Part shown: positions 1-44,829 of the stretch, piece after piece
How positions within the stretch are numbered: the stretch's first letter is position 1
How the letters are laid out: each line of letters begins with the position of its first letter
Source: Escherichia phage vB_Eco_Lzu_P3
Strand: one strand, 5' to 3'
Length of the DNA stretch: 44,829 nt
Sequence record: PQ295796
Notes under the pieces: model-generated
Databases searched by the model: none
What the model was told of the DNA's origin: nothing
The model's input: only the letters and a program-made list of their open reading frames with translations
Position numbers and translations under genes: made by a program

Positions 1-127
1 CCCGCTTCGTTATGCGGGGTTCTGTCGCGCCATTTCGTCCAGCGCAACGCGTTCCATTAGCTTGATATCTTTAAACGCACGTTGCGCGTTTTCGATTCCG
101 TGCATCTTAAATAACCATTCCAGTACG
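1..127. repeat. Terminal duplication: 1..127 is identical to 44703..44829 (probable circular-assembly overlap)
   Basis: Compared directly: the window begins cccgcttcgttatgcgg… and ends …ccattccagtacg, both present at each end. 127 bp is a common maximum assembler k-mer size. Confidence 0.8.
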
Positions 128-333
128 CCGTAGTCTATGCCGTATGCCCCGCCAAATCCGGTACGCCACTGCGTGGAGCAATCTGAGAAGACTGCGACTA
201 CCTTAGCGTTGTCGGGCCACAGCGCAACGGGCGGACACACGTCTTCAGGTGTCGCACCCCATAAACTCGCGGCTAAATCTTCTGAGGGTGGCGGCGGGCC
301 ATAAAAGCGCCGCGCCGCCTCAATTAGTTTTTT
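10..333 (-). CDS. Tail assembly chaperone, T-frame extension reached by -1 frameshift from the G frame (GT fusion product)
   Basis: I translated the -1 frame by hand: it is open from the slippery heptamer A_AAA_AAC (minus strand, + coords 327..333) through the ORF-track ORF 10..240 with no stop. Position directly upstream of the tape-measure gene on the circular map matches the lambda G/GT arrangement. Confidence 0.5.
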   Translation of the reverse strand, partial: KKLIEAARRFYGPPPPSEDLAASLWGATPEDVCPPVALWPDNAKVVAVFSDCSTQWRTGFGGAYGIDYGVLEWLFKMHGIENAQRAFKDIKLMERVALDEMARQNPA

Positions 334-686
334 TCACGCAACCCCATCAATTCGAGGTAGTACGACGTATGGAACACGCCGAACGCGCGCGGGTAGTTGA
401 CTACCAGGCGGCGGACGTTGGTAGCATTAAATTCGTCCGGCAAATTCCAGCCTTCAGCGACGTGCATGATGGCCTCGACCATAACGTTAAATCCTTCCGG
501 GTCATTGTCGTCATACTCCGACAATTTGCGCTCAGTGTCCTGCATGGTCTGCGAAAATTCGTCGATAGGGCGGTGGCGCACGGTAAACGTCATTTTGCCC
601 GGTTCGTTCTCACCAGGGCGCGGGATCTCAATCGGCAGCTTAAAGGTAGGTTTAGGGTCAAGTGTGAAGAGTGGTGATTTAGCCAT
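324..686 (-). CDS. Tail assembly chaperone (lambda gpG-like)
   Basis: 120-aa ORF immediately downstream of the major tail protein gene. Start moved to ATG at 686, which has a GGAGAA RBS 7 nt upstream. Ends in ...GLREKN* with the slippery site at its 3' end. Confidence 0.6.
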   Translation of the reverse strand: MAKSPLFTLDPKPTFKLPIEIPRPGENEPGKMTFTVRHRPIDEFSQTMQDTERKLSEYDDNDPEGFNVMVEAIMHVAEGWNLPDEFNATNVRRLVVNYPRAFGVFHTSYYLELMGLREKN

Positions 687-701
687 TATGTAATTCTCCA
701 A

Positions 702-725
702 TAAAAAAGGGGCCGTACTGGCCCC
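702..725 (-). terminator. Intrinsic terminator (GGGGCC-gtact-GGCCCC plus U-tract on minus strand)
   Basis: Perfect 6-bp GC stem followed on the minus strand by TTTTTT. Lies after the major tail gene. Confidence 0.55.
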
Positions 726-755
726 ATATTAACACCCGCTATTTAAGCGACCAAA

Positions 756-1481
756 TTACGACAGCGCCTCGACCAAGTCCTTACGGTAAATAACCATATC
801 GGACTGCATAGTGAGGGTGGACTCCACCGTCTCCACGTTGTTTACTTCAGCAGACGGAATCTTCCGGAAAGACACCTTAGCCGGGTAAATGCGGATCTCA
901 CCTTTGCCGCTTGCCGCTGCCGGGTTGGTGAACTTAATCACAGTGGTTTTCTGTGTGTCGTCCAGGTCTTCCAGAATCGGGCGGATCGGGTCTTCTTCGT
1001 CGTGGGTGAAAGTGTAGGTCTGGACCAACGGGTTTTTCGTGGTGTTCAGACTGATCGCGGTATTCACCTGCAACGGCTGGAAGGTGGTGGTCTGCTGGTC
1101 GCCACCCGACACGGCAACGTTAGTGATAAACGGGAAGTCGATAAAGCTCGACACCTTCACCACCTCACCAGGTGTGCCTACGCCGAAAGCACCGGTCGGG
1201 TATTTGGTGACGTCTTGAGTATCGAAGCGCGCCAGCGTCACGTCGTTAGTATCCACTTTACCCACGATAAACGCGCGGTTAAGCGCACGTACCCACGGGG
1301 TTTTAGTGAACATAACCACGTCCCCCACAGCAAGACCATGCGACGCCGCGCAGGTGATAACGCATCCTTGCGTAAGATCGGAGATTGACGCCGCGGCGTT
1401 GGTCGCTGCCGTAACTGCGATGCCTGCACCCAATACGGACCCAATCTGCACGCTGGACCCGTTAGGAAGTTGATAACCCAT
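756..1481 (-). CDS. Major tail (tube) protein
   Basis: 241-aa ORF with AGGAG RBS, sitting between head-tail joining genes and the chaperone pair. Followed by an intrinsic terminator, typical of a highly expressed tail tube gene. Confidence 0.6.
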   Translation of the reverse strand: MGYQLPNGSSVQIGSVLGAGIAVTAATNAAASISDLTQGCVITCAASHGLAVGDVVMFTKTPWVRALNRAFIVGKVDTNDVTLARFDTQDVTKYPTGAFGVGTPGEVVKVSSFIDFPFITNVAVSGGDQQTTTFQPLQVNTAISLNTTKNPLVQTYTFTHDEEDPIRPILEDLDDTQKTTVIKFTNPAAASGKGEIRIYPAKVSFRKIPSAEVNNVETVESTLTMQSDMVIYRKDLVEALS

Positions 1482-1542
1482 AATGAACGCTCCTGTTTAG
1501 ATATACGGTTTAATGATACAGCACGCGCATAATTGCGCCAAA

Positions 1543-1965
1543 TCAGGCGCAACAGGTGTAGGGGACTGTAACCACGATGCGGGCGCGATCAACGTCCTCG
1601 ACCACCGAACTGGTATAAGGCGAGTCCTGAAGCTGGAAGGCCGCTCCGGAAATCCTTACGGCCTGCCATTTATCCGACGTCGCGATGGCGTCCGCCAGTT
1701 CGCTCGCATACTGTGTACCAGTGCCCGCGGGAAACACTACGGCAACCTGATATACGCCAGCATAGATCCGGCCCTTCTGCTGGAAGCCCACAAACTGGGT
1801 CGGGGCGGGTAGCAGGTACGGCTCCAGGTAGACACCGCTGCCGTTTGCGTGGTCGCCGCTCACGTTCTCCCAGTTAACCTGGATCGGGCGCTGGCTAGTG
1901 CTCAGGCTTACCGATAACTCTTCTACCACGCTGTTAAGCGCTTTGCGGATTGCGGTATTGCTCAT
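1543..1965 (-). CDS. Putative tail terminator / tail completion protein
   Basis: 140-aa ORF in the head-tail joining cluster, translationally coupled to the upstream gene (ATGA overlap at 1965). Confidence 0.4.
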   Translation of the reverse strand: MSNTAIRKALNSVVEELSVSLSTSQRPIQVNWENVSGDHANGSGVYLEPYLLPAPTQFVGFQQKGRIYAGVYQVAVVFPAGTGTQYASELADAIATSDKWQAVRISGAAFQLQDSPYTSSVVEDVDRARIVVTVPYTCCA

Positions 1966-2558
1966 TATTTCACCTTCGAATTAATCTCTGCCGCTACGAC
2001 GCGAACAATCCCCGCGGGCGCTTGTTTACTCCAGCCATACTCAAGTCGCTGCGCGTATGGCACGTTGTTAGTAAACCAGATCGACCCGTATTCACTCGAA
2101 TCGTAATGCGCCAGCACTTCACGTCCCGCGGCTAATGTTGCCGTTCCGGCCTTGTCAACGCGGTCAATAGCACCGACAGCCGGGCGATCAAATGTCACCT
2201 GCCAGTTACCACGGAAGCGCCCGCCGGTGTAATTCTTCGCGGCCCAGCCACGCTGGCGGAATGTCACATTGCCGTTTTTAGTCTTGAATGATACCAGCAC
2301 ACTGGCGTGCTTCTTCTGCCCGCGCTTCAGTTTGCCGCCATTCTTGCGACGCTGTGCGGCGTTCACCTTGTTCGCGTGCTGGCGAGCCATTGCATAAGCC
2401 TTGTTAATCTTCCACCGGCGAGGGTCGCCCACCGGGGAGATCTCAATAAGGCGTCCGAGTATTTGCATCCCGTACGCCCGCACCGCCTTATCGTTGTTCT
2501 CCTTCGTCTTATCCACCCATGTAGCAATAGTGGCGGCGAATGAGTAGACTTCAGCCAC
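1965..2558 (-). CDS. Putative neck / head-tail joining protein
   Basis: 197-aa ORF with GTG start at 2558 and AAGGGG RBS. Function assigned by position between connector and tail genes only. Confidence 0.4.
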   Translation of the reverse strand: MAEVYSFAATIATWVDKTKENNDKAVRAYGMQILGRLIEISPVGDPRRWKINKAYAMARQHANKVNAAQRRKNGGKLKRGQKKHASVLVSFKTKNGNVTFRQRGWAAKNYTGGRFRGNWQVTFDRPAVGAIDRVDKAGTATLAAGREVLAHYDSSEYGSIWFTNNVPYAQRLEYGWSKQAPAGIVRVVAAEINSKVK

Positions 2559-2559
2559 G

Positions 2560-2913
2560 TTAGCCCCTTAGCTGTAGTTGAAACAGCATGGTCTGGCCCG
2601 CCGGTTGCAGGGGGTTGGGATTGACAACCCGGTAGTCTGTATTGTTCAGGCTAACCAAATCCCCGACCTTTACCTGCTTAACGGCCTGACACAAAAACTT
2701 CACATCACCGGCAACGATACGCGTCCCGTCGATCTCGCTCGGCTTGTACTCCTCTCGAAGACCGATGACGTCGAACGACGTTGGCGGGATTATCACTTCG
2801 TCGCCGTCTACGCGGTCAACCGACCCCGGACGCGTCACCGTAGCCGTCATGCCGAACTTTTTAATCAGCGGATTGACTTTCCGCTTTAACCCCGCGTAAT
2901 TAAAGCCCGCCAT
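2560..2913 (-). CDS. Putative head-tail adaptor protein
   Basis: ORF 2560..2919; start moved to the second ATG (2913), which has AGGAGG 6 nt upstream. Confidence 0.4.
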   Translation of the reverse strand: MAGFNYAGLKRKVNPLIKKFGMTATVTRPGSVDRVDGDEVIIPPTSFDVIGLREEYKPSEIDGTRIVAGDVKFLCQAVKQVKVGDLVSLNNTDYRVVNPNPLQPAGQTMLFQLQLRG

Positions 2914-3016
2914 TATCATCCTCCTGTACCGGTGGTTCCGGTTCTGGCGCTGGTTCCGGTTCTGGTTGGCGTTTAGTATTTGCGGCGATAATAGCCGCCA
3001 GAAATGCAGGATTCAT
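2900..3016 (-). CDS. Small hypothetical protein (38 aa, PEPEPAPEPEP repeat)
   Basis: Internal ATG of ORF 2900..3247 with a GGGGG RBS-like run 5 nt upstream. Fills the gap between two head-tail genes. Very short, so low confidence. Confidence 0.25.
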   Translation of the reverse strand: MNPAFLAAIIAANTKRQPEPEPAPEPEPPVQEDDNGGL

Positions 3017-3017
3017 A

Positions 3018-3518
3018 TCACCCCCGGAATACATCAAAATTACCCGCTGCGTTGCCGTCTGAGTCAATCCAGTGGCCCAGCAAGCCATCCCACCACGGGA
3101 ACGAGACACCGCTACCAATCGTCGCAGGGTCATATTCCATCGTGATCGGGCCAACAGTTTCGCGGATAGTCTCCTTACCGCTGCCCACAGGAGAAATATC
3201 AACCTCGTCCGCCACCAACATCGCCAACCTGTAAACGGCTTGCTCAACGGCTACGGGGATTGATGCGAAGTCTACTATTTGCCCTGCAGGCACTACTGCC
3301 AAAACTTCAGTGAGCGTGTCGCGCACCGGCTTACCGTCAGATGGGTAATTGATGCGGGGCCATGCGGCGATGCCTGTCTGGTCCGCGGGTTCTCCGATCC
3401 AGTTGATGCCGTTAAGGAAGTCATTAACGACGGTAAGGTGGCGCGTTGCATCGATCAGCGTGACTTCAACGCCTCGCGCGGCGGCATAATCAATAAAGGT
3501 TTGTGGGTCGCCATACAT
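3018..3518 (-). CDS. Putative head-tail connector / head completion protein
   Basis: ORF 3018..3548; the listed first ATG lies inside the terminator hairpin after the capsid gene. Start moved to ATG at 3518, which has an AGGAGTG RBS. Confidence 0.45.
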   Translation of the reverse strand: MYGDPQTFIDYAAARGVEVTLIDATRHLTVVNDFLNGINWIGEPADQTGIAAWPRINYPSDGKPVRDTLTEVLAVVPAGQIVDFASIPVAVEQAVYRLAMLVADEVDISPVGSGKETIRETVGPITMEYDPATIGSGVSFPWWDGLLGHWIDSDGNAAGNFDVFRG

Positions 3519-3533
3519 TTCATTCACTCCTAT

Positions 3534-3557
3534 AAAAAAGGCGGGCATAAGCCCGCC
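3534..3557 (-). terminator. Intrinsic terminator after the major capsid gene
   Basis: GGCGGGC-ataa-GCCCGCC stem followed on the minus strand by TTTTTT. Confidence 0.6.
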
Positions 3558-3576
3558 CCTTTGGGATGTGCGCCTG

Positions 3577-4677
3577 TTAGGACGCTGTGGTCGCGGTCAG
3601 CGTAACCAGTACGCCCGCCGTTTCCTTGATGTGACGGGTAGGCACTGCCTGTGCGGCCTGGGTCTTACGACGGCCTTTAGTATCGCCATCACCAACGGCG
3701 CCAACATCCTGCACGGTTGCCGGTGCGTTGTCCACCTGGCCCTGGTCCAGTTCCCAGTTAGCGGAAGTGGTAATATCGTCCAGTTTGAACGAGCGAACAC
3801 CTTCGATCGGAGTACGAGCGGACGCCTTCAGACGATAGCCTTTAACAGCCACGTTGAAGTCGAACTCGCCCTGCCACCAGCGCTCAATGTTCTCGTTACC
3901 ACCTTTTTCCTGCGCCAGCATATCAAGGCCATTGGTGGTGACTGCAACCGCGCCAGGGACCAGACCCAGCATTTTACCAGCACCCATTGCATCGGCAGCG
4001 GCATCGGAGATAATGAAACGGCGGCCCAGGCCATCGCCCATTACCTGCAGATCGCCGATCGCGAATACCTGCTCGGCAGATGGAAGCGCCTGGTAAGCAA
4101 TGAAGTTTGCCCAGGTAACGCCGTCCATAAACCAGGACTTAATCAAAGACGCCTGATCGCCGAACTTAGAAGCCGCCAGCGGGAAGTCTGCCAGGGTCGG
4201 GAAGGTACGACCGCCAACGCCGTCAACGCGCGCCGGTTGGGTGTAGTTTGCCGCTGCGTTGCTTTCAATAGCGGCTTTGCCCGCACCGATACCAGCTTTG
4301 AGGTAATGCAGCATAATCGCTTGAGTAGCCTGTGCCGCAATCTCAGCCGCAACGCTGTTAACGTTGGTTTCGATCTTAGCCATCATGGCCTTAGTGATTG
4401 CTACCGGACCCACTTTCGCGGAAAGGTTAACCGAGTTGGTCAGCATACGCGCCAGCACTTTTGCGGTCGCTGGAGTACCGACAGGGGCGTAGGCGTTACG
4501 GTCGGTAACGAGGTTGGCGATCAAGCCTACGGACATTTTTTCTACAACGTCCTTCAGCACTTCACCCGTGCCGAGAACAACAGCGCCGTTAGCGGCAGCG
4601 TTGAACACGTTCAGGTTATCGGGGATCATTTGCGTAACCGCGGTGACGAGTTTACGCTGGAACACTGTTAAAGACAT
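3577..4677 (-). CDS. Major capsid protein
   Basis: 366-aa ORF with AAGGA RBS, preceded by a scaffold-like gene and followed by a strong intrinsic terminator. Size and position are typical of a major capsid gene. Confidence 0.7.
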   Translation of the reverse strand: MSLTVFQRKLVTAVTQMIPDNLNVFNAAANGAVVLGTGEVLKDVVEKMSVGLIANLVTDRNAYAPVGTPATAKVLARMLTNSVNLSAKVGPVAITKAMMAKIETNVNSVAAEIAAQATQAIMLHYLKAGIGAGKAAIESNAAANYTQPARVDGVGGRTFPTLADFPLAASKFGDQASLIKSWFMDGVTWANFIAYQALPSAEQVFAIGDLQVMGDGLGRRFIISDAAADAMGAGKMLGLVPGAVAVTTNGLDMLAQEKGGNENIERWWQGEFDFNVAVKGYRLKASARTPIEGVRSFKLDDITTSANWELDQGQVDNAPATVQDVGAVGDGDTKGRRKTQAAQAVPTRHIKETAGVLVTLTATTAS

Positions 4678-4774
4678 ATCGAAATCCTTTGAGTTGTGAG
4701 CATTCGCTCAGTGTCGTTAATGTTACCTTAGATTTACGCGCTCGCAAAATCGCCCGCTTTCGCTGGCGATCTGC

Positions 4775-5479
4775 TTACTCGTCGTCGCCCATTTTAGCGA
4801 TGATTTCACCCGCCTGTTTCGTCAAGTCAGTGATACCGAAGCTATGACCCATAGTGATTTTAGACTTCACATCTTCGACGACCTGCGTCGGTTTGCTCGG
4901 CGCACCACCGGCTGGCGTGCCTGCCAGGACAGATGCAAAATCGGCGTTACTACGGAACTCTTTTTCAAGTTCGTCCATAGTCAGCGCGGACGGTTTGCCG
5001 TCCTTCAATACCCGCACCTTCAAGCTGCCGTCTTCGCCGTCTTCCAGCGTTAGGCGGTCCATAACGTGGCGTTGCATGATACCCGCATTCTTACCGAACA
5101 GCTTCGATGCCAGGTCTTTGGCAGCGCTGCCGATGGTCAGGTCGTGGATCTGCTTGCGATAGGCTTCGATTTTCCCCGATGTGTCCGCTTCATGTTTTGC
5201 GAACTTATCTTTCCAGGACTTATCGATCGCTTCGAGGTCGCCATTTTTGCGCGCGGCGGCTTCCTCTTTCTCTTTCGCAAGGCGCTCCGCTTCGGCGCGA
5301 CGTTCGGCTTCTGCTTTCTTCTCGCTAACCAGCTTCGCGTTGTTGTCTTTCAGACCCTTGATTTCCGCCTGTACTTCTTCGGCGGTCATGAACGTGGATT
5401 TATACCCATCGCCATCGGCAACAAATAAAGCCTTCATGCCTTCTGGCAACGCGTCATATTCTGCTTTAGTAAGTTTCAT
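4775..5479 (-). CDS. Putative scaffolding protein
   Basis: Lys/Glu/Ala-rich, coiled-coil-like sequence (…KKAEAERRAEAERLAKEKEEAAARK…) immediately upstream of the capsid gene. Start moved to ATG at 5479 with AGGGGGA RBS. Confidence 0.5.
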   Translation of the reverse strand: MKLTKAEYDALPEGMKALFVADGDGYKSTFMTAEEVQAEIKGLKDNNAKLVSEKKAEAERRAEAERLAKEKEEAAARKNGDLEAIDKSWKDKFAKHEADTSGKIEAYRKQIHDLTIGSAAKDLASKLFGKNAGIMQRHVMDRLTLEDGEDGSLKVRVLKDGKPSALTMDELEKEFRSNADFASVLAGTPAGGAPSKPTQVVEDVKSKITMGHSFGITDLTKQAGEIIAKMGDDE

Positions 5480-5568
5480 GCTATCCCCCTGGGATTGTGG
5501 CAAAGCGGGCCACCCGCTTGACTTCACGCCTTAATATTATCAGCGATAAAAATAATCGCAAAATTCGC

Positions 5569-5615
5569 TTGCATTGCGGATGTTGGTTGCATTATATTGG
5601 TTGCACACCAACAGA
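5569..5615 (+). promoter_or_regulatory. Promoter TTGCAT-N18-TATATT, with two TTGGTTGCA elements flanking and overlapping the -10
   Basis: gcTTGCATtgcggatgTTGGTTGCAtTATATTGGTTGCACACCAACA. The -10 plus downstream element is almost identical to the 16.5-kb promoter. Confidence 0.5.
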
Positions 5616-5633
5616 GATATGAAGGAAGACAAA

Positions 5634-5948
5634 ATGACTAACATGACCGTAGCAACTCCAGTAGACGCCGCAATGGCCCGTTTCAATAAAGCTACCGTAG
5701 CGAATACCTTTACCTTTCACGCAATGCGTAACGCGGAAGCGCTGAATCTGTGCCAGAGCATGAATGCATCTGAAGCGGCAAAAGCGGCGATCAACTCCGC
5801 GACATTCGATAATCCGGCTTGCGGCCTGGTTCCGGCATCTTTCATAAACGCCCTGGTCGAAGCCTTTAACGATTTCATGTGCGTCGATGCCGTTGAAGCT
5901 GTATGTGCTCGCTTAACCTCAACCGGCGGCAACATCAAATTTAACTAA
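5634..5948 (+). CDS. Hypothetical protein (first gene of reverse-oriented cassette)
   Basis: Plus-strand ORF inside a minus-strand structural block. Start taken at ATG 5634 with GAAGGAAG RBS. A sigma70-like promoter with TTGGTTGCA elements lies upstream. Confidence 0.5.
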   Translation: MTNMTVATPVDAAMARFNKATVANTFTFHAMRNAEALNLCQSMNASEAAKAAINSATFDNPACGLVPASFINALVEAFNDFMCVDAVEAVCARLTSTGGNIKFN

Positions 5949-5987
5949 ACCAATCGGGGCGAAAGCCCCTAAAATGAGGACATAAAA

Positions 5988-6752
5988 ATGAGACTGACGA
6001 AAGACATTAAAAATCAGATCCTGGCTAACATCCTGCGCGACCACGAAATCGCGGCAGAAGCCAAACAAATCATGATGGACTCTCGCGACCTGGCGTACGC
6101 AATCACGCTGGACTGTATGCCGGAAGGCATTCGCACGTTCGCAGCGCTCCGCGAGCATATCAAGGCAATCCACGATGACCAGTCGCAGATGTACGGCGTC
6201 AGCGTATACACCAACAAGGCGACGTATAGTTATAACACCGACCGCCCGAAGGGTATCGGCAGCGTTTACGACGCCACCTTTGAAATCAACGCAGGCGGCA
6301 ATGTTCGCACCTTGTCCTTGAGCGGTGACGGTCGCCAATTCCGCGTGCATCGCGGATACTGGGAAGAGAAATATATGAATAAGCTCGCGCCTGATCTCGG
6401 CGATATCGTTCCGGGGTTCGAGACAGTTATGCTCGCGTCAGTGTGCGAAGTGGACGAGGAAGGAAAAGCGCTGCCGATATATCTCCCACGCGGTCGCGTA
6501 GACTACCCGGCGGACCATGACTTCTGTAAGCGCCTGGACCGCAACGACAAGGCACGTCGCGAGTTGCGTGCGAAGTATGACGCGTTCAAACTCACCGTTA
6601 CCGGTGTACTGGACCTGCACAATACTGACAAGAAGCTGATTAAGGCATGGCCTGAAGTTGAGCAATTCATACCATACCCGGACAAGCCAAAATCCACGGC
6701 GGTGGCGCTGGACGTGAAAACACTCAACGAGATTTGCGGCATTCCGCGCTAA
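5988..6752 (+). CDS. Hypothetical protein (254 aa, second gene of reverse-oriented cassette)
   Basis: ORF with AGGA RBS, followed by a bidirectional terminator at 6753..6786. No motif I could recognise. Confidence 0.6.
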   Translation: MRLTKDIKNQILANILRDHEIAAEAKQIMMDSRDLAYAITLDCMPEGIRTFAALREHIKAIHDDQSQMYGVSVYTNKATYSYNTDRPKGIGSVYDATFEINAGGNVRTLSLSGDGRQFRVHRGYWEEKYMNKLAPDLGDIVPGFETVMLASVCEVDEEGKALPIYLPRGRVDYPADHDFCKRLDRNDKARRELRAKYDAFKLTVTGVLDLHNTDKKLIKAWPEVEQFIPYPDKPKSTAVALDVKTLNEICGIPR

Positions 6753-6786
6753 CAAAAAGGGGCCATTACGGCCCCTTAATTATTTG
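6753..6786. terminator. Bidirectional intrinsic terminator
   Basis: AGGGGCC-attac-GGCCCCT with A/T tracts on both sides. Lies between the convergent cassette and the spanin genes. Confidence 0.6.
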
Positions 6787-6996
6787 CTGCAACTCCAGCA
6801 CCTGCGCCCTTAGCTTCGCCCCGCATTCCATATTTTTAACATCAATCATCAAATCTTCGTCGGGGTCCGCGGACGGGTTATCGAACTTGCACGGCGGTCG
6901 CAGTGCCGACTCCGTTAGCGGCATCAACGGCACGCTGCTTGATCCGCACGCGCTCAGCGTCAAAATTACAATCAGGGCGGTTAGGGCGCGTAACAT
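6766..6996 (-). CDS. Outer-membrane spanin (Rz1-like lipoprotein)
   Basis: Out-of-frame ORF overlapping the 3' part of the i-spanin gene. N-terminal MLRALTALIVILTLSACG has a lipobox (LSAC), followed by a Pro-rich region. Start at ATG 6996 with AGAGG RBS. Confidence 0.5.
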   Translation of the reverse strand: MLRALTALIVILTLSACGSSSVPLMPLTESALRPPCKFDNPSADPDEDLMIDVKNMECGAKLRAQVLELQQIIKGP

Positions 6997-7207
6997 ATTT
7001 AACAACCTCTTTTGTGATAGTCCGGTATTCCACGTCGCGGGCTTGTTCTGCCTGCACGGAGCGTTCAATTACTTTAGTTTGCTGCCGTTGGGCTCGGGCT
7101 TGCGCTTCTTGCGCCGCCTCCGCCACTACGCCAGTGCGATAGGAGTCACCTAGCCAGAATCCTACCGCCAGACCGATAATCAGTCCAATCGCTGCATATT
7201 TAATCAC
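6878..7207 (-). CDS. Inner-membrane spanin (Rz-like)
   Basis: 109 aa with an N-terminal transmembrane segment (AAIGLIIGLAVGFWL) followed by a charged coiled-coil-like region. GTG start at 7207 with a G-rich RBS. Confidence 0.5.
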   Translation of the reverse strand: MIKYAAIGLIIGLAVGFWLGDSYRTGVVAEAAQEAQARAQRQQTKVIERSVQAEQARDVEYRTITKEVVKYVTRPNRPDCNFDAERVRIKQRAVDAANGVGTATAVQVR

Positions 7208-8303
7208 GCCATAACCCCCGGTTTTTAAGCTGTGCGATAGTCATTAGTTCGCCTGAATCGGTGAACATCTTCGGCACTTTCACGCCGCGCATAATCTGGT
7301 CGGCGCGTTGCACTCCGTATAATTCTTCCAGAATATGGCGCGGCTGGCGCTGCACCCATGAGAAGAAATCAGTCTGCGCGTCGACCTGCTCACTCAGCAA
7401 TCGACCAGCGTCAGCCTTCAGTGCCGGACGCTTACCACTGGGCCAATCTTCCATGCCTTTAACCTTCCACGTCTCCGTAGACCGGCAACAATAATGCAAC
7501 TTGCCCGGCCCAGCGCCATATTGTGACCCAGCCACCATTTTCCCGCCGCGCTTTCCTTTGGTGTCGGGAGTAACATCAACCGGATAAAACAGGCGATCGC
7601 GTAGCTGGCACATGGGAGAAGTATGCGTGTCCAATGTAGATAACCATTGGCGACCTTCGAGAATATCGTCATTTGCTTTTACCATTAGTTCGCGGGCGGT
7701 CGCCGCATAGTGGTTGACTGCTGACTTAACAACGCTTGAGATAGCTTGCGCACTACGACCGCCGAGCGAGCGCCTCACGTCCGCTATAATTTCCATAGTC
7801 GGCTTGCCCTGGATGAATCCGGCGCGCACCTGATTGCCGATCTGCGTTCTGGTCCATTCTGAAAGTGAATCGGGCCATTGCATCAGGGTATTGCCCTGAA
7901 ACGGGTTTTTCATTGCCGTCGCTGCGATCTGCGCACCGGTCACTACGCCAACCACCTCGACCGCAGGTACAGCGACCACCGGCTGGATCGCTGCCGTTAA
8001 TGTGTCGGCGAGATAATCAGCCTCCGTGTCGGCGAACTCCTGAAGGCTTTCAGCTAACGCCTTAAACTCGGTGCGCAGTTCCGTTTTGACGGTCTTGTCC
8101 AGTTGCGTCAACAGTGTGGTAAGTGCCTTGTTACTCATGGTCTTTTTGCCATCAAGTAACTCGGTCAGCTTACCCAGTAACGTGGGCCGGAACTTCTCCC
8201 ACATAGCCAACACCCTTCGCGCCTGGTCATTACTCAGGCGCTGGGTGAAGATGTGTCGGCGGATCATTCGATCCGCCATATATTGATTAATTGTCTTCGC
8301 CAT
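7200..8303 (-). CDS. Head morphogenesis protein (SPP1 gp7 / Mu F-like minor head protein)
   Basis: 367 aa with the LDTHTSPMCQLRD motif characteristic of the SPP1 gp7 family. Lies immediately downstream of the portal gene with an overlapping start/stop. Confidence 0.65.
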   Translation of the reverse strand: MAKTINQYMADRMIRRHIFTQRLSNDQARRVLAMWEKFRPTLLGKLTELLDGKKTMSNKALTTLLTQLDKTVKTELRTEFKALAESLQEFADTEADYLADTLTAAIQPVVAVPAVEVVGVVTGAQIAATAMKNPFQGNTLMQWPDSLSEWTRTQIGNQVRAGFIQGKPTMEIIADVRRSLGGRSAQAISSVVKSAVNHYAATARELMVKANDDILEGRQWLSTLDTHTSPMCQLRDRLFYPVDVTPDTKGKRGGKMVAGSQYGAGPGKLHYCCRSTETWKVKGMEDWPSGKRPALKADAGRLLSEQVDAQTDFFSWVQRQPRHILEELYGVQRADQIMRGVKVPKMFTDSGELMTIAQLKNRGLWRD

Positions 8304-9807
8304 TGTCCGCTACCTTGTCCGGGTCTTCTTCGGTAGATTCTACCGCATCAGGGGACATTTGAGGCAATGGATTCTGATTTCGCAGTTCGTCTTCCACCTG
8401 CTCGACGGTTTGCGAGTCATCAATGACGCCCTGGGCCATCATCCACTTGATAAAGTCCGCCAGCCGGACCGTACCGGTCTGCACACCCGCCATCATTGCG
8501 GTCATAAGCTGTGCGTCAACCGTGATTTCGGTGTAGAACTTATTCAGCGTTACGCGTTGATCTGCGGTGTCGCCCGTGAACAGCTTGACGATTTGCAGCG
8601 CACGGTTGAAAGCCTTCTCGACGTTACCGGCAATCAGTGACAGGATACTGTTATCAGTCTGCGCATCGTAGGCCGCTTCGGTTGCCGTCTTAGGTGCGGT
8701 CCCCTTCTCTACCAGGGCCGCGCCAAGTTTAGCCATTTGCAGCTCTCGGCGTTCACACAGTGCGACCGATAGGTTTCGTTCTTCGGCCTGAAGCAGTTTG
8801 GCGTCCATGTTCTGACCCAGGATAACGCCCTTAGTTGCCCCGAGCGCGATGCCCCCTTTCAGGTTCTTGTCCGCCCATGACTGGGTCAGGCCGGTCGCAA
8901 CGAGGGTAGGTTGGCCCACGATGTGCGCAATCTCGGCGACGTCCGCTTCGGCGTTGTAGTGCTTAATGTTGATGGACGCAATATCCGCCAGCGGTGCGGC
9001 GTCCGGTGTCGCGTTGTTGTCCACCGCGCCACACCAGCAAAATGGCAGTTGCGTAAGCGCGTTACCGGCAGCATCCACCAGTGGTACAAGGTCGGTGCGG
9101 GTGAAACCACGCGGCAAGTCCATTTGCACTTCTGACGTGTCCGCATTGTAAAACCAGCGGCGGGCGTGTGCCGCACCGTTAATCATGCGAAGCTCAGTCC
9201 AGATCGTTACTTCGTGGTTTGCGAAGTCGTCCGGGTCTACGGTGCTGATTTCGTCCGTCTCCTTCAGCACGATTAGCGTGTCGACCCCGTGGGTCTGTCG
9301 CCAGTTAATGATCTGTTCAGCCGTATACAGGCGGATAAGCGGGCGATGTGTCGCCATTTCAGCGGCTGTCTGCGGCACTACGTTACCCAGTTCATCAAAG
9401 TTAGCCTGGCGGTCGTAGTCCACCATAAAGCCAGCGCGGCCCGATTGCAGCACTTCCGACATAGCGCCGCGCAGGAGTTGCGCCAGCGGCATCCCGCTGC
9501 CGTCTACGTCATCAATCAGGTCAGCCATTGCCCCGGAAAGGTCAATACTCACCGGTTTGGCGAAGGCGACGCCTAACAGTGCATTCAGTGTGCGGGCGGT
9601 GGCATTCAGGAAGACAGCACGTTGCTTATATGCCTTATAGCGCGCACGCGATTTCGGGTCTGTGGTGTCGCCGCTGGCTGGGTGTGGCAGGTACAATGTC
9701 CCGCACGCCTTTACGGCGCGCTCCCCTGCTACGCAGTCACGGATCATTTTCCACTCAGGCGCGATGCGCGCATATAGCGGGTGTTGGTTGTCAACGCTAA
9801 CGGTCAT
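8287..9807 (-). CDS. Portal protein
   Basis: 506-aa ORF directly downstream of the large terminase, with AAGGAAA RBS and an acidic C-terminus. Assigned by size and position. Confidence 0.7.
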   Translation of the reverse strand: MTVSVDNQHPLYARIAPEWKMIRDCVAGERAVKACGTLYLPHPASGDTTDPKSRARYKAYKQRAVFLNATARTLNALLGVAFAKPVSIDLSGAMADLIDDVDGSGMPLAQLLRGAMSEVLQSGRAGFMVDYDRQANFDELGNVVPQTAAEMATHRPLIRLYTAEQIINWRQTHGVDTLIVLKETDEISTVDPDDFANHEVTIWTELRMINGAAHARRWFYNADTSEVQMDLPRGFTRTDLVPLVDAAGNALTQLPFCWCGAVDNNATPDAAPLADIASINIKHYNAEADVAEIAHIVGQPTLVATGLTQSWADKNLKGGIALGATKGVILGQNMDAKLLQAEERNLSVALCERRELQMAKLGAALVEKGTAPKTATEAAYDAQTDNSILSLIAGNVEKAFNRALQIVKLFTGDTADQRVTLNKFYTEITVDAQLMTAMMAGVQTGTVRLADFIKWMMAQGVIDDSQTVEQVEDELRNQNPLPQMSPDAVESTEEDPDKVADNGEDN

Positions 9808-9818
9808 GGTCGGTTTCC

Positions 9819-11204
9819 TTAGTAGAAGTCTACGGTTGGAACAACGGCGATCGGACGAATCACAGGGAACAAGTGCGCAATAGGGTAGCCCGCCGCGTCA
9901 TTCATGTGGTCCACACCGGCAGTTTTATCCGGTTCGCCTTTCTTCAGGTCGTACACCTGCTGTTCCAGACATTTCGCTAGTGTAGGGCATTTATCCAGGT
10001 TGACAAAATACTGGCGCACACCCTTCGAGTTGCACATCATCGTATTCATCGCGATAAGTCTGTCTTTCACAGGCGGGTTAACGCTGTCATATTCCACATC
10101 GAAGCCCGCGTCTTCCAGTTGTGCGATATCGGACGACGACGCGTTGACCGTCTTGCGGGATTTGCCACTGCTATCCGGGTAAACGACGACCCTACCGGCG
10201 GCACAATGTTCCGGGTAGCGCTCTTCGATCGCCTCAATCATAGCCGGGGTGTCAAACAGGTCCACAAATTCATCCACCGCGTGAATCTCGTCGCGGAACT
10301 CCTTGTTCTCGGTAACTCGCTGCCGTCTGACGTACACAACCGCCGCCATCTTCGTGACGTTAAAGTCCATACCGATAATCAGCGTGTCGTCCGGCTGCAC
10401 TTCTTCGGTGCTGGCGTTCTCCTCGCGGTTGAACATCTTGTACACCGCGCCCGACGTAAGGTTAACAAACAGGCCGTTCAGGTACGCATCAATCAGGTTA
10501 GCCGGGTACTGACTGCGCAGCGTGTCGATAAAGTCCGCCGGTAAATGGTGGTTGTCCGTGGTCTTCGCCCGGATCAAGCGTTTCTGGTTGTCTTTCTCCA
10601 CCTCGAAAATTTGGTACATCGCCCGGTAGCCTTCAGGCGTTGACACGATGACGAACTGGCGGACGAAGCCAGCACGCAGACGACCGAGCAATTTGTGATA
10701 TGCCGCCAGCGCGACGTCTTGCTTCGTAGTGTCGAATTCATCGGCAACAATCCACGCGGCGTTGACCCCGATCAGGCGGGTATAGTTCTCCATTGATTCA
10801 CAGATAACGCGTGTCCATTTCCCTTTCACCAGCACGTTATAGATCTTGTCCTGCTTATTGAACTTCCACCGGAATCCAGCCTCATCAAACGCCTTTTCCA
10901 ATTCCGGGTACATGATTTTAACCAGGAGGGGAATAGTCGGTTCTGTAACGATGCCGTCATGACCGGGGTTAAGGGTTAAAAGCTGGATGACCTTACGCGC
11001 AGCGACCCACGACTTTCCACCACCGAAGCCGGAACACAGGCCGAGGATTTTAGTCTTCGTGTCGCGCAGTAGTTCAACCTGGTGCGGCAAGCAATCAGGC
11101 TGGTAAAGGCGGACGGCCTGCGCAACGCGTGTTGGGCGTGGCGGTCGGTTGCGCTTTGCGATCGCGCGTTCCAGTGCGCGGTGTTCTGCCGCATAGTTAC
11201 GCAT
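9819..11204 (-). CDS. Terminase large subunit
   Basis: 461 aa with an N-terminal P-loop-like motif (GFGGGKS) and a C-terminal nuclease-like region. Start codon overlaps the small-subunit stop (ATGA). Confidence 0.8.
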   Translation of the reverse strand: MRNYAAEHRALERAIAKRNRPPRPTRVAQAVRLYQPDCLPHQVELLRDTKTKILGLCSGFGGGKSWVAARKVIQLLTLNPGHDGIVTEPTIPLLVKIMYPELEKAFDEAGFRWKFNKQDKIYNVLVKGKWTRVICESMENYTRLIGVNAAWIVADEFDTTKQDVALAAYHKLLGRLRAGFVRQFVIVSTPEGYRAMYQIFEVEKDNQKRLIRAKTTDNHHLPADFIDTLRSQYPANLIDAYLNGLFVNLTSGAVYKMFNREENASTEEVQPDDTLIIGMDFNVTKMAAVVYVRRQRVTENKEFRDEIHAVDEFVDLFDTPAMIEAIEERYPEHCAAGRVVVYPDSSGKSRKTVNASSSDIAQLEDAGFDVEYDSVNPPVKDRLIAMNTMMCNSKGVRQYFVNLDKCPTLAKCLEQQVYDLKKGEPDKTAGVDHMNDAAGYPIAHLFPVIRPIAVVPTVDFY

Positions 11205-11755
11205 TATTCACCCTGGCCTTTGCCGGTAGGTTCCACTACGACGTCGCCGTTATCATCTTCGTCGTCGTCCAGCGTTACATCGTCGCGGACGCCGTGGTTT
11301 GCTTTAAGCAGGAACGTAGCGAAGCCTGCCGCGATGGTCACGCCGCCAGCTTCCATCAGGAAAGTTTTCTGCAACTCCATAGCGTCCGCCATCGCCTCGG
11401 CGAACTCCTCATGCGCACGCGCCCAGCGATACAGGCAAGCTACGCCCACGCCGATTTCCGCGGCAAATCGACCGAAGGTTGGCATTTTGTTGCGGGGGAT
11501 TACTTGCGCAGCGCCTTTATCGGAGTAGTTTACCTGCCAGGCGTCGGCATCGGCAAAATAGCGGCGAAGCTGGTCGCAGTAAACGGATCGGTAGTCAGTA
11601 GGGCGTCCACATTTGCCGCCTTTACGGCGCTTTCCGTACTCGATTTCAGGTCCGAGATTGGTATGCTCGGTTTGCTCGCCTGGTTTACGGCGCGGGGTTA
11701 CTGCTACTCGTCCGTCCAGTTTGGCGCGTCGGCCCTTAACTTTGATTTCTGCCAT
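11204..11755 (-). CDS. Terminase small subunit
   Basis: Contains GRPTDY…MPTFGRFAAEIGV…LYRWARAHEEF, resembling the HTH region of terminase small subunits. Start is uncertain: ATG 11755 or 11776, or further upstream. Confidence 0.55.
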   Translation of the reverse strand: MAEIKVKGRRAKLDGRVAVTPRRKPGEQTEHTNLGPEIEYGKRRKGGKCGRPTDYRSVYCDQLRRYFADADAWQVNYSDKGAAQVIPRNKMPTFGRFAAEIGVGVACLYRWARAHEEFAEAMADAMELQKTFLMEAGGVTIAAGFATFLLKANHGVRDDVTLDDDEDDNGDVVVEPTGKGQGE

Positions 11756-11885
11756 GATATAAGCCCTTTTGTTCATATGTGCCGACCATCGGCAACATAG
11801 GAGACGGCCCTGCCATCTAAGGGGGATTATAACAGGCACAAAAAAGCCCACCAAATCGGCAGGCTGGGAGGCTTACCGGTTGCCG

Positions 11886-13028
11886 TTACTTCAACATTTC
11901 CGGGCTAATGGTTAAGCGCGCTACTTCGCCGTAGTTGGCGCTGTAGGTAATGACGTTGGCGCTGCGACCGGACATCCAACCGCCACGACTGGCGTAGGCG
12001 TCTTTCGCCGCGAGCGTCCGGTGCTGTTCAACAATCATGTTGCGGGATTCAACAATCTTCTGGTGGTGCAAATGGCCTACGTGCGCGTAGCTGTATTCGC
12101 TCGACCCGAACGCCTGTCTGAATTTAGCGATCATAACCTGCTCGATAACATCGAATCGCGCTTTGTGCCCGTGGTGGAAAAATAGCGTAGTCTTACCGTG
12201 CTGCACCATCTTGTAGACGTCCGGGGACGTGTCCACATCGACGCGCGGCTCGTTCTCATACAAGGTATTGAACATCTCAGCAAGCCAAATCATACCGGAT
12301 TCGTCATGATTACCCTGGACGATTAGCAGTTTGACTTTGTAGTGTTTTTGCAGCGCAAGTTCTACGACGTTGCGCACCATGCGAATCATGTAGCGGACCA
12401 ACTTCTGGTACCGGGTGTCGGCGTCCAATACGTGCCCGCTGGCAGGGGTGACGGCATCGAGACTATCAAAGTGGGCCATATCCCCGAGGATGTTGATCAC
12501 GGCAGTGCCTGCGTCTGGTGCGCGTGCGAAGGCTTCGACAAACCAGCGGTAGAACAGGTCTTCGGCGATCGCCATATCCCAATCTTCTCCAGTCTCCTCG
12601 CCCCATGCCAGCATACCCAGGTGGAAGTCGGACACAGTGTACAGGTTGAGCAAGTCGAGCGCCTGGGTATGCTGGCATGGGGCGTTTACTGGCGCTGCCG
12701 GTGTGATTTCGCTGTTCATACCATCGACAACAGCACGCATGGCTTCGAGTTGGTGCTCCTTATCCTGCTCAGTGATGACCCACGACATGACCTCTTCGCC
12801 ATTGCCGCGCACCAGGGCCGATACGCGCTTAACCCCAAACCCATCGGCAACGCGCTTACGGATCACGGCATCATTGCCGTGCCCAATTCCTTTTTTCGAT
12901 AGGCGGGCTTTCCGCATGTAGACGTTACGAAGTGCAATGCCGTATTTCTTCGCAATCTCTTTAACCGTAGTCCCTGCCTGAATTTCTGCGATCAATTGCT
13001 CATCGGTGATTTTAGTTTGCGGGTGCAT
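11886..13028 (-). CDS. Calcineurin-like metallophosphoesterase with N-terminal HTH domain
   Basis: Phosphoesterase motifs are visible in the translation: DFHLG, ILGDMAHFD, LLIVQGNHDE, FHHGH, GHLHH. The N-terminus has an HTH-like segment (TTVKEIAKKYGIALRNVYMRKARL). Confidence 0.6.
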   Translation of the reverse strand: MHPQTKITDEQLIAEIQAGTTVKEIAKKYGIALRNVYMRKARLSKKGIGHGNDAVIRKRVADGFGVKRVSALVRGNGEEVMSWVITEQDKEHQLEAMRAVVDGMNSEITPAAPVNAPCQHTQALDLLNLYTVSDFHLGMLAWGEETGEDWDMAIAEDLFYRWFVEAFARAPDAGTAVINILGDMAHFDSLDAVTPASGHVLDADTRYQKLVRYMIRMVRNVVELALQKHYKVKLLIVQGNHDESGMIWLAEMFNTLYENEPRVDVDTSPDVYKMVQHGKTTLFFHHGHKARFDVIEQVMIAKFRQAFGSSEYSYAHVGHLHHQKIVESRNMIVEQHRTLAAKDAYASRGGWMSGRSANVITYSANYGEVARLTISPEMLK

Positions 13029-13089
13029 ATTTAATTAATTCCTGATTAGTGGACCGTGGACAATATATCACGGTCCGTATGGCGGCGGG

Positions 13090-13170
13090 CTATATCAATT
13101 CGCAAATAACCATGCCGATAAAAGCCGCGGTGGTCCAGATCGCTAATACCCAAATATCTTTACGTGCCAT
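13090..13170 (-). CDS. Candidate micro-ORF encoding a 26-aa hydrophobic peptide (MARKDIWVLAIWTTAAFIGMVICELI)
   Basis: Not in the ORF track because it is under 60 aa. Has a strong GAGAGGAG RBS 8 nt upstream of the ATG, a sigma70-like promoter upstream and a terminator further upstream. Confidence 0.3.
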   Translation of the reverse strand: MARKDIWVLAIWTTAAFIGMVICELI

Positions 13171-13199
13171 CTTTATTACTCCTCTCGTTGATTGGTCGC

Positions 13200-13229
13200 A
13201 GTATGGCGTCTATGTTGGTTGCAAGTCAA
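13200..13229 (-). promoter_or_regulatory. Promoter TTGACT-N18-CATACT (minus strand), with TGCAACCAA in the spacer
   Basis: Lies upstream of the candidate micro-ORF and the phosphoesterase/terminase genes. Confidence 0.35.
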
Positions 13230-13233
13230 GCAA

Positions 13234-13258
13234 TAAAAAGCCCGGAATTAACCGGGCT
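13234..13258 (-). terminator. Intrinsic terminator after the Big_2 gene
   Basis: AGCCCGG-aattaa-CCGGGCT stem followed on the minus strand by TTTTTATT. Confidence 0.55.
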
Positions 13259-13265
13259 TGTTGGT

Positions 13266-13667
13266 TTACTCTGCTGCCGTTACTGTGAAGCCTGCGTCAG
13301 CCTGCACCCCGCTACCGTCGGACGCCACCCAAACGATGCGGACGTTACCCGCAGCTTTCGCGGTGATTTCGCCGGTAGTCGGATTGATTGAGGCGCGGTT
13401 AGGGTTAGCCGACACCCACGACCCGGCTTTGTTGGTCGCGTCGGATGGCAGGATGGCAACCGTCGCGGTGGCTGTCTCTCCAACGGCGGCGGTAACTGGG
13501 TCGATGGTGACGGTCGCACTTGTCACCGGCTTGCCTTCCGGAACGGCCTTATCAAAGACGCCTGAGACATTCATATCCCCGGCCAGGATGCGGCGCGCTT
13601 CTGGGTTCTGCACTGCGGGCAGTGTCTTGATAATGCGTTCTTTACGTCGCAAGATCGAATCTAACAT
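13266..13667 (-). CDS. Bacterial Ig-like (Big_2) domain protein
   Basis: Start moved to internal ATG 13667 (GAGGGGA RBS) so it does not overlap the lysozyme gene. C-terminal region has a Big_2-like pattern (…ATVTIDPVTAAVGETATATVAILPSDATNK…ITAKAAGNVRIVWVASDG…). Confidence 0.45.
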   Translation of the reverse strand: MLDSILRRKERIIKTLPAVQNPEARRILAGDMNVSGVFDKAVPEGKPVTSATVTIDPVTAAVGETATATVAILPSDATNKAGSWVSANPNRASINPTTGEITAKAAGNVRIVWVASDGSGVQADAGFTVTAAE

Positions 13668-13683
13668 ATCGTGTCCCCTCGTA

Positions 13684-14175
13684 TTATGCTGCGTTACGAC
13701 CGATTCGCTCGGCAACGTCCCACTGCTTACCATCAAACAACGCCTGTCTGCCGATTGCACGGCGTACCAGACCCTTAAGCACTTCCCCGCCTTGCTTGCG
13801 GAACTGCGGCAGAGTAGCACGGACCTTCGCCCAGTCGCCCAACCGCACCGCATCATCGAAATCATTCGCGACGTCATCCGGTACGATCGGACCAGGACCG
13901 GCGTTGATTACCAGGTCCACCAGCGCGTCGAATTGCGCTTGATTAATGCTCGGATGTGCGTATTTGTTCACCCAGTCCTCGGCATACGCCACATCGCGCT
14001 TGAGTAGCTCCAGCGCTTCTGCACGTGTAATGCTTCGTGGCGGATTAGTGCCGGTGTGCCCATAACCCCAGGTGTACAGGCCGCGGGCCTGCTCTTTCTT
14101 GGTCGCGAAATACGGCACCGGGCTGAAAGCCTCCCATGCTGCCGTAAATCTTAGACCGTTGTCACTGAATCGCAT
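13684..14175 (-). CDS. Endolysin (phage lysozyme, GH24-like)
   Basis: 163 aa with a T4-lysozyme-like N-terminal catalytic region (…EAFSPVPYF…GLYTWGYGHTG…). Start overlaps the stop of the upstream membrane-protein gene. Confidence 0.7.
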   Translation of the reverse strand: MRFSDNGLRFTAAWEAFSPVPYFATKKEQARGLYTWGYGHTGTNPPRSITRAEALELLKRDVAYAEDWVNKYAHPSINQAQFDALVDLVINAGPGPIVPDDVANDFDDAVRLGDWAKVRATLPQFRKQGGEVLKGLVRRAIGRQALFDGKQWDVAERIGRNAA

Positions 14176-14407
14176 GTTTTACCCCATTCAAAACAGCATT
14201 ACGCAGTGTGCGCAACGCAAACAGCCATATTAACGCGGTCCAGGTGGTATCAGATACGTCTCCTGTTTGCAACAATCCGATAATACAGACCATTGCCGTT
14301 AACAGATACAGCACCCGGCCGAAAATGCCATCCCGGACGGACGGCGCATACACGTTAAACAGGGACGAAGCCCCGATGATAACAAACAACAGGACGGAGA
14401 TAATCAT
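14162..14407 (-). CDS. Holin/antiholin-like small membrane protein
   Basis: 81 aa with two or three hydrophobic segments, immediately upstream of the endolysin. G-rich RBS. Confidence 0.5.
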   Translation of the reverse strand: MIISVLLFVIIGASSLFNVYAPSVRDGIFGRVLYLLTAMVCIIGLLQTGDVSDTTWTALIWLFALRTLRNAVLNGVKHAIQ

Positions 14408-14694
14408 TTTGCACCCCCCGGAAGTCGGAACGACGCAATAGTCTCCCTGATCCGGTCGGCGATTGGCATCCAGAAAATTGCGGTCACGAAGCCCAAACCG
14501 GCGACAGTGCGCTCACCCGACAAACCAGCCCACTCAGCGATAGCCGGTGCGCCAAATATGGCACACAGGAAGCCAACTACGACATACAAAACGAAGTTTA
14601 GCGGCCCTTTCGTAGCCTCACCATGAATGCGTGCGCCTACGAAGCCACCCGCCAGACATGCCAGGGCGAATAGCCACTCGTTTAGCTTATCCAT
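14404..14694 (-). CDS. Holin-like membrane protein
   Basis: 96 aa with about three predicted transmembrane segments, in the lysis cassette. The start codon abuts a terminator hairpin and has no obvious SD. Confidence 0.45.
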   Translation of the reverse strand: MDKLNEWLFALACLAGGFVGARIHGEATKGPLNFVLYVVVGFLCAIFGAPAIAEWAGLSGERTVAGLGFVTAIFWMPIADRIRETIASFRLPGGAK

Positions 14695-14729
14695 AAAAAA
14701 GTCCCAGTAAGTTTTATCTCACTGGGACT
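14694..14729 (-). terminator. Hairpin plus U-tract immediately upstream of the holin start codon
   Basis: 9-bp stem AGTCCCAGT/ACTGGGACT with a 12-nt loop, followed on the minus strand by TTTTTT and then ATG. Confidence 0.45.
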
Positions 14730-14746
14730 ATATCACGCTTGCATAA

Positions 14747-15034
14747 TTAATCGAAAACGGACCACTTGCCGACGCCTTTCCACTCCCATCCTTCCGAGCG
14801 GACGGCCTCGAACATCCGGCCTCCAATCATATCCCGATACCACAGCCACCACATGCGCAACCTGGTCGGGTGCTCCGTGATTCCACGGCGCTTGTATACC
14901 TCGAACGTCATGCGGGTAATGCTGGCGGCTTCCACGGCGGGCCACACCAGGAATACCCATATCGCGCCCAGCACTCCCGTAACCAGGCATAATATGCTGG
15001 CCATACCAAACCAATAAATCACATCATGAATCAT
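14747..15034 (-). CDS. Hypothetical membrane protein
   Basis: N-terminal hydrophobic segment (FGMASILCLVTGVLGAIWVFLVW). Start is uncertain (15034 or 15046). Confidence 0.35.
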   Translation of the reverse strand: MIHDVIYWFGMASILCLVTGVLGAIWVFLVWPAVEAASITRMTFEVYKRRGITEHPTRLRMWWLWYRDMIGGRMFEAVRSEGWEWKGVGKWSVFD

Positions 15035-15253
15035 AATCTGCCCCATAGGTATTTAACCAGACTAATAACCGACGCCAACAGCACCAGGGCCGCCAGACTA
15101 CCGCCACATACTACCGCGAAGACGTATAGCATCGAATTGCCCCTTCCGGTTTGCCAATATGGCGCGCCCACGCACGCGCCACGAAGTAATTGCGAAATAC
15201 CCGACCGCCTATCTCGAAGCGGTTATGCTGAAGCATATCACGGATCGTCGCAC

Positions 15254-15871
15254 TCATTTCAGAATCACCGAGCGCGGGTCGATGGCTTTCATGCTGCCGT
15301 CTCGTTCTACCCGGATAAACCCCACGCCATATTCCTGCGCATGGCGCTGTGCATTCGTAACGGCATCAAAGCGATTGATGATTTGGTGTACGGCTCGGCC
15401 CATCTCCGCTTGCACCTGGTGGGAGTCGTAGGTTGCATAGGCGGGCTGCGACTTGCGGAACTCCACACGCGTCTTCTGCGCCACTTCACGCGTTACGCGG
15501 TTAACTGCGTCCGCTATGGCGCTCGCCCGCTCATGCGGCTGGCGGTCCCGAAGGCTGTATTTGCGGCCCACTCGTTCGTAGTTGACAAGGCCGAAGTAAG
15601 TCATACCGGCGACGCCATCCTTGCGGGATTGCATACGCAGGCCATGAAGCCCGACATACTCGACGATCCACATACTGCCGTCGCGAATATCACGCAGCAC
15701 ATCGCCGCGCTCAATATCATGCGTGACAATATCGTATTTCTCCGGAAGTTTAGCTTTTGTCGCCCACCAGACACGATCGCTTGCGGCGTGGTGTAGGCGC
15801 ACGTATGCGGAAAGGGTCTGTATTGGTCTAAGGATTTTGCCGTCCGATTTGCGGCGGAATAGTAATTTCAT
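15254..15871 (-). CDS. Hypothetical protein (205 aa)
   Basis: ORF with GGAGA RBS upstream of ATG 15871. No recognisable motif. Confidence 0.5.
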   Translation of the reverse strand: MKLLFRRKSDGKILRPIQTLSAYVRLHHAASDRVWWATKAKLPEKYDIVTHDIERGDVLRDIRDGSMWIVEYVGLHGLRMQSRKDGVAGMTYFGLVNYERVGRKYSLRDRQPHERASAIADAVNRVTREVAQKTRVEFRKSQPAYATYDSHQVQAEMGRAVHQIINRFDAVTNAQRHAQEYGVGFIRVERDGSMKAIDPRSVILK

Positions 15872-16137
15872 CTGCTCAGTCTCCAGTGTTTGCCTACCCG
15901 CTCGACTGCGGGCTTTCGGCGTAATGTAATACGTATGCCAATTGGTTGCAAGGACGTTTTTATGGCAAGTCCATGCTCCCTGGCGAACTGGCGCAAGTAG
16001 CGGGTCTGCGTTAATGGCTTCACATCGTAGCGATAGCTCCAGAACACAGAATCGCCCTCAACCGCATTCTGCGCCCATATTCGTATGCAATGCAGTGGAA
16101 TATGCCACGAAAGCTGTTTAGCTCGTCTGCGGTCCAT
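15868..16137 (-). CDS. Hypothetical basic protein (89 aa)
   Basis: AAGGGG RBS 5 nt upstream of ATG 16137. Arg/Lys-rich. Contains a TTGGTTGCA element internally. Confidence 0.4.
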   Translation of the reverse strand: MDRRRAKQLSWHIPLHCIRIWAQNAVEGDSVFWSYRYDVKPLTQTRYLRQFAREHGLAIKTSLQPIGIRITLRRKPAVERVGKHWRLSR

Positions 16138-16146
16138 TTTGGCCCC

Positions 16147-16452
16147 TTATTTCGCAAGCTGGGCGAATAGTTCACGTTGTGCTGCAATCCGGGCGACGTT
16201 TGTCGCTGCCGTCTCACCGATCCCGAAGCGATACGCCAGGCGCTCGCGGGCAAATGCCCTCGCATATTCGCAGATTGCCACGCGCAGCGGTTCCAGTTCG
16301 TCCAGGCTGGCAAACATATCGTCGAACGCGTTTATGATTCCCTGCTGGGCCAGGATAACAGCCTGGCGCGCGTCATCTGCGTTGCCGTCTGTGTGCTTCG
16401 CTTCGTACATCTTCGCCACCGCCATTGCGTAATTCCAGATTAATTTTTTCAT
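16147..16452 (-). CDS. Hypothetical protein (101 aa), first gene after the 16.5-kb promoter
   Basis: GAGGA RBS 7 nt upstream of ATG 16452. Preceded by a predicted promoter with operator-like elements. Confidence 0.5.
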   Translation of the reverse strand: MKKLIWNYAMAVAKMYEAKHTDGNADDARQAVILAQQGIINAFDDMFASLDELEPLRVAICEYARAFARERLAYRFGIGETAATNVARIAAQRELFAQLAK

Positions 16453-16465
16453 TGTTCAGTCCTCA

Positions 16466-16513
16466 TGTTGGTGTGCAACCAATCTAGCAGGGTGCCAGGC
16501 GGAATGCAACCAA
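16466..16513 (-). promoter_or_regulatory. Promoter TTGCAT-N17-TAGATT (minus strand) with an ATTGGTTGCAcACCAACA operator-like element overlapping -10 and +1
   Basis: Minus-strand read: attaatATTGGTTGCATtccgcctggcaccctgcTAGATTGGTTGCACACCAACAtgaggactgaacaATG. Confidence 0.5.
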
Positions 16514-16668
16514 TATTAATCATGCGCATGAAAAAGTCGATCGCTATCTGCTGTGACTGCAAACTGCATTTTCCGCCCACCATTCAGCAACTCGCATTGG
16601 TTGCCTAGTTCAGTGACGACCGCAATCCGCAACATGCTGCCGTGTATTTTGCAATCCCGGATTTTATG

Positions 16669-16838
16669 CAGTCTCAGACGAGGGGGGCCATCGACCCCCG
16701 TCTAGTCTGAAAGACTGGGGGTTGTCCCGCCTGTCCCGCTCCCCTCCAGGCCGCGTCATCCGGGGGTGGGACGGGGTGCTGTCCCGCTTTGTCCCGCCCC
16801 TGGTCTGTCCCGCTTTTTGTCCCGCTTACTTTATGCAG
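16669..16838. repeat. Iteron element A: 70-bp GC-rich hairpin block plus six direct TGTCCCGC iterons, then an A+T-rich segment with TTATGCAG boxes
   Basis: Read directly. 16669..16738 matches 44397..44466 with one mismatch. TGTCCCGC starts at 16723, 16732, 16780, 16790, 16806 and 16818. Confidence 0.85.
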
Positions 16839-16931
16839 TTTTATTGCATAACTATGCACTATATTCACACTACACGGCAACCAATGCGACCAGCTAAAAA
16901 CACTCAAAATGGCAACCAATGCGCGCAAAAA

Positions 16932-19196
16932 TTAATCTTTCAGGTCATCATCGGTCGCCGAAAGCGTGATGGGGATATCCGATTTGATGACTAAATTCGA
17001 CGACCCATATATGGCCCCGGTGTGCGGATCTGTATAGAAACCAATCACGCCGCGCTCGACCATATCGTCGATTGCCTTCGTCGAAGTGCCACCCTTAGCG
17101 AGTCCCGCCTGGCGGACGATTGCCGATTTACTGAAACCAGTATGGTCCGGGTTATCTTCCATCAGTTTTTCCAGGGCCGCATAAAGCACTTTCTCTTTTT
17201 CGGTGCGCGGACCGGCGGCGTTTTCTTCCTTAACTGCGGCTTTTCCTGCGGCCTTCGCTTGTTCTATAGCGAACGGAGCCAGGGCGACCGGTACGAGGTA
17301 GAGAGTCTCGTCGCGTGGCGTGGATGCAATTGGCTTGACGTCCCAACCGGCAACCACATCCCCGAAGTCTGGCCCGGTGCTGGTGGACTGGTGCGACGCG
17401 AATGCCTCAGACTTGCGTAGATCAACCTTAACTTTGCACTTGAGCAGGACGAAGCCACGCGGCGCTTGCTTGATGCCGTTACGTGATTTTTCGTGGTACA
17501 GGTTCAATTGTCCGGGCTGGTTGTCGTCCGGCTGTTCCAGGAAGAAAGCAGAATCGACAGCACCATGCAGCGCGCCGGACCCGCGTGGCGTTCTGCTGCC
17601 GTTTGCCCCTTTCGCCGGGTGGTGGATGACGCCCGCACTGCCGCCTGTATTTTCCGCGATGGCTTTCAGCGCTTTGACAACTTCACCCATATCGCTGGCG
17701 TTGTTCTCGTCGAACGGTTTAGCATCGGCGGACCGCAACGCAACAGTCTGGTTGAGTGAGTCGAACGCCACCAGGCCGACCGGCTCGCCGTTAGCAGTGC
17801 GGTTGATATAGCTGATAACTTCGCGCAAACCGGACTTGCTGGTGATATCCCATCCGCGTGACTGCAGATCGATAATGTGCAGCTTGTCGAGGTCGTGCTC
17901 GTATTTAATCTGCAATGCTTCTTTGCGCTGGTTAGAGGCTTCACCACCTTCCGCGTCGAAATAGAAGCAATGAGACTGGACGACCTTCGCACCACCAAAC
18001 GGAATACCGGCGGCAACCGCACCCATCTGCCCAAGCACATAGAAAGACTTACCGATATTCGACTCACCCGCCATATACCAGGTCGATTTAAAGTTAATCA
18101 GACCTTCGATGATCGGGTCGTGCTTACTGAACAGCGCAACCGGCTCGTTATCCAGATCCGCATCGGTGCACACGCCATATTCTTCGCCGTCGCCCACCGC
18201 ATCAACAATGTGATCATATAAGGATTCGACTTCCTCGTCGTCCAGACCTGGCAGGATGGCGGCGATTTGCTTACGCGACATGTTGTGCGGCTCGACGTTC
18301 AGGTGGTCCGGTATCCCGATAAGACGTAGCGCCAGGTGCTGGTGTCTATTTAGCTCCGAGCAACACTCGTTGCCGGTGTGCATACACTTGAAACGGATCT
18401 CGCCATCCTTGACCATGATAGCCGTCGACCCTTCTCCGCTGTGCAGATGTTCGTTCGGGCACGGCACTTCATAACCGCGACCGGAAGATAACTCCTCGAA
18501 TCCTGCCTGGAAGCACCAGTCCAGAATCCCGTCCGCCACTGCGTCGTCGCCCTGGGTAAGCTCGCGGCGTACTTCCTCCTTCTCCACCCCCAGCTTATCC
18601 GCCAGGCGAAGCAGACGACGCACATTAGCGCGCTTGCCGTAGTGGCACTTAATGACAGACTGCTGGTGTGGCAGGTACATAAGACGGTTTGTGTCTTTCG
18701 TGCAATCGTCGAAGTCAACATCCGACAGACCAAGTTGGTCTAACAGCGCGTACTGCACGCGGCCCAGGTCTTCCGCCGGGACAGGCTTGTCAGTGAGTAC
18801 CAGGAAGCGAGCGCAACGCGTGCCGCCTTTCAGTGGGTGACGGTCGCCGGTTGTGGTGTGGAATACGTGCTCCAGCCCCGCGTCTATAAAAGCCTTACGG
18901 CAGCGGCGTAGGGTGCGGGTGTCGGTACGGTCGATATCGAAGAACAGGATCGAGCGGTCCACCGCACTGGTCTTACGACGTAAGCCGTCACTGGTATATG
19001 CCACGATGCCATCGGCCTTACGCTTGCGGCGTGCATACTCGGCTTTATCTTCCGTCTTGTTGATATGCACCGAGGAGATTTCTTTCGCGTCATTGATAAA
19101 TTCGAAAAATTCATCGGTGGTCATCTGGAAGTTTTCCGCCCTGGCTTTTTCGCCTTTTTTAGCGGGTTTTGTTACAGCGAATTTAATTAAGCTCAT
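16932..19196 (-). CDS. DNA primase-helicase with C-terminal putative DNA-binding domain
   Basis: 754 aa. N-terminal primase-like region, a Cys/His cluster (CPNEHLH…CMHTGNECC) and a P-loop (GESNIGKS) in a RecA-like ATPase region. C-terminal segment is winged-helix-like. Confidence 0.7.
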   Translation of the reverse strand: MSLIKFAVTKPAKKGEKARAENFQMTTDEFFEFINDAKEISSVHINKTEDKAEYARRKRKADGIVAYTSDGLRRKTSAVDRSILFFDIDRTDTRTLRRCRKAFIDAGLEHVFHTTTGDRHPLKGGTRCARFLVLTDKPVPAEDLGRVQYALLDQLGLSDVDFDDCTKDTNRLMYLPHQQSVIKCHYGKRANVRRLLRLADKLGVEKEEVRRELTQGDDAVADGILDWCFQAGFEELSSGRGYEVPCPNEHLHSGEGSTAIMVKDGEIRFKCMHTGNECCSELNRHQHLALRLIGIPDHLNVEPHNMSRKQIAAILPGLDDEEVESLYDHIVDAVGDGEEYGVCTDADLDNEPVALFSKHDPIIEGLINFKSTWYMAGESNIGKSFYVLGQMGAVAAGIPFGGAKVVQSHCFYFDAEGGEASNQRKEALQIKYEHDLDKLHIIDLQSRGWDITSKSGLREVISYINRTANGEPVGLVAFDSLNQTVALRSADAKPFDENNASDMGEVVKALKAIAENTGGSAGVIHHPAKGANGSRTPRGSGALHGAVDSAFFLEQPDDNQPGQLNLYHEKSRNGIKQAPRGFVLLKCKVKVDLRKSEAFASHQSTSTGPDFGDVVAGWDVKPIASTPRDETLYLVPVALAPFAIEQAKAAGKAAVKEENAAGPRTEKEKVLYAALEKLMEDNPDHTGFSKSAIVRQAGLAKGGTSTKAIDDMVERGVIGFYTDPHTGAIYGSSNLVIKSDIPITLSATDDDLKD

Positions 19197-19206
19197 TGCC
19201 GTTGCC

Positions 19207-19536
19207 TTATTTGGAAGTTTTATTATTGCGTACCCAGGATCGCACGGTGCTCTGATTAATTCCTGTCAACTCCGCGATCATTGCCCATGACTTCCCCTCA
19301 TCACGTAAACGGATAACCTGTTTTTTGTATTCTTCCATTTCCTCATTGTGCTTTTGCAGCTTGCTTGCTGCCGTACCGTTGAGTAATTCCAGCTTCGCGC
19401 GCAATTCTTTCTCGGTAAGTCGCAGACGTTCGATTTCAAATAGCACCGCACCCACGGCATCGGTATATGCCCAGGACCGGCTTGTCTCACTGCAAACAGT
19501 CTTAGTTAACATTTCGATTGCGTCGTCGATATTCAT
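19207..19536 (-). CDS. Putative HTH transcriptional regulator (first gene of leftward early operon)
   Basis: 109 aa. C-terminal segment GKSWAMIAELTGINQSTVRSWV resembles an HTH. GGAGA RBS. A palindromic operator-like site lies in its own leader. Confidence 0.5.
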   Translation of the reverse strand: MNIDDAIEMLTKTVCSETSRSWAYTDAVGAVLFEIERLRLTEKELRAKLELLNGTAASKLQKHNEEMEEYKKQVIRLRDEGKSWAMIAELTGINQSTVRSWVRNNKTSK

Positions 19537-19550
19537 TGTTCTGTCTCCGG

Positions 19551-19596
19551 TTGGTTAATGACCAACGAAACTACACCTAAAACCGCGGGGTGTCAA
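19551..19596 (-). promoter_or_regulatory. Leftward early promoter TTGACA-N17-TAGTTT, followed by the palindrome TTGGTtaatgACCAA (19551..19565)
   Basis: Read on the minus strand; the palindrome overlaps the predicted transcription start of the HTH regulator gene. Confidence 0.45.
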
Positions 19597-19666
19597 CTTC
19601 TTTGGGATATTGAAACGGGCGCGCACGCGTGTAATAATACTCCCGTCTCATTGTCTCTTATTGGTT

Positions 19667-19701
19667 AGCGCCGTCGCATTTTGCTTCGGCGCTTTTTTTT
19701 T
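19667..19701 (+). terminator. Intrinsic terminator-like hairpin plus T9 tract, immediately upstream of the rightward early promoter
   Basis: AGCGCCG-(13-nt loop)-CGGCGCT followed by a T9 tract. Confidence 0.4.
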
Positions 19702-19711
19702 AAATTAGTTG

Positions 19712-19740
19712 TTGACTCCCTTCTGCAACCAATCTAATAT
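19712..19740 (+). promoter_or_regulatory. Rightward early promoter: TTGACT-N17-TAATAT, with TGCAACCAA in the spacer
   Basis: Near-consensus sigma70 hexamers with 17-bp spacing at the head of the plus-strand early block. Confidence 0.55.
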
Positions 19741-19936
19741 TCACCTCGTCGACAGGATGCAGGACGCAAACTGGAGAGGGGCAACGCAGGGGCCGGATCG
19801 AAGTGTCAGGATTCCCAACCGTGATTATATAACCAGGTCCACTACCCGAAAGGGAGAACGCGTAACCTGGCAATATGTTAAGGCCACCGACGAAGTTAAC
19901 TGCCGACACCTAAACTTAACCAATTGGAGATACACC

Positions 19937-20446
19937 ATGTTTGAACAAATCGTAAACCTGATTACTCGCGGCGTAGTAGCACTGGAAACAATCGCTAAAC
20001 ATTATGAAACCGTTGGCGCTGCCGTTGGTAAGCAGGAAGATAAAAAGCCATCTAAGGCGAAAAAAGAAGTCGTAGAAGATGACGACGCTGAAGACGAAGC
20101 ACCGGCGAAAACCAAAAAAGCACCGGCGAAAGGTAAGGCCAAAAAAGAAGTCGTAGAAGATGACGACGATGAAGCCGAAGACGAAAAACCGGCGAAAGGT
20201 AAAAAAGCCACGGCGAAAGGCAAAGGTAAGAAAGATGCCGATCCGCTGGCAGAGATGCGCGACGAAATCAAACAGTATGCCGCGATTATCGCCGGTGGTG
20301 ATGACGACGACGCCAACGACGAATTTGACGACCTGCTGGAATCGTTCGAGATCAAATCAATCGCTAAACTGGAAGATGACGACGTCGAAGACTTCCACAA
20401 AGATCTGAAAGAAATCGTCGAAACCTATTTCGAACTGGAAGACTAA
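19937..20446 (+). CDS. Highly acidic early protein with internal charged repeats
   Basis: Start chosen at ATG 19937 with GGAGA RBS; the ORF track extends it to 19709. Contains tandem KKEVVEDDD(A/D)E…PAKGK repeats. It is the first gene downstream of the strongest predicted early promoter. Confidence 0.5.
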   Translation: MFEQIVNLITRGVVALETIAKHYETVGAAVGKQEDKKPSKAKKEVVEDDDAEDEAPAKTKKAPAKGKAKKEVVEDDDDEAEDEKPAKGKKATAKGKGKKDADPLAEMRDEIKQYAAIIAGGDDDDANDEFDDLLESFEIKSIAKLEDDDVEDFHKDLKEIVETYFELED

Positions 20447-20452
20447 TATTAT

Positions 20453-20482
20453 CCGGCCCGCTAATCTGCGGGCCTATTTTTA
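20453..20482 (+). terminator. Intrinsic terminator after the acidic early gene
   Basis: GGCCCGC-taatct-GCGGGCC stem followed by TATTTTTA. Confidence 0.55.
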
Positions 20483-20494
20483 GAGGACGAGACA

Positions 20495-20746
20495 ATGGCA
20501 CGCTTCACGCTAATCGAGGCGGTGGATTCCCGCGACCAGCGCCCGTACTATTGGCTATTCGAACGCATCGGCAGCTTTCAGTCACGCGTTGCCGTAATTG
20601 ATAAACGCCGCAATACTCCCGCGCAAATTAAGCGCACCACATTTACTAACCCCGACTTTTATATTTGGGCGGACTCCAATCTGGAATATGTTCGCTTCGC
20701 CGTTGCGTCCGAAGCAAAAACAATTGACCGCTGGGATACAAAATAA
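20495..20746 (+). CDS. Hypothetical protein (83 aa)
   Basis: AGAGGA RBS before ATG 20495. Follows an intrinsic terminator. Confidence 0.45.
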   Translation: MARFTLIEAVDSRDQRPYYWLFERIGSFQSRVAVIDKRRNTPAQIKRTTFTNPDFYIWADSNLEYVRFAVASEAKTIDRWDTK

Positions 20747-20935
20747 ATGGCTATATTCTTTGTTTTATTTCGTTGCCGTATTACCGGCGATGAGCAACCG
20801 GAAATCGTTATGAATCAGAACTGGAATTGCTGCTGGACTCAAGCCAGAGGACTGGCGGCTACCATGAACGAAGCCGCGAAGCGGGCTGGGGTTAAACATG
20901 AATATTACATTGCTCAGTTTTCAAGGGTGGAATAA
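20747..20935 (+). CDS. Hypothetical protein (62 aa)
   Basis: ORF in the early operon with a weak RBS; start is uncertain. Confidence 0.3.
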   Translation: MAIFFVLFRCRITGDEQPEIVMNQNWNCCWTQARGLAATMNEAAKRAGVKHEYYIAQFSRVE

Positions 20936-22365
20936 TGGCGATTAAACCAAAACGTAAAACGCAATCCGGTAGCAATACGGAACACTCATTACTTGGTCCA
21001 TCCGGTGCTAAAAAATGGATGGGTTGCCCTGCCGCCCTGGTGGTGGAAAAAGATATCCCGAACGAATCCGGGCAAGCCGCGATTAACGGTACGAGTATGC
21101 ACACCGTATCTGAGGTGGTGCTAAACCGCATTATCGCCGGTGAGAAGCTGATAACCGCGAAGACGTATAAAGGGTGCTACGTCGAGAACGAAGGCAAGGG
21201 GCCAGTAAAGGCACACCCTAAAGCACCGAAAGGCGGCGTACTGGTCAACGACGACATGGTGAAACAGTGCGATGCATACATCGACCACTGGCGACCGCTC
21301 CTCGAAGTGGCGGAGTTTGTCCAGCTTGAGATGCGCGCCGACCTAACCCGCGTTCTCCACCCCGGCGTCGAGATCAACGGCAACAAGGTTAAGACGTTCG
21401 GCACTGCCGATATGGTCATGGTCATGAAGAAGACCGACGGCACGTACATGCTGATTGTTGGCGACCTGAAGACCGGGCGACATAAGGTCGAGGCGAAAGA
21501 AAACAAACAGCTTATGTTGTACGCGCTGGGCCTGCTGCGCAAGCTGCAAACCATGTACGACATTACGACCGTGCGCCTGGTCATCTTTCAACCGTATTGC
21601 GGCGGGGCGTCAGAGTGGGATATCACAGTGGAAGCGCTGGAGATATTCGCGAAGTTTGCATCCAAGCGCGCTGTCATAGCACTGGATGCGTACGAACGCG
21701 GCAAAAAAGGACTCACCCGCGCCGACTTCCGACCCAGCGTCGATGCGTGCCAGTGGTGCAGATTTGCGGACCAGTGCAGCGTCCGGGCGAAGGCCGCAAT
21801 CGACACGATGACGCCACCAACGGCAACTGACGAAGACCTGGGCGACGACGTGAGCGTGGCAACCGAGGAAGAGTGCGCCAACCACGACCGCAATATGGCC
21901 CGCGAAGCCCGGAAGGCTGCCCGACGTGCTAAACGGGGCAAGAAGGAATCCACCCCAGGCGCTATGAGCGCGGCGGAACTGCGCAAGGCTTATGAAGGAC
22001 TTGACGCAATGCGCCAGCACATCAAAGCTATCGAATCCGCGGTATTCAAGGCGGTCATGGCGGGCGATGGCGAATCGTTGGGCCTTAAGATGGTTGCCGG
22101 TAAGGAAGGGATCCGTAAGTGGGCGGACGAGAGCGAAGTGATTGAAATCTTCACGAAGGCCCGGATCAAGCGCGATGTGATGTACAAAGAAACATTGCTC
22201 AGCCCGACCGATGCCGAGAAGGTACTGAAGGACGAAAAACCGAAAGTGTGGGCGAAGCTGTGTGCTAAAATCACGCGCGCACCCGCTAAACCGGTGTTAG
22301 CACCAATCGACGACCCGCGCCCCGCGTGGTCTGAAGCTACTGACGAGGACTTAAGCGATGAATAA
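20935..22365 (+). CDS. PD-(D/E)xK exonuclease, Cas4/RecB-like (DUF2800-type)
   Basis: RecB-type motifs are visible: GDLKTG, QLMLYA (QxxxY), one N-terminal Cys (WMGCP) and a C-terminal Cys triad (CQWCRFADQC), consistent with an Fe-S cluster as in Cas4-like nucleases. Confidence 0.6.
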   Translation: MAIKPKRKTQSGSNTEHSLLGPSGAKKWMGCPAALVVEKDIPNESGQAAINGTSMHTVSEVVLNRIIAGEKLITAKTYKGCYVENEGKGPVKAHPKAPKGGVLVNDDMVKQCDAYIDHWRPLLEVAEFVQLEMRADLTRVLHPGVEINGNKVKTFGTADMVMVMKKTDGTYMLIVGDLKTGRHKVEAKENKQLMLYALGLLRKLQTMYDITTVRLVIFQPYCGGASEWDITVEALEIFAKFASKRAVIALDAYERGKKGLTRADFRPSVDACQWCRFADQCSVRAKAAIDTMTPPTATDEDLGDDVSVATEEECANHDRNMAREARKAARRAKRGKKESTPGAMSAAELRKAYEGLDAMRQHIKAIESAVFKAVMAGDGESLGLKMVAGKEGIRKWADESEVIEIFTKARIKRDVMYKETLLSPTDAEKVLKDEKPKVWAKLCAKITRAPAKPVLAPIDDPRPAWSEATDEDLSDE

Positions 22366-22600
22366 AGTATTCGCATTCTTATTGATGATTATGCTCGGTG
22401 CGCTGGGATTTATCCTGCATTGCGTGCAAGGCGTGTTAATGGTCGCCTGGATGATTCGCCATCCGACACTCTGGCCGGACGATGGGTATAGTGTCGCTGC
22501 CGCCGACTGGGTGGCGAAGAACATAGACCGACCACCGTTAAGCTGGATCGAGAACGCCGTCAGCTACGTGACCAGAAATCTTTTTAATAAAAGTGCTTGA
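22358..22600 (+). CDS. Hypothetical small membrane protein
   Basis: Hydrophobic N-terminus (VFAFLLMIMLGALGFILHCV). GAGGA RBS. Overlaps the upstream stop. Confidence 0.4.
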   Translation: MNKVFAFLLMIMLGALGFILHCVQGVLMVAWMIRHPTLWPDDGYSVAAADWVAKNIDRPPLSWIENAVSYVTRNLFNKSA

Positions 22601-22635
22601 CCGCTTAGGCGCAACCAAGTAGATTAGCAACCAAG
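22597..22635 (+). promoter_or_regulatory. Promoter TTGACC-N17-TAGATT, with GCAACCAAG elements in the spacer and just downstream of -10
   Basis: Upstream of the SSB-like gene. The motif is a variant of TGCAACCAA. Confidence 0.4.
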
Positions 22636-22690
22636 CCGAACGGGGTGGCTCATAATAACCCCGATACATGTGAGAATGAGGAATTGGAAA

Positions 22691-23473
22691 ATGGCTAAAG
22701 TCAACCTGAAAAATGTGCGCGTATGTTTCCTTAAAATTTGGGAGCGCGATACCCCTAAACAGGATGGTCAGAAACCGGCATACCGTGCAGTGATTCTTCT
22801 TGATAAAGAAGATCCGCAGGTGGACAAAGTGGAAGCGGCAGCGCGCGCAGTGCTCACCGACAAGCTGAAATCCGAGAAGAATGCTGATAAGTGGATGGAC
22901 CGCCACTACGCCCAGGATTCTAAGGAATGCGCAGTTCGCGACGGTGACGAGCGCGATGAAGTGACCGAAGAATTCGAAGGCATGTTGTACATCAACGCCA
23001 AATCGTTCAAACAGCCGATCATTCAAACGTCACTCGGCGAGAAGCAGACGGAACAAGGTCTGACCGTAGAAGGCGACGAGATCGAAGGCCAGGAGATCTA
23101 CTCCGGTTGTTATTGCAATGTGTCCCTGGATATTTGGGCGTGGAACAATACCAACGGCAAGGGACTCGGTGCTGGTCTTTTGGGTCTGCGCTTCCGCGAT
23201 GACGGCGAAGCCTTCGGCGGTGGCGGGTCTTCTTGCTCAGACGAAGACCTGGGCGACGATGACGAAGATGAAAGCCCGCGCAAGTCCAAAAAATCAAAAC
23301 GTCGTGATGACGATGACGAAGACGACAAGCCGCGCAAGTCCAAAAAATCCAAGCGCCGCGATGACGACGACGAAGATGAAGATGAGAAACCTCGTAAACG
23401 TCGTAAGCCACGCGATGACGAAGATGAGGACGACGACGAAGACGAAGCACCACGTAAACGTCGCCGCCGTTAA
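22691..23473 (+). CDS. Putative ssDNA-binding protein (T7 gp2.5-like / DUF2815-like) with charged repeat C-terminus
   Basis: N-terminus MAKVNLKNVRVCFLKIWE… resembles phage SSB-like proteins. C-terminal third is made of PRKSKKSKRRDDDDEDD-type repeats. Start at ATG 22691 with GAGGAA RBS. Confidence 0.45.
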   Translation: MAKVNLKNVRVCFLKIWERDTPKQDGQKPAYRAVILLDKEDPQVDKVEAAARAVLTDKLKSEKNADKWMDRHYAQDSKECAVRDGDERDEVTEEFEGMLYINAKSFKQPIIQTSLGEKQTEQGLTVEGDEIEGQEIYSGCYCNVSLDIWAWNNTNGKGLGAGLLGLRFRDDGEAFGGGGSSCSDEDLGDDDEDESPRKSKKSKRRDDDDEDDKPRKSKKSKRRDDDDEDEDEKPRKRRKPRDDEDEDDDEDEAPRKRRRR

Positions 23474-23491
23474 GGGTAAAGCCCACTATTC

Positions 23492-23517
23492 AAGCCCGCT
23501 TAATGCGGGCTTTTTTA
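23492..23517 (+). terminator. Intrinsic terminator after the SSB-like gene
   Basis: AAGCCCGC-ttaat-GCGGGCTT stem followed by TTTTTT. Confidence 0.6.
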
Positions 23518-23532
23518 ATAGGACAATGAAAA

Positions 23533-23703
23533 ATGCGCATTAAAGCCAGCGAAGTAAAAGTCGGAATGCGAGTATGGTCCAAGCTACTGGGGGAATATTT
23601 CACCGTTGCCGAGATTCGCAACAACGGCGAGGAGATAACCCTTTCCGACGGTATCTTCTCCATGATCGGCAGCGCCGACGCCGTAGTGAGGATTAAGCAA
23701 TGA
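23533..23703 (+). CDS. Small hypothetical protein (56 aa), translationally coupled to the DNA polymerase gene
   Basis: Not in the ORF track. Has an AGGA RBS; its stop overlaps the polymerase ATG (ATGA). Confidence 0.3.
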   Translation: MRIKASEVKVGMRVWSKLLGEYFTVAEIRNNGEEITLSDGIFSMIGSADAVVRIKQ

Positions 23704-25991
23704 AAGACTTCGAACGCCTGTTTCTCGATACCGAGACATTTAGCGGGGTGGATCTGAAGAAAGTGGGCGCATACGCCTACGCGGAACACCCAACTACCGA
23801 GATTATGATTTGCACATACGCCATCGACGAGGGCCGCGTGCAGACGTGGGATTGCACCGAGTCCCCCACAATGCCGCGGGAACTGCGCAAGGCGCTCCGC
23901 CGTGTCTCCCGCAAGAAAGCAAAAATAGTGATGGCTAACGGCCTCCTGTTTGACCGCCTGGTCATTCGCGAGAAGTGGGGTATAGATCTGCCGGTGTGCC
24001 AGATCGAAGACACCATGATTATGGCCTTCAGACACGCGCTGCCGGGTAGTCTCGACATGCAATGCCAGGTGCTGGGCGTTGACGCAGAACACGCGAAGGA
24101 TAAGGCAGGCAAGGCGCTGATTAAACGATTCTGTAAGCCTACCCCTAAGACCTACAAAATCCGCCGCTACACGCGCGAGACGCACCCCGAGGAGTGGGCT
24201 AAATTCCTGCGCTATGCCGCGCTGGATATCATCGCGATGCGCGAAGTCTATTGGCGCATACCGGACTGGGGTAACACGCCGAAGGAAGACGAAATCCTGC
24301 TTATTGACCAGTTGATCAATGATCGCGGCTTCTATGTGGACGTTGACCTGGCGCGCGCTGCGATCAAAGCGGTGCAAGCGCATAAGGAAGAATTGAAGGA
24401 AGAAGCCTGGGAGCGCTTCGGCGGTAAGCTGACCGGCAATGACTTCCTGCCAGCGCTGCGCGACCTCGCTCCTGCGTTCACAATCCACAACGCGCAGAAA
24501 TCCACGCTTAACGACCTGCTGGAAGATCCAGACTTCCCGGACGAAGGCAAAGTGCTTATCGAGATGCGCCTCGGTGCGTCATCCACGGCGTCGACTAAGT
24601 ACAATCCGCTCGTTAATGGCCTATCCGCCGATGGTCGCCGCCGTGGGTGTCTTCAGTATGGCGGCGCAAAGCGTACGCTACGCTGGGCGGGCAAAGGATT
24701 CCAGCCGCAAAACCTGGCGCGCGGCGAGTATAGCGACGACCACGAAGGGAAGATTAAACGCCGTGAAGGCGAGAGCGATATATCCTTTTGGGTGCGGTCG
24801 CACATGCTCACCAACGGCATCAACTCCCTGTTACGCGGGACAGCGCACTGGGCGTATGACATATCGAAGTTAACGGCCTCGACCGTTCGCGGGTGCATTA
24901 TTCCGGCGAAGGGTAAGAAGTTTGTCGTAGCGGACTATTCCAACGTGGAAGGGCGTGGACTTGCCTGGATCGCTGGCGAGAAAACAGCGCTCATGGTGTT
25001 TAGGGCCGATCGCGATATTTATTGTGAAACTGCCGGTAAGATGTTTGGCCTCGACCCGGAATACATCAAAGCCAACCGCAAAGACTTGCGCCAGATTGGT
25101 AAGGCGTGCGAATTGGGACTTGGCTATGGCGGCGGCGTGGCTGCGTTCTTGCAGTTCGCTAAAAACCTGGGCCTCGACCTTTACGCGATGGCGGACGTCA
25201 TGAAGGGCACATTCCCCGATCACATTTGGGCAGCGGCTAAACGGGGTTATGAGTACGCCCGCATTAACGAAGCGAAGCGACCGCCGAAGCCTGGCAAGAA
25301 GGACGAGCGCCCGACTTACATACTGCCGAAAAACGTATGGCTGACGTGTGATGCGATTAAACGCATGTGGCGCGAGGCTCACCCGAAGACGGTAGCCTTT
25401 TGGGCCGAGCTTGAGGACGCGGTGTTGTGTGCAATCCGCAATCCGGGCAAAGCGTACTGGGCTGGCGCGAACGTTCGCCCGGATGGTAAGAAAGCGCTCA
25501 AGATAGTCCGCACGAAGGCGAAGCATGACCCAACCTTCGACGAGGAACGCGACGACCCGAACGCCGCGGGGTGGTGGTTGAAAATTGAGTTGCCGTCGGG
25601 GCGTATTATGAGTTACCCAGGCATTGCGCTGTCAGTGACGACCGAGATCGACGAAGACACCGGCAAGAAGCGCACCAGTACCCGCATCAAATACCAGGGC
25701 GAGAATCAGACGACGCGCCAGTGGGGATCCCAGTACACCTACGGCGGCAAACTGACAGAGAACATCGTACAGGCGCTGTGTCGCGATATCCTCGCGTGGT
25801 CCATGCCGGGGGTTGAAGCCGCGGGCTATGAGATCGTACTGTCCGTACATGATGAACTGATCACCGAAGTGCCGGATACTGACGACTACACAACCGAGGA
25901 GTTGTGCGCGCTTATGTGCGACCTGCCTGTTTGGGCGAAAGGCTTCCCGCTTGCCGCTGAAGGCGACATCATGTACAGGTACAGGAAATAA
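23700..25991 (+). CDS. DNA polymerase, family A (Pol I-like) with 3'-5' exonuclease domain
   Basis: Exo I motif LFLDTETFSG. Polymerase motif A (DYSNVEGR), motif B (RQIGKACELGLGYGGG) and motif C (SVHDEL) are all present. 763 aa. Confidence 0.9.
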   Translation: MKDFERLFLDTETFSGVDLKKVGAYAYAEHPTTEIMICTYAIDEGRVQTWDCTESPTMPRELRKALRRVSRKKAKIVMANGLLFDRLVIREKWGIDLPVCQIEDTMIMAFRHALPGSLDMQCQVLGVDAEHAKDKAGKALIKRFCKPTPKTYKIRRYTRETHPEEWAKFLRYAALDIIAMREVYWRIPDWGNTPKEDEILLIDQLINDRGFYVDVDLARAAIKAVQAHKEELKEEAWERFGGKLTGNDFLPALRDLAPAFTIHNAQKSTLNDLLEDPDFPDEGKVLIEMRLGASSTASTKYNPLVNGLSADGRRRGCLQYGGAKRTLRWAGKGFQPQNLARGEYSDDHEGKIKRREGESDISFWVRSHMLTNGINSLLRGTAHWAYDISKLTASTVRGCIIPAKGKKFVVADYSNVEGRGLAWIAGEKTALMVFRADRDIYCETAGKMFGLDPEYIKANRKDLRQIGKACELGLGYGGGVAAFLQFAKNLGLDLYAMADVMKGTFPDHIWAAAKRGYEYARINEAKRPPKPGKKDERPTYILPKNVWLTCDAIKRMWREAHPKTVAFWAELEDAVLCAIRNPGKAYWAGANVRPDGKKALKIVRTKAKHDPTFDEERDDPNAAGWWLKIELPSGRIMSYPGIALSVTTEIDEDTGKKRTSTRIKYQGENQTTRQWGSQYTYGGKLTENIVQALCRDILAWSMPGVEAAGYEIVLSVHDELITEVPDTDDYTTEELCALMCDLPVWAKGFPLAAEGDIMYRYRK

Positions 25992-25995
25992 TATT

Positions 25996-26187
25996 ATGAA
26001 AGCAGATATGAGCATTATGCGCGCTGGCGCGGCGGACAATGATGAAATTAGCATCGTCATTAGACTGGAACGTGGCAAGACCATTACGGCACTTGTCACA
26101 CCTGAAAACCTGGCGCTGGCACTAACTGGTCGATCGGAGATACCGGTAGACCTCCGTCTGCGTAACGTGGAGTTGCAAACAAAATGA
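25996..26187 (+). CDS. Hypothetical protein (63 aa)
   Basis: AGGAAA RBS. Its stop overlaps the VRR-NUC start. Confidence 0.35.
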   Translation: MKADMSIMRAGAADNDEISIVIRLERGKTITALVTPENLALALTGRSEIPVDLRLRNVELQTK

Positions 26188-26462
26188 CCCCCGAAGGCAA
26201 GATCCAAAGTCACCTTATGAAGCTGGTGAAAGCTGTCGGCGGATTCTGCCGTAAAGTGGCATGGGAGGGGCGCGCGGGTGCGCCCGATCTGATTATCATC
26301 ATCAACGGCAGAATAGTTTTCGTCGAAGTGAAGCGCCCCGGTGGTAAACCGAAGCCGCACCAGGTACGAGAACATGAGCGAATGGCCCGCCGCGGTGCGG
26401 ACGTTCGCGTCATCGACAACATAGCCGACTGTGATTTATTGGTTGCTGAATTGGTCGCGTAG
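26184..26462 (+). CDS. VRR-NUC domain nuclease
   Basis: 92 aa with PD-(D/E)xK-type motifs (GAPDLIIIINGRIVFVEVKRPGGK…Q) typical of VRR-NUC. Confidence 0.65.
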   Translation: MTPEGKIQSHLMKLVKAVGGFCRKVAWEGRAGAPDLIIIINGRIVFVEVKRPGGKPKPHQVREHERMARRGADVRVIDNIADCDLLVAELVA

Positions 26463-26502
26463 CGGTATAGTGGGCCGGTTAGCACTATCGAGGATTTTAG
26501 AA

Positions 26503-26676
26503 ATGATTGAAGAAAAACGCTGCAGTAATTGCGGCTGCGTTAAACCGATATCCCAGTTCCATAAATACACCGGTAAGACTGCGCGAAGTCCGGACGGGTA
26601 TCGGGCAGAGTGCAAATCGTGCCGCAATAAAAAAGAGCGCGAACGGCAGCGCCGCTACCGCGCAGAGCAAAAATAA
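26503..26676 (+). CDS. Zinc-ribbon protein (CxxC…CxxC)
   Basis: Start at ATG 26503 with GAGGA RBS. CSNCGC…CKSCRNKKERERQRR. Followed by a terminator. Confidence 0.4.
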   Translation: MIEEKRCSNCGCVKPISQFHKYTGKTARSPDGYRAECKSCRNKKERERQRRYRAEQK

Positions 26677-26683
26677 TTAATAA

Positions 26684-26706
26684 GGCGGGCTTGTCCCGCC
26701 AATTTT
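26684..26706 (+). terminator. Intrinsic terminator after the zinc-ribbon gene
   Basis: GGCGGG-cttgt-CCCGCC stem followed by AATTTT. Confidence 0.45.
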
Positions 26707-26719
26707 GGGAGACATGACG

Positions 26720-26938
26720 ATGAAAGAACATTATCGACTCACCAAGCTGGGCGAATGTAAACCAGGCGATCGCGTATGGTTTATTGCTGGCATTAATTCC
26801 CCGCTGCCGTTGACGGTGTGCTGGCAGAAGTTTAAGCGCTTCCGGGCCACCGGTGTCCACATCGGACACGCCACCAACTACGACGCCACAAAAAGGAACT
26901 GGAACAGTGAAACCGAAGTCTGGAAAAAGGCGGAATAA
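26720..26938 (+). CDS. Hypothetical protein (72 aa)
   Basis: GGGAGA RBS 7 nt upstream of ATG 26720. Confidence 0.4.
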   Translation: MKEHYRLTKLGECKPGDRVWFIAGINSPLPLTVCWQKFKRFRATGVHIGHATNYDATKRNWNSETEVWKKAE

Positions 26939-26942
26939 AGAA

Positions 26943-28367
26943 ATGGCACGTTTCCGACGTCGCGAATATCAGAAGTTGATAACCGCGTTCATCCTCAAGC
27001 ATAAGCGATGCAATATATGGGCGACAATGGGGTCGGGTAAAACCGGCGCGACCATGTGGGCACTGAATAAAATGTTCCAGACTGGCATCCTGTCCAACCA
27101 GGAGGACCGCGTACTGGTGCTGGCCCCGCTGCGCGTTGCGTCCGGTACATGGCCCCCGGAGCAGGAGAAATGGCGATTCCCCGCCTTGCTGGTCGTAGAC
27201 GGCACCGGGTCTGAAAAAGACCGTATCGCCGCGCTTGAGAGCGGCGCTAACGTAGTTTGTGTTAACTATGATGTAGTTGAGTGGCTGGTTGACTATTACG
27301 GAGATGCGTGGCCATTTACGGTCGTTGTTGCCGATGAATCCACTAAGCTGAAAGGCTATAGAAGCAAGCAGGGGAGTAAGCGCGCCCGCGCACTGGCGGC
27401 GATTGCCCATAAGCACGTCAAGCGATGGATTAACCTTACCGGCACACCCGCGCCAAACGGACTGAAAGACCTGTGGGGTCAGACGTGGTTTGTCGACGGA
27501 GGCGAACGCCTCGGCAGTAGTTATAAGGCATTTACGGATCGCTGGTTTATTAGCAAGCCTGTTAAGCCGGGCAGCTTCACTATGCAGCACGCCCCGCTTA
27601 AGAACTCCGAGAAAGAAATACAACAACGCCTGTCCGACGTGTCGCTCACCGTTGATGCGGCTGAATACTTCGGATGTGACAAGCCAATCTATACGCCGGT
27701 TGTAGTGGACCTGCCGAAGAAAGCCCGCAAGATTTATGACCAGTTCGAAGCGGAGCTATTTGCCGAACTGGAAAGCGGAACGGTGGAGGCGGCGAACGCT
27801 GCTTCGAAGACCATTAAGTGCCTTCAGCTTGCTTCCGGGGCCGTGTATAAGGTCGACGAAGACGGCGAACGGACCGACGAATGGGTGAAAATTCACGACG
27901 CTAAACTGGACGCGCTGGAAAGTATCGTGGAGGAGTTGAACGGAGCACCGTTGCTCGTCGCGTACCAGTACAAGCATGATCTGGCGCGTCTCAAGAAGAA
28001 ATTCCCGCACGGCGTTGCGTTGGGCAAGGGCAAGCAGGGCAATAAGGATATGGAAGCGTGGAACAGGGGCGAGATCCCCATCATGTTTGCGCACCCGGCA
28101 TCGGCGGGCCACGGCCTCAACCTGCAGGACGGCGGACACCACCTTGCTATCTTCTCAGACACCTGGAACTTTGAGCACTTTTCGCAGATCGTGGAGCGTA
28201 TCGGGCCGGTTCGCCAGATGCAAGCCGGGCACCCCCGTCCAGTATTCGTCTATATTATCCAGGCGCGCGGGACATTGGACGAACTGGTCGCCGAGCGTCG
28301 CGACAGTAAGCGAGATATACAGGACGACTTGATGGAATACATGAAAGCTAAAAAGGCGCGCAAATGA
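26943..28367 (+). CDS. Superfamily-2 helicase (DEAD/DEAH-box or SNF2-like)
   Basis: Walker A GSGKTGAT and motif II VVADESTKL are present, with a C-terminal helicase domain. Start at ATG 26943. Confidence 0.75.
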   Translation: MARFRRREYQKLITAFILKHKRCNIWATMGSGKTGATMWALNKMFQTGILSNQEDRVLVLAPLRVASGTWPPEQEKWRFPALLVVDGTGSEKDRIAALESGANVVCVNYDVVEWLVDYYGDAWPFTVVVADESTKLKGYRSKQGSKRARALAAIAHKHVKRWINLTGTPAPNGLKDLWGQTWFVDGGERLGSSYKAFTDRWFISKPVKPGSFTMQHAPLKNSEKEIQQRLSDVSLTVDAAEYFGCDKPIYTPVVVDLPKKARKIYDQFEAELFAELESGTVEAANAASKTIKCLQLASGAVYKVDEDGERTDEWVKIHDAKLDALESIVEELNGAPLLVAYQYKHDLARLKKKFPHGVALGKGKQGNKDMEAWNRGEIPIMFAHPASAGHGLNLQDGGHHLAIFSDTWNFEHFSQIVERIGPVRQMQAGHPRPVFVYIIQARGTLDELVAERRDSKRDIQDDLMEYMKAKKARK

Positions 28368-29074
28368 CTATTGCTAAAATGACAATCTGGTCATTGTTTG
28401 ACGGCAGCGGCTTGATGATTGAGCGTGCTGCCGAGATGGGGCATAAGTGTTATTGCTTCAACTACTCCGAAGCCGACCACGGGTCTTATCTGGACTACCG
28501 GATCTATGGTCGCGGTATCCGATATCGCAATGAGTTTATTGACCTGGACTTCGTGGACCGCGCTATGAATGGCGACTTCGGCACGCCGGATATCATCTAT
28601 GCATTCCCGCCGTGTACTGATCTGGCGGTGAGCGGCGCGCCAGCTTTCCCGCGCAAACGCGCCCGCGACCCTGCCTTCCAGCTTAAGGCGGTGCGCACCG
28701 CGAAGATCGCCGCTTACCTGGGCGATTTCTTCGAAGTGCCATATATGATTGAGAATCCGCGCAGCGTGCTCTCCACTCAATGGCGTAAGCCGGACCACTC
28801 GTTTGACCCGTGGGAGTATGGCGGCTATTTGCCAGAGGATGACGTACACCCGTTATTCCCTGAATACATCAACGCCCGCGATTCATATCCGAAGCTGACC
28901 TGCTTATGGACCGGCAACGGCTTCCGTATGCCAGAGAAGAAACCTGTTTTCGTTGAAAAAGGGTACTCGAAACAGTATAGTCGCCTCGGTGGTAAATCCG
29001 CTCGTACAAAATTAATCCGCTCACTCACCCCGCGCGGCTTCGCGATAGCGGTTAACGAGGAAAATTTAAAATGA
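28364..29074 (+). CDS. DNA cytosine-5 methyltransferase-like protein (short, atypical)
   Basis: Motif I LFDGSG, motif IV-like FPPCTD (PCT rather than PCQ) and motif VI-like IENP (rather than ENV), with spacing like C5-methyltransferases. Only 236 aa, with no obvious target-recognition domain. Confidence 0.5.
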   Translation: MTIAKMTIWSLFDGSGLMIERAAEMGHKCYCFNYSEADHGSYLDYRIYGRGIRYRNEFIDLDFVDRAMNGDFGTPDIIYAFPPCTDLAVSGAPAFPRKRARDPAFQLKAVRTAKIAAYLGDFFEVPYMIENPRSVLSTQWRKPDHSFDPWEYGGYLPEDDVHPLFPEYINARDSYPKLTCLWTGNGFRMPEKKPVFVEKGYSKQYSRLGGKSARTKLIRSLTPRGFAIAVNEENLK

Positions 29075-29394
29075 ATACTACATTCGACGCCATCGACTTT
29101 TCAGTGGCAATGACCAATCAGCTTTTTTCCTACGACAGCAAGACCGGCGTCATTCGCCTGAAGTCCACAGGCTGCAAGATTGGCAACCTTAACACTGCCG
29201 ATGGCGGAACACGTATCGAATACAACGGTAAGACGCTGTCTGGCGCACGCGTGGCGTGGATTATTGAGACGGGCAATACAATCCCCCCAGGCTTCGCCGT
29301 TGTGTGCCGCCAGCGCACGCCAGGGCACTACGGCAACCGGATCAGCAATCTGTATCTGGTAGACGTAGCGCGCGACCCAAACTTTTATGCGTAA
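29071..29394 (+). CDS. HNH_3/AP2-like domain protein (possibly degenerate)
   Basis: YNGKTLSGARVAWIIETGNTIPPGFAVVCRQRTPGHYGNRISNLYLV follows the HNH_3 pattern, but the position usually occupied by the conserved His reads CRQRT. Confidence 0.3.
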   Translation: MNTTFDAIDFSVAMTNQLFSYDSKTGVIRLKSTGCKIGNLNTADGGTRIEYNGKTLSGARVAWIIETGNTIPPGFAVVCRQRTPGHYGNRISNLYLVDVARDPNFYA

Positions 29395-29395
29395 A

Positions 29396-29428
29396 TTGGT
29401 TGCATAATCATATTGGTTGCATTATATT
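29396..29428 (+). promoter_or_regulatory. Promoter TTGCAT-N17-TATATT, with tandem TTGGTTGCA elements (29396..29404 and 29413..29421)
   Basis: Read directly, upstream of the gene at 29476. Confidence 0.5.
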
Positions 29429-29475
29429 GAGGGTGTCCGGTTTGGACGCCCTTTTTAATACCTGGAGACAACACG

Positions 29476-29940
29476 ATGAAAATTTTACAAGAAGAGAAAA
29501 ATTACTGGGCCGCGCAATGCCTCGAAGCCCGCGAGCAAACGGCCAACGCGAAACAATCGGCCGAAATCTTCCGGTCAGGTTATGAAACGGAAGAAAAGCG
29601 TCGCATGGAGTTAGAGGAGCGCTTCGAACTGCTATTCGAATTGATGGGGATTATGCAGCGCACCGGATACACCACCAGCGTTGCACTAAACCGCATCACT
29701 GCCGATAGTTTGCGTGAGCACTGTAAACGTGCGGAGGAGTACGTGCGTCCGAAGGGTCGCCAGTCTTCGATCGCCAGGAAAGATTTGGTGCTTATGGCGT
29801 GGCGCAACCCGACAAACGGCAGCTTCTACCCGGACGCGCGCCCGCTTAGTGCTGAGGAGACAAAGCGCGTGCAACGCATTCTCAAAACCGGCAATAAAAT
29901 CGCCCTGTATGCGATAGATACCGACCATGCAGAAGAGTGA
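29476..29940 (+). CDS. Hypothetical protein (154 aa)
   Basis: GGAGA RBS. A promoter with tandem TTGGTTGCA elements and a 5'-UTR hairpin lie upstream. Confidence 0.5.
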   Translation: MKILQEEKNYWAAQCLEAREQTANAKQSAEIFRSGYETEEKRRMELEERFELLFELMGIMQRTGYTTSVALNRITADSLREHCKRAEEYVRPKGRQSSIARKDLVLMAWRNPTNGSFYPDARPLSAEETKRVQRILKTGNKIALYAIDTDHAEE

Positions 29941-30412
29941 GCAAAAAGATAGCTGGCGCACGCCGCCAGCTTTATTTAAACCGCTGCGCCGGAAGTACCG
30001 ATTCCGTTATGACATGGCGGCGAGCGACGCCAACCACCTGCTACCGCGTTACTTCACGGCGGAGCACAGCGCGCTCGATGTGGACTGGTCAGAGTTGAAA
30101 GGGTGGAAGTGGTGCAACCCGCCGTATTCCGATCCGCTTCCGTGGGTTAAGTGCGCAGCGCACGGACGCCGGACAGTCATGCTACTGAATCAGGACACGT
30201 CGACAAAGTGGGCGCGGTTGGCCCGGAAGACTGCAAACCTGATAATTCTTCTGGACTGGCGGATACGATTCATACATGCTGTGACCGGTGAAGTCGGGCC
30301 GAGCAATAACAAGTGCCAGCAATTAATAATCTTTGACGAAGCGCCGCCCACCGGCAGCGCACAAATTGAAATAATGAGCGAAGGAGAACTCCTTGAATAT
30401 CTTAATCGTTGA
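29927..30412 (+). CDS. dam: DNA N6-adenine methyltransferase (phage Dam family)
   Basis: SWRTPPALF…YDMAASDANH…WCNPPYSD. The NPPY catalytic motif and a size of about 160 aa are typical of small phage Dam methyltransferases. Confidence 0.65.
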   Translation: MQKSEQKDSWRTPPALFKPLRRKYRFRYDMAASDANHLLPRYFTAEHSALDVDWSELKGWKWCNPPYSDPLPWVKCAAHGRRTVMLLNQDTSTKWARLARKTANLIILLDWRIRFIHAVTGEVGPSNNKCQQLIIFDEAPPTGSAQIEIMSEGELLEYLNR

Positions 30413-30617
30413 CCGCGACCCCGCGGTCGTAGACCAAATGCAAAGAGACTACTGTATTGATCCGCGACGCAATCGGGTAGTGCGCGCGTCTCGCCCCGAA
30501 TACATCCTGGGCCTTGACCTCACCGGTTGGCTTGTCATTACTCAGCGTTGCCATTTCGTGTGCAACTCCTTTACTGCGCGAAGCGCCCGTTACACCCTTA
30601 TTGAGAGTTTAAAATGA
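30393..30617 (+). CDS. Hypothetical protein (74 aa, TTG start)
   Basis: AAGGAG RBS 7 nt upstream of TTG 30393. Confidence 0.3.
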   Translation: MNILIVDRDPAVVDQMQRDYCIDPRRNRVVRASRPEYILGLDLTGWLVITQRCHFVCNSFTARSARYTLIESLK

Positions 30618-31084
30618 AATTACTGATTTGCGATTTGGATGGCGTTATTAACGGTTCAAGCGATGCGCGTGCCGACTTGGTGCCTGGCATAAAAACTAAA
30701 TCCACCTTTTGGGCGAAGTGGCACAAGGCGCACGTCCGCGAAGACCTTAACATGGATATGCTGCCGCTACTGCGCATGTATAAAGAGCAAGGCTTCGAGA
30801 TCGCGTATCTGACCAACCGGCAGCGAGAATGTTGGGACACCACCGCCGAGCAATTGGAGGTCTTCCCAGTAGGCCGGTTGTTTATGCGCCACATGCTGGA
30901 CGACACCCCGCCGCCTGAGTTTAAAGCGTGCGCCGTGTTCAAAATGGTATGTTACGCGGACGTGTCTGAACTGGTCATCATTGAAGATTGCGAGAAGAAC
31001 ATCGCGGCAATTCGTCGGGCGTGTAGTGATTTGGTCCCGAAAATTTACGCAATAAACGTTGCAAAATTCACTTGCAACCAATAG
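30614..31084 (+). CDS. HAD-superfamily hydrolase (putative nucleotidase/phosphatase)
   Basis: N-terminal motif I LLICDLDGVI (DxDG). GAGAG RBS. ATGA overlap with the upstream gene. Confidence 0.5.
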   Translation: MKLLICDLDGVINGSSDARADLVPGIKTKSTFWAKWHKAHVREDLNMDMLPLLRMYKEQGFEIAYLTNRQRECWDTTAEQLEVFPVGRLFMRHMLDDTPPPEFKACAVFKMVCYADVSELVIIEDCEKNIAAIRRACSDLVPKIYAINVAKFTCNQ

Positions 31085-31101
31085 GTTGGTTGCACTATAG
31101 T
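31072..31101 (+). promoter_or_regulatory. Promoter TTGCAA-N18-TATAGT, containing the inverted repeat TGCAACCAA-N4-TTGGTTGCA (31073..31094)
   Basis: A perfect 9-bp inverted repeat separated by 4 bp, embedded in the promoter. Confidence 0.5.
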
Positions 31102-31150
31102 AAACGTGTCGGGGGCAATACAGCCCCCCTCGCTTAAAAGGGGTAATACT

Positions 31151-31705
31151 GTGAAAGCATACGAATACTGCAAAAACGCCGCCACCACTATGGAACAGCG
31201 CGGGAAAGAAAACGGCTATGACAACGCGAAAGAAGAACGCAGCGCTAAACAAATCGCTGCCGTGTTTAACGCGCTTACCGGGCGCGACCTTACCGAGCAA
31301 GAAGCCTGGACCTTCCTGATCTGCCTGAAGCTGGTGCGCCAGCACCGTAAGCACCAGGAAGATAACATCGTGGACCTGGTGGCGTATGCCGCCCTGCTGG
31401 GCGAGTCTTACATGACCGTGCATGACGAGATTCAGATCGATACAACGGCCGCACAATTCGACAGCCTCAAAGGCCTGTCCGTGCGCCTGGACGGCGAGAT
31501 TAATGCGTATAACAGCGCAATTCGCGTTGCAGAGGACACGGTAGCCTCGTTCGGCAAGACGGTTAAGGCCCGCGATTTTGGAGTTGTAGCCCAGGACGTC
31601 CAGCCTATGGTCGTGCTCACCGGCGAAGACGGATCGAAAATCTGCATGACGCAGGAAGACTTCCGTAACATGGAAAAAACACTGGTGACGGGCGCACTTA
31701 AATAA
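31151..31705 (+). CDS. Hypothetical protein
   Basis: ORF 31106..31705; I prefer GTG 31151, which has an AAAAGGGG RBS, because the upstream part overlaps a G5/C6 hairpin. Confidence 0.4.
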   Translation: MKAYEYCKNAATTMEQRGKENGYDNAKEERSAKQIAAVFNALTGRDLTEQEAWTFLICLKLVRQHRKHQEDNIVDLVAYAALLGESYMTVHDEIQIDTTAAQFDSLKGLSVRLDGEINAYNSAIRVAEDTVASFGKTVKARDFGVVAQDVQPMVVLTGEDGSKICMTQEDFRNMEKTLVTGALK

Positions 31706-31747
31706 TTCTAATCGCGGGCTTCGGCCCGCATCAATGAGGGATTCACA

Positions 31748-32323
31748 ATGTACGGCGAATATGAAATAACCGGTAAACAATTCCACCTGGCGGCAATGAT
31801 TGCAAGCATCGAGTTTGAACAGTGGCGATACAAGTCTGACGCGTGCAAGCAAAGCAGACTCGTCGGTGTGCTGGGCGAAATGTTTGCAGGCATGTACCTC
31901 GAAGGGCAGGCGGGCGGGCGTAGCTGTATCCCGCAAGGTTTGCTAATGCGTACCGGCCTGTTTAGCGCTAACACTATCGACCGCGGCGATATTATCATGG
32001 TTGGCAAGCGCAAGGTAAAATCCGGTCCCGACTTCCGCGAACATATGATTGATGCCGTCTGGACCTACGAGGTTAAGGCTACCAGCGGCATCCGTCGTGG
32101 GCTGGTTGAGGCACGTTGCGCTCGCGAGTATCTCATTCGTCGAGTTGCCGGTGTTATTCTGGTGGGGGTGTCGTTCGGGCAGCATAGCGCCAGCGGCGTG
32201 ATTGAGGATATTGCGGAGCCATACGTGATAGTTAACGATTGGCCCCTGGTGGAAGTGGACGGTAAGGAATATTACGAAAGCCCGCTTGTGCGGCGCAAAA
32301 TGGACTGGGAAAACTCAAACTAA
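31748..32323 (+). CDS. Hypothetical protein (191 aa)
   Basis: GAGGGA RBS. It is the last gene of the plus-strand block before the bidirectional terminator. Confidence 0.5.
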   Translation: MYGEYEITGKQFHLAAMIASIEFEQWRYKSDACKQSRLVGVLGEMFAGMYLEGQAGGRSCIPQGLLMRTGLFSANTIDRGDIIMVGKRKVKSGPDFREHMIDAVWTYEVKATSGIRRGLVEARCAREYLIRRVAGVILVGVSFGQHSASGVIEDIAEPYVIVNDWPLVEVDGKEYYESPLVRRKMDWENSN

Positions 32324-32350
32324 AAATAGGGGCCATATGGCCCCTTATCC
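32322..32350. terminator. Bidirectional terminator between the convergent early block and the tail fibre gene
   Basis: AGGGGCC-atat-GGCCCCT with flanking A and T tracts. Confidence 0.6.
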
Positions 32351-34174
32351 TTATTTCTCCGCTAACTTACTTTCTAACGCCTCAACCTTCGCCGCCAAAT
32401 GCTGAACAGTAGCGATGAGGTCAAGTAGCAGGACGTTTTCGTCTAATGCCAGAAACTCTTTACCCGTTGCGCTGGTGTACTTACGAACATACTGCGGGTC
32501 GATCTCTTCCAACTGCTGCGCGATAAAACCACGTCTGACCGTTTCCTTTTTGTCGTAGTTATAAACAAAGGAAGAGTATTCCATTGCCATAACGTTATCG
32601 AACGCAACTTGAGTGCCGATCCTGGCGATATCATGCTTCAGCGCCCTGTCGGACACAGGGGACTTTGAGAAAAGATAGTTAACAGTCCCGGAGTTGTTGC
32701 CAAAGGTAATTTCGTAGCCTTCTGGGTTAAAGGTAGTATTTCGAATGATATCGCCGTTAGGCTGTACTCCTGACGCCATATCATAGTCAAAGACCTGCGA
32801 AATCATAGCGTGAGGGTGGGACGACGCCGATTCGGGGTGAATCAACGCCCCGAACGAAATAAAGTTACGCCACCCGCCACCTGTCGTACCAGTGCCGCCG
32901 CCGACAAAACCTACGTGACCCGCGTATTGACCGCTATTCCATGTATTCGCGAGGGTGACGTAGGTATTACCCGGCGACGCCGCGGTGGACGATGGATTCA
33001 GTCCTTTGTTGAAAATGATCTTGCCATCATATTTAAAGTCCCACGACGGCGAGGTCACCGGGTTGAGGGCGTTAACGGTCGCCAAACGGGTCCAGGCGTC
33101 TACGTTATTACGGCCTTGAATCTGTAGCGACGTTCTGTATTTTTCGGCCCCAGCAACGATCACAGATGAGTCAAATCTACCGCCGTATACTTCTGTGCCA
33201 TTCGCCGGATCTGAAGCGTAATTATTGCGTAATCCCCAAAGTCCCACGTCATCAAGGCCGCGCCACACCCACCCTTTAGTCGCAGAGTCGAGAGGGTCGA
33301 CTGGATCCGCTCCTACGCGAAGCGGTCCTGACGGCATAAGGTTAGCCCACGACGCACTTTTGTCCGCAAGCCCGGCGAGGTTGCCGGATTTGGTTAGCAG
33401 ATTGTCGGGGTTTACGCTTTGCGCCCATTCTTCGGCCTGATCGCGAAATCCCTGCGCGGCAGTGCTGGCGGCTTGCGCTTCAGCCTTCGCGGCGTTGGCC
33501 TCGTCGCGAATAGCGCCGGTGTCAGTCTTGATCTGGTTAGTCTGGTCTTTGATCGCCTGCGTATCAGCCTTAATCTGGTCAGTCTGCGTTTTGATGGTAT
33601 TAGTAGCGTCGCGAATGCCTGCCGTCTCTGCCTTAATCTGATTGGTGGCGTCGCGAATGCCTGCCGTCTCAGTCTTGAAGCCTTCGGCCTCATTGCGAAA
33701 TCCTTGCGCTGCTGCTTCAGATGCCGCGGCTTGTTGTTGCAGGTTGCGCATTTCAACGGGGTCAACTTCCTTCAGCAATTGCGACAGATAGCCCCACGAC
33801 ATGCCCTGCATAACTTGCCCGTTCGGCAGCGTTACCGTGACTTCTTCTTCGTCTCCGAAGATGGCACGCCAGTTGTTTTCGTCCGCGATCAGCATACGGA
33901 GCGCTTTCTGCGCCTGGACGGTGACACCCATAGTGGCAAGTGACATGGTATCGCGCTTAACGCCATCCCACGCAAGACCTGCCGCCGTTGGGCCGTCGAA
34001 CGGCAGCACAAGCGTAAGCGCGGTGTCGCTTTCGACGGACGCTATCGCAACAGTGTAAGGCACTTGCCCTACTACCAGCGATAAGAAGTCGCCAGCTGTA
34101 AACGAGGTAAACGTCGTGCCTACCCCGACAACCGCCTTGCTGTTATTCGTTACGGATAGTGTACCCGCTGCCAT
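32351..34174 (-). CDS. Side tail fibre protein with C-terminal intramolecular chaperone (peptidase S74-like) domain
   Basis: Start at ATG 34174 with GAGGA RBS. Contains repeated …TAGIRDATNQIK…-type units. The C-terminus (…ALKHDIARIGTQVAFDNVMAMEYSSFVYNYDK…GFIAQQLEEIDPQYV…) matches the auto-cleaving chaperone domain found on phage tail fibres and endosialidases. Confidence 0.65.
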   Translation of the reverse strand: MAAGTLSVTNNSKAVVGVGTTFTSFTAGDFLSLVVGQVPYTVAIASVESDTALTLVLPFDGPTAAGLAWDGVKRDTMSLATMGVTVQAQKALRMLIADENNWRAIFGDEEEVTVTLPNGQVMQGMSWGYLSQLLKEVDPVEMRNLQQQAAASEAAAQGFRNEAEGFKTETAGIRDATNQIKAETAGIRDATNTIKTQTDQIKADTQAIKDQTNQIKTDTGAIRDEANAAKAEAQAASTAAQGFRDQAEEWAQSVNPDNLLTKSGNLAGLADKSASWANLMPSGPLRVGADPVDPLDSATKGWVWRGLDDVGLWGLRNNYASDPANGTEVYGGRFDSSVIVAGAEKYRTSLQIQGRNNVDAWTRLATVNALNPVTSPSWDFKYDGKIIFNKGLNPSSTAASPGNTYVTLANTWNSGQYAGHVGFVGGGTGTTGGGWRNFISFGALIHPESASSHPHAMISQVFDYDMASGVQPNGDIIRNTTFNPEGYEITFGNNSGTVNYLFSKSPVSDRALKHDIARIGTQVAFDNVMAMEYSSFVYNYDKKETVRRGFIAQQLEEIDPQYVRKYTSATGKEFLALDENVLLLDLIATVQHLAAKVEALESKLAEK

Positions 34175-34191
34175 AGCTGAATCCTCATAAA

Positions 34192-34224
34192 TTGGTTGCA
34201 ATCCTGGTCGAGCGGTGTAATACT
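34192..34224 (+). promoter_or_regulatory. Promoter TTGCAA-N17-(TGt)AATACT, with TTGGTTGCA at the -35
   Basis: Upstream of the lipoprotein gene; divergent from the tail fibre gene start. Confidence 0.4.
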
Positions 34225-34254
34225 AAAACTCAACCAAATATAGGAAATGATACC

Positions 34255-34479
34255 ATGAAAACTTTAATTATGATTTGTGCGGTTATGTTGTCCGGCTGTG
34301 CTGTAGAACGCAACAACGGCGATTGCATTACTATGGCTTACGGTAGCTGCATGCTGCGCTACGTTGACGGGCAAAAAGTGCCCTCCGGGGATGTGGACTT
34401 GCGATTCACTGGGCTGTCTGCCGATAGTGACGGCAATTTTTCCGGCACTGTTTCAGTTAAATCACGGGAGTGGAAGTAA
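34255..34479 (+). CDS. Small lipoprotein, candidate Cor/Llp-like superinfection-exclusion protein
   Basis: Signal peptide with lipobox (MKTLIMICAVMLSGC). About 74 aa. Transcribed divergently from the tail fibre gene, from a promoter at 34196..34224. Confidence 0.45.
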   Translation: MKTLIMICAVMLSGCAVERNNGDCITMAYGSCMLRYVDGQKVPSGDVDLRFTGLSADSDGNFSGTVSVKSREWK

Positions 34480-35444
34480 TGGGCGCTGGGATACTTATCG
34501 ACTACAACGACGGAAGGCCGCGCATGGAGATAACCGCAGGACTTCGCGCGCCGTCATTCTGTACCTCATTCTATCAGCGCTGCCAGTCTGATAAGACGCT
34601 TACTATTAACACTCAGCTAACGCCAGGGTCAGATCTGGTCGTCGCGCTCACAAGCCCCGTTGAAGTTATAGAAGTATTCGACCAGACACTGGTCTTGCCC
34701 GACCCTTTCTACGTCACCTCAGTACAACGTAATGGGGATGGCGGAATCACCTTGCGAGGTGAAGACGCATATGGCGCATATAGCGGGCTTCCAACATGGG
34801 GCGGGGTGATCATGGAAGTGTTGCCGGTGGGTTCGAGCAACGCAGGGTTACTGGTGGCGAACTCGACGGACTTCACCGCCATATCAAATGTATCCAGGCT
34901 AATGACCTGCCAATATGCGCAGCGCGTGTGGGTGAACGGAAGTATGCCGTTACCTGTAGGCGGTGTCCCATTCGCGCGCTGGGACGACGGAAACGTGTCG
35001 GTCGGCTTCGATGGCGGAAGTATTATCGTCCGTAATGCGTCCTATGGTGGGATTGACGACGTAGGCGCTGCCGTTGAAATGGACCTGGTTATATTCAACA
35101 ATACGCCACCCACCCCTGGAAACGGCATCACCATGACAAACAACCAGGGTCAGGTCACGTTCTCAACAGTGAATAAGCCATTTGTTTATGACCGCCTTAT
35201 CTATATCGGCGGCGGCGATCAGTACATAGGCAATAGCCTGGTCCAGCTTTCGTATACCGGCGCGCTCATTGAGAACAACGGCGGCTACAATCACGTTCGA
35301 ATGAACGGGATTCGAATGGCGGGCGGTAATGTGCGCATCGCCAAAAACCGGGTAATCGGCAACTATTCACGGCAGCAATTCCAAATGCCGGGTAAAAATA
35401 TTGCAGTACCCACCCCGTTACTCGTAATTCCTAACATCTATTAA
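34479..35444 (+). CDS. Hypothetical Gly/Asn/Val-rich protein, predicted beta-helix-like
   Basis: ATG overlaps the lipoprotein stop (TAATG), with a GGGAG RBS. Repetitive …NGGYNHVRMNGIRMAGGNVRIAKNRVIGN… segments suggest a parallel beta-helix. Confidence 0.4.
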   Translation: MGAGILIDYNDGRPRMEITAGLRAPSFCTSFYQRCQSDKTLTINTQLTPGSDLVVALTSPVEVIEVFDQTLVLPDPFYVTSVQRNGDGGITLRGEDAYGAYSGLPTWGGVIMEVLPVGSSNAGLLVANSTDFTAISNVSRLMTCQYAQRVWVNGSMPLPVGGVPFARWDDGNVSVGFDGGSIIVRNASYGGIDDVGAAVEMDLVIFNNTPPTPGNGITMTNNQGQVTFSTVNKPFVYDRLIYIGGGDQYIGNSLVQLSYTGALIENNGGYNHVRMNGIRMAGGNVRIAKNRVIGNYSRQQFQMPGKNIAVPTPLLVIPNIY

Positions 35445-35470
35445 AAAGGGGCCGGATGGCCCCTTCTCCT
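35443..35470. terminator. Bidirectional terminator between the beta-helix gene and the J-like gene
   Basis: GGGGCC-ggat-GGCCCC with an A-tract upstream and T-rich sequence downstream. Confidence 0.55.
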
Positions 35471-38400
35471 TTACCACGTCCCCACTTTCACCCTACCCCC
35501 GCCAGGTAATGGCACGTTAATGCCGGTGGCGTCGATCTGTACCGACCCTCCAGAGAATCCGAAGTTACCAGTAGTAGCGAACAAGTTGCCTCGTACCGTT
35601 ACGTTGTTGAACTCCGCCCCGCCATCCTTCGCGATACGCCAGCCACTGTTGCCTGGATTCCAGTTATTCGACTGCAGCGTGTCCGTGATCTGCGCGAAGT
35701 TGATAGACGCGTTCTTAATGCGTGCGGTGTCAATGTACACCTGACCGCCGTCAACGATAAACGCGGACGAAAGCGACCCATTAGATGGGTGCATGATGTA
35801 GAACTGGTCCGCCTTGAACGCGATGCGGGATTTAACCTCGCCACCTTCCGCAACAACTGAAAGCTGCATACCGGCATCGTAGTAAGCCCCGTTATACGTC
35901 ACGCCAGCCTTAAGGCTATATGTGGCGCTGCCACCAGCATGGTTAAACGAAGACGTCATCTTCTGCTCGATAGCTGCAGACTGCTGACCGAACTGTGCCG
36001 CGACCTGGGTCTTGTACTCCGCCAGTGCGCCAGCTACGTCTGCCGTTGCCGTTTGTACCTGCTGGATGGCGGCTTCCTGTTCCCCAAACTTAGCGGCAAC
36101 AGTTTGTTGGTACTGGGCGAACGCTTGTTCGTGCGTGCTTTGCGCTGTCTGCAACGTGTGGATTGATGCCTCCGCATCATCAAGTCGTGTGCCGATCAAC
36201 GTTTCCAGTTGCGCTACTGCCTTGTGGGCGTCCGTGGCAACGTTATACGCCACCTTGATTTCCGCATAAATCCCTTGATACTCGGAGCGGGCGTTAATCA
36301 ATTGCTGTGCGTCCGTTAGCATAGACTCATAAATGCCTTGAGGAATGGTGTCGATTGCTTCCTGGAAGTGTTTACCGTCTTCGGAAGTCAAGAACTCGTC
36401 ATCAAGCCCCTTCATGTACTCGTCAACTTTGTCACTCACCTGCCCTTCAAACGGGGCCGACCAGTCCGACAGGTTGCCGATTTTATCCGCTACACGGGCG
36501 CGCAACTGCTGGTAAATTCCGAACTCCAGCGACGTTTGCGCATACTCCGCTCCGGGGTATGGGACGTTTGTTAAGAACTTCCATTCCGTTTCGCCCGTCT
36601 TGCGGACTTCAAGCTCGGTGTAAGAAATATCCGTCGCGGCGTTGTTGTGGTTCCACTTCCATAGAATTTGATGCAGACCCGAAATCGCGTTGGTGATGAT
36701 TGGTGCGTTAAGCCCACCGAGGCGACCTTCCACCGGCGTGATCGCGGAAGACACCCACGGGGACGAGATTTCGCCCATGCCAATTGCGCGGACGCGTGCC
36801 TGATAGTTACCGGAGAACACGTTAGGGATGTGCGCCCCATTCGACGCCGTGCGCGGGATATTCACCCAGTCGTTACCCCACTGGATCGCCATATTCTGCA
36901 GGCTAGTACGCCTCCACTGGATTTCATACACCACGGCATCTTTCACCGGCGGGAAAACAATATCCACGTTGGTGATTAGCTGGCCTTGCGATGAGATCTG
37001 CGACGGGGTGATGGTAACGGATTCCGGCCCCTTCATCACACCGTCCGGCACTTGCGTAAAGATGCCTGGGTCTAGTCGTGCGCCATTATCAACGGCATCA
37101 TATTTGCTATCGTTGTATTCAATCCCGCGCACCGAGAAAGTGCTCGTAGAGTCGTCATACTCCAGATCGGTGATGCGGAATTTTTGCAACTGGATATCAT
37201 CGCCATCAACGCAAAACGGTTGGTCTGGAATCGGGTCGGCATCCAGTGCGGTTTTTAGCGTGACCTTGTTGCCGTTGACGCTGGCGATCTCGCGAGTCTC
37301 CACATTTCCGCTATCGGTGCGCACCAGGAACTTATCACCAGGGCGGAATGTGATTTCGCTGTCTGTGTTAAGCACGGTACGCGTGCCAGGGTCTGACAAC
37401 AGGCGACCGCCGCGAGTCTCGAATCCGCCAGAAATATTAGTATCCGCGATCGCGACTACGCTACCAGGAATAAAGAATAGCCCCTCCATGCCAACCTTAA
37501 AGCTGACCTGCTGGTCCAACTGGTTGGAGATTAGCGCCCAGTGTCCGCGGCGTTGCGCTTCAGATTCGCGCGTACAGCCGATCGCCGTTATATCAAGACG
37601 GTTAATCTTATGGCGGCGCACCAGTTCGACGCGCTGGCCCGTTGCGATAGCGTCATCATAGTGGTTTTTCGGGTTGCCGTATGCTACCGCGAAAGTGGAG
37701 TACCGCGTTTTCTGGCTGCCAGATGCGTAGTCGAATCGACCATCAATAACCGAGGCGTTGGTGATAGTGTGCGACACTGCTGCGACCGGTTGGTCACTGA
37801 CGATATTCAACATTTGGTTTCCCCACCAGGTCATCCCGGCGAAGATGGCAGCTAAATCCTTAAGCACGGTCCAGGCGTCTGTCTGCGACTGGATGTACAT
37901 ATCATTCTTAAATCTGATTTCCCGTCCGCCGTTGCCGTCGCTGACCAACTGATCGCAGCGCTGCGCGATCTGGTAGAGCGCGTACCGGTTCAGCATTTGC
38001 GGTTTGATCCGGCGACCGAGGCCGAAGCGCTCAGTAATACAAATATCGTACCAGTGCCACGCAGGGTTATCCGTCCATGCGCGTTTGAACGTGCCGTCCC
38101 AGTCCCCCGAATAGGTATGATTAATCGGGTCGTAGTTGTTAGGTATTAGAACTTTGCGACCTTTGCACTTAATGGACACGCGCGGGATGTTCTGGAACGC
38201 TTTAGCGTCGAACTCCACGAACAACAGCGCGGTTAGCGGGTAGCGAAGACGGGCGTCTATAATCTCAGTAATAGATTGCACCTGGATATCGTTAACCACT
38301 TTTGCCGATGTGGAGTCTGCCGTTATGCGGTGCACCTCCACGCGCCAGCCGGTGTTAACGTTCGGCGGTAGCTCGATGCGGTGATCGCGCTCGTATAGCG

Positions 38401-38917
38401 ACATTGTTTTACCAACGGCAGCGAAGGTAAACTCACGCGGGTCGGCGTTATCCGTATACACAACGATCTTATAGTCTATGCGCCCGCCCACCAGGTCGCC
38501 ATTATCTTCGTTTGTGTACAGGGCCGGAATGCCGATGCGAATGCGCACGGCGTCCAAACTGGTGTCGTTAATCTGGCGCACCCACGGCGTGCCGTTTTCC
38601 AGTTTTACGCCGACAGATTGCTCACTTTCCACCGCTGAAAATCCGTGGATCACATCCTGGTGCTGTGTTCCGGGGCGGAACTCCACACGCGCGCCGGGGA
38701 AGTTTTCAGACAGGTCTGCATTCTGGATCGGTGTTCCGTCCAGATATACGCGCCGCCGTAATTCGTTAGGGTCTGGAATACCTTCGAACTCACCTTCTCC
38801 CAGCGCAAGCAAGATGCGGATTTTAGCCAGCGAATGCAGGCTATCGGGTGTCTCCTGTGGGGTGTGCTGTTTGCCACCGCCGCCTTTATGGCCTGTGACG
38901 TCATAGACAATCGTCAT
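35471..38917 (-). CDS. Central tail fibre / host specificity protein (lambda gpJ-like)
   Basis: 1148 aa, immediately downstream of the I-like gene with an ATGA overlap. Size and position are those of J-like tail-tip proteins. Confidence 0.8.
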   Translation of the reverse strand: MTIVYDVTGHKGGGGKQHTPQETPDSLHSLAKIRILLALGEGEFEGIPDPNELRRRVYLDGTPIQNADLSENFPGARVEFRPGTQHQDVIHGFSAVESEQSVGVKLENGTPWVRQINDTSLDAVRIRIGIPALYTNEDNGDLVGGRIDYKIVVYTDNADPREFTFAAVGKTMSLYERDHRIELPPNVNTGWRVEVHRITADSTSAKVVNDIQVQSITEIIDARLRYPLTALLFVEFDAKAFQNIPRVSIKCKGRKVLIPNNYDPINHTYSGDWDGTFKRAWTDNPAWHWYDICITERFGLGRRIKPQMLNRYALYQIAQRCDQLVSDGNGGREIRFKNDMYIQSQTDAWTVLKDLAAIFAGMTWWGNQMLNIVSDQPVAAVSHTITNASVIDGRFDYASGSQKTRYSTFAVAYGNPKNHYDDAIATGQRVELVRRHKINRLDITAIGCTRESEAQRRGHWALISNQLDQQVSFKVGMEGLFFIPGSVVAIADTNISGGFETRGGRLLSDPGTRTVLNTDSEITFRPGDKFLVRTDSGNVETREIASVNGNKVTLKTALDADPIPDQPFCVDGDDIQLQKFRITDLEYDDSTSTFSVRGIEYNDSKYDAVDNGARLDPGIFTQVPDGVMKGPESVTITPSQISSQGQLITNVDIVFPPVKDAVVYEIQWRRTSLQNMAIQWGNDWVNIPRTASNGAHIPNVFSGNYQARVRAIGMGEISSPWVSSAITPVEGRLGGLNAPIITNAISGLHQILWKWNHNNAATDISYTELEVRKTGETEWKFLTNVPYPGAEYAQTSLEFGIYQQLRARVADKIGNLSDWSAPFEGQVSDKVDEYMKGLDDEFLTSEDGKHFQEAIDTIPQGIYESMLTDAQQLINARSEYQGIYAEIKVAYNVATDAHKAVAQLETLIGTRLDDAEASIHTLQTAQSTHEQAFAQYQQTVAAKFGEQEAAIQQVQTATADVAGALAEYKTQVAAQFGQQSAAIEQKMTSSFNHAGGSATYSLKAGVTYNGAYYDAGMQLSVVAEGGEVKSRIAFKADQFYIMHPSNGSLSSAFIVDGGQVYIDTARIKNASINFAQITDTLQSNNWNPGNSGWRIAKDGGAEFNNVTVRGNLFATTGNFGFSGGSVQIDATGINVPLPGGGRVKVGTW

Positions 38918-39531
38918 TCGTTCAAGTCCTCGGTTACGATTCCGGCTGAAATAATAGCGCCGCCGATCTCACGCTCGCCCCATAATACACCAAGTGCCGT
39001 ACCTTGTGCGGTCGTGTTTACCGGTCCGCCGAACGCATACGACGCTTTGTTATCCACGTCCTGCCGTGTCTGCAATCCTTTCGGCTGTGGCGACAGCAAT
39101 TGCATAGCACCGCCCAGCGCAAGCGACATGCCGAACGAAAACGTAGCCGTTCCGATAGCGGCAGCGGTTGCAGCCGAAGCCCCGAAAGCGGCAGTAGCAA
39201 GTCCGCCCGTATAGAACGACGCCACTACAATCGCGACACCTGCCAGCAATTGGCCCAGCCCCCTTTTTGCACCGGTTATAACCGGCGCGATGGTAATGAC
39301 GCGGTTGCCGTGGAACTCGCCTAGCTCATCATAGCCGGTCATTGTGTGGTTGCCTTTGCGCACCTTGAACATCATATTGTCCAGGTGGGCCGACATTAAA
39401 AAGTCTTGTAACCCTGGCAACTTCACGCACAGGCCGGTGATGCCTTCGCCCGGTGTGAAGCAGTCCAGCTTATGCACTTTACCAAAACGACGCCCTAAGA
39501 CGCCGTACAATTTAAACGTGGTCATTGCCAT
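38914..39531 (-). CDS. Tail assembly protein (lambda gpI-like)
   Basis: 205 aa with a Gly/Ala-rich hydrophobic C-terminal half. Lies between the K-like and J-like genes. Confidence 0.65.
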   Translation of the reverse strand: MAMTTFKLYGVLGRRFGKVHKLDCFTPGEGITGLCVKLPGLQDFLMSAHLDNMMFKVRKGNHTMTGYDELGEFHGNRVITIAPVITGAKRGLGQLLAGVAIVVASFYTGGLATAAFGASAATAAAIGTATFSFGMSLALGGAMQLLSPQPKGLQTRQDVDNKASYAFGGPVNTTAQGTALGVLWGEREIGGAIISAGIVTEDLNE

Positions 39532-40262
39532 TCTGTGATATCCCCCGGTAGGTCTTTATGACGTACCCATTTAACCACATTGTCGCGGAAAAATCCTGAC
39601 CGGAAGGGTATCACGCTCGACAGACTGCCGTAGATATGGTGAAGTAGTTGGTTGCCCGGAAGGAATATCCCGGCATGGTTAGGTACTGGCGCGCTGATTT
39701 GCATAATTACCATTGCCCCCGGCGTATTTTCCTCACACTCCCTGAAGCCCGCTCCGTACCAATTATCCATATACAGATTCTCGCCTGTCTCCCACCAGTT
39801 ATACGGCACGCGGAAGTCATGCAGGTTTACACCCTGCTTTTTGTGCCAGTCCATGACGAGGCCGTAACAATCCGTAATTCCGAGAACAAATCGACGCCCC
39901 ACCAGCGGAGGATCTTCAGGGTCGATCTCGATAAAGTCGCCATATTCGTTAGTGATGGCCCAGACTACGCCGCTGCCGTTGCATCCGTTAACGTCGCCCA
40001 GTGATGGGGTAAGCTCTCGCTGGCCTGGATGCGAGTGGACTACGCGCACGACGTCGCCCATATCCTCCGCATCCATCCAGGCCATATCACTAATCGTGAA
40101 CGCGTCTTTGCGTGAGCGCACGCCGGTAGGGTCTTCGAATACGTTCGGGCACGGGACAAATACTTGTTTGCGGCCCACCATGACGACCAGCCCACAGGCT
40201 TCTTCCGGCAGACATGCCGCAACGTGCGCGGCGATATCGCTTTTAACCTTTTTCGTTAACAT
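39522..40262 (-). CDS. Tail assembly protein (lambda gpK-like; MPN/JAMM plus NlpC/P60)
   Basis: JAMM-like motif VVRVVHSHPGQ at the N-terminus and a Cys/His peptidase-like C-terminal half. Confidence 0.75.
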   Translation of the reverse strand: MLTKKVKSDIAAHVAACLPEEACGLVVMVGRKQVFVPCPNVFEDPTGVRSRKDAFTISDMAWMDAEDMGDVVRVVHSHPGQRELTPSLGDVNGCNGSGVVWAITNEYGDFIEIDPEDPPLVGRRFVLGITDCYGLVMDWHKKQGVNLHDFRVPYNWWETGENLYMDNWYGAGFRECEENTPGAMVIMQISAPVPNHAGIFLPGNQLLHHIYGSLSSVIPFRSGFFRDNVVKWVRHKDLPGDITEWQ

Positions 40263-40264
40263 GG

Positions 40265-41053
40265 CTACCCCTTAATCAATTTGGACCCTGGAAAACCACC
40301 GAAGTCCAGCACCGCAGCTTTCGGGTCAGCAAGCCCCTGGCCAAAACGAAGATAACAATCTGACAAACAGCCACCGCATCTGTCCATATTCATTGCGATG
40401 ACTTCGTTTCCGCGTTCGTCGTAATACTTGATGCCTGGCTGCGCAAGGTTCCAAGTGCAACCGTCCCCGCTGGCGTACTTCCCGTTGAGCGCCCATTCGC
40501 ACATGTTCATGATTTGGCGACGTGGAACGACCTGCCCTTCCATATCCGCAGGTGAGGATAGTGCGAAGGTGATTTGCTTGCCCGGATTGCGCCCGACCTG
40601 CGAGTCGATGTAATACTCCTGAACTCGTTTCTGCGTCGGGTCTGGGTCTGTCCCGTTGTCCAGGAACTTCGCGAACGTATCAATGATCTCAACCTTCGCC
40701 CCCAGTAGCTGGTCGTGGTTCAGCGACAGCCTGGTGATTATGCCGCCAATATCGACAATGGTCAGCTGCGGTTCCGCTGCCGTTGACGTGGAGAAGTTGA
40801 GGCCGGACAAATCAAAGGGCCAAAATTCGAACTCCTGCCCGCCGAAGAAGATGGATTTAGGCTTCAGCTTGTCCTCGTCACCCCCAGCGGCAGCAATATC
40901 CTCGGCAGTGTGCGGGATAAAGCAGTAATGAAAATAGTGATGGCCCGCTCCGATCGCGCCGTCGCCTGGTTCCACGTCCTGCGCGTCGATATGAATCAGG
41001 CGAACGCGGCCCGATGGGTCGAAGCGCGTCGCCTCGCGATATAATTTATTCAT
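40265..41053 (-). CDS. Minor tail protein (lambda gpL-like)
   Basis: 262 aa in the position of gpL, with a C-terminal Cys cluster (CGGCLSDC). Confidence 0.7.
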   Translation of the reverse strand: MNKLYREATRFDPSGRVRLIHIDAQDVEPGDGAIGAGHHYFHYCFIPHTAEDIAAAGGDEDKLKPKSIFFGGQEFEFWPFDLSGLNFSTSTAAEPQLTIVDIGGIITRLSLNHDQLLGAKVEIIDTFAKFLDNGTDPDPTQKRVQEYYIDSQVGRNPGKQITFALSSPADMEGQVVPRRQIMNMCEWALNGKYASGDGCTWNLAQPGIKYYDERGNEVIAMNMDRCGGCLSDCYLRFGQGLADPKAAVLDFGGFPGSKLIKG

Positions 41054-41649
41054 CTTACAAATCCGATAGCAGTCTTAAGGGTGGCGGATACCGTTGCCGT
41101 GTAGTGTCCGTTGTCAGTGTACGACAAGCTCGAACGCTCGACCACGAATAAACCCGTTTCGCCATCCGGCGCGGTGACGGCAAACGGTTTGACGAAGTGA
41201 CCGCGAAGGAAGTTGTATACCAGCTTAGGGTCGCACCATTTGTCAGTAGTCAGCCCGACGAATTGCACGGGGAACTGTTTCGTTTCGGCGTTCGGACCGT
41301 CCGCGATGTTCTGTCCGTAGCCATTACCGAATTGCAATTCCTCCGACCGGAAGGCTAACTGCACGTCGCCGCCGCCCTGCAATTGCATGTGCCAGTAATA
41401 TGGCCATTCGTTTGACCGCGGGTCGTGTGCTTCGATTAGCTCATATACCGCACCGGATTTCGTTGGACCGGCCCAGTTATCTGCCAGGGTGATGACGGTG
41501 TTAGAGTTGAATGCCGCAATTTTGCCGGTGTAGTCGTTGCCGTCGATGCTGGCGAATACGCGGACCTTACCGACCTCGCTCAAGAACGCCGTCCCAGCGC
41601 CCGTGACGGTCTTACTTCCGTTCGTTAGTGTGATTGTGCCTTGTGCCAT
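41050..41649 (-). CDS. Minor tail protein (lambda gpM-like)
   Basis: 199-aa ORF directly downstream of the tape-measure gene. Confidence 0.65.
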   Translation of the reverse strand: MAQGTITLTNGSKTVTGAGTAFLSEVGKVRVFASIDGNDYTGKIAAFNSNTVITLADNWAGPTKSGAVYELIEAHDPRSNEWPYYWHMQLQGGGDVQLAFRSEELQFGNGYGQNIADGPNAETKQFPVQFVGLTTDKWCDPKLVYNFLRGHFVKPFAVTAPDGETGLFVVERSSLSYTDNGHYTATVSATLKTAIGFVR

Positions 41650-41685
41650 AGAAAAGCCCCCACGATGGATGTGGGGGCCATTTTA

Positions 41686-44328
41686 TCATCGTTTGTAAAG
41701 TACACCACCCGGTTTCGTCGCTTTCACGATCTCGGCCTTCACCGCCTCGGTGATTTGCTTGCCGAACGCCTGCGCTGTACGGGGGTCTGGGCCGCTCACA
41801 CTGGTGTCTGTTTTACCGGACCCAGTGTAAACGTTAGTCGTCACGACCATACCACCGCCTGCACCCGACGCGGCAACGCCAAGTTTCCCGTCCGGCCCGC
41901 GCTTCAGTGGCATGATGGCCTCGGGTCCAGCCTCACCCATCAATCCTGCGCCCTTAGCGAACGCCTGAACGCCATAACTGAAAAAGGTAGGCTGGCTTAC
42001 CACTTTCCCCGAATAGGCCGCCAGATTGCCTCCTGCGTACGCTCCGCCGTCCGCATTCTTAGTCAGGCCAGAGAAGATAGCGCCGAACAATCCGTTTTTG
42101 CCGCCGTCGCCACCGAAAGCGCTAACGATGGACTTGAATGCCTGCGAGGTGGCCAGCTTGATTAGTTCGCTCAGGATGGATTTAACCATATCCTTTGCGT
42201 TCAGCTTGCCAGTCTCGAAAAACTCGTTCATCGTGTCCTGCATAGCGCTGAACGTGAATTTTGTGAGAGACGTCATCTGCGTATAGCCGTTACCCATTTC
42301 ATCCACGCTATCCTTAAGCCCGCGACTGAAGCCATCCCATAGCGAGGCGTTAGCACCGGTCTGTGCTTCCTGCACTTCGCGCAGCTTAGACACCGCCTTG
42401 TCGATATCCGTATCGTTAGCGCCAACCCGCTTCAGGCGGTCAATTAGCTGCAATTCTTCCCGTAGGTTTGCCGCTTCGCGAGTGGAAAGCGCATAGCCCG
42501 CGGCGGTGGCTTTTAGTTCGGCGTTCTGATTCTTAACGAAGGCATCGATCTGCGCGTGCGCCTTAACCTGCTTCTCTTTCGCGTCCAGCAATTTGGCTTC
42601 TTCGACGATCTGCTCGCGCACTTCCTTCACGCGTCCGAATTCGGCCATCTGCTGCTTTTCGGCTGCCGTTAGTGCTCTTTCTTTGCTCGCAGCGATTAAC
42701 TGCTCATTGTCGGCGATCAGCTTGTTTAGGGCCGCTTGCGCGCGTTGCGTGCGGGTCTGCATAGACGCGTTGGCTTCGATCTGCTTGCCGGATTCTCGAA
42801 GCTGGGCCAGTTCGCTCCGTGCGACTTCCAGCATTTTCATACCGGCATCCACGCGAACAGCCGCGGCCTTCTTCGGGGCCGGGTCTTTGTAACGCTCGTT
42901 TACCTGCTTAACCGCCTCAGCAAGCTCTTTCTCGTCAATAACGCCGCGCTTATTCAGCAAATTGAGGCGGGCGATCTCGTCTGCGCGCTTCTTCGCGTTG
43001 GTTGCGTACTCCTTCTCGAACGCAGCGCGGTCGCGGGCGGTGCGGTTAGCCTCCTCGTTCGCCTTTGCGGATTCGTCTGCGGATCGGGCGTTGTCTCGCT
43101 CCGCACGGTTACGCAAGGTGAGCGACGCCACTACCTTTTCCTGGGCGACCAGTTCGCTATAAAGCATGTTAATACGTGCTTTCTGCGCTTCGGTCATCAC
43201 TCCACCGGCAGCGTTTACCGCTTTCATCTCGGCATAGTAAGCCGTTGTCATGCGCTGGAGTGATTCGCGCGCTTTCATCTCCGACTCATTGGAGGACTGC
43301 GCGCGGCCCACATCCAGGATAGCGTCCCACATAGATTTAGCCGCCGATGTGACGACGTTCATCGACCGCTCAAGCGTGCCCATGTTCGCCTTGATATCGT
43401 TGGTCATAGTGGTGAACGATGCCGCGGCGGTTTTGTTCGCCAGCGCAACTGCGTCTGTCTCACGACCCATATCCACAAGCGACTGCACCTGCTGGATCTG
43501 CGCTTCGTTTACGACGTGATACTTATCTGCCAGTGCGCGCAAACCGCCTACGGGGTCAGTTGACAGCTTCGCCACCGCCGCGACCACATCTTCGACCGGC
43601 TGGCTGGACACCTTAGAGAAGTCATTAACCACCTTCGCCAGTGCACCGAAGTCAGCACCCGCCTTCACACCCGCCGCCGCCAGTGCCTGAATTGTGTCAC
43701 GCGTCTTGCGGAATGATCCGCCCATCCGCTCGGCGTTCTCGGATAGCACCAGGATCTGGTTAGCGGTGAGGCCAGAAATATTACCGGACAGCGCCAGCGT
43801 CTTGTTAAGCGCCGCCACTTGGTTTTCCGCGCGGGACATAATAGACACGCCAACGCCCATCGTTGCCGTTAATGCCGCGATGCCGATCCCTAACGGGCCG
43901 AGTGTGCCGACGACATAACGCAGCGTATTCCCCAACCCGCCAAACGCCCCCGTAAGCTGTGGTAACTGCTGAAGCATGACTCGATGCACCGGCATACCCA
44001 TTTCAAGCGTCACCGCGATATCCTGTAACTGGAATGCGGCGTTCCGCGATGCGAATCCCAGGTTTTTGGTCGACATGCCTAATCGGCTGGCGAGTCGCTC
44101 CTGTTTCGTCATGCCGTCGGCGGCCCGATGCGATTCAGTCGCTAACTTTTCCATCCCGCCAGCGGCGTCACCCGTGACCTTTTTCGTGTTGCCGAGGGTG
44201 TCGTTTAATTTTTTAGCTTTCCATTCCGCAGTCTCGGACTTCTGGGAAAATGAGTCCAGCGCGGTATTTGCCGTTTTGACTTGCGTGGCATCGACCTTTA
44301 GTGTGATGCCTGCTGCTTGATCTGCCAT
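41686..44328 (-). CDS. Tail tape measure protein
   Basis: 880 aa, largely alpha-helical/coiled-coil composition with Gly-rich segments, in the position upstream of M-L-K-I-J. Confidence 0.8.
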   Translation of the reverse strand: MADQAAGITLKVDATQVKTANTALDSFSQKSETAEWKAKKLNDTLGNTKKVTGDAAGGMEKLATESHRAADGMTKQERLASRLGMSTKNLGFASRNAAFQLQDIAVTLEMGMPVHRVMLQQLPQLTGAFGGLGNTLRYVVGTLGPLGIGIAALTATMGVGVSIMSRAENQVAALNKTLALSGNISGLTANQILVLSENAERMGGSFRKTRDTIQALAAAGVKAGADFGALAKVVNDFSKVSSQPVEDVVAAVAKLSTDPVGGLRALADKYHVVNEAQIQQVQSLVDMGRETDAVALANKTAAASFTTMTNDIKANMGTLERSMNVVTSAAKSMWDAILDVGRAQSSNESEMKARESLQRMTTAYYAEMKAVNAAGGVMTEAQKARINMLYSELVAQEKVVASLTLRNRAERDNARSADESAKANEEANRTARDRAAFEKEYATNAKKRADEIARLNLLNKRGVIDEKELAEAVKQVNERYKDPAPKKAAAVRVDAGMKMLEVARSELAQLRESGKQIEANASMQTRTQRAQAALNKLIADNEQLIAASKERALTAAEKQQMAEFGRVKEVREQIVEEAKLLDAKEKQVKAHAQIDAFVKNQNAELKATAAGYALSTREAANLREELQLIDRLKRVGANDTDIDKAVSKLREVQEAQTGANASLWDGFSRGLKDSVDEMGNGYTQMTSLTKFTFSAMQDTMNEFFETGKLNAKDMVKSILSELIKLATSQAFKSIVSAFGGDGGKNGLFGAIFSGLTKNADGGAYAGGNLAAYSGKVVSQPTFFSYGVQAFAKGAGLMGEAGPEAIMPLKRGPDGKLGVAASGAGGGMVVTTNVYTGSGKTDTSVSGPDPRTAQAFGKQITEAVKAEIVKATKPGGVLYKR

Positions 44329-44396
44329 TATGCAGTCCCCTTTTCTATGCAGTTGCCGTCGTTCATTGTATCAGCGAATTTACAACAAACCTTATT

Positions 44397-44711
44397 CAGT
44401 CTCAGACGAGGGGGGCCATTGACCCCCGTCTAGTCTGAAAGACTGGGGGTTGTCCCGCCTGTCCCGATCGGCTAAAACCCGCGGCAGCACTGACGGGGAC
44501 GGGGTGCTGTCCCGCTTTGTCCCGCCTCATTCTGTCCCGCTTTCTGTCCCGTTTGTATTATGCAGAAAAACCGCATAGCTATTCACTTTTAAGGGGCGGG
44601 GCAGATCGGGACAGCACCCCGTCCCGCTTTTAGTTTATGCAATGAAAGTGAGTATATATGCGGTTTAATGGTGGCGGGACAAAACGGGACGTCACGTTTT
44701 GTCCCGCTTCG
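44397..44711. repeat. Iteron element B: paralog of element A with at least eight direct and three inverted TGTCCCGC-type iterons and A+T-rich TTATGCAG/TTATGCGG boxes
   Basis: Direct copies start at 44451, 44460 (degenerate), 44508, 44518, 44533, 44545 (degenerate), 44620 (cGTCCCGC) and 44700. Inverted GCGGGACA-type copies are near 44606, 44674 and 44685. Confidence 0.85.
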
Positions 44712-44829
44712 TTATGCGGGGTTCTGTCGCGCCATTTCGTCCAGCGCAACGCGTTCCATTAGCTTGATATCTTTAAACGCACGTTGCGCGTTTTCGATTC
44801 CGTGCATCTTAAATAACCATTCCAGTACG

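What the first reader, a model, noticed from the sequence alone, without database searches (positions are those of the whole stretch)
16669..16838. Iteron element A next to the primase-helicase gene: candidate replication origin / cis-acting control hub
Read directly: a 70-bp block (16669..16738) that can fold into a GC-rich hairpin or cruciform (cagtctcagacgagggggg…cccccgtctagtctgaaagactggggg) is followed by six direct TGTCCCGC iterons at roughly helical-turn spacing, then an A+T-rich stretch with TTATGCAG/CTATGCAC boxes that loosely resemble DnaA boxes (inference). The element lies immediately 3' of the primase-helicase gene, whose C-terminus looks like a DNA-binding domain. From established knowledge of satellite phage P4, the alpha primase-helicase binds iterons in both ori and a second cis replication region (crr) next to the alpha gene. 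By analogy, A and B could be a bipartite origin bound by the primase-helicase. A role as a late-transcription control or termination element is an alternative.
Basis: partly seen in the sequence, partly recalled or inferred. Interest (0 to 1): 0.8.

Follow-up and report, generated by a model that had tools for sequence, protein, structure and literature searches.

The report
Two-copy iteron replication origin, Dhillonvirus
The repeated TGTCCCGC boxes and hairpin beside the phage's primase-helicase gene are most likely its replication origin, an ordinary kind of element, but here it has a co-evolving second copy inside the tail genes.

Summary
The window is a complete Dhillonvirus genome. TGTCCCGC occurs 17 times against 2.3 expected, and 12 copies sit in two intergenic elements: A (3' of the helicase-primase gene) and B (between the tail chaperone and the tape-measure gene). 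Both share a 49-nt imperfect palindrome and the same iteron spacing.

I read A and B as an iteron-type origin or cis-replication region for the phage's own primase / RepA-like helicase / winged-helix protein. Four lines of evidence support this.
- In IMG/VR, TGTCCCGC arrays in 51 of 56 unrelated contigs sit at replication-initiator genes of three classes.
- All 158 Dhillonvirus records keep A, and the listed ones have two copies.
- In sister lineages the iteron switches (GTGTGGCA, GTGTGCCAA, GGTGCCA) while the architecture stays.
- Where both elements could be read, in three further lineages, A and B carry the same iteron family (one weakly).

The predicted C-terminal domain has a winged-helix fold.

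The DnaA-box resemblance is chance level. The protein is not P4 alpha-like. The hairpin shows no covariation.

This is a new member of a known kind, closest to SaPI Rep/ori, with a P4 ori/crr-like second copy. No experiment supports it. Transcription control remains a weaker rival.

The parts
16932..19196 (-). Helicase-primase gene (754 aa). It has an N-terminal primase-like region, an AAA_25 RecA-fold helicase core (residues 357-531), and a C-terminal winged-helix-like domain followed by an acidic tail.
   Evidence: Pfam AAA_25, E 1.3e-19. PHROG 3228 'replicative helicase-primase'. The AF2 model's best helicase match is RSF1010 RepA, 1g8y, TMt 0.63.
16935..17219 (-). Region encoding the C-terminal domain (residues ~660-754), the proposed iteron reader.
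   Evidence: AF2 model with pLDDT 79.6 and H-H-H-beta-beta topology. All top PDB matches are winged-helix domains (MarR/MepR/PcaV, histone H1, ORC2 WHD), but with E-values of only 0.03-0.3. Two of the three protein columns that separate GCGGGACA lineages from the others lie here: T704 and S733.
16877..16924 (+). Two direct GGCAACCAATGCG repeats between the helicase stop codon and the A+T-rich stretch. They belong to a genome-wide GCAACCAA motif, not to the iteron family.
   Evidence: (repeat D9).
16826..16875 (.). A+T-rich stretch of element A with YTATGCA(G/C) boxes. It is the candidate DNA-unwinding region.
   Evidence: AT fraction 0.70, among the most A+T-rich 50-mers of the genome. TATGCA is enriched in A/B, p = 1e-7. 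The TTTATGCAG box is invariant in 16 Dhillonvirus copies.
16723..16825 (+). Iteron array of element A: six TGTCCCGC at spacings 9, 48, 10, 16 and 12 bp, plus an inverted GGGAC half-site at 16764-16768.
   Evidence: The iterons are conserved and the spacers variable across relatives.
16669..16717 (.). Imperfect palindrome (hairpin or cruciform) of element A.
   Evidence: Folds at -27.5 kcal/mol, z about -2.9 to -3.6. The arms are nearly invariant and the 7-nt loop hypervariable in 28 copies. No covariation was found.
16453..16668 (-). Remainder of the intergenic region, with three more GCAACCAA motifs and a weak sigma-70-like TTGCAT-N17-TAGATT upstream of the first late-cluster ORF (16147-16452).
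   Evidence: Read from the sequence and motif positions. The consensus promoter scan found nothing.
44397..44445 (.). Imperfect palindrome of element B. It matches A's palindrome except in the loop.
44451..44552 (+). Iteron array of element B: four exact and two one-mismatch TGTCCCGC at spacings 9, 48, 10, 15 and 12 bp.
44553..44711 (.). B-specific extension: A+T-rich boxes alternating with two inverted iteron pairs (44596-44627 and 44674-44707). It ends at the stop codon of the tail chaperone gene (44712).
44329..44396 (-). Sixty-eight bp between B's palindrome and the tape-measure start codon (44328), carrying two YTATGCAG boxes.

Best explanation
Elements A (16669-16931) and B (44397-44711) are two copies of one cis-acting replication module of a Dhillonvirus.

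Proposed mechanism (all steps inferred):
1. The phage's single-chain primase / RepA-like hexameric helicase binds the TGTCCCGC iterons through its C-terminal winged-helix domain.
2. It oligomerises and opens the adjoining A+T-rich stretch.
3. It loads itself as a helicase and primes with its own primase domain.
4. The phage family-A DNA polymerase then extends the primer.
5. The conserved imperfect palindrome next to the iterons is extruded or bound during opening. It stabilises the open complex or marks the priming or loading site.

B is either a second origin or a P4-crr-like partner that the same protein bridges to A.

Shown here: the sequence anatomy, its conservation, its linkage to initiator genes across phages, the matching iteron family in A and B, and a predicted winged-helix fold.

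Inferred: binding, melting, priming, and any requirement for both copies.
For: 1. The motif is concentrated in A and B: 17 copies against 2.3 expected, with 12 in the two loci.

2. TGTCCCGC arrays mark replication-initiator genes in unrelated viral contigs. Fifty-six IMG/VR loci with no nucleotide similarity to the window carry clusters of at least 4 copies. Fifty-one of the 56 fall into three classes:
- Prim-Pol + AAA_25 helicases. In the 21 loci where an iterative profile confirms the helicase, the array starts within 94 bp of the stop codon or overlaps the gene's 3' end in 20, and lies 584 bp downstream in one.
- DnaD-like initiators, with the array inside the gene in 16 of 16, as in lambda O.
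- Zn-ribbon/Toprim primases, with the array 3-10 bp after the stop in 7 of 11 and overlapping the 3' end in 2.

3. No downstream gene family is shared by these loci; only the initiators are.

4. All 158 Dhillonvirus records with this region keep element A, and the listed records have two or more places.

5. Relatives whose helicase-primase is 67-69% identical keep the architecture: GCAACCAA motifs, A+T box and iterons, followed by the hairpin wherever the contig reaches that far. Their iterons are GCGGGACA, GTGTGGCA, GTGTGCCAA or GGTGCCA. Kagunavirus St162 has GGGGAGA x6 only at this position.

6. A and B carry the same iteron family within a lineage:
- GTGTGGCA lies at both ends of one 27.6-kb contig, 7 of 8 copies in A/B, p = 5e-12.
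- CGGGAC(A) lies in both elements of the L129/L253 lineage, read from two contigs that encode the identical tape-measure protein.
- GGGAT(C/A) lies in both L254 and L255, more weakly.

7. The small HTH protein encoded next to the helicase has an invariant HTH across lineages with different iterons, so it is not the iteron reader.

8. The C-terminal domain is predicted as a winged helix. Two of the only three class-discriminating columns in 754 residues lie in it.

9. Rhizobium phage 16-3 has about 17 GCGTGACA/TGTCACGC copies plus a G/C palindrome right after p101 primase-helicase.

10. Published precedents:
- SaPI Rep and PriRep5 bind iterons immediately downstream of rep through a C-terminal winged-helix domain (PMC9371898).
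- pRN1 needs a stem-loop downstream of its prim-pol/helicase gene (PMC4234260).
Against: - There is no experimental datum of any kind for this phage group. The literature searches found no description of these repeats or of a Dhillonvirus origin.
- GC skew follows gene orientation and gives no origin signal at A or B.
- The link between the C-terminal domain and the iteron type is imperfect. P0013 and P0011 have very similar recognition helices but different iterons.
- hhalign finds no homology between the putative DNA-binding domains of the initiator classes that share TGTCCCGC.
- The winged-helix matches have weak E-values, 0.03-0.3.
- In A all six full iterons point one way, with the A+T-rich stretch on one side only. 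This differs from the symmetric SaPI-type origin.
- Both elements lie just upstream of late gene blocks and in the same orientation, which also fits a transcriptional role.
Confidence: 0.68

Rival explanations
1. A and B are control regions for late transcription. The iterons would be binding sites for a lineage-specific phage regulator that activates, blocks or antiterminates transcription entering the late cluster (A) and the tape-measure and distal tail genes (B). The hairpin would be a terminator, attenuator or RNA-processing site in the late transcript.
For: - A sits at the boundary between the helicase-primase gene and the lysis, packaging and head genes. B sits directly upstream of the tape-measure gene. 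Both have the same orientation relative to transcription.
- Promoter-like GCAACCAA/TTGGTTGCA motifs flank A.
- One GenBank record, LR999870.1, annotates a 'terminator' under the match.
- The hairpin folds equally well as RNA on the transcribed strand: -27.6 kcal/mol, z = -3.55.
Against: - No sigma-70 promoter or intrinsic terminator was found in A. The terminator-like hits in B lie on the non-transcribed strand. No U-tract follows the hairpin.
- There is no Rfam match and no covariation.
- In unrelated phages the same iteron arrays track the initiator gene, at its 3' end or inside it, and not any downstream gene family.
- St162 has iterons only after the helicase gene and no gap before its tape-measure gene.
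Confidence: 0.15
2. Only the iterons are replication sites. The 49-nt palindrome is a separate RNA-level element, such as an RNase III processing site or a stabilising hairpin of the polycistronic late mRNA, that happens to be linked to them.
For: - It is a long imperfect stem with internal loops in an intergenic position on the transcribed strand, at two places.
- The palindrome stays the same in lineages whose iterons have switched, so it is read by something else.
Against: - G/C-rich palindromes flanked by inverted iterons accompany the arrays in many unrelated contigs and in phage 16-3, whatever the surrounding genes.
- The arms are nearly invariant in sequence rather than covarying. That points to sequence-specific DNA recognition more than to RNA shape.
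Confidence: 0.1
3. A/B is a duplicated selfish or neutral repeat, or a packaging or partition site, with no role in replication initiation.
For: - Two copies of about 190 bp at 77-87% identity.
- Metagenome assemblies break at the repeat.
Against: - Position and architecture are conserved in all relatives. Motifs are kept while spacers diverge.
- The iteron family changes together in both copies of a lineage.
- The terminase genes are about 5 kb away from A. No partition genes were seen in the annotation.
Confidence: 0.04

Closest known systems
SaPI Rep / PriRep5 self-loading initiator-helicases and their ori (Staphylococcus aureus pathogenicity islands; PMC9371898)
   Same: - One protein, in SaPI5 fused to a primase, is both initiator and helicase.
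- It has a C-terminal winged-helix domain.
- Six to twelve short iterons lie immediately downstream of its ORF, next to an A+T-rich region.
   Different: - The SaPI Rep helicases are of a different, AAA+ type (the paper places them with the superfamily III and MCM helicases). Here the core is RecA-fold AAA_25, like RSF1010 RepA.
- SaPI origins are symmetric, with iterons in opposite orientation on both sides of the A+T region. Element A is asymmetric, and only B's extension has inverted pairs.
- SaPIs have one origin. This phage has two copies.
Satellite phage P4 alpha protein with ori and crr (established knowledge; Ziegelin & Lanka 1995 and Yeo et al. 2002, as cited in PMC4234260)
   Same: - A three-function primase-helicase-origin-binding protein with a winged-helix C-terminus.
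- The same octamer iteron in two separated loci of one genome, one of them beside the gene.
   Different: - No sequence relation was found: there is no PDB hit, including the P4 origin-binding domain, and the helicase superfamily differs.
- The iteron sequence differs (TGTTCACC in P4, from memory).
- A and B are 17 kb apart the short way round the circular map (27.7 kb the other way), against about 4.5 kb in P4.
- Whether both are required in cis is unknown here.
pRN1 ORF904 (prim-pol / helicase / winged helix) with its stem-loop origin downstream of the gene (PMC4234260)
   Same: - A multifunctional primase-helicase.
- An essential large stem-loop downstream of its gene. The authors note similar repeats plus a stem-loop in Bordetella phages BIP-1/BPP-1.
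   Different: - ORF904 has a superfamily 3 helicase, and no iterons were recognised in pRN1.
- Here the stem-loop is 49 nt and sits beside an iteron array.
IncQ plasmid RSF1010 oriV (iterons, G+C-rich and A+T-rich segments, ssiA/ssiB hairpins; RepA helicase, RepB' primase, RepC initiator; established knowledge)
   Same: - The helicase core is structurally closest to RepA.
- The origin-like layout combines iterons, a G+C-rich spacer, an A+T-rich stretch and a hairpin.
   Different: - In RSF1010 three separate proteins do the work, and two hairpins on opposite strands serve as priming signals.
- Here there is one fused protein and one palindrome per element.
- No RepC homologue was looked for or seen.
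Lambda O protein with ori lambda inside the O gene (established knowledge)
   Same: One class of the TGTCCCGC arrays found in IMG/VR lies inside DnaD-like initiator genes, between the two domains, exactly as in lambda.
   Different: In the window the array is outside the gene, and the initiator is itself the helicase.

Membership tests
Iteron origin of a self-loading initiator-helicase (SaPI Rep/ori type) | An array of short direct repeats immediately downstream of the initiator-helicase ORF. | tested here: met
   Six TGTCCCGC at 16723-16825, with the stop codon at 16932-16934. The same arrangement holds in 20 of 21 unrelated AAA_25 helicase loci.
Iteron origin of a self-loading initiator-helicase (SaPI Rep/ori type) | The initiator carries a C-terminal winged-helix DNA-binding domain. 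| tested here: met
   This rests on a predicted fold only. The AF2 C-terminal model has pLDDT 79.6 and H-H-H-beta-beta topology. All top PDB matches are winged-helix domains, at E 0.03-0.3.
Iteron origin of a self-loading initiator-helicase (SaPI Rep/ori type) | A central A+T-rich region with at least two iterons on each side pointing in opposite directions. | tested here: inconclusive
   A has its A+T stretch on one side only and all six iterons direct. B's extension (44553-44711) has inverted pairs around A+T-rich boxes.
Iteron origin of a self-loading initiator-helicase (SaPI Rep/ori type) | A helicase of the AAA+ type found in SaPI Reps (superfamily III / MCM-like). | tested here: not met
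   Pfam AAA_25. The fold is closest to RecA-family proteins and RSF1010 RepA.
Iteron origin of a self-loading initiator-helicase (SaPI Rep/ori type) | Specific binding of the initiator to the iterons, and origin-dependent replication. | not testable with these tools
   Needs a gel shift and a replication assay.
P4 ori/crr bipartite origin | An alpha-type protein (primase + superfamily 3 helicase + P4-type origin-binding domain). | tested here: not met
   phmmer against PDB sequences gives no hit. The profile search hits only RepA weakly, plus a repeat artefact.
P4 ori/crr bipartite origin | The same iteron in two separated loci of the genome. | tested here: met
   A and B. In three further lineages both elements carry the same iteron family.
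P4 ori/crr bipartite origin | Both loci required in cis for replication. | not testable with these tools
   Needs deletion analysis.
DnaA-dependent origin | DnaA boxes (TTWTNCACA) in or beside the origin. | tested here: not met
   No perfect box anywhere in the genome. Two of 45 one-mismatch sites lie in A/B against 0.9 expected.
IncQ (RSF1010) oriV | A RepA-type hexameric helicase. | tested here: met
   Foldseek TMt 0.61-0.63 to 1g8y, 1nlf and 1olo. Pfam AAA_25.
IncQ (RSF1010) oriV | Two ssi hairpins on opposite strands, with separate RepC initiator and RepB' primase. | tested here: inconclusive
   There is one palindrome per element, able to fold on either strand. The primase is fused to the helicase. 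RepC was not searched for.
pRN1-type stem-loop origin | A large stem-loop downstream of a prim-pol/helicase gene. | tested here: met
   A 49-nt palindrome lies 215 bp from the stop codon. Whether the N-terminal domain is a Prim-Pol is only suggested: weak PHROG primase hits over residues 23-177 and a DxD motif read by eye.
Intrinsic terminator | A G+C-rich hairpin followed by a U-tract on the transcribed strand. | tested here: not met
   No sites in 16100-17100. The sites in B lie on the + strand, which is not transcribed there.
Any Rfam RNA family | A match at the gathering score. | tested here: not met
   No matches in the whole window.

The most novel reading that the evidence does not exclude
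A and B form an obligatory pair, bridged by the helicase-primase like P4 ori/crr. The pair is placed at the entry to the late cluster and inside the tail operon so that origin firing or initiator occupancy gates late-gene transcription. In addition, TGTCCCGC-type arrays would be a portable origin 'word' reused by three initiator classes with no detectable homology. That would imply either an exchangeable recognition module or a shared host factor.
Probability: 0.12. Interest if true: 0.75.

Novelty: new member of a known kind. Interest (0 to 1): 0.5.

Why it matters
Dhillonviruses are common coliphages, present in the BASEL collection and among phage-therapy candidates, and I found no description of an origin for them.

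The result gives precise, testable origin candidates and a candidate reader domain. It also gives a natural series of iteron switches (GCGGGACA, GTGTGGCA, GTGTGCCAA, GGTGCCA, GGGGAGA) paired with initiator variants 45-70% identical. That series could be used to work out how a winged-helix initiator changes specificity. It would also help anyone building phage-derived replicons or engineering these phages.

There is a practical point too. The A/B repeat breaks short-read assemblies, and parts of A are annotated as hypothetical ORFs in some GenBank records.

Tried and rejected
- Rfam gathering scan of the whole window: nothing.
- Consensus promoter and terminator scans: nothing useful.
- GC skew: it tracks gene orientation only, with its minimum at the divergent region near 19.5-20 kb.
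- RNAalifold on 14 hairpin variants: covariation term 0, because the stems are nearly invariant.
- Whether the palindrome is inverted in lineage L131: the two orientations align about equally well (scores 57 and 53), so this is undecidable.
- Protein-database search with the C-terminal fragment alone: no hits.
- phmmer of the Dhillonvirus C-terminal 179 aa against proteins near the IMG/VR arrays: no hits.
- hhalign between the Dhillonvirus C-terminal domain, the C-terminal domains of the other helicase and primase classes, and the DnaD-like initiators: no homology, probability at most 1%.
- The C-terminal profile hits BurrH, a TALE-like protein (4cj9), at E = 1e-35. This is one short motif, GFSxAxIVKIAG..GG, counted across about 20 near-identical repeats. 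The best single repeat has i-Evalue 1.4, so I rejected it as evidence.
- IMG/VR scan for GTGTGCC..GTGTGCCAA, meant to find A/B pairs of the L131 lineage: hits with no close relative of the helicase-primase and none of the tape-measure protein. By my own estimate 16 specified bases give about 100 chance matches at this database size.
- Plasmid search for the helicase-primase, to find it acting as a replicon: only a phage-like 44-kb 'plasmid' record and distant RepA helicases.
- Literature searches for the 8-mer, for Dhillonvirus origins or genome termini, and for a phage 16-3 origin: nothing relevant.

Full report
**What the window is.** Bases 1-127 repeat at 44703-44829, so the window is a 44,702-bp circular assembly plus a 127-bp overlap. 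It is 90-96% identical over the region to Dhillonvirus coliphages such as SSL-2009a and HK578. It lies in reverse-complement orientation relative to SSL-2009a.

On the minus strand the gene order is as follows:
- a small HTH protein (19207-19536);
- the helicase-primase (16932-19196);
- a 479-bp gap, element A (16453-16931);
- small ORFs, then lysis, terminase, head and tail genes, and the tail chaperone;
- a 383-bp gap, element B (44329-44711);
- the tape-measure gene (41686-44328) and the distal tail genes.

The other replication genes lie on the plus strand at 19.7-32.3 kb.

**Check of the observation.**
- TGTCCCGC occurs 17 times against 2.29 expected; no shuffle out of 100 reached that count.
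- Six copies lie at 16723-16825. Six exact copies and five one-mismatch copies lie at 44451-44707. Five are scattered elsewhere.
- The palindrome 16669-16717 folds at -27.5 kcal/mol with z about -3 on either strand.
- A and B share 135 nt at 87% identity and a further 57 nt at 77%.
- Their iteron spacings are nearly identical: 9, 48, 10, 16, 12 in A and 9, 48, 10, 15, 12 in B.
- A 50-bp stretch with AT fraction 0.70 follows the A array.

- Only part of the array is at helical-turn spacing.
- The 'DnaA-like' boxes are a real, enriched YTATGCA(G) motif: 8 of the genome's 32 TATGCA copies lie in A/B, p = 1e-7. As DnaA boxes they are at chance level: 0 perfect sites in the genome, and 2 of 45 one-mismatch sites in A/B against 0.9 expected.

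**The protein next door.**
- The 754-aa helicase-primase has one Pfam hit, AAA_25, over residues 357-531.
- It matches PHROG 3228, 'replicative helicase-primase'.
- It has no sequence hit in the PDB, so it is not a P4 alpha homologue.
- An AlphaFold2 model built from 30 homologues (pLDDT 72) places the core closest to RecA-family ATPases. The highest target coverage is for RSF1010 RepA, TMt 0.61-0.63.
- Modelled alone, the last 95 residues give pLDDT 79.6 and a helix-helix-helix-beta-beta topology. All top PDB matches are winged-helix domains (MarR-family PcaV and MepR, histone H1, the ORC2 winged-helix domain, LexA). E-values are only 0.03-0.3, which is common for so small a domain.

**Decisive comparative evidence 1: the iteron word tracks initiator genes.** A scan of IMG/VR for two adjacent TGTCCCGC returned the Dhillonvirus loci and many loci with no nucleotide similarity to the window. 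Of the latter, 56 carry clusters of 4-10 copies, often in both orientations and next to a G/C-rich palindrome flanked by inverted GGGACA...TGTCCC.

Clustering the neighbouring ORFs showed that the most widely shared families are replication initiators. Three classes cover 51 of the 56 loci.
- Prim-Pol + AAA_25 helicases (24 loci). In the 21 where an iterative profile confirms the helicase, the array always lies on the 3' side. It starts within 94 bp of the stop codon or overlaps the gene's end in 20, and lies 584 bp away in one.
- DnaD-like 'replication initiation proteins' (16 loci). The array lies inside the gene between its two domains in 16 of 16, the lambda O arrangement.
- Zn-ribbon/Toprim primases (11 loci). 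The array lies 3-10 bp after the stop codon in 7 and overlaps the 3' end in 2.

No downstream gene family is shared by these loci.

Rhizobium phage 16-3 adds a named example. Its p101 is 68% identical to one of the AAA_25 helicases above. It is followed by about 17 GCGTGACA/TGTCACGC copies, one base different from the window's iteron, and a G/C palindrome.

**Decisive comparative evidence 2: conservation and switching.**
- All 158 phage records that match the region keep element A, and the listed records have two or more places.
- Within Dhillonvirus the iterons, the palindrome arms and the TTTATGCAG box are invariant or nearly so, while the spacers diverge.
- In 28 palindrome copies the arms are nearly invariant and the 7-nt loop takes about ten forms.

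Metagenomic relatives whose helicase-primase is 67-69% identical keep the layout: GCAACCAA motifs, A+T box and iterons, followed by the palindrome wherever the contig reaches that far. Their iterons differ by lineage:
- L129: GCGGGACA;
- L130 and L257: GTGTGGCA;
- L131: GTGTGCCAA;
- L258 and L259: GGTGCCA.

Kagunavirus St162 (44% identical) has GGGGAGA six times, only in the 160 bp after the stop codon. It has no gap before its tape-measure gene.

**A and B carry the same iteron family in each lineage.**
- One 27,589-nt contig begins in B and ends in A, with the same 27-mer at both ends. It carries GTGTGGCA in both: 7 of its 8 copies lie in 326 bp, p = 5e-12.
- The L129/L253 lineage has CGGGAC(A) in both (p = 1e-17). 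Its A and B were read from two different contigs that encode the identical tape-measure protein.
- A more distant lineage, L254/L255, has GGGAT(C/A) in both, more weakly.

So the two elements are read by one lineage-specific factor.

**Which protein reads the iterons.** The adjacent small HTH protein is not that factor. Its HTH is invariant across lineages with different iterons.

In the helicase-primase, only three of 754 alignment columns are constant in all GCGGGACA lineages and different in all others: G612, T704 and S733. T704 lies at the start of the predicted recognition helix and S733 in the wing. By my estimate, two of three falling in the last 95 residues has a chance probability of about 0.04.

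The correspondence is not perfect. P0013 and P0011 have similar recognition helices but different iterons.

**Most likely mechanism.** A and B are iteron-type origin modules for a self-loading primase-helicase.
1. The winged-helix C-terminus binds the iterons.
2. The adjacent A+T-rich stretch opens.
3. The RepA-like helicase loads and the primase domain primes.
4. The phage Pol A extends the primer.

The palindrome stays constant when the iterons switch. It probably acts as extruded DNA structure, or as a site for a conserved part of the protein, at opening or priming. Precedents are the pRN1 stem-loop origin (PMC4234260) and the RSF1010 ssi hairpins (established knowledge). All of these steps are inferred.

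I cannot tell whether B is a second origin or a crr-like partner. B is the more symmetric of the two, with inverted iteron pairs around A+T boxes at 44553-44711. It fits the SaPI rule of opposed iterons better than A does (PMC9371898).

**Rivals.**
- A late-transcription role fits the positions and the shared orientation. It is weakened by the absence of promoter or terminator signals, by the initiator linkage in unrelated phages, and by St162 lacking B.
- An RNA role for the palindrome alone, such as an RNase III site, is possible. No covariation supports it.
- A neutral repeat, packaging site or partition site is unlikely, given the conservation pattern and the matched iteron switching.

**Comparison with known systems.**
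- It works most like SaPI Rep/PriRep5 with its ori: iterons immediately downstream of the gene and a winged-helix C-terminal domain (PMC9371898).
- In having two loci it resembles P4 ori/crr.
- It is a member of neither family, because the helicase is of a different type and no sequence relation was found.
- I file it as a new member of a known kind: an iteron origin beside a multifunctional initiator-helicase. To my searches it is undescribed for Dhillonvirus.

**Unexplained.** The same 8-mer is used next to three initiator classes whose putative DNA-binding domains show no detectable homology.

Noticed in passing
window 1-127 and 44703-44829: An exact 127-bp terminal overlap shows that the window is a circular assembly of a complete 44,702-bp Dhillonvirus genome. 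The assembly junction falls inside the last iteron of element B.
   Followed up: yes
window 5583, 5597, 13215, 16475, 16506, 16597, 16877, 16912, 22611, 22627, 29396, 29413, 31086 and others: A second motif, GCAACCAA/TTGGTTGC, occurs 20 times, 13 of them intergenic and often as pairs 12-30 bp apart just upstream of genes. It stays the same in lineages whose iterons switch, as does the HTH of the small Sigma70_r4/HTH_23 protein (19207-19536). In the two relatives examined that encode a Cro/CI-type HTH instead (St162, L254), related CAGCCAAC / GCTGCCAAC motifs occur around the corresponding element A region. It may be the operator or promoter motif of that small protein.
   Followed up: partly
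window 16664, 16831, 16853, 44328, 44345, 44558, 44635: YTATGCA(G) boxes are strongly enriched in A and B (8 of 32 TATGCA copies, p = 1e-7) and recur at the same position in relatives (St162, eiAU, L129, L130). They are not DnaA boxes, and their reader is unknown. One overlaps the tape-measure start codon.
   Followed up: partly
L130 end / L252 start; L258 and L259 ends; MZ234029.1 (L127) record ends: Short-read contigs of this phage group repeatedly end inside A or B. One 27.6-kb contig has the same 27-mer at both ends. The GenBank record CHD5UKE2 starts and ends in B with an assembly overlap. The A/B repeat appears to break or seed assemblies.
   Followed up: partly
IMG/VR loci L007-L125; NC_011103.1 56250-56600 (L256 3670-4020): TGTCCCGC/GCGGGACA arrays with a flanking G/C palindrome are widespread next to three different initiator classes in viral contigs of 46-69% G+C. 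Rhizobium phage 16-3 has the one-base variant GCGTGACA about 17 times after gene p101. I found no description of an origin for that phage in the held literature.
   Followed up: partly
window 16935-17100 (helicase-primase residues ~685-705): The helix-loop-helix GFSKSAIVRQAGLAKGG resembles the repeat unit of the TALE-like protein BurrH (GFSQADIVKIAGNIGG). In the Kagunavirus homologues I count 13 of 20 residues identical by eye. The profile E-value of 1e-35 comes from counting 20 repeats; the best single repeat has i-Evalue 1.4, so this is only a curiosity.
   Followed up: partly
window 16935-16952 (protein C-terminus ...TDDDLKD): The acidic C-terminal tail is conserved in all 30 homologues, with D751 and L752 invariant. 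It recalls the acidic tails by which T7 gp4 and gp2.5 contact the polymerase; that comparison is from memory and was not tested.
   Followed up: no
window 16674-16928 (-) and MZ234029.1 CHD5UKE2_037: A mechanical ORF of 84 aa covers the iteron array, and one GenBank record annotates a hypothetical protein there. Gene callers find no gene at this place in the L129, L131 or L257 lineages, and the conservation pattern is that of motifs and spacers. It is probably not a gene.
   Followed up: partly
window 20053-20180 and 23255-23447: Direct repeats of 47-54 nt inside two plus-strand ORFs (19709-20446 and 22670-23473, the latter a Gp2.5-like SSB in SSL-2009a) appear, from the codons, to encode lysine-rich and acidic (D/E) low-complexity tracts.
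   Followed up: no
L253 1853-2601: In the L129-type lineage two small minus-strand genes are inserted between the tail chaperone and element B, so the neighbourhood of B is a site of gene gain.
   Followed up: no

Follow-up and report, generated by a model that had tools for sequence, protein, structure and literature searches.

Three putative promoters, a candidate small RNA gene and a structured leader RNA in the divergent control gap of a Dhillonvirus

How are two large operons that leave a common 400-bp gap in opposite directions controlled in a virulent phage? The question was addressed in Escherichia phage vB_Eco_Lzu_P3 (record PQ295796), whose whole stretch of 44,829 nucleotides is called the window hereafter. 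The source is a Dhillonvirus, i.e. a virulent E. coli siphophage of the HK578/SSL-2009a-like group. Dhillonviruses serve as standard test phages in studies of defence systems (BASEL and SECphi collections) and are candidates for use in therapy; no transcript map was found in the literature for any of them. According to the ORF list and to annotated relatives, the gap (19537-19936, 400 bp) separates a leftward unit, composed of the HTH gene, the primase-helicase gene, lysis genes and structural genes, from a rightward unit of replication and recombination genes. The divergent control region proposed by an earlier note is thus borne out, two large transcription units leaving from this gap, and every sequence element listed in that note was found in place and is supported by relatives. 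Its likeness to a simple switch stops short of the lambda type: neither an integrase nor a CI-type repressor is annotated among the 67 genes of the near-identical SSL-2009a, in agreement with the note, no CI/Cro pair was found there, and the locus holds one small HTH protein. Three short reading frames of the gap (on the + strand 19558-19668 and 19610-19708, on the - strand 19700-19909) were rejected because relatives show frame-breaking indels or are entirely devoid of the segment. The features of the locus, of which the promoters and the small RNA with its targets are predictions, are the following:

19207..19536, - strand: HTH gene, first leftward gene (109 aa, C-terminal helix-turn-helix)
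19537..19558, - strand: translation initiation region of the HTH gene, TTAACCAA-CC-GGAGA-CAGAACA then ATG; predicted target of the small RNA
19551..19565, no strand: palindrome TTGGT-TAATG-ACCAA, spanning the predicted leftward start (~19562); candidate operator
19569..19597, - strand: putative promoter P_L, TTGACA (19597-19592), N17, TAGTTT (19574-19569)
19610..19638, + strand: putative promoter P_s, TTGAAA, N17 ending in TGT, AATAAT; back to back with P_L
19645..19701, + strand: candidate small RNA of ~57 nt, composed of a single-stranded 5' end GUCUCAUUGUCUCUUAUUGGUUA (19645-19667), the hairpin of a terminator (19667-19693) and a tail of U9
19667-19693, + strand: the hairpin itself, followed by T9 (19693-19701), which ends 10 bp before the -35 of P_R
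19712..19740, + strand: putative promoter P_R, TTGACT (19712-19717), N17, TAATAT (19735-19740), with the box TGCAACCAAT in its spacer (19724-19733)
19748..19907, + strand: leader RNA cassette of ~160 nt, with helices P1 (19748-19755 / 19900-19907), P2 (19758-19768) and P3 (19778-19782 / 19883-19888)
19784-19822 and 19827-19876, + strand: inner helices P4-P5 and P6-P7 of the leader, which bring the total to seven helices in nested junctions
19916..19939, + strand: initiation region of the first rightward gene, TTAACCAA-TT-GGAGA-TACACC-ATG; the small RNA is predicted to pair here
19937..20446, + strand: first rightward gene, encoding an acidic protein of 169 aa (PHROG 3127, unknown function)
20455..20484, + strand: terminator-like hairpin and T-run, directly 3' of the first rightward gene

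Promoters and hairpin of the gap

The gap would carry three sigma-70 promoters (P_L, P_s and P_R), against two in the earlier note. All three display sigma-70 hexamers with a spacing of 16-18 bp. A scan by consensus alone returned 4 sites where 2.1 +/- 1.7 were expected in 2.5 kb, which is not above chance; it is the conservation in relatives, not the consensus match, that sets these promoters apart. P_L was missed by the scan because its -10 matches the consensus at 3 of 6 positions, the -35 being perfect. This leftward promoter, already described as TTGACA-N17-TAGTTT, is conserved in the manner of a promoter: hexamers and 17-bp spacing are invariant and the spacer drifts, about 8 of its 17 bases varying in Ioannina, LM40P1 and CHD5UKE2. 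The -10 of CHD5UKE2 reads TAGTAT.

P_s is the best sigma-70 match in 18500-21000 (10/12, plus the TG of an extended -10). It is invariant in nine divergent relatives, barring one -35 base in CHD5UKE2, and the block 19607-19646 is 96-99% conserved over 18 loci. It had gone unmentioned in the earlier note despite being the best consensus match of the region. Its -10 ends at 19638, 29 nt 5' of the hairpin stem, and about 22 nt separate the predicted start (~19645) from the hairpin downstream.

As for P_R, the promoter is present and conserved as such, but to call it "near-consensus" was generous for this phage, its score being 9/12; most relatives have TTGACA-N18-TAT(T/C)AT. In 30 of 35 distinct regions upstream of the leader cassette, across genera, the -10 of the best sigma-70 match ends 7-11 nt 5' of helix P1. 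Judged from such sequence comparisons, the rightward promoter is real. The motif TGCAACCAA previously reported in its spacer was confirmed at 19724-19732 and is invariant in all relatives. Positions -38 to -59 consist of T9 followed by AAATTAGT, an A/T-rich tract of the kind found in UP elements, and the T-run may help P_R in this way. The same RNA cassette is likewise preceded by the T-run of a terminator in Arya and BUCT618, 13-30 bp before the -35.

The GC hairpin with its T9 tract at 19667..19701 is found, as had been noted, about 10 bp upstream of the rightward -35. It is composed of a 7-bp GC stem and a 3-bp inner stem followed by U9, and folds at -16.2 kcal/mol (z = -4.2), a value reached by none of 200 shuffles. 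Two compensatory double changes, G-C to U-A and G-C to C-G, were observed in its stem in Ioannina and LM40P1. In all relatives the stem is long and GC-rich and the T-run counts 8-13 residues; moreover, the hairpin has been annotated independently as a terminator in other deposited genomes. Both sequence and conservation support its being a genuine intrinsic terminator.

What, then, would it terminate? Upstream of it on the + strand, the ORF list and the promoter scan show no gene and no promoter besides P_s, so that the hairpin would be the terminator of a short P_s transcript. The suggestion that it insulates the rightward promoter thus stands in part: it would shield P_R from P_s, but not as a free-standing insulator, since the P_s transcript would end there. 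Conservation is highest between these two elements. P_s and the transcribed 5' segment form the most conserved part of the locus and are near invariant in the most divergent relatives: 19647-19666 is 99.7% conserved and the whole of 19607-19666 96-100% over 18 loci, where the coding DNA on either side reaches 74-96%. In the predicted fold of the RNA the first 22 nt are unpaired, and indels in relatives indicate that 19645..19701 contains no conserved reading frame. P_s, the single-stranded 5' end and the hairpin with T9 most likely constitute an unnoticed gene for a ~57-nt sRNA (19645-19701). Its layout, with a promoter of its own, a conserved unpaired pairing region and a terminator with a long U tail, would be that of an Hfq-type sRNA.

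Pairing of the candidate sRNA and the repeated DNA box

The 5' end of the candidate sRNA carries two GUCUC anti-Shine-Dalgarno repeats and UUGGUUA. Exact TTAACCAA occurs twice in the 44.8 kb, both times in the ribosome-binding site of a first gene flanking the gap. Complementarity to both genes is visible as repeats (I2 and D2), and positions 19654-19667 of the sRNA are complementary over 14 nt to the initiation region of the rightward gene (repeat I2). The predicted duplex with the HTH gene reaches -19.0 kcal/mol, as do 30 of 5000 shuffled seeds; that with the rightward gene reaches -17.9 / -18.0 kcal/mol (9 of 5000), and no shuffled seed of 5000 matched both energies together. Over the genome, 0.7% of windows attain -18 kcal/mol, and the two flanking sites rank within the top 1%. 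Among 66 sites ranked for predicted pairing, however, they are 5th and about 7th, and several other sites of the GGAGACA type are predicted to pair equally well or better, so that the sRNA may not be specific for the flanking genes. The seed is almost invariant among relatives, and a C to U change in the Ioannina target is still paired through G.U (hand alignment). A perfect 12-nt match at orf65 of SSL-2009a was attractive but was discarded, not being conserved in the present phage.

Part of this complementarity could be a by-product of repeated protein sites, since its AACCAAT core resembles a DNA box that recurs in the genome. With at most one mismatch, TGCAACCAA is present in 27 copies, 12 of them exact, against 11.3 +/- 3.4 expected (0/100 shuffles); ATTGGTTR has 15 copies for 3.0 expected. 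Copies lie mostly in intergenic and promoter DNA, in both orientations. The SSB promoter holds one in its spacer, as does P_R, and others are clustered with iteron-like repeats in an ORF-free stretch of about 500 bp after the primase-helicase gene. The genome-wide form is GCAACCAAT; both ribosome-binding sites and the sRNA carry the variant TAACCAAT.

The 5+5 palindrome reported over the P_L start is indeed at 19551-19565. Exact TTGGT-N5-ACCAA occurs three times in the 44.8 kb (5597, 16468 and 19551), for about 0.04 copies expected from base counts by our own arithmetic. Of the Dhillonviruses examined, all keep it at P_L but CHD5UKE2, in which the left gene is different too. Its recurrence in three copies fits a role as operator, for which it is a candidate. 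The palindrome of P_L and the spacer box of P_R are members of one genome-wide motif, which stands at promoters and at a candidate replication origin.

Which protein would bind this box? Our guess is a DNA-binding protein encoded by the phage, with the neighbouring HTH protein of 109 aa (PHROG 9366) as the most plausible one. The HTH domain attributed to it earlier was recovered by Pfam (HTH_23, 4.6e-7; Sigma70_r4_2, 2.1e-6; HTH_28, 4.8e-6), and the protein is a candidate regulator or origin-binding protein. The HTH domain of CHD5UKE2 is related (47% identity), yet P_L has no palindrome in that phage. In relatives the gene is labelled Gam, resolvase or transposase, and domain support was seen for none of these names.

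The leader RNA cassette behind P_R

Cassette matches were found by blastn in unrelated phage genera, inside unannotated gaps. The structure of the ~160-nt leader is shown by comparative analysis: in the alignment, 94.5% of cells are paired, versus 33-42% in slid controls, and in 24 of 46 base pairs both partners vary (covariation score 0.458 versus at most 0.06). Single-sequence folding was uninformative, giving no signal (z = +0.8 and +0.6). All-against-all column covariation was swamped by a two-clade phylogeny; a single additional pair that it gave is credible (columns 106-129). In many deposited genomes, spurious proteins are annotated over this RNA.

The cassette, promoter included, is common to at least six phage groups, and it is cleanly missing from some Dhillonviruses, YD-2008.s being a case of natural deletion. 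Outside six groups of virulent phages no similarity was detected by blastn. The leader is unmatched in Rfam, both at permissive thresholds (2.5 kb; 186 nt and seven other phages, E up to 10) and at gathering level (the whole genome). Neither it nor the candidate small RNA has a blastn match in 5,426 E. coli genomes or 72,556 plasmids, and host origin or mimicry of either RNA was discarded on this basis. A strongly covarying RNA of ~160 nt is thus absent from Rfam and from these collections, yet common to unrelated virulent phages. When genome contigs were scanned with a 16-mer of the leader, about 120 chance matches were listed, roughly as many as the size of the collection predicts; the real one was a phage-like contig (L068). 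A pattern scan of metagenomes gave 48 loci, of which 34 were chance matches in coding DNA and 14 true ones, all from the same phage groups, i.e. no wider distribution.

What might such an RNA be? It shares with riboswitches a conserved multi-helix architecture closed by P1. No expression platform was found: P1 is 16-34 nt from the Shine-Dalgarno sequence (own count), with no conserved alternative pairing. The genes downstream of the cassette are unrelated, without Pfam domains, and form no consistent controlled class. A resemblance to the c-di-GMP-I riboswitch in short motifs was rejected as no covariance model matched; a CsrA sponge was rejected with a single invariant loop GGA, in P2; a tRNA-like element, with A-CC-A/U after P1 in many copies but not all, and no T-loop; and a retron RNA, with no reverse transcriptase nearby. 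The leader's role is directly testable because natural variants with and without the cassette exist.

Proposed circuit and known systems

Our main reading, with a probability of roughly 55%, combines three promoters, a ~57-nt sRNA damping both operons, a circuit based on the box and a leader RNA. P_L would fire leftward from ~19562 into the HTH and primase-helicase genes. P_s would fire rightward from ~19645 until polymerase stops at the hairpin with U9 (19667-19701), leaving a ~57-nt RNA. The hairpin would in this way terminate a small RNA gene and, as a by-product, keep P_s transcription out of P_R, which would itself fire rightward from ~19747 and produce a transcript beginning with the folded RNA of ~160 nt, then the replication and recombination genes. 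The 5' end of the sRNA is predicted to pair with TTAACCAA-NN-GGAGA of the first gene on each side and so to damp translation of both operons. On the DNA level an overlapping circuit is envisaged, in which a phage protein, likely the HTH protein, would bind both the palindrome at P_L and the spacer box of P_R, TGCAACCAAT. Observed directly are the elements themselves and their degree of conservation, together with covarying base pairs and the complementarity statistics; the firing of the promoters, the accumulation of the 57-nt RNA, the repression of translation and the identity of the box-binding protein are what we infer from them.

Three other explanations were weighed. The model of the earlier note retains two divergent promoters, with the hairpin as a passive insulator and/or an UP-like element; P_s would then be weak or silent, or its product without function. 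The A/T-rich tract upstream of P_R does resemble an UP element, and the T-run preceding the cassette promoter in Arya and BUCT618 suggests that a terminator followed by a promoter often marks the border of a module. This model is unlikely all the same: apart from P_s there is nothing on the upstream + strand to insulate against, and it leaves unexplained both why conservation at the locus peaks in the 22 nt that separate P_s from the hairpin and why these are complementary to both ribosome-binding sites. A switch acting through DNA only, in which the block 19606-19701 and TTAACCAA / ATTGGTTA / CAACCAAT are sites for one phage protein (HTH protein or replication initiator), would make the RNA-RNA complementarity a side effect of sites repeated in both orientations. 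It accounts well for a box that is strongly over-represented, stands at promoters in both orientations and is clustered with iteron-like repeats after the primase-helicase gene, and for the three palindromes. We consider it quite improbable: the complementarity runs past the AACCAAT core into the Shine-Dalgarno bases with matched spacing, over 15 pairs, the variant of the box in the ribosome-binding sites and the sRNA is not the genome-wide one, and a protein site needs neither a strong promoter nor a covarying terminator around it.

In an attenuator, finally, early rightward transcription would start mainly at P_s and the hairpin would be a regulated terminator; with host or phage help, read-through would cross P_R into the operon, and the 57-nt RNA would be a terminated by-product, like the short P_R' transcript of lambda. 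P_s, the terminator and P_R do stand in tandem, and the second terminator after the first gene suggests stepwise control of read-through. The fold offers no alternative anti-terminator pairing, however, every relative has a long stem rich in GC and a run of 8-13 T, and a P_R that is strong and conserved needs no supply by read-through, which makes the attenuator very improbable.

If the reading with three promoters is right, the control region of Dhillonviruses gains a testable wiring diagram, with an sRNA having two predicted targets and a box with its candidate binder. Taken jointly, the gap might hold two undescribed RNAs, a self-throttling sRNA and a new family of travelling structured RNAs; we hold this joint reading tentatively and with some doubt. 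Its first part, if true, would mean that an sRNA of a virulent phage throttles both of its own divergent lead operons by anti-ribosome-binding-site pairing. According to the second, the RNA family would always sit with its own promoter at the 5' end of the transcript, be dispensable in some phages, and be exchanged horizontally as a cassette between virulent siphophages of enterobacteria that belong to at least six groups; the leader could then work as RNA alone on polymerase, ribosome or RNase, or serve as a decoy against a host defence.

Short phage RNAs with their own sigma-70 promoter and an intrinsic terminator are known from the main control regions of lambda (OOP) and P22 (sar). These RNAs of 55-80 nt base-pair with a neighbouring phage mRNA, P22 sar with a ribosome-binding site. 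The candidate sRNA resembles them as a short terminated RNA with its own promoter inside a control region, predicted here to pair with neighbouring mRNA. OOP and sar, in contrast, are cis-antisense RNAs overlapping their target on the opposite strand, and come from temperate phages, the present phage being virulent. The sRNA (19645-19701, +) overlaps neither the HTH transcript (to ~19562, -) nor the P_R transcript (from ~19747, +); overlapping neither flanking gene, it would act in trans, through imperfect duplexes of 15 pairs with two divergent genes.

Operators or activator sites that recur at the promoters of a phage are likewise known, as lambda operators and T4 MotA boxes, and the present box has in common with them that a short motif recurs at many promoters of one genome. 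It differs by its position in the -23 to -14 spacer, versus -30 or the promoter flanks, and by its occurrence in both orientations and also in the candidate origin. One copy is palindromic, over the start of the gene of the adjacent small HTH protein.

For the leader, the nearest comparison is putL of HK022, an antiterminator RNA located directly 3' of an early promoter, within a few bases of the start, and acting as folded nascent RNA (PMC9378689). Position and nascent folding are alike. The put RNAs are of ~70 nt with two stem-loops (PMC9378689), whereas the leader has ~160 nt and seven helices in nested junctions. On the + strand, no intrinsic terminator was found within ~2.5 kb 3' of the cassette in tunus, Lumpael and Arya, and one follows gene 1 here. 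Dhillonviruses without the cassette keep the same terminator after the first gene; in WF5505, one of them, it is annotated at the place equivalent to 20455..20484.

A trans-acting sRNA of the Hfq type is encoded by lambda itself: LPR1/PreS regulates host genes such as dnaN (bioRxiv 10.1101/2024.10.31.621285). Like the candidate described here, it has an independent gene in the phage, and its unpaired pairing segment precedes a terminator that ends in a long U tail. Its targets are those of the host, whereas the best-supported predicted targets in the present phage are its own two lead genes.

Layout of the divergent control gap

About 140 genomes of Dhillonvirus (virulent E. coli siphophages like HK578 and SSL-2009a) match the 1.4 kb around the finding at 92-96% identity. 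Near-identical genomes are deposited under other hosts as 'Campylobacter phage A144', 'Acinetobacter phage NJ01' and 'Sodalis phage SO-1' (public records with odd host labels: MG065648.1, OQ221563.1, NC_013600.1), and an IME279-like phage segment lies on a Cereibacter sphaeroides MAG contig (L068); these labels and this bin are probably wrong, or reflect contamination. The elements of the locus are distributed as follows.

16932-19196, leftward: primase-helicase gene, behind the 109-aa gene
19207-19536, leftward: 109-aa helix-turn-helix (HTH) gene, left border of the gap
19537-19936: control gap of 400 bp between the divergent lead genes
19551-19565: palindrome TTGGT-TAATG-ACCAA, covering the predicted leftward start
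19569-19597, minus strand: leftward promoter P_L, TTGACA-N17-TAGTTT
19610-19638, plus strand: predicted promoter P_s, TTGAAA (19610-19615), N17, AATAAT (19633-19638), TG before the -10; 10/12 consensus match
19645-19701, plus strand: candidate small RNA
19667-19693, plus strand: GC hairpin, then T9, ending 10 bp before the next -35
19712-19740, plus strand: rightward promoter P_R, TTGACT-N17-TAATAT, with TGCAACCAA in its spacer
19748-19907, plus strand: structured leader RNA (the cassette)
19937-20446, rightward: 169-aa acidic-protein gene (gene 1), right border of the gap and first of the replication and recombination genes
20455-20484: strong terminator-like hairpin GGCCCGC...GCGGGCC with T-run, directly 3' of gene 1

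In the fully annotated relative SSL-2009a, each direction from the gap corresponds to one of the genome's two large transcription units: leftward the HTH gene, primase-helicase, small genes, lysis, terminase and virion genes, rightward exonuclease, single-strand-binding protein, DNA polymerase, helicase and methylases. Since both units diverge from it, the gap is, judged by gene order, the main divergent control region of the phage. Gene 1 contains an internal direct repeat (20069-20086 and 20150-20167; protein motif KKEVVEDDD), and its product is 169 to 180 aa long across relatives. The hairpin behind it, kept in WF5505 and annotated there as a terminator, implies that the acidic protein would be expressed much above the genes that follow.

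P_L, P_R, the palindrome and the hairpin with its T9 had all been described in an earlier note and were found in place. Consensus matches to promoters are at chance level in the region (4 sites against 2.1 +/- 1.7 expected, no excess), so that the comparative data carry the weight. P_L keeps both hexamers and the 17 bp between them without change even in the relatives that diverge most (Ioannina, LM40P1, CHD5UKE2), where about half of the spacer bases differ; fixed hexamers and spacing with a drifting spacer are the classic mark of a real promoter.

A predicted third promoter and a candidate small RNA

The top sigma-70 match of the region is P_s, absent from the earlier note. It stands back to back with P_L, 12 bp separating their -35 hexamers, and its predicted start (about 19645) lies 22 nt upstream of the hairpin. 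The predicted product of about 57 nt consists of GUCUCAUUGUCUCUUAUUGGUUA, the hairpin and U9, and folds with an unpaired 5' end (the seed) and the terminator at its 3' side. The hairpin is exceptionally stable (-16.2 kcal/mol, z = -4.2; 0/200 shuffles equally stable) and is already marked as a terminator in two deposited genomes. In Ioannina and LM40P1 its stem differs by two double changes that preserve pairing. The segment 19607-19666 is the most conserved stretch of the locus (96-100% identity against 74-96% for flanking coding DNA, 18 loci). Nine divergent relatives keep this block nearly invariant; as exceptions, Ioannina and LM40P1 have lost 1 nt and Opt212 has 5 nt duplicated. It is restricted to Dhillonvirus (154 records), with no counterpart among E. 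coli genomes. Small ORFs in the gap were rejected as genes, their reading frames being broken in relatives. Because P_s is followed by a conserved unpaired segment, and no other gene or promoter for the hairpin to terminate was found upstream of it on the plus strand, in our reading the hairpin would terminate a candidate small RNA gene.

The rightward gene's ribosome-binding site, at 19917-19930, is complementary to positions 19654-19667; the latter segment also nearly repeats the reverse complement of the leftward site. Both flanking sites read TTAACCAA-NN-GGAGA, and they hold the only two exact copies of TTAACCAA in the 44.8 kb. Predicted pairing with the rightward target comprises 8 + 7 pairs over the Shine-Dalgarno bases (-18.0 kcal/mol; 9/5000 shuffled seeds as good) and with the leftward target 7 + 7 + 4 pairs (-19.0 kcal/mol; 30/5000); no shuffled seed of 5000 did as well for both together. 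With the seed, -18 kcal/mol is reached by only 0.7% of genome windows. Against specificity, the flanking sites rank no higher than 5th and about 7th of the 66 annotated SSL-2009a start regions. Covariation of seed and targets is not scorable, because the seed hardly varies. As the small RNA contains two GUCUC repeats and GGAGACA is a frequent Shine-Dalgarno sequence of the phage, it may act on several phage mRNAs. SSL-2009a orf65 was discarded as a target, its 12-nt perfect match not being conserved.

The leader RNA cassette and its possible roles

Unexpectedly, blastn matched the gap to unannotated DNA of unrelated phages: in Drexlerviridae tunus, swan01, slyngel, JLBYU16, PHB17 and KMI8, and elsewhere Murrayvirus Lumpael, Sortsnevirus IME279, Jilinvirus Arya and BUCT618. 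Each match is an element of about 160 nt within a 230-260-nt gap between co-oriented genes. Its helix P1 encloses a P2 hairpin and a three-way junction closed by P3, with two long arms (P4/P5 and P6/P7); P7 has a GNRA loop, and the joining strands are purine-rich and invariant (GGAGA, GACGAAG). In a structure-aware alignment of 22 distinct copies, hand-padded and hence somewhat biased in P1, P2 and P6, with P3, P5 and P7 in ungapped blocks, 94.5% of the cells hold a standard pair, against 33-42% with partners slid by 1-3 columns and 76.1% in column shuffles (0/500 as high). Pairs changed on both sides number 24/46 (2-8 when slid), and the covariation score is 0.458 (at most 0.06 when slid). 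Compensatory changes also occur inside Dhillonvirus, where one P6 pair is A-U, C-G or U-A.

P_R gains strong independent backing here: among 35 distinct copies, 30 have the best sigma-70 match of the 110 nt upstream positioned with its -10 end 7-11 nt before P1, which places the leader RNA, by prediction, at the extreme 5' end of its transcript wherever it is found. In Arya (L128, 1410-1427) and BUCT618 (L127, 1422-1435) the cassette promoter is closely preceded by a strong intrinsic terminator, the same order as in the window, with non-homologous hairpins. The cassette is optional: YD-2008.s, WF5505, rolling, CHD5UKE2, Ioannina and LM40P1 lack about 135 nt as a clean gap and retain promoter and ribosome-binding site (about 9/154 Dhillonvirus records by our count). 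No Rfam family matches it on 186 nt even at E up to 10, no match exists in 5,426 E. coli genomes or 72,556 plasmids, and pattern searches of IMG/VR and metagenomes gave no wider distribution. In many deposited Dhillonvirus genomes a 'hypothetical protein' is placed over the structured RNA (window 19700-19936), or the acidic-protein gene is extended upstream through it; examples are CDS 2556-3290 of Ioannina (L207) and gp46 of Sodalis phage SO-1. The way the RNA covaries, and its clean loss from some genomes, indicate that such frames do not code.

The closest idea for its role is a put-like antiterminator, since putL also begins at the transcript 5' end (PMC9378689). However, the architecture differs, no plus-strand intrinsic terminator follows the cassette in the three other genera examined (tunus, Lumpael, Arya; about 2.5 kb), and cassette-less Dhillonviruses retain the terminator after gene 1, all of which argues against it. 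Neither a conserved expression platform nor a common gene class is seen, which makes a classical riboswitch unlikely; the downstream genes are unrelated among phages and without known domains. We tentatively favor a cis-acting 5' leader that would work through RNase, Rho or ribosomes to protect or boost the transcript carrying it (probability about 0.45). That the RNA is processed and acts in trans, perhaps as a decoy for a host factor or defence, seems rather unlikely, and a ligand sensor distinctly more doubtful still.

The genome-wide box and a model of the region

The spacer motif of P_R recurs throughout the genome: TGCAACCAA has 12 exact copies and, with one mismatch, 27 (11.3 +/- 3.4 expected; 0/100 shuffles as high), ATTGGTTR has 15 (3.0 expected), and the exact palindrome TTGGT-N5-ACCAA occurs at 5597, 16468 and 19551. 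Most boxes of SSL-2009a fall between genes and at promoters, pointing either way, and the single-strand-binding gene promoter (TTGACC-N17-TAGATT) has one in its spacer, as does P_R. Further TGCAACCAA(T) copies, often paired and often just upstream of a -10-like hexamer (for instance TGCAACCAATATAAT at 5597, minus strand), are at 5583-5611, 13192-13223, 15942, 22610-22634, 26439, 29396-29421, 31073-31094 (two copies as an inverted repeat) and 34192. This pattern suggests a phage-specific promoter or operator code.

The 500 bp or so directly after the primase-helicase stop codon (16432-16932), without a credible ORF, hold CTGTCCCGCTTT four times, iteron-like, GGCAACCAATGCG three times, once inverted, TGCAACCAA twice and one TTGGT-N5-ACCAA palindrome. 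Three copies of the box are located with the CTGTCCCGCTTT repeats. This stretch looks like an iteron-type replication origin, a candidate that would have the CAACCAAT box in common with the promoters.

The obvious but unproven candidate for the binder is the 109-aa protein, with its C-terminal HTH domain (Pfam HTH_23 4.6e-7; Sigma70_r4_2 2.1e-6). Pfam supports only this sigma region 4-like domain, and the public names 'DNA recombination nuclease inhibitor gamma', 'transposase' and 'resolvase' (besides 'hypothetical') look like propagated errors. In CHD5UKE2 the left protein differs, with only the HTH domain in common (47% identity); there the palindrome is absent and the P_R box is kept. If this candidate is the binder, the palindrome over the HTH gene's own start would allow autoregulation, which agrees with the earlier note's comparison of the layout to a switch.

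The observed sequences, conservation, covariation and statistics of the region can be combined into a model in which expression, repression and the identity of the box binder are what we infer. P_L and P_s would diverge from a common 50-bp core, and P_s would produce the terminated 57-nt RNA, whose 5' end could mask the ribosome-binding site of each operon's lead gene. The insulator role once proposed for the hairpin would survive in part, the small RNA's own terminator shielding P_R, 10 bp downstream, from P_s polymerases; its T-run may double as an UP-like element for P_R. Both promoters would be tied to a genome-wide DNA-binding regulator, P_L by its palindrome and P_R by its spacer box. 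The open-access full-text literature yielded no transcript map or RNA annotation for Dhillonvirus. Three parts appear undescribed: a candidate trans-encoded RNA of a virulent siphophage directed against ribosome-binding sites, the CAACCAAT box with its genome-wide spread, and a structured RNA cassette that is linked to its promoter and common to several phage genera. The general plan of divergent phage promoters, operator and short terminated RNA is like that of lambda and P22.

Follow-up and report, generated by a model that had tools for sequence, protein, structure and literature searches.

Does the short cytosine methyltransferase-like gene of this phage encode an unusual enzyme, with altered chemistry or a need for a partner protein, or does it encode an ordinary enzyme of compact size? 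The window analysed here (the whole stretch of 44,829 nucleotides) is a Dhillonvirus genome, whose early replication region would encode two orphan DNA methyltransferases in close proximity to a degenerate HNH endonuclease-like protein. The evidence presented below favours an active, self-sufficient compact C5-methylase accompanied by a phage Dam, with an HNH-like remnant that the methylase does not require, and we consider this reading likely to be correct.

The compact Dcm-like DNA C5-cytosine methyltransferase gene (28364..29074, + strand, 236 aa) follows a gene for an SNF2-type DNA helicase (26853..28367, + strand; PF00176, E 8.7e-11; PHROG 62, E 3e-157), the helicase stop codon overlapping the methylase ATG in ATGA at 28364-28367. 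The methylase stop codon overlaps in turn, in ATGA at 29071-29074, with the ATG of a degenerate NUMOD4/HNH_3-like open reading frame of 107 aa (29071..29394, + strand), in agreement with a preliminary description that had considered these two genes to be coupled. The Dam gene (29927..30412, + strand, 161 aa) is located one gene 3' of the HNH-like open reading frame, the gene in between being orf154 (29476..29940, + strand, 154 aa), the last 14 nt of which overlap the start of Dam. The methylase, HNH-like and Dam open reading frames were all confirmed at these coordinates on the + strand, with the motifs and overlaps ascribed to them. Comparisons with phages Ioannina and Envy gave dN/dS ratios of 0.015-0.045 (methylase), 0.06-0.09 (HNH-like) and 0.06 (Dam), low values which indicate that these are genuine genes and not chance open reading frames. 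Together, methylase and Dam make up an orphan methylase pair of a standard kind, and the genus is well known among E. coli phages.

Judged by its sequence, the 161-aa protein is an unexceptional Dam of the phage type. It matches PF05869 (E 1.7e-35; 122.6 bits, cutoff 28.1), PHROG 111 (E 5e-56) and the PADLOC orphan methyltransferase (E 2e-11), and its WCNPPYS segment contains the NPPY motif (residues 64-67, N64-P-P-Y67) shared with the phage Dam family PF05869/TIGR01712 (T1, HP1 and VT2-type), although its TIGR01712 score of 86.9 bits is under the equivalog cutoff of 97.05. The earlier placement of a Dam-type methyltransferase one gene downstream, beyond orf154, is therefore borne out, and by analogy its target is probably GATC.

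In the 236-aa protein, C5-methyltransferase motifs I, IV and VI were found in the order previously reported, at positions 12-16 (F12-D-G-S-G16), 82-85 (P82-P-C84-T85) and 130-132 (E130-N-P132). Using hhalign, motif I (F12DGSG16) aligned to F18-A-G-L-G22 of M.HhaI and P83-C84 to P80-C81, placing C84 on the nucleophile C81, while the equivalence of the motif VI Glu follows the superposition onto DNMT3A by the authors of the phage K42 study (bioRxiv 10.1101/2023.08.16.553469). Motif I is invariant among 39 close relatives and varies more in distant ones. Across 75 diverse members of the family (32-55% identical to the query), no substitution occurs at C84, E130 or P132 and N131 is conserved to at least 90%, while among the 39 closer relatives both P82-P-C-T85 and E130-N-P132 are invariant, with Thr and not Gln after the Cys. 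The features that distinguish this protein from canonical bacterial C5-methyltransferases, PCT versus PCQ and ENP versus ENV, had been viewed as oddities of a single protein, but they are family-wide.

Short motif matches such as these would, on their own, constitute weak evidence for a C5-methyltransferase. The methylase had no match among Pfam, NCBIfam or PDB sequences, PF00145 was not matched even at E 10, and in a pairwise comparison with M.HhaI no segment scored better than shuffled sequence. The C5 assignment is made instead because of a fold match together with PF00145 matches in relatives. The protein has a class I methyltransferase fold whose closest structural neighbours are C5-methyltransferases, the closest solved structures being the catalytic domains of DNMT3A and DNMT3B, at only 12-16% identity. 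PF00145 matches over motifs I-IV in 23 of the 39 relatives, mostly weakly, and in three of them (P0023, P0026 and P0058) the match lies above 22 bits and so over the gathering score.

The protein is similar over its full length to a family of other phage proteins. It matches PHROG 757 over residues 2-234 (E 7.3e-84), and is 53% identical to the tonn protein, 52% to AAS23 gp52 and 58% to TLS dcm. The length of family members lies consistently between 205 and 260 aa, and the window methylase carries the family signatures PPCT, ENP, YPK(K)T and LGGKS..TK.IRSLTPRG with one deviation, Leu178. Members were found in 1,511 of 50,697 phage records, and many GenBank records label the methylase a 'Dcm-like C5 cytosine methyltransferase'. 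The protein is, in other words, one of the compact cytosine methyltransferases of phages, a large family that is already known and annotated.

The C-terminal half is where this protein departs most visibly from canonical enzymes. M.HhaI, M.HaeIII and E. coli Dcm (PF00145) share its fold and its order of motif I, Pro-Cys and Glu-Asn, whereas the bacterial enzymes among the matches (324-482 aa) exceed it in length by about 90-240 residues, and it has no recognizable QxRxR, no large target-recognition domain and apparently no separate motif X. A search of the methylase for the Q-x-R-x-R motif VIII was negative, and we propose Y175-P-K177 as its equivalent; this motif is preceded by an insert of roughly 20 residues (155-175), and its second Lys is replaced in the window protein (K177-L178, versus K-K in most family members). 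Only about 35 residues (185-218) separate the last core strand (E179-184) from R219-SLTPRG, and no target-recognition domain of the usual size (about 80-100 residues or more, motifs VIII-IX) is present in the methylase, which agrees with the earlier impression that this domain is lacking. What follows is a single C-terminal motif and helix, RSLTPRGFAIAV, in which R219-S-L-T-P-R-G225 leads into the helix. No significant alignment extends past motifs I-IV, and RSLTPRGFAIAV may correspond to motif IX or to motif X; by eye, in an alignment that is not significant, RSLTPRG resembles motif IX (RKLHPRE in M.HhaI) at least as closely as motif X.

Evidence for activity comes from two homologues. The first, K42 Dcm from a Drexlerviridae phage, belongs to the same family and is likewise a 236-aa protein, encoded by a 711-bp gene, with residues C82/E128/K175/K176 (bioRxiv 10.1101/2023.08.16.553469). 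Its catalytic numbering is two residues apart from that of the window protein (C82/E128/K175 versus C84/E130/K177), and its second Lys contrasts with Leu178. K42 belongs to a different phage family, and its identity to the window methylase is inferred from the 53% identical tonn orthologue, which when read from Met22 is 236 aa long and follows the K42 numbering exactly. When K42 Dcm was expressed alone in E. coli, 5mC on the retron Ec86 msDNA increased as measured by LC-MS, with no such rise for a quadruple active-site mutant; the enzyme triggers retron Ec86/Eco1, defence was lost when the CC of the msDNA CCTGG site was changed, and K42 mutants escape the retron by losing the dcm gene (bioRxiv 10.1101/2023.08.16.553469).

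The second homologue, gp52 of Pantoea phage AAS23, is similar in size (235 aa, 52% identical, E 2e-79), and its authors found no conserved domain by BLASTP and a link to C5-methylases by HHpred (PMC8004638). AAS23 virion DNA was reported to be Dam- and Dcm-methylated on the basis of a digest panel including EcoRII and MboI, with the host's own Dcm a possible source of the Dcm-type methylation (PMC8004638). AAS23 also pairs its methylase with a Dam, gp34 (PMC8004638), but there, unlike in the window, a large distance separates the two genes and they are encoded on opposite strands, and the host differs.

By analogy with these proteins, the window methylase would be an active, self-sufficient C5-cytosine methyltransferase of the phage 'Dcm-like' family, and because of these two homologues its target is probably CCWGG or close to it, a specificity that the authors of the K42 study assumed for their enzyme (bioRxiv 10.1101/2023.08.16.553469). 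The window contains 156 CCWGG sites (observed/expected 1.0) and 165 GATC sites (0.84), neither being avoided; the CCWGG count is compatible with CCWGG specificity and is not diagnostic of it. Following established C5-methyltransferase chemistry, the FDGSG loop would bind S-adenosylmethionine and the target cytosine would be flipped out, after which Cys84 would attack C6 while Glu130 protonates N3, the methyl group would be placed on C5 and the enzyme would be freed by beta-elimination. Methylase and Dam are predicted to methylate the phage DNA during replication.

The 107-aa protein is homologous over residues 9-99 to free-standing HNH_3/NUMOD4 homing endonucleases (PF13392; PHROG 99 'HNH endonuclease', E 2.3e-16). 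Its HNH_3 match is sub-threshold (13.1 bits, cutoff 24.8); it aligns residues 60-77 with positions 5-21 of the 46 in the profile and breaks off immediately ahead of the catalytic Asp-His. Of the HNH_3 core the N-x-x-x-N-L part is kept, and with the Pfam register extended by hand the catalytic-His position is occupied by Cys79 (V78-C79), so the previous report that this His is not conserved holds in that register. Cys79 is conserved in Dhillonvirus homologues and in eiAU gp31. A His, His86, is located seven residues beyond Cys79, and a shifted register is possible. The AlphaFold model of the protein was unusable (pLDDT 48.5). Its gene occurs in 161 phage records, namely Dhillonvirus-type phages and four Edwardsiella phage (Eiauvirus) records, and the protein forms only 5 clusters in a set of 5.8 billion proteins. 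Homing endonucleases are usually sporadic in distribution, whereas this is a fixed core gene of Dhillonvirus, and its dN/dS indicates purifying selection. The best explanation is that the protein descends from a homing endonuclease and is a domesticated, lineage-specific remnant, which the methylase does not need.

A bolder interpretation of the same locus is that the compact family is the smallest self-sufficient C5-methyltransferase known, with a new minimal reading module and the HNH_3-like protein as an accessory; taken jointly, these propositions appear improbable. Individually, the enzyme may be minimal in that a canonical target-recognition domain and Q-x-R-x-R are absent and the two C-terminal motifs are reduced to one. 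Site reading might involve the 155-175 insert together with the LGGKS..TK.IRSLTPRG segment, perhaps in a dimer like that of DNMT3. DNMT3A and DNMT3B act as oligomers with DNMT3L and target CpG, and unlike the window methylase their catalytic domains comprise 270-290 residues with canonical motifs IX and X. Finally, in Dhillonvirus and Eiauvirus an HNH_3-like protein that had lost its catalytic ability might have been taken over as a DNA-binding accessory to modulate site choice by the neighbouring methylase.

A stronger dependence, in which the 107-aa protein provides the compact methylase with its sequence recognition or targeting in a two-subunit enzyme resembling split methylases or the DNMT3A-DNMT3L pairing, is very unlikely. 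In its favour, the ATGA overlap of the two genes is kept throughout the genus, the HNH-like gene is under purifying selection, and the methylase has a very small target-recognition region. The only distant homologue, gp31 of Edwardsiella phage eiAU-183 (38-40% identity), also adjoins a C5-methyltransferase gene and Dam; the eiAU methylase, however, is a PF00145 enzyme of 330 aa unrelated to the window methylase (E 0.15). Against a two-subunit enzyme, about 1,350 of the 1,511 phage records with the methylase have no HNH-like gene. The methylase has other neighbours in TLS, tonn, naam and NJR15, and in the Drexlerviridae relatives tonn and TLS no HNH-like gene lies downstream of it. K42 Dcm was functional as the sole expressed gene. 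Furthermore, an in-frame deletion in phage Opt212 removed residues 17-186 of the methylase and left the HNH-like gene beside it intact, indicating that the latter is no obligate partner and that the methylase gene is dispensable. The proposal that the short enzyme needs a partner is contradicted by these observations.

We give slightly less weight again to an inert protein or one with a role other than DNA methylation, in which a degenerate methylase fold would serve as a DNA-binding decoy or would methylate RNA like DNMT2. Least probable of all is the suggested altered chemistry, whereby a non-methyl group would be transferred onto cytosine C5 (for example carboxymethyl from host Cx-SAM, as by CmoX): an invariant Arg224 precedes the C-terminal helix of the methylase and CmoX has Arg for Asn304 of M.HhaI in motif X, but canonical motif X is not alignable here, the Arg224 equivalence is unproven, RSLTPRG is by eye at least as similar to motif IX, no cmoA or CmoY/ligase-type partner was found among nine proteins scanned (26184-32323), Dcm-type methylation was reported from digests of AAS23 virion DNA (PMC8004638), and LC-MS detected 5mC for K42 Dcm, which agrees in length and catalytic numbering with the tonn orthologue, itself 53% identical to the window protein.

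Returning to the active, self-sufficient methylase, its role as part of an anti-restriction module, as initially envisaged, is partly sustained: methylation and site-specific anti-restriction are reasonable, but the grouping is loose, with a hairpin-U-run and paired 9-mer repeats setting the methylase/HNH-like pair apart from the orf154/Dam unit. Protection would be limited to restriction enzymes whose sites overlap the two methyl marks. In the BASEL collection, Dhillonvirus phages were comparatively sensitive to the restriction systems tested there, and in related Drexlerviridae the possession of methylase genes showed no simple relation to resistance against restriction; any anti-restriction benefit is accordingly expected to be narrow. 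There may also be a cost, in that the cytosine methylase can trigger retron Ec86/Eco1. A phage with a compact methylase is thus predicted to be partially protected against restriction enzymes sensitive to the methylated site and to be sensitive to this retron, which is native to E. coli BL21 and so bears on the choice of phages or production strains. The practical value of recognizing the family lies in annotation: most members escape both Pfam and NCBIfam, with the result that many such genes are labelled 'hypothetical'.

The intergenic gap that follows the HNH-like gene contains two direct repeats of TTGGTTGCA (29396..29421, + strand), at 29396-29404 and 29413-29421. This 9-mer occurs in 12 exact copies in the window versus 0.46 expected, and is probably a phage regulatory element. 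Between the repeats and orf154 is a GC-rich hairpin followed by a U-run (29429..29458, + strand), with a 10-bp stem and -17.6 kcal/mol in the centroid structure; it was missing from the output of a simple terminator scan, and looks like an intrinsic terminator or attenuator. As for orf154, searches of Pfam, NCBIfam and PADLOC returned no match, while PHROG 10530, labelled 'DNA ligase', matched at E 3.4e-88. One GenBank record annotates a protein of this type as 'Possible DNA ligase but no evidence'. The dN/dS of orf154 is about 0.2.

The 236-aa protein encoded at 28364-29074 (+) belongs to a known, widely annotated family of phage enzymes that has experimental support in close relatives. As the preliminary description reported, the protein carries C5-methyltransferase motifs in the right order (F12DGSG16, P82PCT85 and E130NP132), and its observations on the sequence were correct and careful. 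It had regarded PCT and ENP as atypical, but these are the signatures of the family: PPCT, ENP, YPK and LGGK..TK.IRSL.PRG do not vary among 39 relatives, and C84, E130 and P132 are invariant across 75 members with only 32-55% identity to the 236-aa protein. The protein matched PHROG 757 ('DNA methyltransferase') with an E value of 7e-84, and a search of the BFVD viral structures returned similarly short phage 'DNA-cytosine methylases'. It had no Pfam, NCBIfam or PDB sequence match; when the protein and two family profiles were searched against the PDB, the best methylase match was no better than E 0.5. PADLOC likewise returned nothing for the methylase, the adjacent HNH-like protein or the 154-aa ORF described below.

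This family is large and uniformly compact. A word-indexed search yielded 2,873 clusters at 90% identity, and there were 2,023 representatives at 50% identity (E up to 0.001). The methylase was present in 1,511 phage records spanning Dhillonvirus, Drexlerviridae, Vequintavirinae and Klebsiella, Vibrio and Shewanella phages, with the Drexlerviridae members including TLS 'dcm' and a protein of BASEL phage KarlJaspers annotated 'Dcm-like C5 cytosine methyltransferase'. Member length is consistently about 205-260 aa; in ten unusually long members, a Pfam scan turned up a single HNH_2 insertion and neither a DNA-binding nor a partner domain. A distant metagenomic member of 348 aa (P0269) has its methylase core in two matched stretches and HNH_2 at residues 250-298, suggesting that a homing endonuclease has inserted into a methylase gene or that the gene call is a fusion. 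In phage Ioannina (L005 2312-3004), the annotated start is an internal ATG, and the resulting 219-aa product lacks motif I. Inspection by eye shows a GTG in the same frame, 11 codons before the W-S-L-F-D-G-S-G stretch of motif I, from which the protein would be full-length; the deposited start thus appears to be too late.

The relationship to canonical C5-methyltransferases could be followed through motif IV. PF00145 matched over motifs I-IV in 23 of 39 relatives, three of them above the gathering score. The M.HhaI sequence used for hhalign, 100% identical to that of PDB entry 10mh, was entered once singly and once as a profile of 23 sequences. With A1, an alignment profile of the compact family, F12 was placed on F18 of M.HhaI and C84 on its C81, the alignment being limited to motifs I-IV, and to even less with the more diverse profile A4. 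A large protein search with M.HhaI recovered only relatives at least 71% identical, too uniform for a useful profile. Past motif IV, neither profile-profile nor pairwise alignments were significant; Smith-Waterman comparison of three segments of the 236-aa protein with M.HhaI gave scores no better than those of shuffled sequence, and the assignments of motifs VIII, IX and X are therefore by eye. The protein contains no Q-x-R-x-R, and it has a single C-terminal motif as against motifs IX and X of the canonical enzymes. Only about 35 residues separate the last core strand (residues 179-184) from RSLTPRG and the terminal helix. Of the earlier suggestion that a target-recognition domain is missing, the size reduction of this region is real, while the structural and residue equivalences are by inspection only.

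Experiments on two relatives bear on the chemistry of the family. The Drexlerviridae phage K42 (about 51.5 kb) was studied with retron Ec86, and mutants escaping the retron mapped to a 711-bp dcm gene (preprint 10.1101/2023.08.16.553469). In that work, expressing K42 Dcm by itself sickened cells carrying Ec86 and increased 5mC in msDNA as measured by LC-MS; a quadruple mutant in C82, E128, K175 and K176, residues chosen from an AlphaFold model superposed on DNMT3A, produced neither effect (10.1101/2023.08.16.553469). As a stand-in for the K42 Dcm sequence we used the orthologue from tonn, a 51-kb Drexlerviridae phage, which when read from Met22 is 236 aa long with Cys82, Glu128 and Lys175-Lys176; its identity to the window protein, where the equivalent residues are C84, E130 and K177, is 53%. 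The second relative, gp52 of Pantoea phage AAS23 (52% identity to the window protein), had no conserved domain by BLASTP and was linked to a Shigella C5-methylase by HHpred, and in restriction digests AAS23 virion DNA responded as if methylated by Dam and Dcm (PMC8004638), a result to which host background may contribute. Because of the K42 Dcm and AAS23 results, we argue that the compact family would make ordinary 5mC and need no phage partner. Two results argue against the altered chemistry that had been suggested: K42 Dcm gives 5mC, and a scan of nine nearby proteins found none resembling cmoA or cmoY of the C5-carboxymethylation system.

The target is probably CCWGG or a close variant, specificity being the weakest link in the assignment. 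Defence was lost when the CC of the msDNA CCTGG site was altered, and CCWGG specificity was assumed by the K42 authors (10.1101/2023.08.16.553469). The window contains 156 CCWGG and 165 GATC sites, neither of which is avoided; this is compatible with CCWGG specificity without being diagnostic. Across the whole window, GAATTC (3 observed versus about 8 expected), GGCC (171 versus 241), GGWCC (68 versus 98) and CTAG (10 versus 50) are under-represented.

The 107-aa ORF at 29071-29394 (+) matched PHROG 99 ('HNH endonuclease') with an E value of 2.3e-16. The Pfam HNH_3 match was below cutoff (13.1 bits) and covered the 46-position profile only as far as position 21, immediately short of the catalytic Asp-His; when the register is continued manually, Cys79 falls at the His position, in agreement with the earlier description of an HNH_3-like protein whose catalytic His is not conserved. 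A PDB sequence search with this protein found no match, and an AlphaFold model from a 5-sequence alignment was unusable (pLDDT 48.5). The protein forms only five near-identical clusters in a set of 5.8 billion proteins and occurs in 161 phage records, of Dhillonvirus type plus four Edwardsiella (Eiauvirus) records at about 40% identity. As a fixed core gene under purifying selection whose expected catalytic His is replaced, it is best read as encoding a domesticated homing-endonuclease remnant.

The alternative is that this protein serves as the partner that the preliminary description thought the methylase might need. The two genes are translationally coupled, as had been noted, by an ATGA joining the 236-aa stop to the 107-aa start (a second ATGA lies at the helicase stop and 236-aa start), and in phage eiAU-183 the HNH-like homologue also sits between a helicase and a C5-methylase plus Dam. 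The eiAU-183 C5-methylase, however, is an unrelated 330-aa PF00145 enzyme, and in Drexlerviridae, Vequintavirus and Webervirus relatives the compact methylase is adjoined by other neighbours, with K42 Dcm acting alone. The HNH-like protein is thus not a general partner. The eiAU-183 homologue, gp31, is the only distant one, with 151 aa, 38-40% identity and Cys at the expected His position; the locus (L002 4860-6882) has a syntenic arrangement but a cytosine methylase of a different kind, gp31 being followed by the canonical PF00145 methylase and then a PF05869 Dam. We rejected this neighbouring methylase as a long version of the compact family (BLASTP E 0.15). In the natural Dhillonvirus isolate Opt212 (L010 2507-2707), methylase residues 17-186, Cys84 and Glu130 among them, have been cleanly lost in frame, which shows that the phage can do without this gene; downstream, the HNH-like gene is preserved whole and nearly unchanged, and so is not an obligate partner of the methylase. 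A similar loss of dcm is what lets mutants escape retron Ec86.

The methylase region lies in the early replication module, with all genes on the + strand: a VRR-NUC nuclease (26184-26462), a SNF2-type helicase (26853-28367), the 236-aa and 107-aa proteins, a 154-aa ORF (29476-29940), Dam (29927-30412) and, listed after it, a HAD-type phosphatase, a DUF6378 protein and a 191-aa ORF. The methylase, HNH-like and Dam genes are all under purifying selection, with dN/dS values of 0.015-0.045, 0.06-0.09 and 0.06, respectively, in comparisons with phages Ioannina and Envy. The Dam assignment held, the 161-aa product being a clear PF05869 protein (122.6 bits) with NPPY; it is a routine Dam, and the pairing of cytosine and adenine methylases within the replication region recurs in unrelated phages. 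The intervening 154-aa ORF is labelled 'DNA ligase' by PHROG 10530 and some GenBank records, one of which states 'no evidence'. The product is too short to be a ligase and matched nothing in Pfam, NCBIfam or PADLOC, and a dN/dS of about 0.2 indicates faster evolution than in the neighbouring genes; the label looks like a propagated misannotation.

The gap between the HNH-like gene and the 154-aa ORF contains two copies of TTGGTTGCA followed by a strong hairpin and U-run. The window has 12 copies of this 9-mer, versus 0.46 expected (5583-5605, 13215, 15942, 16474-16513, 19724, 29396-29421, 31073-31094 and 34192), mostly arranged as direct or inverted pairs in intergenic gaps; it is probably a phage-specific promoter or operator element. 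The hairpin (29429-29453) comes from folding and was not listed by a simple terminator scan. The best promoter candidate in its vicinity, TTGCAT-N17-TATATT, matches the -35 hexamer at only 3 of 6 positions and is not claimed. Given the TTGGTTGCA pair and the hairpin with its U-run, the methylase and Dam therefore probably lie in adjacent transcription units rather than one operon. The grouping into one anti-restriction DNA-modification module, as earlier proposed, is accordingly loose.

Such methylation would protect only against restriction enzymes with sites overlapping the methylation marks. In the BASEL collection, Dhillonvirus is comparatively sensitive to the type I-III systems tested, and in Drexlerviridae the presence of methylase genes does not relate to resistance in any simple way. 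The better-documented effect is a cost, in that the cytosine methylase can set off retron Ec86/Eco1. Upstream of the helicase, a small Cys-rich ORF (CSNCGC...CKSC; 26503-26676), without a PADLOC match, is labelled 'Lar-like restriction alleviation protein' or 'kilA anti-repressor' in relatives; were the Lar-like label correct, this ORF would be the region's more direct candidate for anti-restriction.

Megablast of window positions 28000-31000 matched 160 phage records, almost all Escherichia Dhillonvirus, the best being phage B2 (96.5% identity over the whole query), and the window is a Dhillonvirus genome. The records MG065648.1 (Campylobacter phage A144), OQ221563.1 (Acinetobacter phage NJ01) and OQ291023.1 (Salmonella phage Kenya-K19) are 91-98% identical to E. 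coli Dhillonvirus here, and the methylase is present in about 35 records labelled 'Campylobacter'; host mislabelling or contamination is likely.

Follow-up and report, generated by a model that had tools for sequence, protein, structure and literature searches.

A receptor-binding and superinfection-exclusion cassette of probable LptD specificity in a Dhillonvirus coliphage

Genomic setting of the cassette

The window, i.e. the whole stretch of 44,829 nucleotides that was analysed (Escherichia phage vB_Eco_Lzu_P3, sequence record PQ295796), constitutes the complete, circularly permuted genome of a Dhillonvirus coliphage. Two genes on the plus strand, which encode a lipoprotein of 74 amino acids (aa) and a protein of 321 aa, form a cassette that lies inverted between the minus-strand genes for the lateral tail fibre and for a gpJ-like tail tip protein. 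The gene structures, family memberships, conserved cysteines and fold described below were determined directly for the window. Gene order is the same throughout as in the Dhillonvirus relatives that were compared, and 151 phage records contain DNA matches to the cassette region. In the DNA search, the 1.4 kb around the cassette shared 99.4% identity with vB_Eco_Lzu_P1, 99.3% with HK1, 91.5% with Bas84, 87% with Bas83 and Bas85, and 83% with Oekolampad (Bas18). Scans for tRNA genes and Rfam families across the whole window yielded none.

Upstream of the cassette, the lateral tail fibre gene (32351..34174, minus strand) encodes 607 aa from an ATG at 34174, a start that was assigned by synteny with Oekolampad. 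From this start, transcription diverges from that of the cassette across a spacer of 80 bp, which bears out the divergent arrangement described in an earlier note on this DNA. The fibre consists of a coiled-coil shaft followed by a C-terminal S74 intramolecular chaperone domain (Peptidase_S74, E 3e-11; PHROG 1980) and recognises the primary (O-antigen) receptor, a task that lies outside the function of the cassette. Its N-terminal ~260 aa are conserved in Oekolampad and its distal part is unrelated, which implies a different O-antigen specificity.

Downstream, the cassette converges on the gene for the gpJ-like central tail fibre or tail tip protein (35471..38917, minus strand), the end of which lies 26 nt from the end of the 321-aa open reading frame. 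The 1148-aa product matches the Pfam families FNIII-A_GpJ, Phage-tail_3 and Phage_Tail_Tip as well as PHROG 31, and is 96% identical to the J-like protein of Oekolampad. The layout of lipoprotein, receptor-binding protein (RBP) and gpJ genes matches that found in Oekolampad and Rtp.

The lipoprotein

The open reading frame listed for the lipoprotein starts with a TTG at 34192. The real start is the ATG at 34255, which is preceded by an AGGAA motif at 34242-34246, so that the gene extends over 34255..34479 on the plus strand. The N-terminus of the product reads MKTLIMICAVMLSG followed by cysteine, comprising a signal peptide of residues 1-14 and the lipobox LSGC with Cys15; the earlier description as a 74-aa lipoprotein with a clear lipobox thus holds. 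The residue at position +2 is Ala16, i.e. not aspartate. Cys15 is predicted to be lipidated and the alanine at +2 to direct sorting to the outer membrane.

The protein belongs to Pfam PF24052 ('Phage lipoprotein family'; 76.9 bits, gathering cut-off 27, E 1.2e-21), and its best PHROG is 4281 (E 1e-32). Identity reaches 93%, with five substitutions, to the Oekolampad protein bas18_0026 (SE-Oeko, where SE denotes superinfection exclusion) and 36% to Rtp45 of phage Rtp (BLASTP, E 2e-13), and a PDB sequence search retrieved chain D of 9RPS ('Phage lipoprotein') with an E value of 8.5e-9. In an alignment of four members, i.e. the window protein, the Oekolampad protein, Rtp45 and phi32_106 of phage phiEco32, the residues G14, C15, C24, C32, G39, V42, P43, G45, D48, R50, G53, E72 and W73 are invariant in all four. 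An alignment of the same lipoprotein family is given in SI Fig. S5B of PMC12685063. Seven of the invariant residues (G39, V42, P43, G45, D48, R50 and G53) make up the hairpin motif. The pair C24/C32 aligns with the Cys30-Cys38 disulfide of Rtp45 and is accordingly predicted to form a disulfide here as well.

These relationships support a role of the 74-aa lipoprotein as a superinfection-exclusion factor that would act on the phage's own receptor. The homology to Rtp45 and SE-Oeko indicates that the exclusion function proposed in the earlier note was right in kind. The kinship to the Cor and Llp lipoproteins that had been invoked for it did not stand, these being analogues only. Membership in the Cor family was considered and rejected: the match to PHROG 1119 (E 8.9e-4) involves residues 1-30 only and leaves the mature protein unmatched.

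The receptor-binding protein

The second gene (34479..35444, plus strand) encodes 321 aa and, with 12.5% glycine and 7.8% asparagine, is Gly/Asn-rich as originally noted. DUF6453 (PF20051) is the only Pfam family matched, with a score of 402.1 bits (gathering cut-off 25) and over positions 1-290 of the 291 of the profile. In a PDB sequence search, the protein aligned over residues 1-321 with chain C of 9RPT, 9RPW and 9RQI (E 1.5e-187). It is 88% identical to the LptD-binding RBP of Oekolampad, bas18_0025, over all 321 residues and free of gaps, and 33% identical to Rtp44 (E 1e-45). By sequence it is to be regarded as the phage's terminal RBP, and it belongs to the right family for LptD binding. 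Hence, of the functions that had been offered for this protein, the one as a second receptor-binding protein proved correct.

The AlphaFold2 model, for which 50 homologues were used (pLDDT 85.6, pTM 0.87), is all-beta, and a Foldseek search of this model against the PDB returned a single significant neighbour, the Oekolampad RBP (9RPT_C). The modelled fold is thus that of the solved RBP and not a beta-helix, the architecture for which structure prediction had been recommended as a check. The beta-helix-like repeats reported earlier were likewise not borne out, as self-BLAST detected no internal repeat in the 321-aa protein. The highest Kyte-Doolittle mean over 19 residues is 1.41, and no segment attains transmembrane strength.

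Thirty-nine positions differ between the window RBP and the solved Oekolampad RBP, among them W151R and a cluster at 240-249. Gln299, which in the solved Oekolampad complex forms a hydrogen bond with Ser350 of LptD (PMC12685063), is conserved. Conservation within the RBP family peaks at residues 1-20, with a mean identity of 0.81 to the window protein, and at residues 121-140, with 0.73. The latter segment includes residues 127-134, where alone the confidence of the model is very low. Together with the tail-proximal part of the RBP being disordered in the cryo-EM map (PMC12685063), these features suggest that segments 1-20 and 121-140 form the surface that docks onto gpJ. A candidate interface with the gpJ C-terminus would comprise residues 1-26, which are highly conserved, and the loop 127-134. 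A match of RBP residues 1-34 to the Citrobacter phage HCF1 was considered as a J-docking anchor shared with other RBP types and rejected. The matching stretch, an unannotated fragment flanked by a small open reading frame and a J gene of greater length, is probably what a deletion left behind and is therefore uninformative with regard to anchoring.

Compared with Oekolampad, the RBP (88%) diverges faster than the adjoining J protein (96%). This divergence and the variable lateral fibre fit a picture of two adjacent hot spots of host range.

Signals for transcription and translation

The two reading frames are connected by a TAATG motif in which the stop codon TAA of the lipoprotein gene (34477-34479) and the ATG of the RBP gene (34479-34481) share one base, as the stop/start overlap noted earlier implied. 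A GGGAG Shine-Dalgarno sequence is located 8 nt upstream of the RBP start, inside the lipoprotein gene. The overlap is not universal, given that in Oekolampad stop and start are separated by a gap of 2 nt.

A candidate promoter of the sigma-70 type was located by eye in the divergent spacer (34196..34224, plus strand). It comprises a -35 element TTGCAA (34196-34201), a spacer of 17 nt and an extended -10 element TG-t-AATACT (34216-34224), and its assignment relies on conservation: Oekolampad and Lzu_P1 both possess the same -10 block, and the -35 element is likewise retained in Oekolampad but is TTGCAT in Lzu_P1. A strict sigma-70 scan of positions 33900-35700 gave nothing in the divergent spacer and counts that did not exceed those of shuffled sequences. 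The candidate scores 8 of 12 at a threshold of 9 and is for this reason absent from the output of the consensus scan. From the conservation, we infer that the 80-bp spacer may harbour the promoter of the cassette.

Where the RBP and gpJ genes converge, positions 35446..35465 form a GC-rich hairpin with a GGGGCC-GGAT-GGCCCC core. It folds with -15.7 kcal/mol on the plus strand (z -2.5) and with -19.3 kcal/mol on the minus strand (z -3.6), and is followed by UUUUU on the minus strand and by UUCUCCUUU on the plus strand. It is likely a bidirectional intrinsic terminator, the omission of which from the consensus scan is possibly due to A-U pairs that lengthen the stem so that it reaches into the T run. 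Another hairpin, located inside the lipoprotein gene (34419-34435), was considered as an attenuator and discarded, as both its stem and its T run are broken in Oekolampad, its fold reaches a z value of only -1.8, and the scan gave fewer such sites than expected by chance.

From this arrangement, co-transcription and translational coupling of the lipoprotein and RBP genes are to be expected. The cassette may represent a self-contained, exchangeable module, equipped with a promoter of its own, coupled genes and a bidirectional terminator.

Relation to characterised receptor-binding loci

The locus is of a known kind, as it possesses close orthologues with solved structures. For Drexlerviridae, Dhillonvirus, Nonagvirus and Seuratvirus, Maffei et al. 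2021 (PMC8594841) described, downstream of gpJ, a 'bona fide RBP locus' that appears as a dip in similarity and is often exchanged horizontally, and proposed that the RBP attaches non-covalently to J. In the same study, small in-frame deletions in lptD blocked seven phages that carry the LptD-type module, including Oekolampad (PMC8594841). Subsequently, van den Berg et al. 2022 (PMC9586334) considered SE lipoproteins to be probable products of the RBP locus in Bas18 and Rtp. A 2026 preprint associates the RBP family with LptD across many phages and assigns Bas83 and Bas84 to this receptor; the closest relatives within the BASEL collection, Bas83-85, are all predicted to be LptD-specific.

Structural insight was provided by Dunbar et al. 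(PNAS 2025; PMC12685063), who solved the Oekolampad RBP on Shigella LptDE. The RBP binds its protein receptor as a monomer and inserts deep into the lumen of LptD, which is in an open state not observed before; the interface measures ~1,700 A2, with contacts mainly to the extracellular loops EL3-5 and EL11 (PMC12685063). Resistant LptD mutants abolish RBP binding, and small loop deletions in lptD confer resistance with little outer-membrane defect (PMC12685063). The lptD changes that block Oekolampad comprise deletion of Y658-Y678 (::H) or of L394-V396 (::Y), Y671N and D352Y. These authors did not succeed in expressing the Oekolampad SE protein, and the exclusion structure is that of Rtp45 (PMC12685063). 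In the LptDE-Rtp45 complex, the lipoprotein resides between LptE and LptM, close to strands 5-8 and at the periplasmic side, and its hairpin reaches upward through the LptD lumen, displacing EL4 by as much as 20 A, an arrangement that does not allow the RBP to bind (PMC12685063).

Taken together, the cassette is very probably the 'RBP locus' by which a small siphovirus of the genus Dhillonvirus targets LptD. Its nearest characterised counterpart is the RBP/SE pair of Oekolampad, which differs by the 39 substitutions in the RBP and five in the SE protein, by the separated stop and start in place of TAATG, and by an unrelated distal half of the lateral tail fibre. Phage Rtp belongs to a different phage family (Drexlerviridae, Braunvirinae). 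Its Rtp44 and Rtp45 (PDB 9RPS) nevertheless represent the same PF20051 and PF24052 families and form the same inverted pair of lipoprotein gene and RBP gene, convergent on gpJ and with a one-base overlap. LptD is the receptor of Rtp, and lipobox, cysteine pair and hairpin residues are common to both lipoproteins, whereas overall identity is confined to 33% (RBP) and 36% (SE) and the two lipoproteins are dissimilar in their C-terminal third, both in length and in sequence.

The remaining known systems are more distant. In T5, llp is an early gene and is transcribed separately from the pb5 gene, whereas the window pair appears to be co-transcribed. Neither pb5 nor Llp chains occurred among the PDB sequence matches of the two proteins or among the Foldseek neighbours. 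Like the cassette, T5 combines a monomeric RBP on a straight central fibre, which binds an outer-membrane beta-barrel, with an adjacently encoded small lipoprotein that faces the periplasm and inactivates the same receptor from within (PMC9586334). The receptor of T5, however, is the TonB-dependent transporter FhuA, on which Llp exerts a reverse allostery via the plug, whereas an Rtp45-type lipoprotein displaces EL4 through the lumen. The Cor proteins of T1, phi80, N15 and HK022 (PHROG 1119) are small outer-membrane exclusion lipoproteins encoded near J or tail fibre genes and follow the same logic, but they target FhuA, and their similarity to the window lipoprotein is limited to signal peptide and lipobox. 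In contrast to Cor and Llp, the predicted target of the window lipoprotein is LptD and not FhuA, and displacement of EL4 would take the place of TonB-type allostery. In lambda, the same type of tail tip scaffold (FNIII-A_GpJ, Phage_Tail_Tip) carries the specificity for the terminal receptor. There, the C-terminal domain of J itself binds LamB, whereas the RBP of the window is a separate polypeptide encoded downstream and on the opposite strand.

Alternative interpretations

A drift of the DUF6453 RBP to another outer-membrane receptor, or to the LptD of another host, with the lipoprotein blocking that receptor instead, would agree with the 39 substitutions relative to the solved RBP, with the stronger divergence of the RBP than of the flanking J, and with the frequent horizontal exchange and similarity dip of the locus in the BASEL collection (PMC8594841). 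Such a drift is nonetheless improbable, because LptD is still needed by family members with as little as 32-33% identity (Rtp44/Bas01, TheodorHerzl), the closer relatives Bas83-85 are assigned to LptD, and receptor switches go along with unrelated protein families rather than with point divergence (2026 preprint).

Less credence still is due to the notion that the 321-aa protein acts on glycans as a beta-helix depolymerase, tailspike or surface-modifying enzyme, as the earlier note had considered. It is effectively refuted, since no enzymatic domain was found by Pfam and no internal repeat was detected, and the orthologous RBP is bound as a monomer to a receptor that is a protein; membership among the right-handed beta-helix tailspikes and depolymerases finds neither fold, domain nor rung evidence. 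Hardly any probability is likewise left to the pair being a moron, in which a Cor/Llp-type lipoprotein would block FhuA and an unrelated 'membrane protein' would serve host takeover. This idea draws on database labels, as PHROG 1265 is termed 'membrane protein' in the moron category and the same product name is used by RefSeq and in several GenBank records, and on the weak match of the lipoprotein to the Cor family (PHROG 1119, E 9e-4). The latter is restricted to the signal peptide within residues 1-30, however, and the label of the 321-aa protein is ruled out by its all-beta fold and low hydrophobicity, the protein corresponding instead to the solved LptD-binding RBP (9RPT_C).

Proposed mechanism

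In the preferred interpretation as an LptD-targeting RBP locus, both genes would be expressed as one inverted operon, with the promoter in the spacer, the TAATG junction with its internal Shine-Dalgarno sequence and the shared hairpin terminator facing gpJ. The gpJ-like central tail fibre would carry the 321-aa RBP at its tip, and binding of the RBP to LptD would cause irreversible adsorption, a step that was demonstrated for the 88% identical Oekolampad orthologue and presumably applies here.

The 74-aa lipoprotein, on the other hand, would be processed by Sec and Lsp and, owing to the alanine at +2, sorted to the outer membrane, where it would reside in the inner leaflet. By homology to Rtp45, it would attach to LptD from the periplasm, in the vicinity of strands 5-8 and between LptE and LptM, and extend its beta-hairpin up the lumen, so that loop EL4 would be pushed outward by up to ~20 A. 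With EL4 displaced, LptD would be unable to adopt the state that the RBP binds. Blocked in this way, the receptor would permit neither superinfection nor the loss of progeny to the debris of lysed cells. Both LptD binding and displacement of EL4 are carried over from the orthologues and thus stated by analogy.

Significance and wider distribution

Nearly all related GenBank records label the pair 'hypothetical protein', 'membrane protein' or 'putative lipoprotein'. The two products can now be named as an LptD-binding receptor-binding protein and an LptD-directed superinfection-exclusion lipoprotein, in the sense of the predicted functions given above. Moreover, the terminal receptor of the phage becomes predictable as LptD, the essential LPS translocon. 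This prediction is useful for the choice of cocktails and for forecasting resistance, because small deletions in lptD loops confer resistance with only a slight outer-membrane defect (PMC12685063). The locus itself raises no new question, and what points forward are the members of these families in Kuravirus and in prophages.

In the Kuravirus podoviruses, i.e. phiEco32 and its relatives, both protein families are present at separate genome positions. The protein phi32_21 is a full-length DUF6453 member (E 1.2e-23), encoded in the tail module between the genes for the 'tail tip fiber' and the internal virion proteins, with the Oekolampad RBP as sole relative in the PDB. The PF24052 lipoprotein phi32_106 (E 2.4e-36) is encoded among the early genes, ~45 kb from phi32_21, and contains the same three conserved cysteines. 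According to the current view, the short tail fibres of Kuravirus bind the LPS core, and the BASEL-2025 paper names the LPS core as terminal receptor of these phages. A literature search found no paper linking Kuravirus to LptD. It is conceivable, though we would lean slightly against it, that DUF6453 RBP and PF24052 lipoprotein form a portable kit for LptD recognition that extends beyond small siphoviruses. In that case, LptD would serve Kuravirus as terminal receptor, and its blockage would shield infected cells.

In Citrobacter lambdoid prophages, J is followed by a DUF6453 gene of the same orientation, next to which there is no lipoprotein gene. Lambdoid prophages of enterobacteria also carry members of these families.

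Both protein families of the cassette in Kuravirus podoviruses

Kuravirus podoviruses encode a full-length DUF6453 protein in their tail module (phi32_21 in phiEco32, L004:4659-5690), and a PF24052 Rtp45-like lipoprotein among their early genes, adjoining a tRNA-Arg (phi32_106 in phiEco32, L002:3968-4249). In Kuravirus podoviruses, the phi32_106-type lipoprotein gene lies about 45 kb from the DUF6453 gene, and its product features the same three conserved cysteines as Rtp45. Both families are present in phiEco32, SU7, NJ01, EK010, PE006, PH444 and others of this group. The joint occurrence of a DUF6453 protein and a PF24052 lipoprotein suggests that Kuravirus podoviruses engage LptD and subsequently block it, a link for which the literature search found no paper proposing it.

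Relatives and remnants of the receptor-binding protein

In chromosomes of Citrobacter, Salmonella and E. coli, DUF6453 proteins are common and share 45-55% identity with the receptor-binding protein (RBP) of the window. On a Citrobacter metagenome scaffold (L007:2750-8199), the one example read, a lambda-like J gene is followed by a DUF6453 gene on the same strand and then by a tail fibre gene, and no lipoprotein gene adjoins the DUF6453 gene. The virulent phages, in which the cassette is inverted, have a different arrangement.

Citrobacter phage HCF1 contains an unannotated fragment (L006:3001-3102) with 76% identity to RBP residues 1-34, flanked by a small ORF on one side and by the end of a longer J-like gene on the other. 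The fragment has the appearance of a remnant from an RBP gene that was lost as receptor recognition shifted into an extended J protein.

The coliphage-type LptD cassette also occurs in OQ221563 ('Acinetobacter phage NJ01'), MG065663 and MG065670 ('Campylobacter phage A134/A121') and 'Sodalis phage SO-1', with identities of 60-88% at the protein level or 85% at the DNA level. The hosts may be mislabelled, the records then representing coliphages that were carried over, or the module may move between genera; in Campylobacter, recognition of an E. coli-type LptD would be unexpected.

Candidate docking segments and the lateral tail fibre

Within the RBP family, conservation is highest in the N-terminal ~26 residues (residues 1-26, window 34479-34556). 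A further conserved segment, NSTDFTAI, occupies residues 127-134 (window 34857-34880), with S129, T130, F132 and I135 being invariant; nowhere else in the AF2 model does pLDDT fall below 50. Each of the two segments is a candidate for the not yet visualised surface that docks on gpJ.

The lateral tail fibre of the window phage, the distal half of which is encoded at 32351-33400 (- strand), shares its N-terminal ~260 aa and a heptad-like shaft with that of Oekolampad. Since the distal receptor-binding part is unrelated as far as the S74 chaperone domain, the sequence comparison implies that primary (O-antigen) specificity would differ between the two phages, though the LptD module is shared.

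Other features of the genome

In the replication/early region, ORFs on the + strand contain two imperfect tandem repeats, of 81 bp x 2.0 (20060-20225) and 54 bp x 2.3 (23255-23380), which code for charged Lys/Glu/Asp-rich segments. Opposite the major head protein gene (3577-4677, - strand), a 367-aa + strand ORF (3568-4671) mirrors the gene almost over its full length and is probably a codon-composition artefact.

Follow-up and report, generated by a model that had tools for sequence, protein, structure and literature searches.

A putative second origin-type module between the tail assembly chaperone and tape-measure genes of Dhillonvirus phages

Introduction

In the plasmid-like replicon of satellite phage P4, ori and crr carry the same short iteron at a distance of 4.5 kb, and the alpha protein is a single polypeptide with a primase at the N-terminus, a helicase in the centre and a winged-helix domain for DNA binding at the C-terminus. 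The oriV of the IncQ plasmid RSF1010 consists of iterons, an A+T-rich segment and ssi hairpins and is served by RepC, RepA and RepB'. The P4 sites and the alpha protein are reportedly the subject of studies by Flensburg & Calendar 1987, Ziegelin et al. 1993 and Yeo et al. 2002.

In Bacillus phage SPP1, oriL and oriR are the binding sites of the origin-binding protein gp38. OriR has a repeat and A+T-rich layout like that of oriL; along with morons it breaks up the late morphogenesis cluster, with transcription signals on either side (PMC6316719). According to one proposal, replication forks meet a barrier of bound protein at this second site, and this causes the switch to concatemer synthesis (PMC3485210).

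Elements orthologous to those analysed here are known from database annotations. The 2009 record of Sodalis phage SO-1 (NC_013600) lists a repeat 'region A' (11214-11597) between gp16 and the tape-measure gene and a 'region B' (40178-40657) after the helicase-primase (labelled the other way round from our loci), and notes direct, inverted and palindromic repeats with mutual similarity. The record of HK578 (JQ086375) carries a rho-independent terminator directly after the T gene. In the literature searched, we found no published analysis of the SO-1/Dhillonvirus repeat regions. Thus, the element itself is already on record.

Results

A non-coding gap interrupts the tail operon

The window, i.e. 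the whole stretch of 44,829 nucleotides that was analysed, is a circularised genome of an HK578/SO-1-like Dhillonvirus of 44,702 bp, followed by an overlap of 127 bp. A self-comparison demonstrated that positions 44703-44829 are identical to bases 1-127, so that the stop codon of the T frame at the beginning of the window is equivalent to 44712-44714. As read from the sequence, the T frame (DUF1799) is joined to G (Phage_TAC_4) on the minus strand by a -1 slippery A AAA AAC (Table 1). Since the tape-measure gene starts at 44328, the gap between both, referred to as element B, is 383 bp long, as the initial annotation had estimated for the non-coding DNA at this position. No credible open reading frame was found within B. 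The longest one, 42 amino acids, is a low-complexity product of the iterons, and the alignment of the gap is rich in indels; the small frames were therefore rejected as coding, and the small 'hypothetical proteins' that have been called in this gap are probably spurious.

Table 1. Positions of element B, its internal parts, its paralogue A and the genes considered, in coordinates of the window.
Feature	Position	Strand	Remarks
T part of G-T tail assembly chaperone (DUF1799)	10..240	-	stop 10-12 = 44712-44714
G tail assembly chaperone (Phage_TAC_4)	324..701	-	slippery A AAA AAC at 327-333
Small terminase gene (terS)	11204-11854		~11 kb from B
Element A, paralogue of B	16664..16860	.	six iterons, A+T-rich segment, hairpin block; directly 3' of primase-helicase gene
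Replicative primase-helicase, 754 aa	16932..19196	-	AAA_25; phrog_3228
Predicted C-terminal winged-helix domain, residues 666-739 of primase-helicase, candidate iteron reader	16980..17201	-	structure model
109-aa HTH protein upstream of primase-helicase, alternative candidate DNA binder	19207..19536	-	profile matches
Tape-measure gene (TMP)	41686..44328	-	start at 44328
Element B, entire non-coding gap, T-frame stop to tape-measure start	44329..44711	-	383 bp
Invariant TGATACAAT, extended -10-like, B-specific	44365..44373	-	~36 nt upstream of tape-measure ATG
Conserved double-hairpin block	44397..44449	.	one mismatch to A; stems invariant, loops vary
Two direct iterons (TGTCCCGCCTGTCCCGA)	44451..44467	+	motif positions
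Four direct iterons and 31-nt block common to A	44496..44551	+	GTCCCG at 44509, 44519, 44534, 44546; invariant across genomes
A+T-rich segment 2 (TTATGCAGAAAAACCGCATAGCTATTCAC)	44552..44592	.	common to locus A; like vB_STM-ZS A+T-rich segment
Inverted copy of 31-nt iteron block	44595..44625	.	90% complementary
A+T-rich segment 1 with TTTATGCA and TATATGCGG boxes	44628..44670	.	GC 35-42%
Iteron dyad directly 3' of T stop, GCGGGACAAAACGTGACGTCCCGTTTTGTCCCGCC on transcribed strand, terminator-like	44673..44707	-	homologous position in HK578 annotated as rho-independent terminator

Iterons, A+T-rich segments and a double hairpin

The motif GTCCCG occurs eight times on the plus strand and three times on the minus strand of the gap, in line with the earlier count of at least eight direct and three inverted iterons. 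Six further copies reside in A and only 15 elsewhere, and clusters are restricted to A and B. In 500 first-order Markov simulations the maximum number of sites per 383-bp window averaged 2.5 and never exceeded 5, compared to 10-11 sites in a single window of this size in the phage. With 11 GTCCCG in 383 bp, B thus contains an iteron cluster as in iteron-type origins, far above chance, in which the iterons are spaced by 9, 10, 12 or 15-16 bp and show no strict helical phasing.

As in iteron-type origins, the iterons are accompanied by adjacent A+T-rich segments that might be suited for unwinding. Two such segments with boxes had been described from the first inspection, and both were recovered: the GC content drops to 35-45%, whereas 1-kb windows over the rest of the genome have about 47-59%, and TATGCRG boxes, clustered in A and B, were observed 23 times versus 11.8 expected, a number reached in 0 of 100 shuffles. 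The second segment is bracketed by a large inverted repeat of 31 nt, one arm of which is the inverted block at 44595..44625; folded as DNA, this repeat has a z-score of -6.5, and none of 200 shuffles folded equally well. The double-hairpin block is composed of CAGTCT...AGACTG, AGTCT-GAA-AGACT and GACGAGGGGGG-loop-CCCCCGTC; its core, GACGGGGG..CCCCTCGTC, is also found in Edwardsiella phage eiAU. No variation was seen among 13 sequences in CTGATACAAT, which lies upstream of the tape-measure gene. Thus, every part of the initial description of B could be verified.

Locus A and the relationship of the two copies

The 70-bp block that had been reported as nearly identical in both loci differs in a single base (44397-44466 versus 16669-16738), and the second block that B was said to share with A is likewise present, containing the common GGGACGGGGTGCTGTCCCGCTTTGTCCCGCC, of which an inverted copy lies at 44595-44625. 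The similarity extends over about 195 bp and is longer than first stated. A abuts a replication gene, that of the primase-helicase, and is located between this early gene and the next operon. B, in contrast, is not in or next to an initiator or replication gene, but resides in the tail operon, with distances of 17 and 27.7 kb separating the two loci on the circle. Both are positioned at boundaries between transcription units, and each has one hairpin block in the same orientation.

Identity amounts to 87.6% among A copies and 88.1% among B copies, whereas A and B are 80.8% identical within a genome and 79.2% between genomes. The comparison indicates that each of the two loci forms an orthologous lineage of its own. 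Concerted evolution was considered and rejected: since the within-genome value barely exceeds that between genomes, gene conversion between A and B is at most patchy.

Conservation in Dhillonvirus and in relatives

In each of the 14 other Dhillonvirus genomes that were measured, a gap of 382-406 bp occupies this position. The gap sequences have a mean pairwise identity of 84.3%, as opposed to 72-78% for third codon positions in the flanking genes, and while iterons and hairpin stems are invariant across the genus, spacers and loops vary. These values indicate that the gap is under purifying selection. The initial annotation had argued that an element retained within this operon is likely to be functional, and the conservation of the gap in length and above the level of synonymous sites supports this argument.

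It had also been assumed that the tape-measure gene normally follows G/GT directly, and a synteny comparison confirmed this for relatives: the distance is 13 bp in L023 and essentially zero in L177, both without B, and 93 bp in Serratia phage Scapp, and in the more distant vB_STM-ZS the tape-measure gene overlaps the open reading frame just upstream. The primase-helicase of vB_STM-ZS is 43% identical, and 3' of its gene there is a G/C hairpin, along with seven TCTCCCC iterons and an A+T-rich segment of similar kind (TTTTTCTGCATAACTATTC); a second iteron cluster was not found in this genome, which has the A-type locus only. Both loci are present in eiAU, with a 40-nt block in common at 90% identity, and here the iteron is of a third type, CGCCCS, with eight sites at B and four at A. 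The metagenomic relative 3300045988_050407 (primase-helicase 67% identical) has both loci with the Dhillonvirus iteron and hairpin. In eiAU and 050407, reverse-strand morons are located next to B in the gap between T and the tape-measure gene. No such array was found 3' of the primase-helicase gene in Jerseyvirus and Kagunavirus-like relatives (28-35% identity of the primase-helicases), and with B as BLAST query neither plasmids nor 5,426 E. coli genomes gave a match. A scan of IMG/VR with a degenerate hairpin pattern returned mostly unrelated G/C hairpins, and also the relative with 67% identity (L050).

Candidate DNA-binding proteins

In the primase-helicase, primase-type PHROG matches (residues 15-177) are followed by AAA_25 (357-531) and the predicted winged helix (666-739). 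The mean pLDDT of the latter model is 72 and Foldseek E-values are weak (best 9.6e-3); the P4 alpha origin-binding domain was absent among the structural matches listed. HK578 and 050407, both of which have the same iterons, show 100% and 59.5% identity in this domain, respectively. In eiAU (14.9%) and vB_STM-ZS (28.4%), where the iterons differ from the Dhillonvirus type, it is the most diverged part of the protein, compared to about 60% in the helicase core. Across the five lineages compared, which are few, the alignments thus indicate that iteron sequence tracks the predicted winged-helix domain, an association that could also reflect module shuffling or relaxed constraint.

For the alternative candidate, the HTH protein of 109 aa, identity to HK578 is just 48%, although the iterons of this phage are identical. 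A reverse-strand 117-aa protein of eiAU was considered as its counterpart and discarded, as it has no similarity to the Dhillonvirus protein. A PDB sequence search with the primase-helicase and the HTH protein gave no informative match (1g8y was matched weakly, and no specific match to P4 alpha was obtained), and no gp38-type family appeared among the Pfam/PHROG matches of the ten open reading frames scanned.

Discussion

Commonalities with and differences from SPP1, P4 and RSF1010

Similar to oriL and oriR of SPP1, A and B are two loci of the same layout, direct repeats and an A+T-rich unwinding segment, one of them at the replication-initiator gene and the other far off in the late region, where it breaks a conserved morphogenesis order and is accompanied by putative transcription signals and, in relatives, by morons. 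The pair is conserved, and in eiAU the iterons of both loci have changed together. However, the putative initiator is another protein, and in place of a DnaB-type helicase with a loader, a RepA/AAA_25-type helicase is fused to a primase. In addition, oriL lies inside gene 38 whereas A is 3' of the gene, and the interruption affects head genes in the case of oriR, but the step from GT to the tape-measure gene in the tail operon in the case of B. The SPP1 sites have no sequence similarity to A and B, and the likeness is one of putative functional analogy.

The order of primase, helicase and predicted winged helix in a single polypeptide fits that of P4 alpha, and as in P4 the same iteron occurs at two separated loci. 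In contrast to ori and crr, the loci are much farther apart and one of them lies in a structural operon, and the sequence similarity to P4 alpha, which was absent among the structural matches listed, is of the kind generic to primase-helicases. The order of iterons, A+T-rich segment and conserved hairpins corresponds to that in RSF1010, whose helicase is likewise of the RepA/AAA_25 family (the weak 1g8y match) and whose hairpins are single-strand priming signals. RSF1010 differs in that its two ssi hairpins are on opposite strands, as opposed to one block per locus here, and in that its three functions are fused in one protein in the phage. By analogy, it might be speculated that the hairpin block has a priming role.

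A putative second initiator-binding site at a transcription boundary

With moderate confidence we read element B as a second copy of an origin-type module, i.e. a putative second initiator-binding site, at a tail transcription boundary. The initial annotation had offered three options, and that of a second origin or crr-like site is best supported, because B has a paralogue by the primase-helicase and the iterons co-vary with the predicted winged-helix domain. Locus A would be the ancestral copy, composed of a cluster of 8-bp iterons (TGTCCCGC), the conserved G/C-rich double hairpin and an A+T-rich segment, and B would be a more elaborate version of the same parts, in which some iterons form inverted dyads. 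A phage-encoded specificity protein would bind both arrays, most likely through the C-terminal winged-helix domain of the primase-helicase, whose domain order would then be that of P4 alpha. At A, the bound protein may open the A+T-rich segment and load itself, with the hairpin as loading or priming signal. At B, it may either fire a second origin or serve as a cis partner or fork barrier, aiding initiation or switching replication from circle-to-circle to concatemer mode, as modelled on the proposals for gp38 at SPP1 oriR and for P4 crr.

The tail operon would already have had a boundary at this position when B was inserted; the terminator-like dyad after T and the invariant TGATACAAT before the tape-measure gene appear to mark it. 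Judged from these two signals, B probably also separates expression of the major-tail/chaperone genes from that of the tape-measure/tail-tip genes. A further-reaching idea, which we regard as rather unlikely, is that Dhillonvirus, a widespread genus of virulent coliphages, and Eiauvirus have a two-site replication system, in which the initiator-occupied B both stalls or re-primes forks, leading to the concatemer switch, and gates read-through from the tail-tube/chaperone genes into the tape-measure/tail-tip genes; the dosage of late tail genes and the state of genome replication would thereby be physically linked. The GC skew parallels transcription and gene orientation, with no switch at A or B. 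DnaA boxes were also considered as a feature of the loci and dismissed: TTATNCACA with at most one mismatch occurs at 25 sites versus 27 expected, one in each locus, i.e. without enrichment.

Transcription control, RNA, packaging or an inert remnant

An alternative, which is possible but which we doubt, is that B serves transcription control only, as a terminator after G/GT, an operator array for a phage regulator such as the 109-aa HTH protein, and a promoter of the tape-measure/tail-tip genes, setting the ratio of tail-tube/chaperone to tape-measure/tip proteins, while A does likewise at the early/late boundary at which it is located. The dyad after T reads CGGGAC-N10-GTCCCG followed by TTTTGT on the minus strand; the terminator tool accepted it on the plus strand only. 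Its consensus form, GGCGGGACGTCCCGTTTT, is more canonical, and a terminator is annotated in HK578 and also in Scapp. In eiAU and 050407 canonical hairpins with T-runs are readable right after T, and since a reverse-strand gene lies between T and B in both, a separate promoter near B is required for their tape-measure gene. The invariant CTGATACAAT upstream of the tape-measure gene fits this explanation as well, and TGATACAAT may be a promoter element. However, a strict sigma-70 scan yielded no promoter match in A or B, and the general regulatory 8-mer of this phage, TTGGTTGC (20 occurrences versus 1.9 expected), which recurs as a promoter/operator motif, is absent from B. Moreover, a terminator and a promoter would need far less than 11 iterons, an inverted repeat of 31 nt and two A+T-rich segments, the iterons track the winged-helix domain of the primase-helicase and not the HTH protein, and vB_STM-ZS has kept the module only next to the primase-helicase. 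The suggestion that B sets tape-measure expression by attenuation is plausible as a role that coexists with the putative origin-type function, given the dyad and the HK578 annotation. An RNA function of the hairpin block, alone or together with the G-rich repeats, is improbable, be it as processing site, attenuator or put-like antitermination element occurring twice in the genome. In its favour, the block hardly differs between A and B and does not vary within the genus, a position in the stem pairs as G-U on the transcribed strand but is an A-C mismatch on the other, and core and bulged T recur in eiAU; such invariance, however, fits recognition of DNA or by a protein equally well. Folding z-scores are only -1.9 to -2.1 and similar on both strands, and RNAalifold found 0 compensatory pairs, the covariation term being +0.36. 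The window contains no Rfam 15 match at the gathering score, a permissive search gave only sub-threshold miRNA-type hairpins, and searches for tRNA and tmRNA found nothing. Thus, there is no positive support for a structured RNA.

That B is a packaging signal (pac/cos) or terminus, also among the initial options, is scarcely credible. Assemblies do break in or beside B, namely UAE_MI-01, EcoIv6a_Kente, L020, eiAU (linearised in the gap) and the present window, but they break at differing positions within the repeats, with an overlap of 16 bp in a GCAACCAA repeat in eiAU and of 127 bp here, which points to assembler behaviour. The small terminase gene is remote, and published PhageTerm termini lie elsewhere or indicate headful packaging: the latter was predicted for Opt-212 (PMC9022532), and for EE09 PhageTerm gave a cos site, ATCTTAAGGG, by whose termini the record was re-ordered, yet B is at 15037-15419. 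A paralogous second copy would also mean two packaging starts. We consider it very improbable as well that B is an inert duplication remnant or a recombination hot spot, a site of moron insertion that is kept as deletion is difficult. In favour of this, eiAU and 050407 have unrelated reverse-strand genes in the same gap, and YGCATAA boxes occur at both of its ends. Against it speak the conservation of length and sequence above synonymous sites, the motifs that remain invariant while spacers vary, and the separate orthologous lineages of A and B, with common motifs kept in three lineages.

Implications

Dhillonviruses, among them HK578, BASEL isolates and SECphi phages, are now standard test phages for work on anti-phage defence, and to our knowledge no replication origin has been mapped in them. 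Should A and B be initiator-binding sites, they would be targets for origin mapping, replication-dependent reporters and titration-based inhibition, and they would guide engineering as to where B is deletable or usable as an insertion site. It might further be hypothesized that a second origin-type site in a late morphogenesis cluster arose independently in siphoviruses of Gram-positive and Gram-negative hosts, and the proposed fork-barrier switch from theta to sigma replication would become testable in E. coli. The repeats in the gap also explain why assemblies of Dhillonvirus genomes frequently break there.

Gene order and extent of element B

Bases 1-127 of the window are repeated at 44703-44829, and the window therefore represents one entire genome, circularised and 44,702 bp long, plus an assembler overlap. 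The length of this overlap is typical of an assembler k-mer, and its start falls within an iteron of element B, the gap between the chaperone and tape-measure genes. Megablast of the region matched 158 phage records, nearly all of Escherichia or Shigella Dhillonvirus, the group resembling HK578 and SO-1, at 80-97% identity. According to the ORFs and the annotation of phage EC115, a minus-strand block runs from about 19.5 kb via position 1 to 32.3 kb. It begins with the genes for a 109-aa HTH protein and a 754-aa primase-helicase and with locus A, the paralogue of B, followed by small genes, lysis genes, and terminase and head genes, and ends with the genes for the major tail protein, G and G-T, locus B, and the tape-measure and tail-tip genes. 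G is joined to the T frame by a canonical -1 slippery heptamer (A AAA AAC) just ahead of its stop codon.

The gap is delimited by the T stop codon at 10-12 (the same as 44712-44714) and by the ATG of the tape-measure gene at 44328; it thus covers 44329-44711 and measures exactly 383 bp, the approximate size given in the initial annotation. The near-identical 70-bp block described there was recovered in both loci with one mismatch, within an overall similarity of about 195 bp (stretches at 87% and 77% identity). At least eight direct and three inverted iterons had been proposed, and B indeed carries GTCCCG in eight direct and three inverted copies, compared to six in A and 15 in the rest of the window. 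While 10-11 such sites fall within one stretch of 383 bp, the maximum in 500 simulations was five, and arrays of this motif are confined to A and B. TATGCRG boxes are likewise enriched (23 observed, 11.8 expected), and GC content drops to 35-45% in both of the A+T-rich segments that had been noted. One of these lies between a 31-nt iteron block and an inverted copy of that block, and the two can pair into a hairpin or cruciform of very high stability (z = -6.5). No credible ORF was found in the gap, and no tRNA or Rfam family was identified in element B.

Positions of features (window unless another phage is named)
Feature	Position	Strand	Remark
G	324-701	minus	Phage_TAC_4 chaperone
T part of G-T	10-240	minus	DUF1799
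Slippery heptamer	327-333	minus	
70-bp block, B	44397-44466		
70-bp block, A	16669-16738		
31-nt iteron block	44496-44526		
Inverted copy of 31-nt block	44595-44625		
Acidic tail of primase-helicase	16935-16979	minus	residues 740-754
TTGGTTGC, first ten sites	5583, 5597, 13215, 15942, 16475, 16506, 16597, 16877, 16912, 19725		
TTGGTTGC, last ten sites	22611, 22627, 26439, 29396, 29413, 31074, 31086, 34192, 39648, 42998		
AAAAAGGGGCC-loop-GGCCCC hairpins	701-724, 6751-6774, 35440-35463		gene ends
D/E-rich coding repeats	20053-20392, 23255-23447		245-aa early ORF; C-terminus of Gp2.5-like ssDNA-binding protein
Contig 050407, gap gene	4464-4844	minus	126 aa
eiAU, gap genes	42150-42718	minus	117 and 70 aa
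vB_STM-ZS, inverted repeat	31906-32039		major capsid gene start
Salmonella phage JD01, tandem duplication	~440-790		intergenic

Conservation and origin of the two copies

When synteny was compared, as the initial annotation had suggested, the gap was present with a conserved length of 382-406 bp in 14 of the 14 other Dhillonvirus genomes from IMG/VR in which both flanking genes could be located. In alignments, iteron cores and hairpin stems are invariant and spacers and hairpin loops vary. Mean pairwise identity is 84.3% in the gap, compared to 78.0% and 72.4% at third codon positions of T and the start of the tape-measure gene, respectively, and the gap is therefore subject to purifying selection. 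Element B is a real, conserved and selected feature. Identities amount to 87.6% among A copies and 88.1% among B copies, as opposed to 80.8% between A and B within a genome and 79.2% between genomes, and the spacers are locus-specific; A and B thus are old paralogues that are kept separately, rather than copies homogenised by conversion.

The two loci in related phages
Phage or group	Relation to window	3' of primase-helicase gene	Chaperone/tape-measure gap
Dhillonvirus (window and 14 others)	same genus	TGTCCCGC iterons, A+T-rich segment, hairpin	B, 382-406 bp
Contig 3300045988_050407	primase-helicase 67%	Dhillonvirus iteron, hairpin	~830 bp; terminator, reverse-strand moron, B immediately upstream of tape-measure gene
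Edwardsiella phage eiAU (Eiauvirus)	separate genus	897-bp gap, CGCCCS iterons (4 sites)	~1.1 kb; reverse-strand genes, CGCCCS (8 sites), hairpin core GACGGGGG...CCCCTCGTC ahead of tape-measure gene
vB_STM-ZS (Guernseyvirinae)	primase-helicase 43%	seven TCTCCCC iterons, similar A+T-rich segment, G/C hairpin	no second iteron cluster; tape-measure gene overlaps ORF upstream
Relative L023	T protein 42%		13 bp
Relative L177	major tail protein 44%		essentially contiguous genes
Serratia phage Scapp	T protein 40%		93 bp, terminator annotated
Jerseyvirus and Kagunavirus-like phage	primase-helicase 28-35%	no array	

We conclude from this distribution that the module beside the primase-helicase gene is the ancestral copy, and B a duplicate that entered the tail operon of the Dhillonvirus/Eiauvirus lineage at an already existing boundary marked by a terminator. 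Between lineages the iteron sequence shifts in both copies together, and the loci of eiAU have a 40-nt block in common (90% identity). Morons appear to insert in the gap: the reverse-strand genes beside B in contig 050407 and eiAU are unrelated, the former encoding a hydrophobic, signal-peptide-like N-terminus, and their sole Pfam match is a weak one to DUF7301.

Both loci are annotated as repeat regions in the RefSeq record of Sodalis phage SO-1, 'region A' being the one between gp16 and tape-measure genes and 'region B' the one after the helicase-primase gene, a naming opposite to ours; the repeats are noted as direct, inverted and palindromic, with similarity to region B. No paper analysing the two elements was found in the library that was searched. 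Element B is accordingly already flagged in a public record. Plasmids and E. coli genomes gave no match to B.

Possible function of element B

A transcription boundary does coincide with element B. The T gene is followed by a terminator-like dyad (GCGGGAC...GTCCCG, then TTTT), in the HK578 record a rho-independent terminator is annotated immediately behind T, and an invariant CTGATACAAT precedes the tape-measure ATG by about 36 nt. Where a reverse-strand gene separates T from B, as in some relatives, transcription of the tape-measure gene must start near B. The attenuation site envisaged in the initial annotation is to this extent plausible, but three points speak against it as the sole role of B: the recurrent intergenic 8-mer of the phage, TTGGTTGC, is a different motif that never occurs in B, GTCCCG arrays are exclusive to A and B, and arrays and inverted arrays, combined with A+T-rich segments and a hairpin that is conserved, constitute the architecture of an origin, not of an operator. 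In our view, the transcriptional features hence reflect an additional role that exists alongside the main one. A structured RNA was also considered; however, on neither strand does the hairpin block fold more than moderately better than shuffled sequences, and it shows no covariation. The proposal of a packaging-related site is not supported, as the small terminase gene is 11 kb distant, assemblies break in B at differing positions within the repeats, and the PhageTerm predictions for two Dhillonviruses were headful packaging in one case (PMC9022532) and a cos site away from B in the other (PMC10673088).

The option of a second origin or crr-like site is best supported, given the origin-type architecture and the paralogue beside the primase-helicase gene, and we lean slightly towards B being a second origin-type, initiator-binding module that also marks the transcription boundary. 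P4 ori/crr and IncQ oriV have other aspects in common with A and B; this likeness concerns architecture and inferred mechanism, and family membership is not claimed. In the same sense, and again with no claim to membership, the closest precedent is oriL/oriR of SPP1. There, oriL resides in the initiator gene and a similarly organised oriR breaks into the late morphogenesis cluster, accompanied by morons and located between transcription signals (PMC6316719); gp38 bound at oriR has been proposed to stall the fork and so lead to the theta-to-sigma switch (PMC3485210).

Assemblies of UAE_MI-01, EcoIv6a_Kente and IMG/VR contig 3300045988_009799 start or end inside B, the eiAU sequence was opened within the gap and has an overlap of 16 bp there, and some records call 'hypothetical proteins' within it; the breaks and the called proteins are probably repeat artefacts.

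Candidate DNA-binding proteins

The 754-aa protein combines N-terminal primase-type similarity with a RepA-type AAA_25 helicase core, and AlphaFold, using a 37-sequence alignment, predicted an H-β-H-H-β-β winged helix at residues 666-739 (pLDDT 80-90). This domain is 100% identical to that of HK578, with just 72% in the primase domains, and 59.5% identical in contig 050407, where the iteron is the same. It is the most diverged part of the protein in eiAU (14.9%) and vB_STM-ZS (28.4%), whose iterons differ and whose helicase cores are both about 60% identical. Conversely, HK578 has identical iterons but shares only 48% identity in the 109-aa HTH protein. These correlations favour the primase-helicase as candidate iteron reader, which would then follow the same domain logic as P4 alpha. 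Behind the winged helix, the protein ends in an acidic tail, SATDDDLKD, conserved as SATNSDLED in eiAU and VEDDLEN in vB_STM-ZS. It is reminiscent of the acidic tails with which T7 gp4 and gp2.5 contact the polymerase. Acidic (D/E-rich) coding repeats occur at two places in the window.

TTGGTTGC occurs 20 times (1.9 expected; none of 100 shuffles reached 20), with five sites around A. Many sites lie in or beside inter-ORF gaps, often paired at promoters, and several form pairs with 12-17 bp between the two sites and adjoin -10-like sequences; in eiAU and contig 050407 the same box, as GCAACCAA, is found on the flanks of both loci. The box probably is an operator or promoter element of a phage regulator, and the 109-aa protein, with its sigma-70 region-4-like HTH matches, is a candidate binder. 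The three AAAAAGGGGCC-loop-GGCCCC hairpins are ordinary bidirectional terminator-like hairpins.

Two further repeats were seen in relatives. The inverted repeat of vB_STM-ZS (67 nt, 99% complementary, no spacer) could be an assembly artefact. The duplication in JD01, a Jerseyvirus and hence of a lineage without the array 3' of the primase-helicase gene, spans about 180 bp and lies upstream of the HTH and primase-helicase genes.
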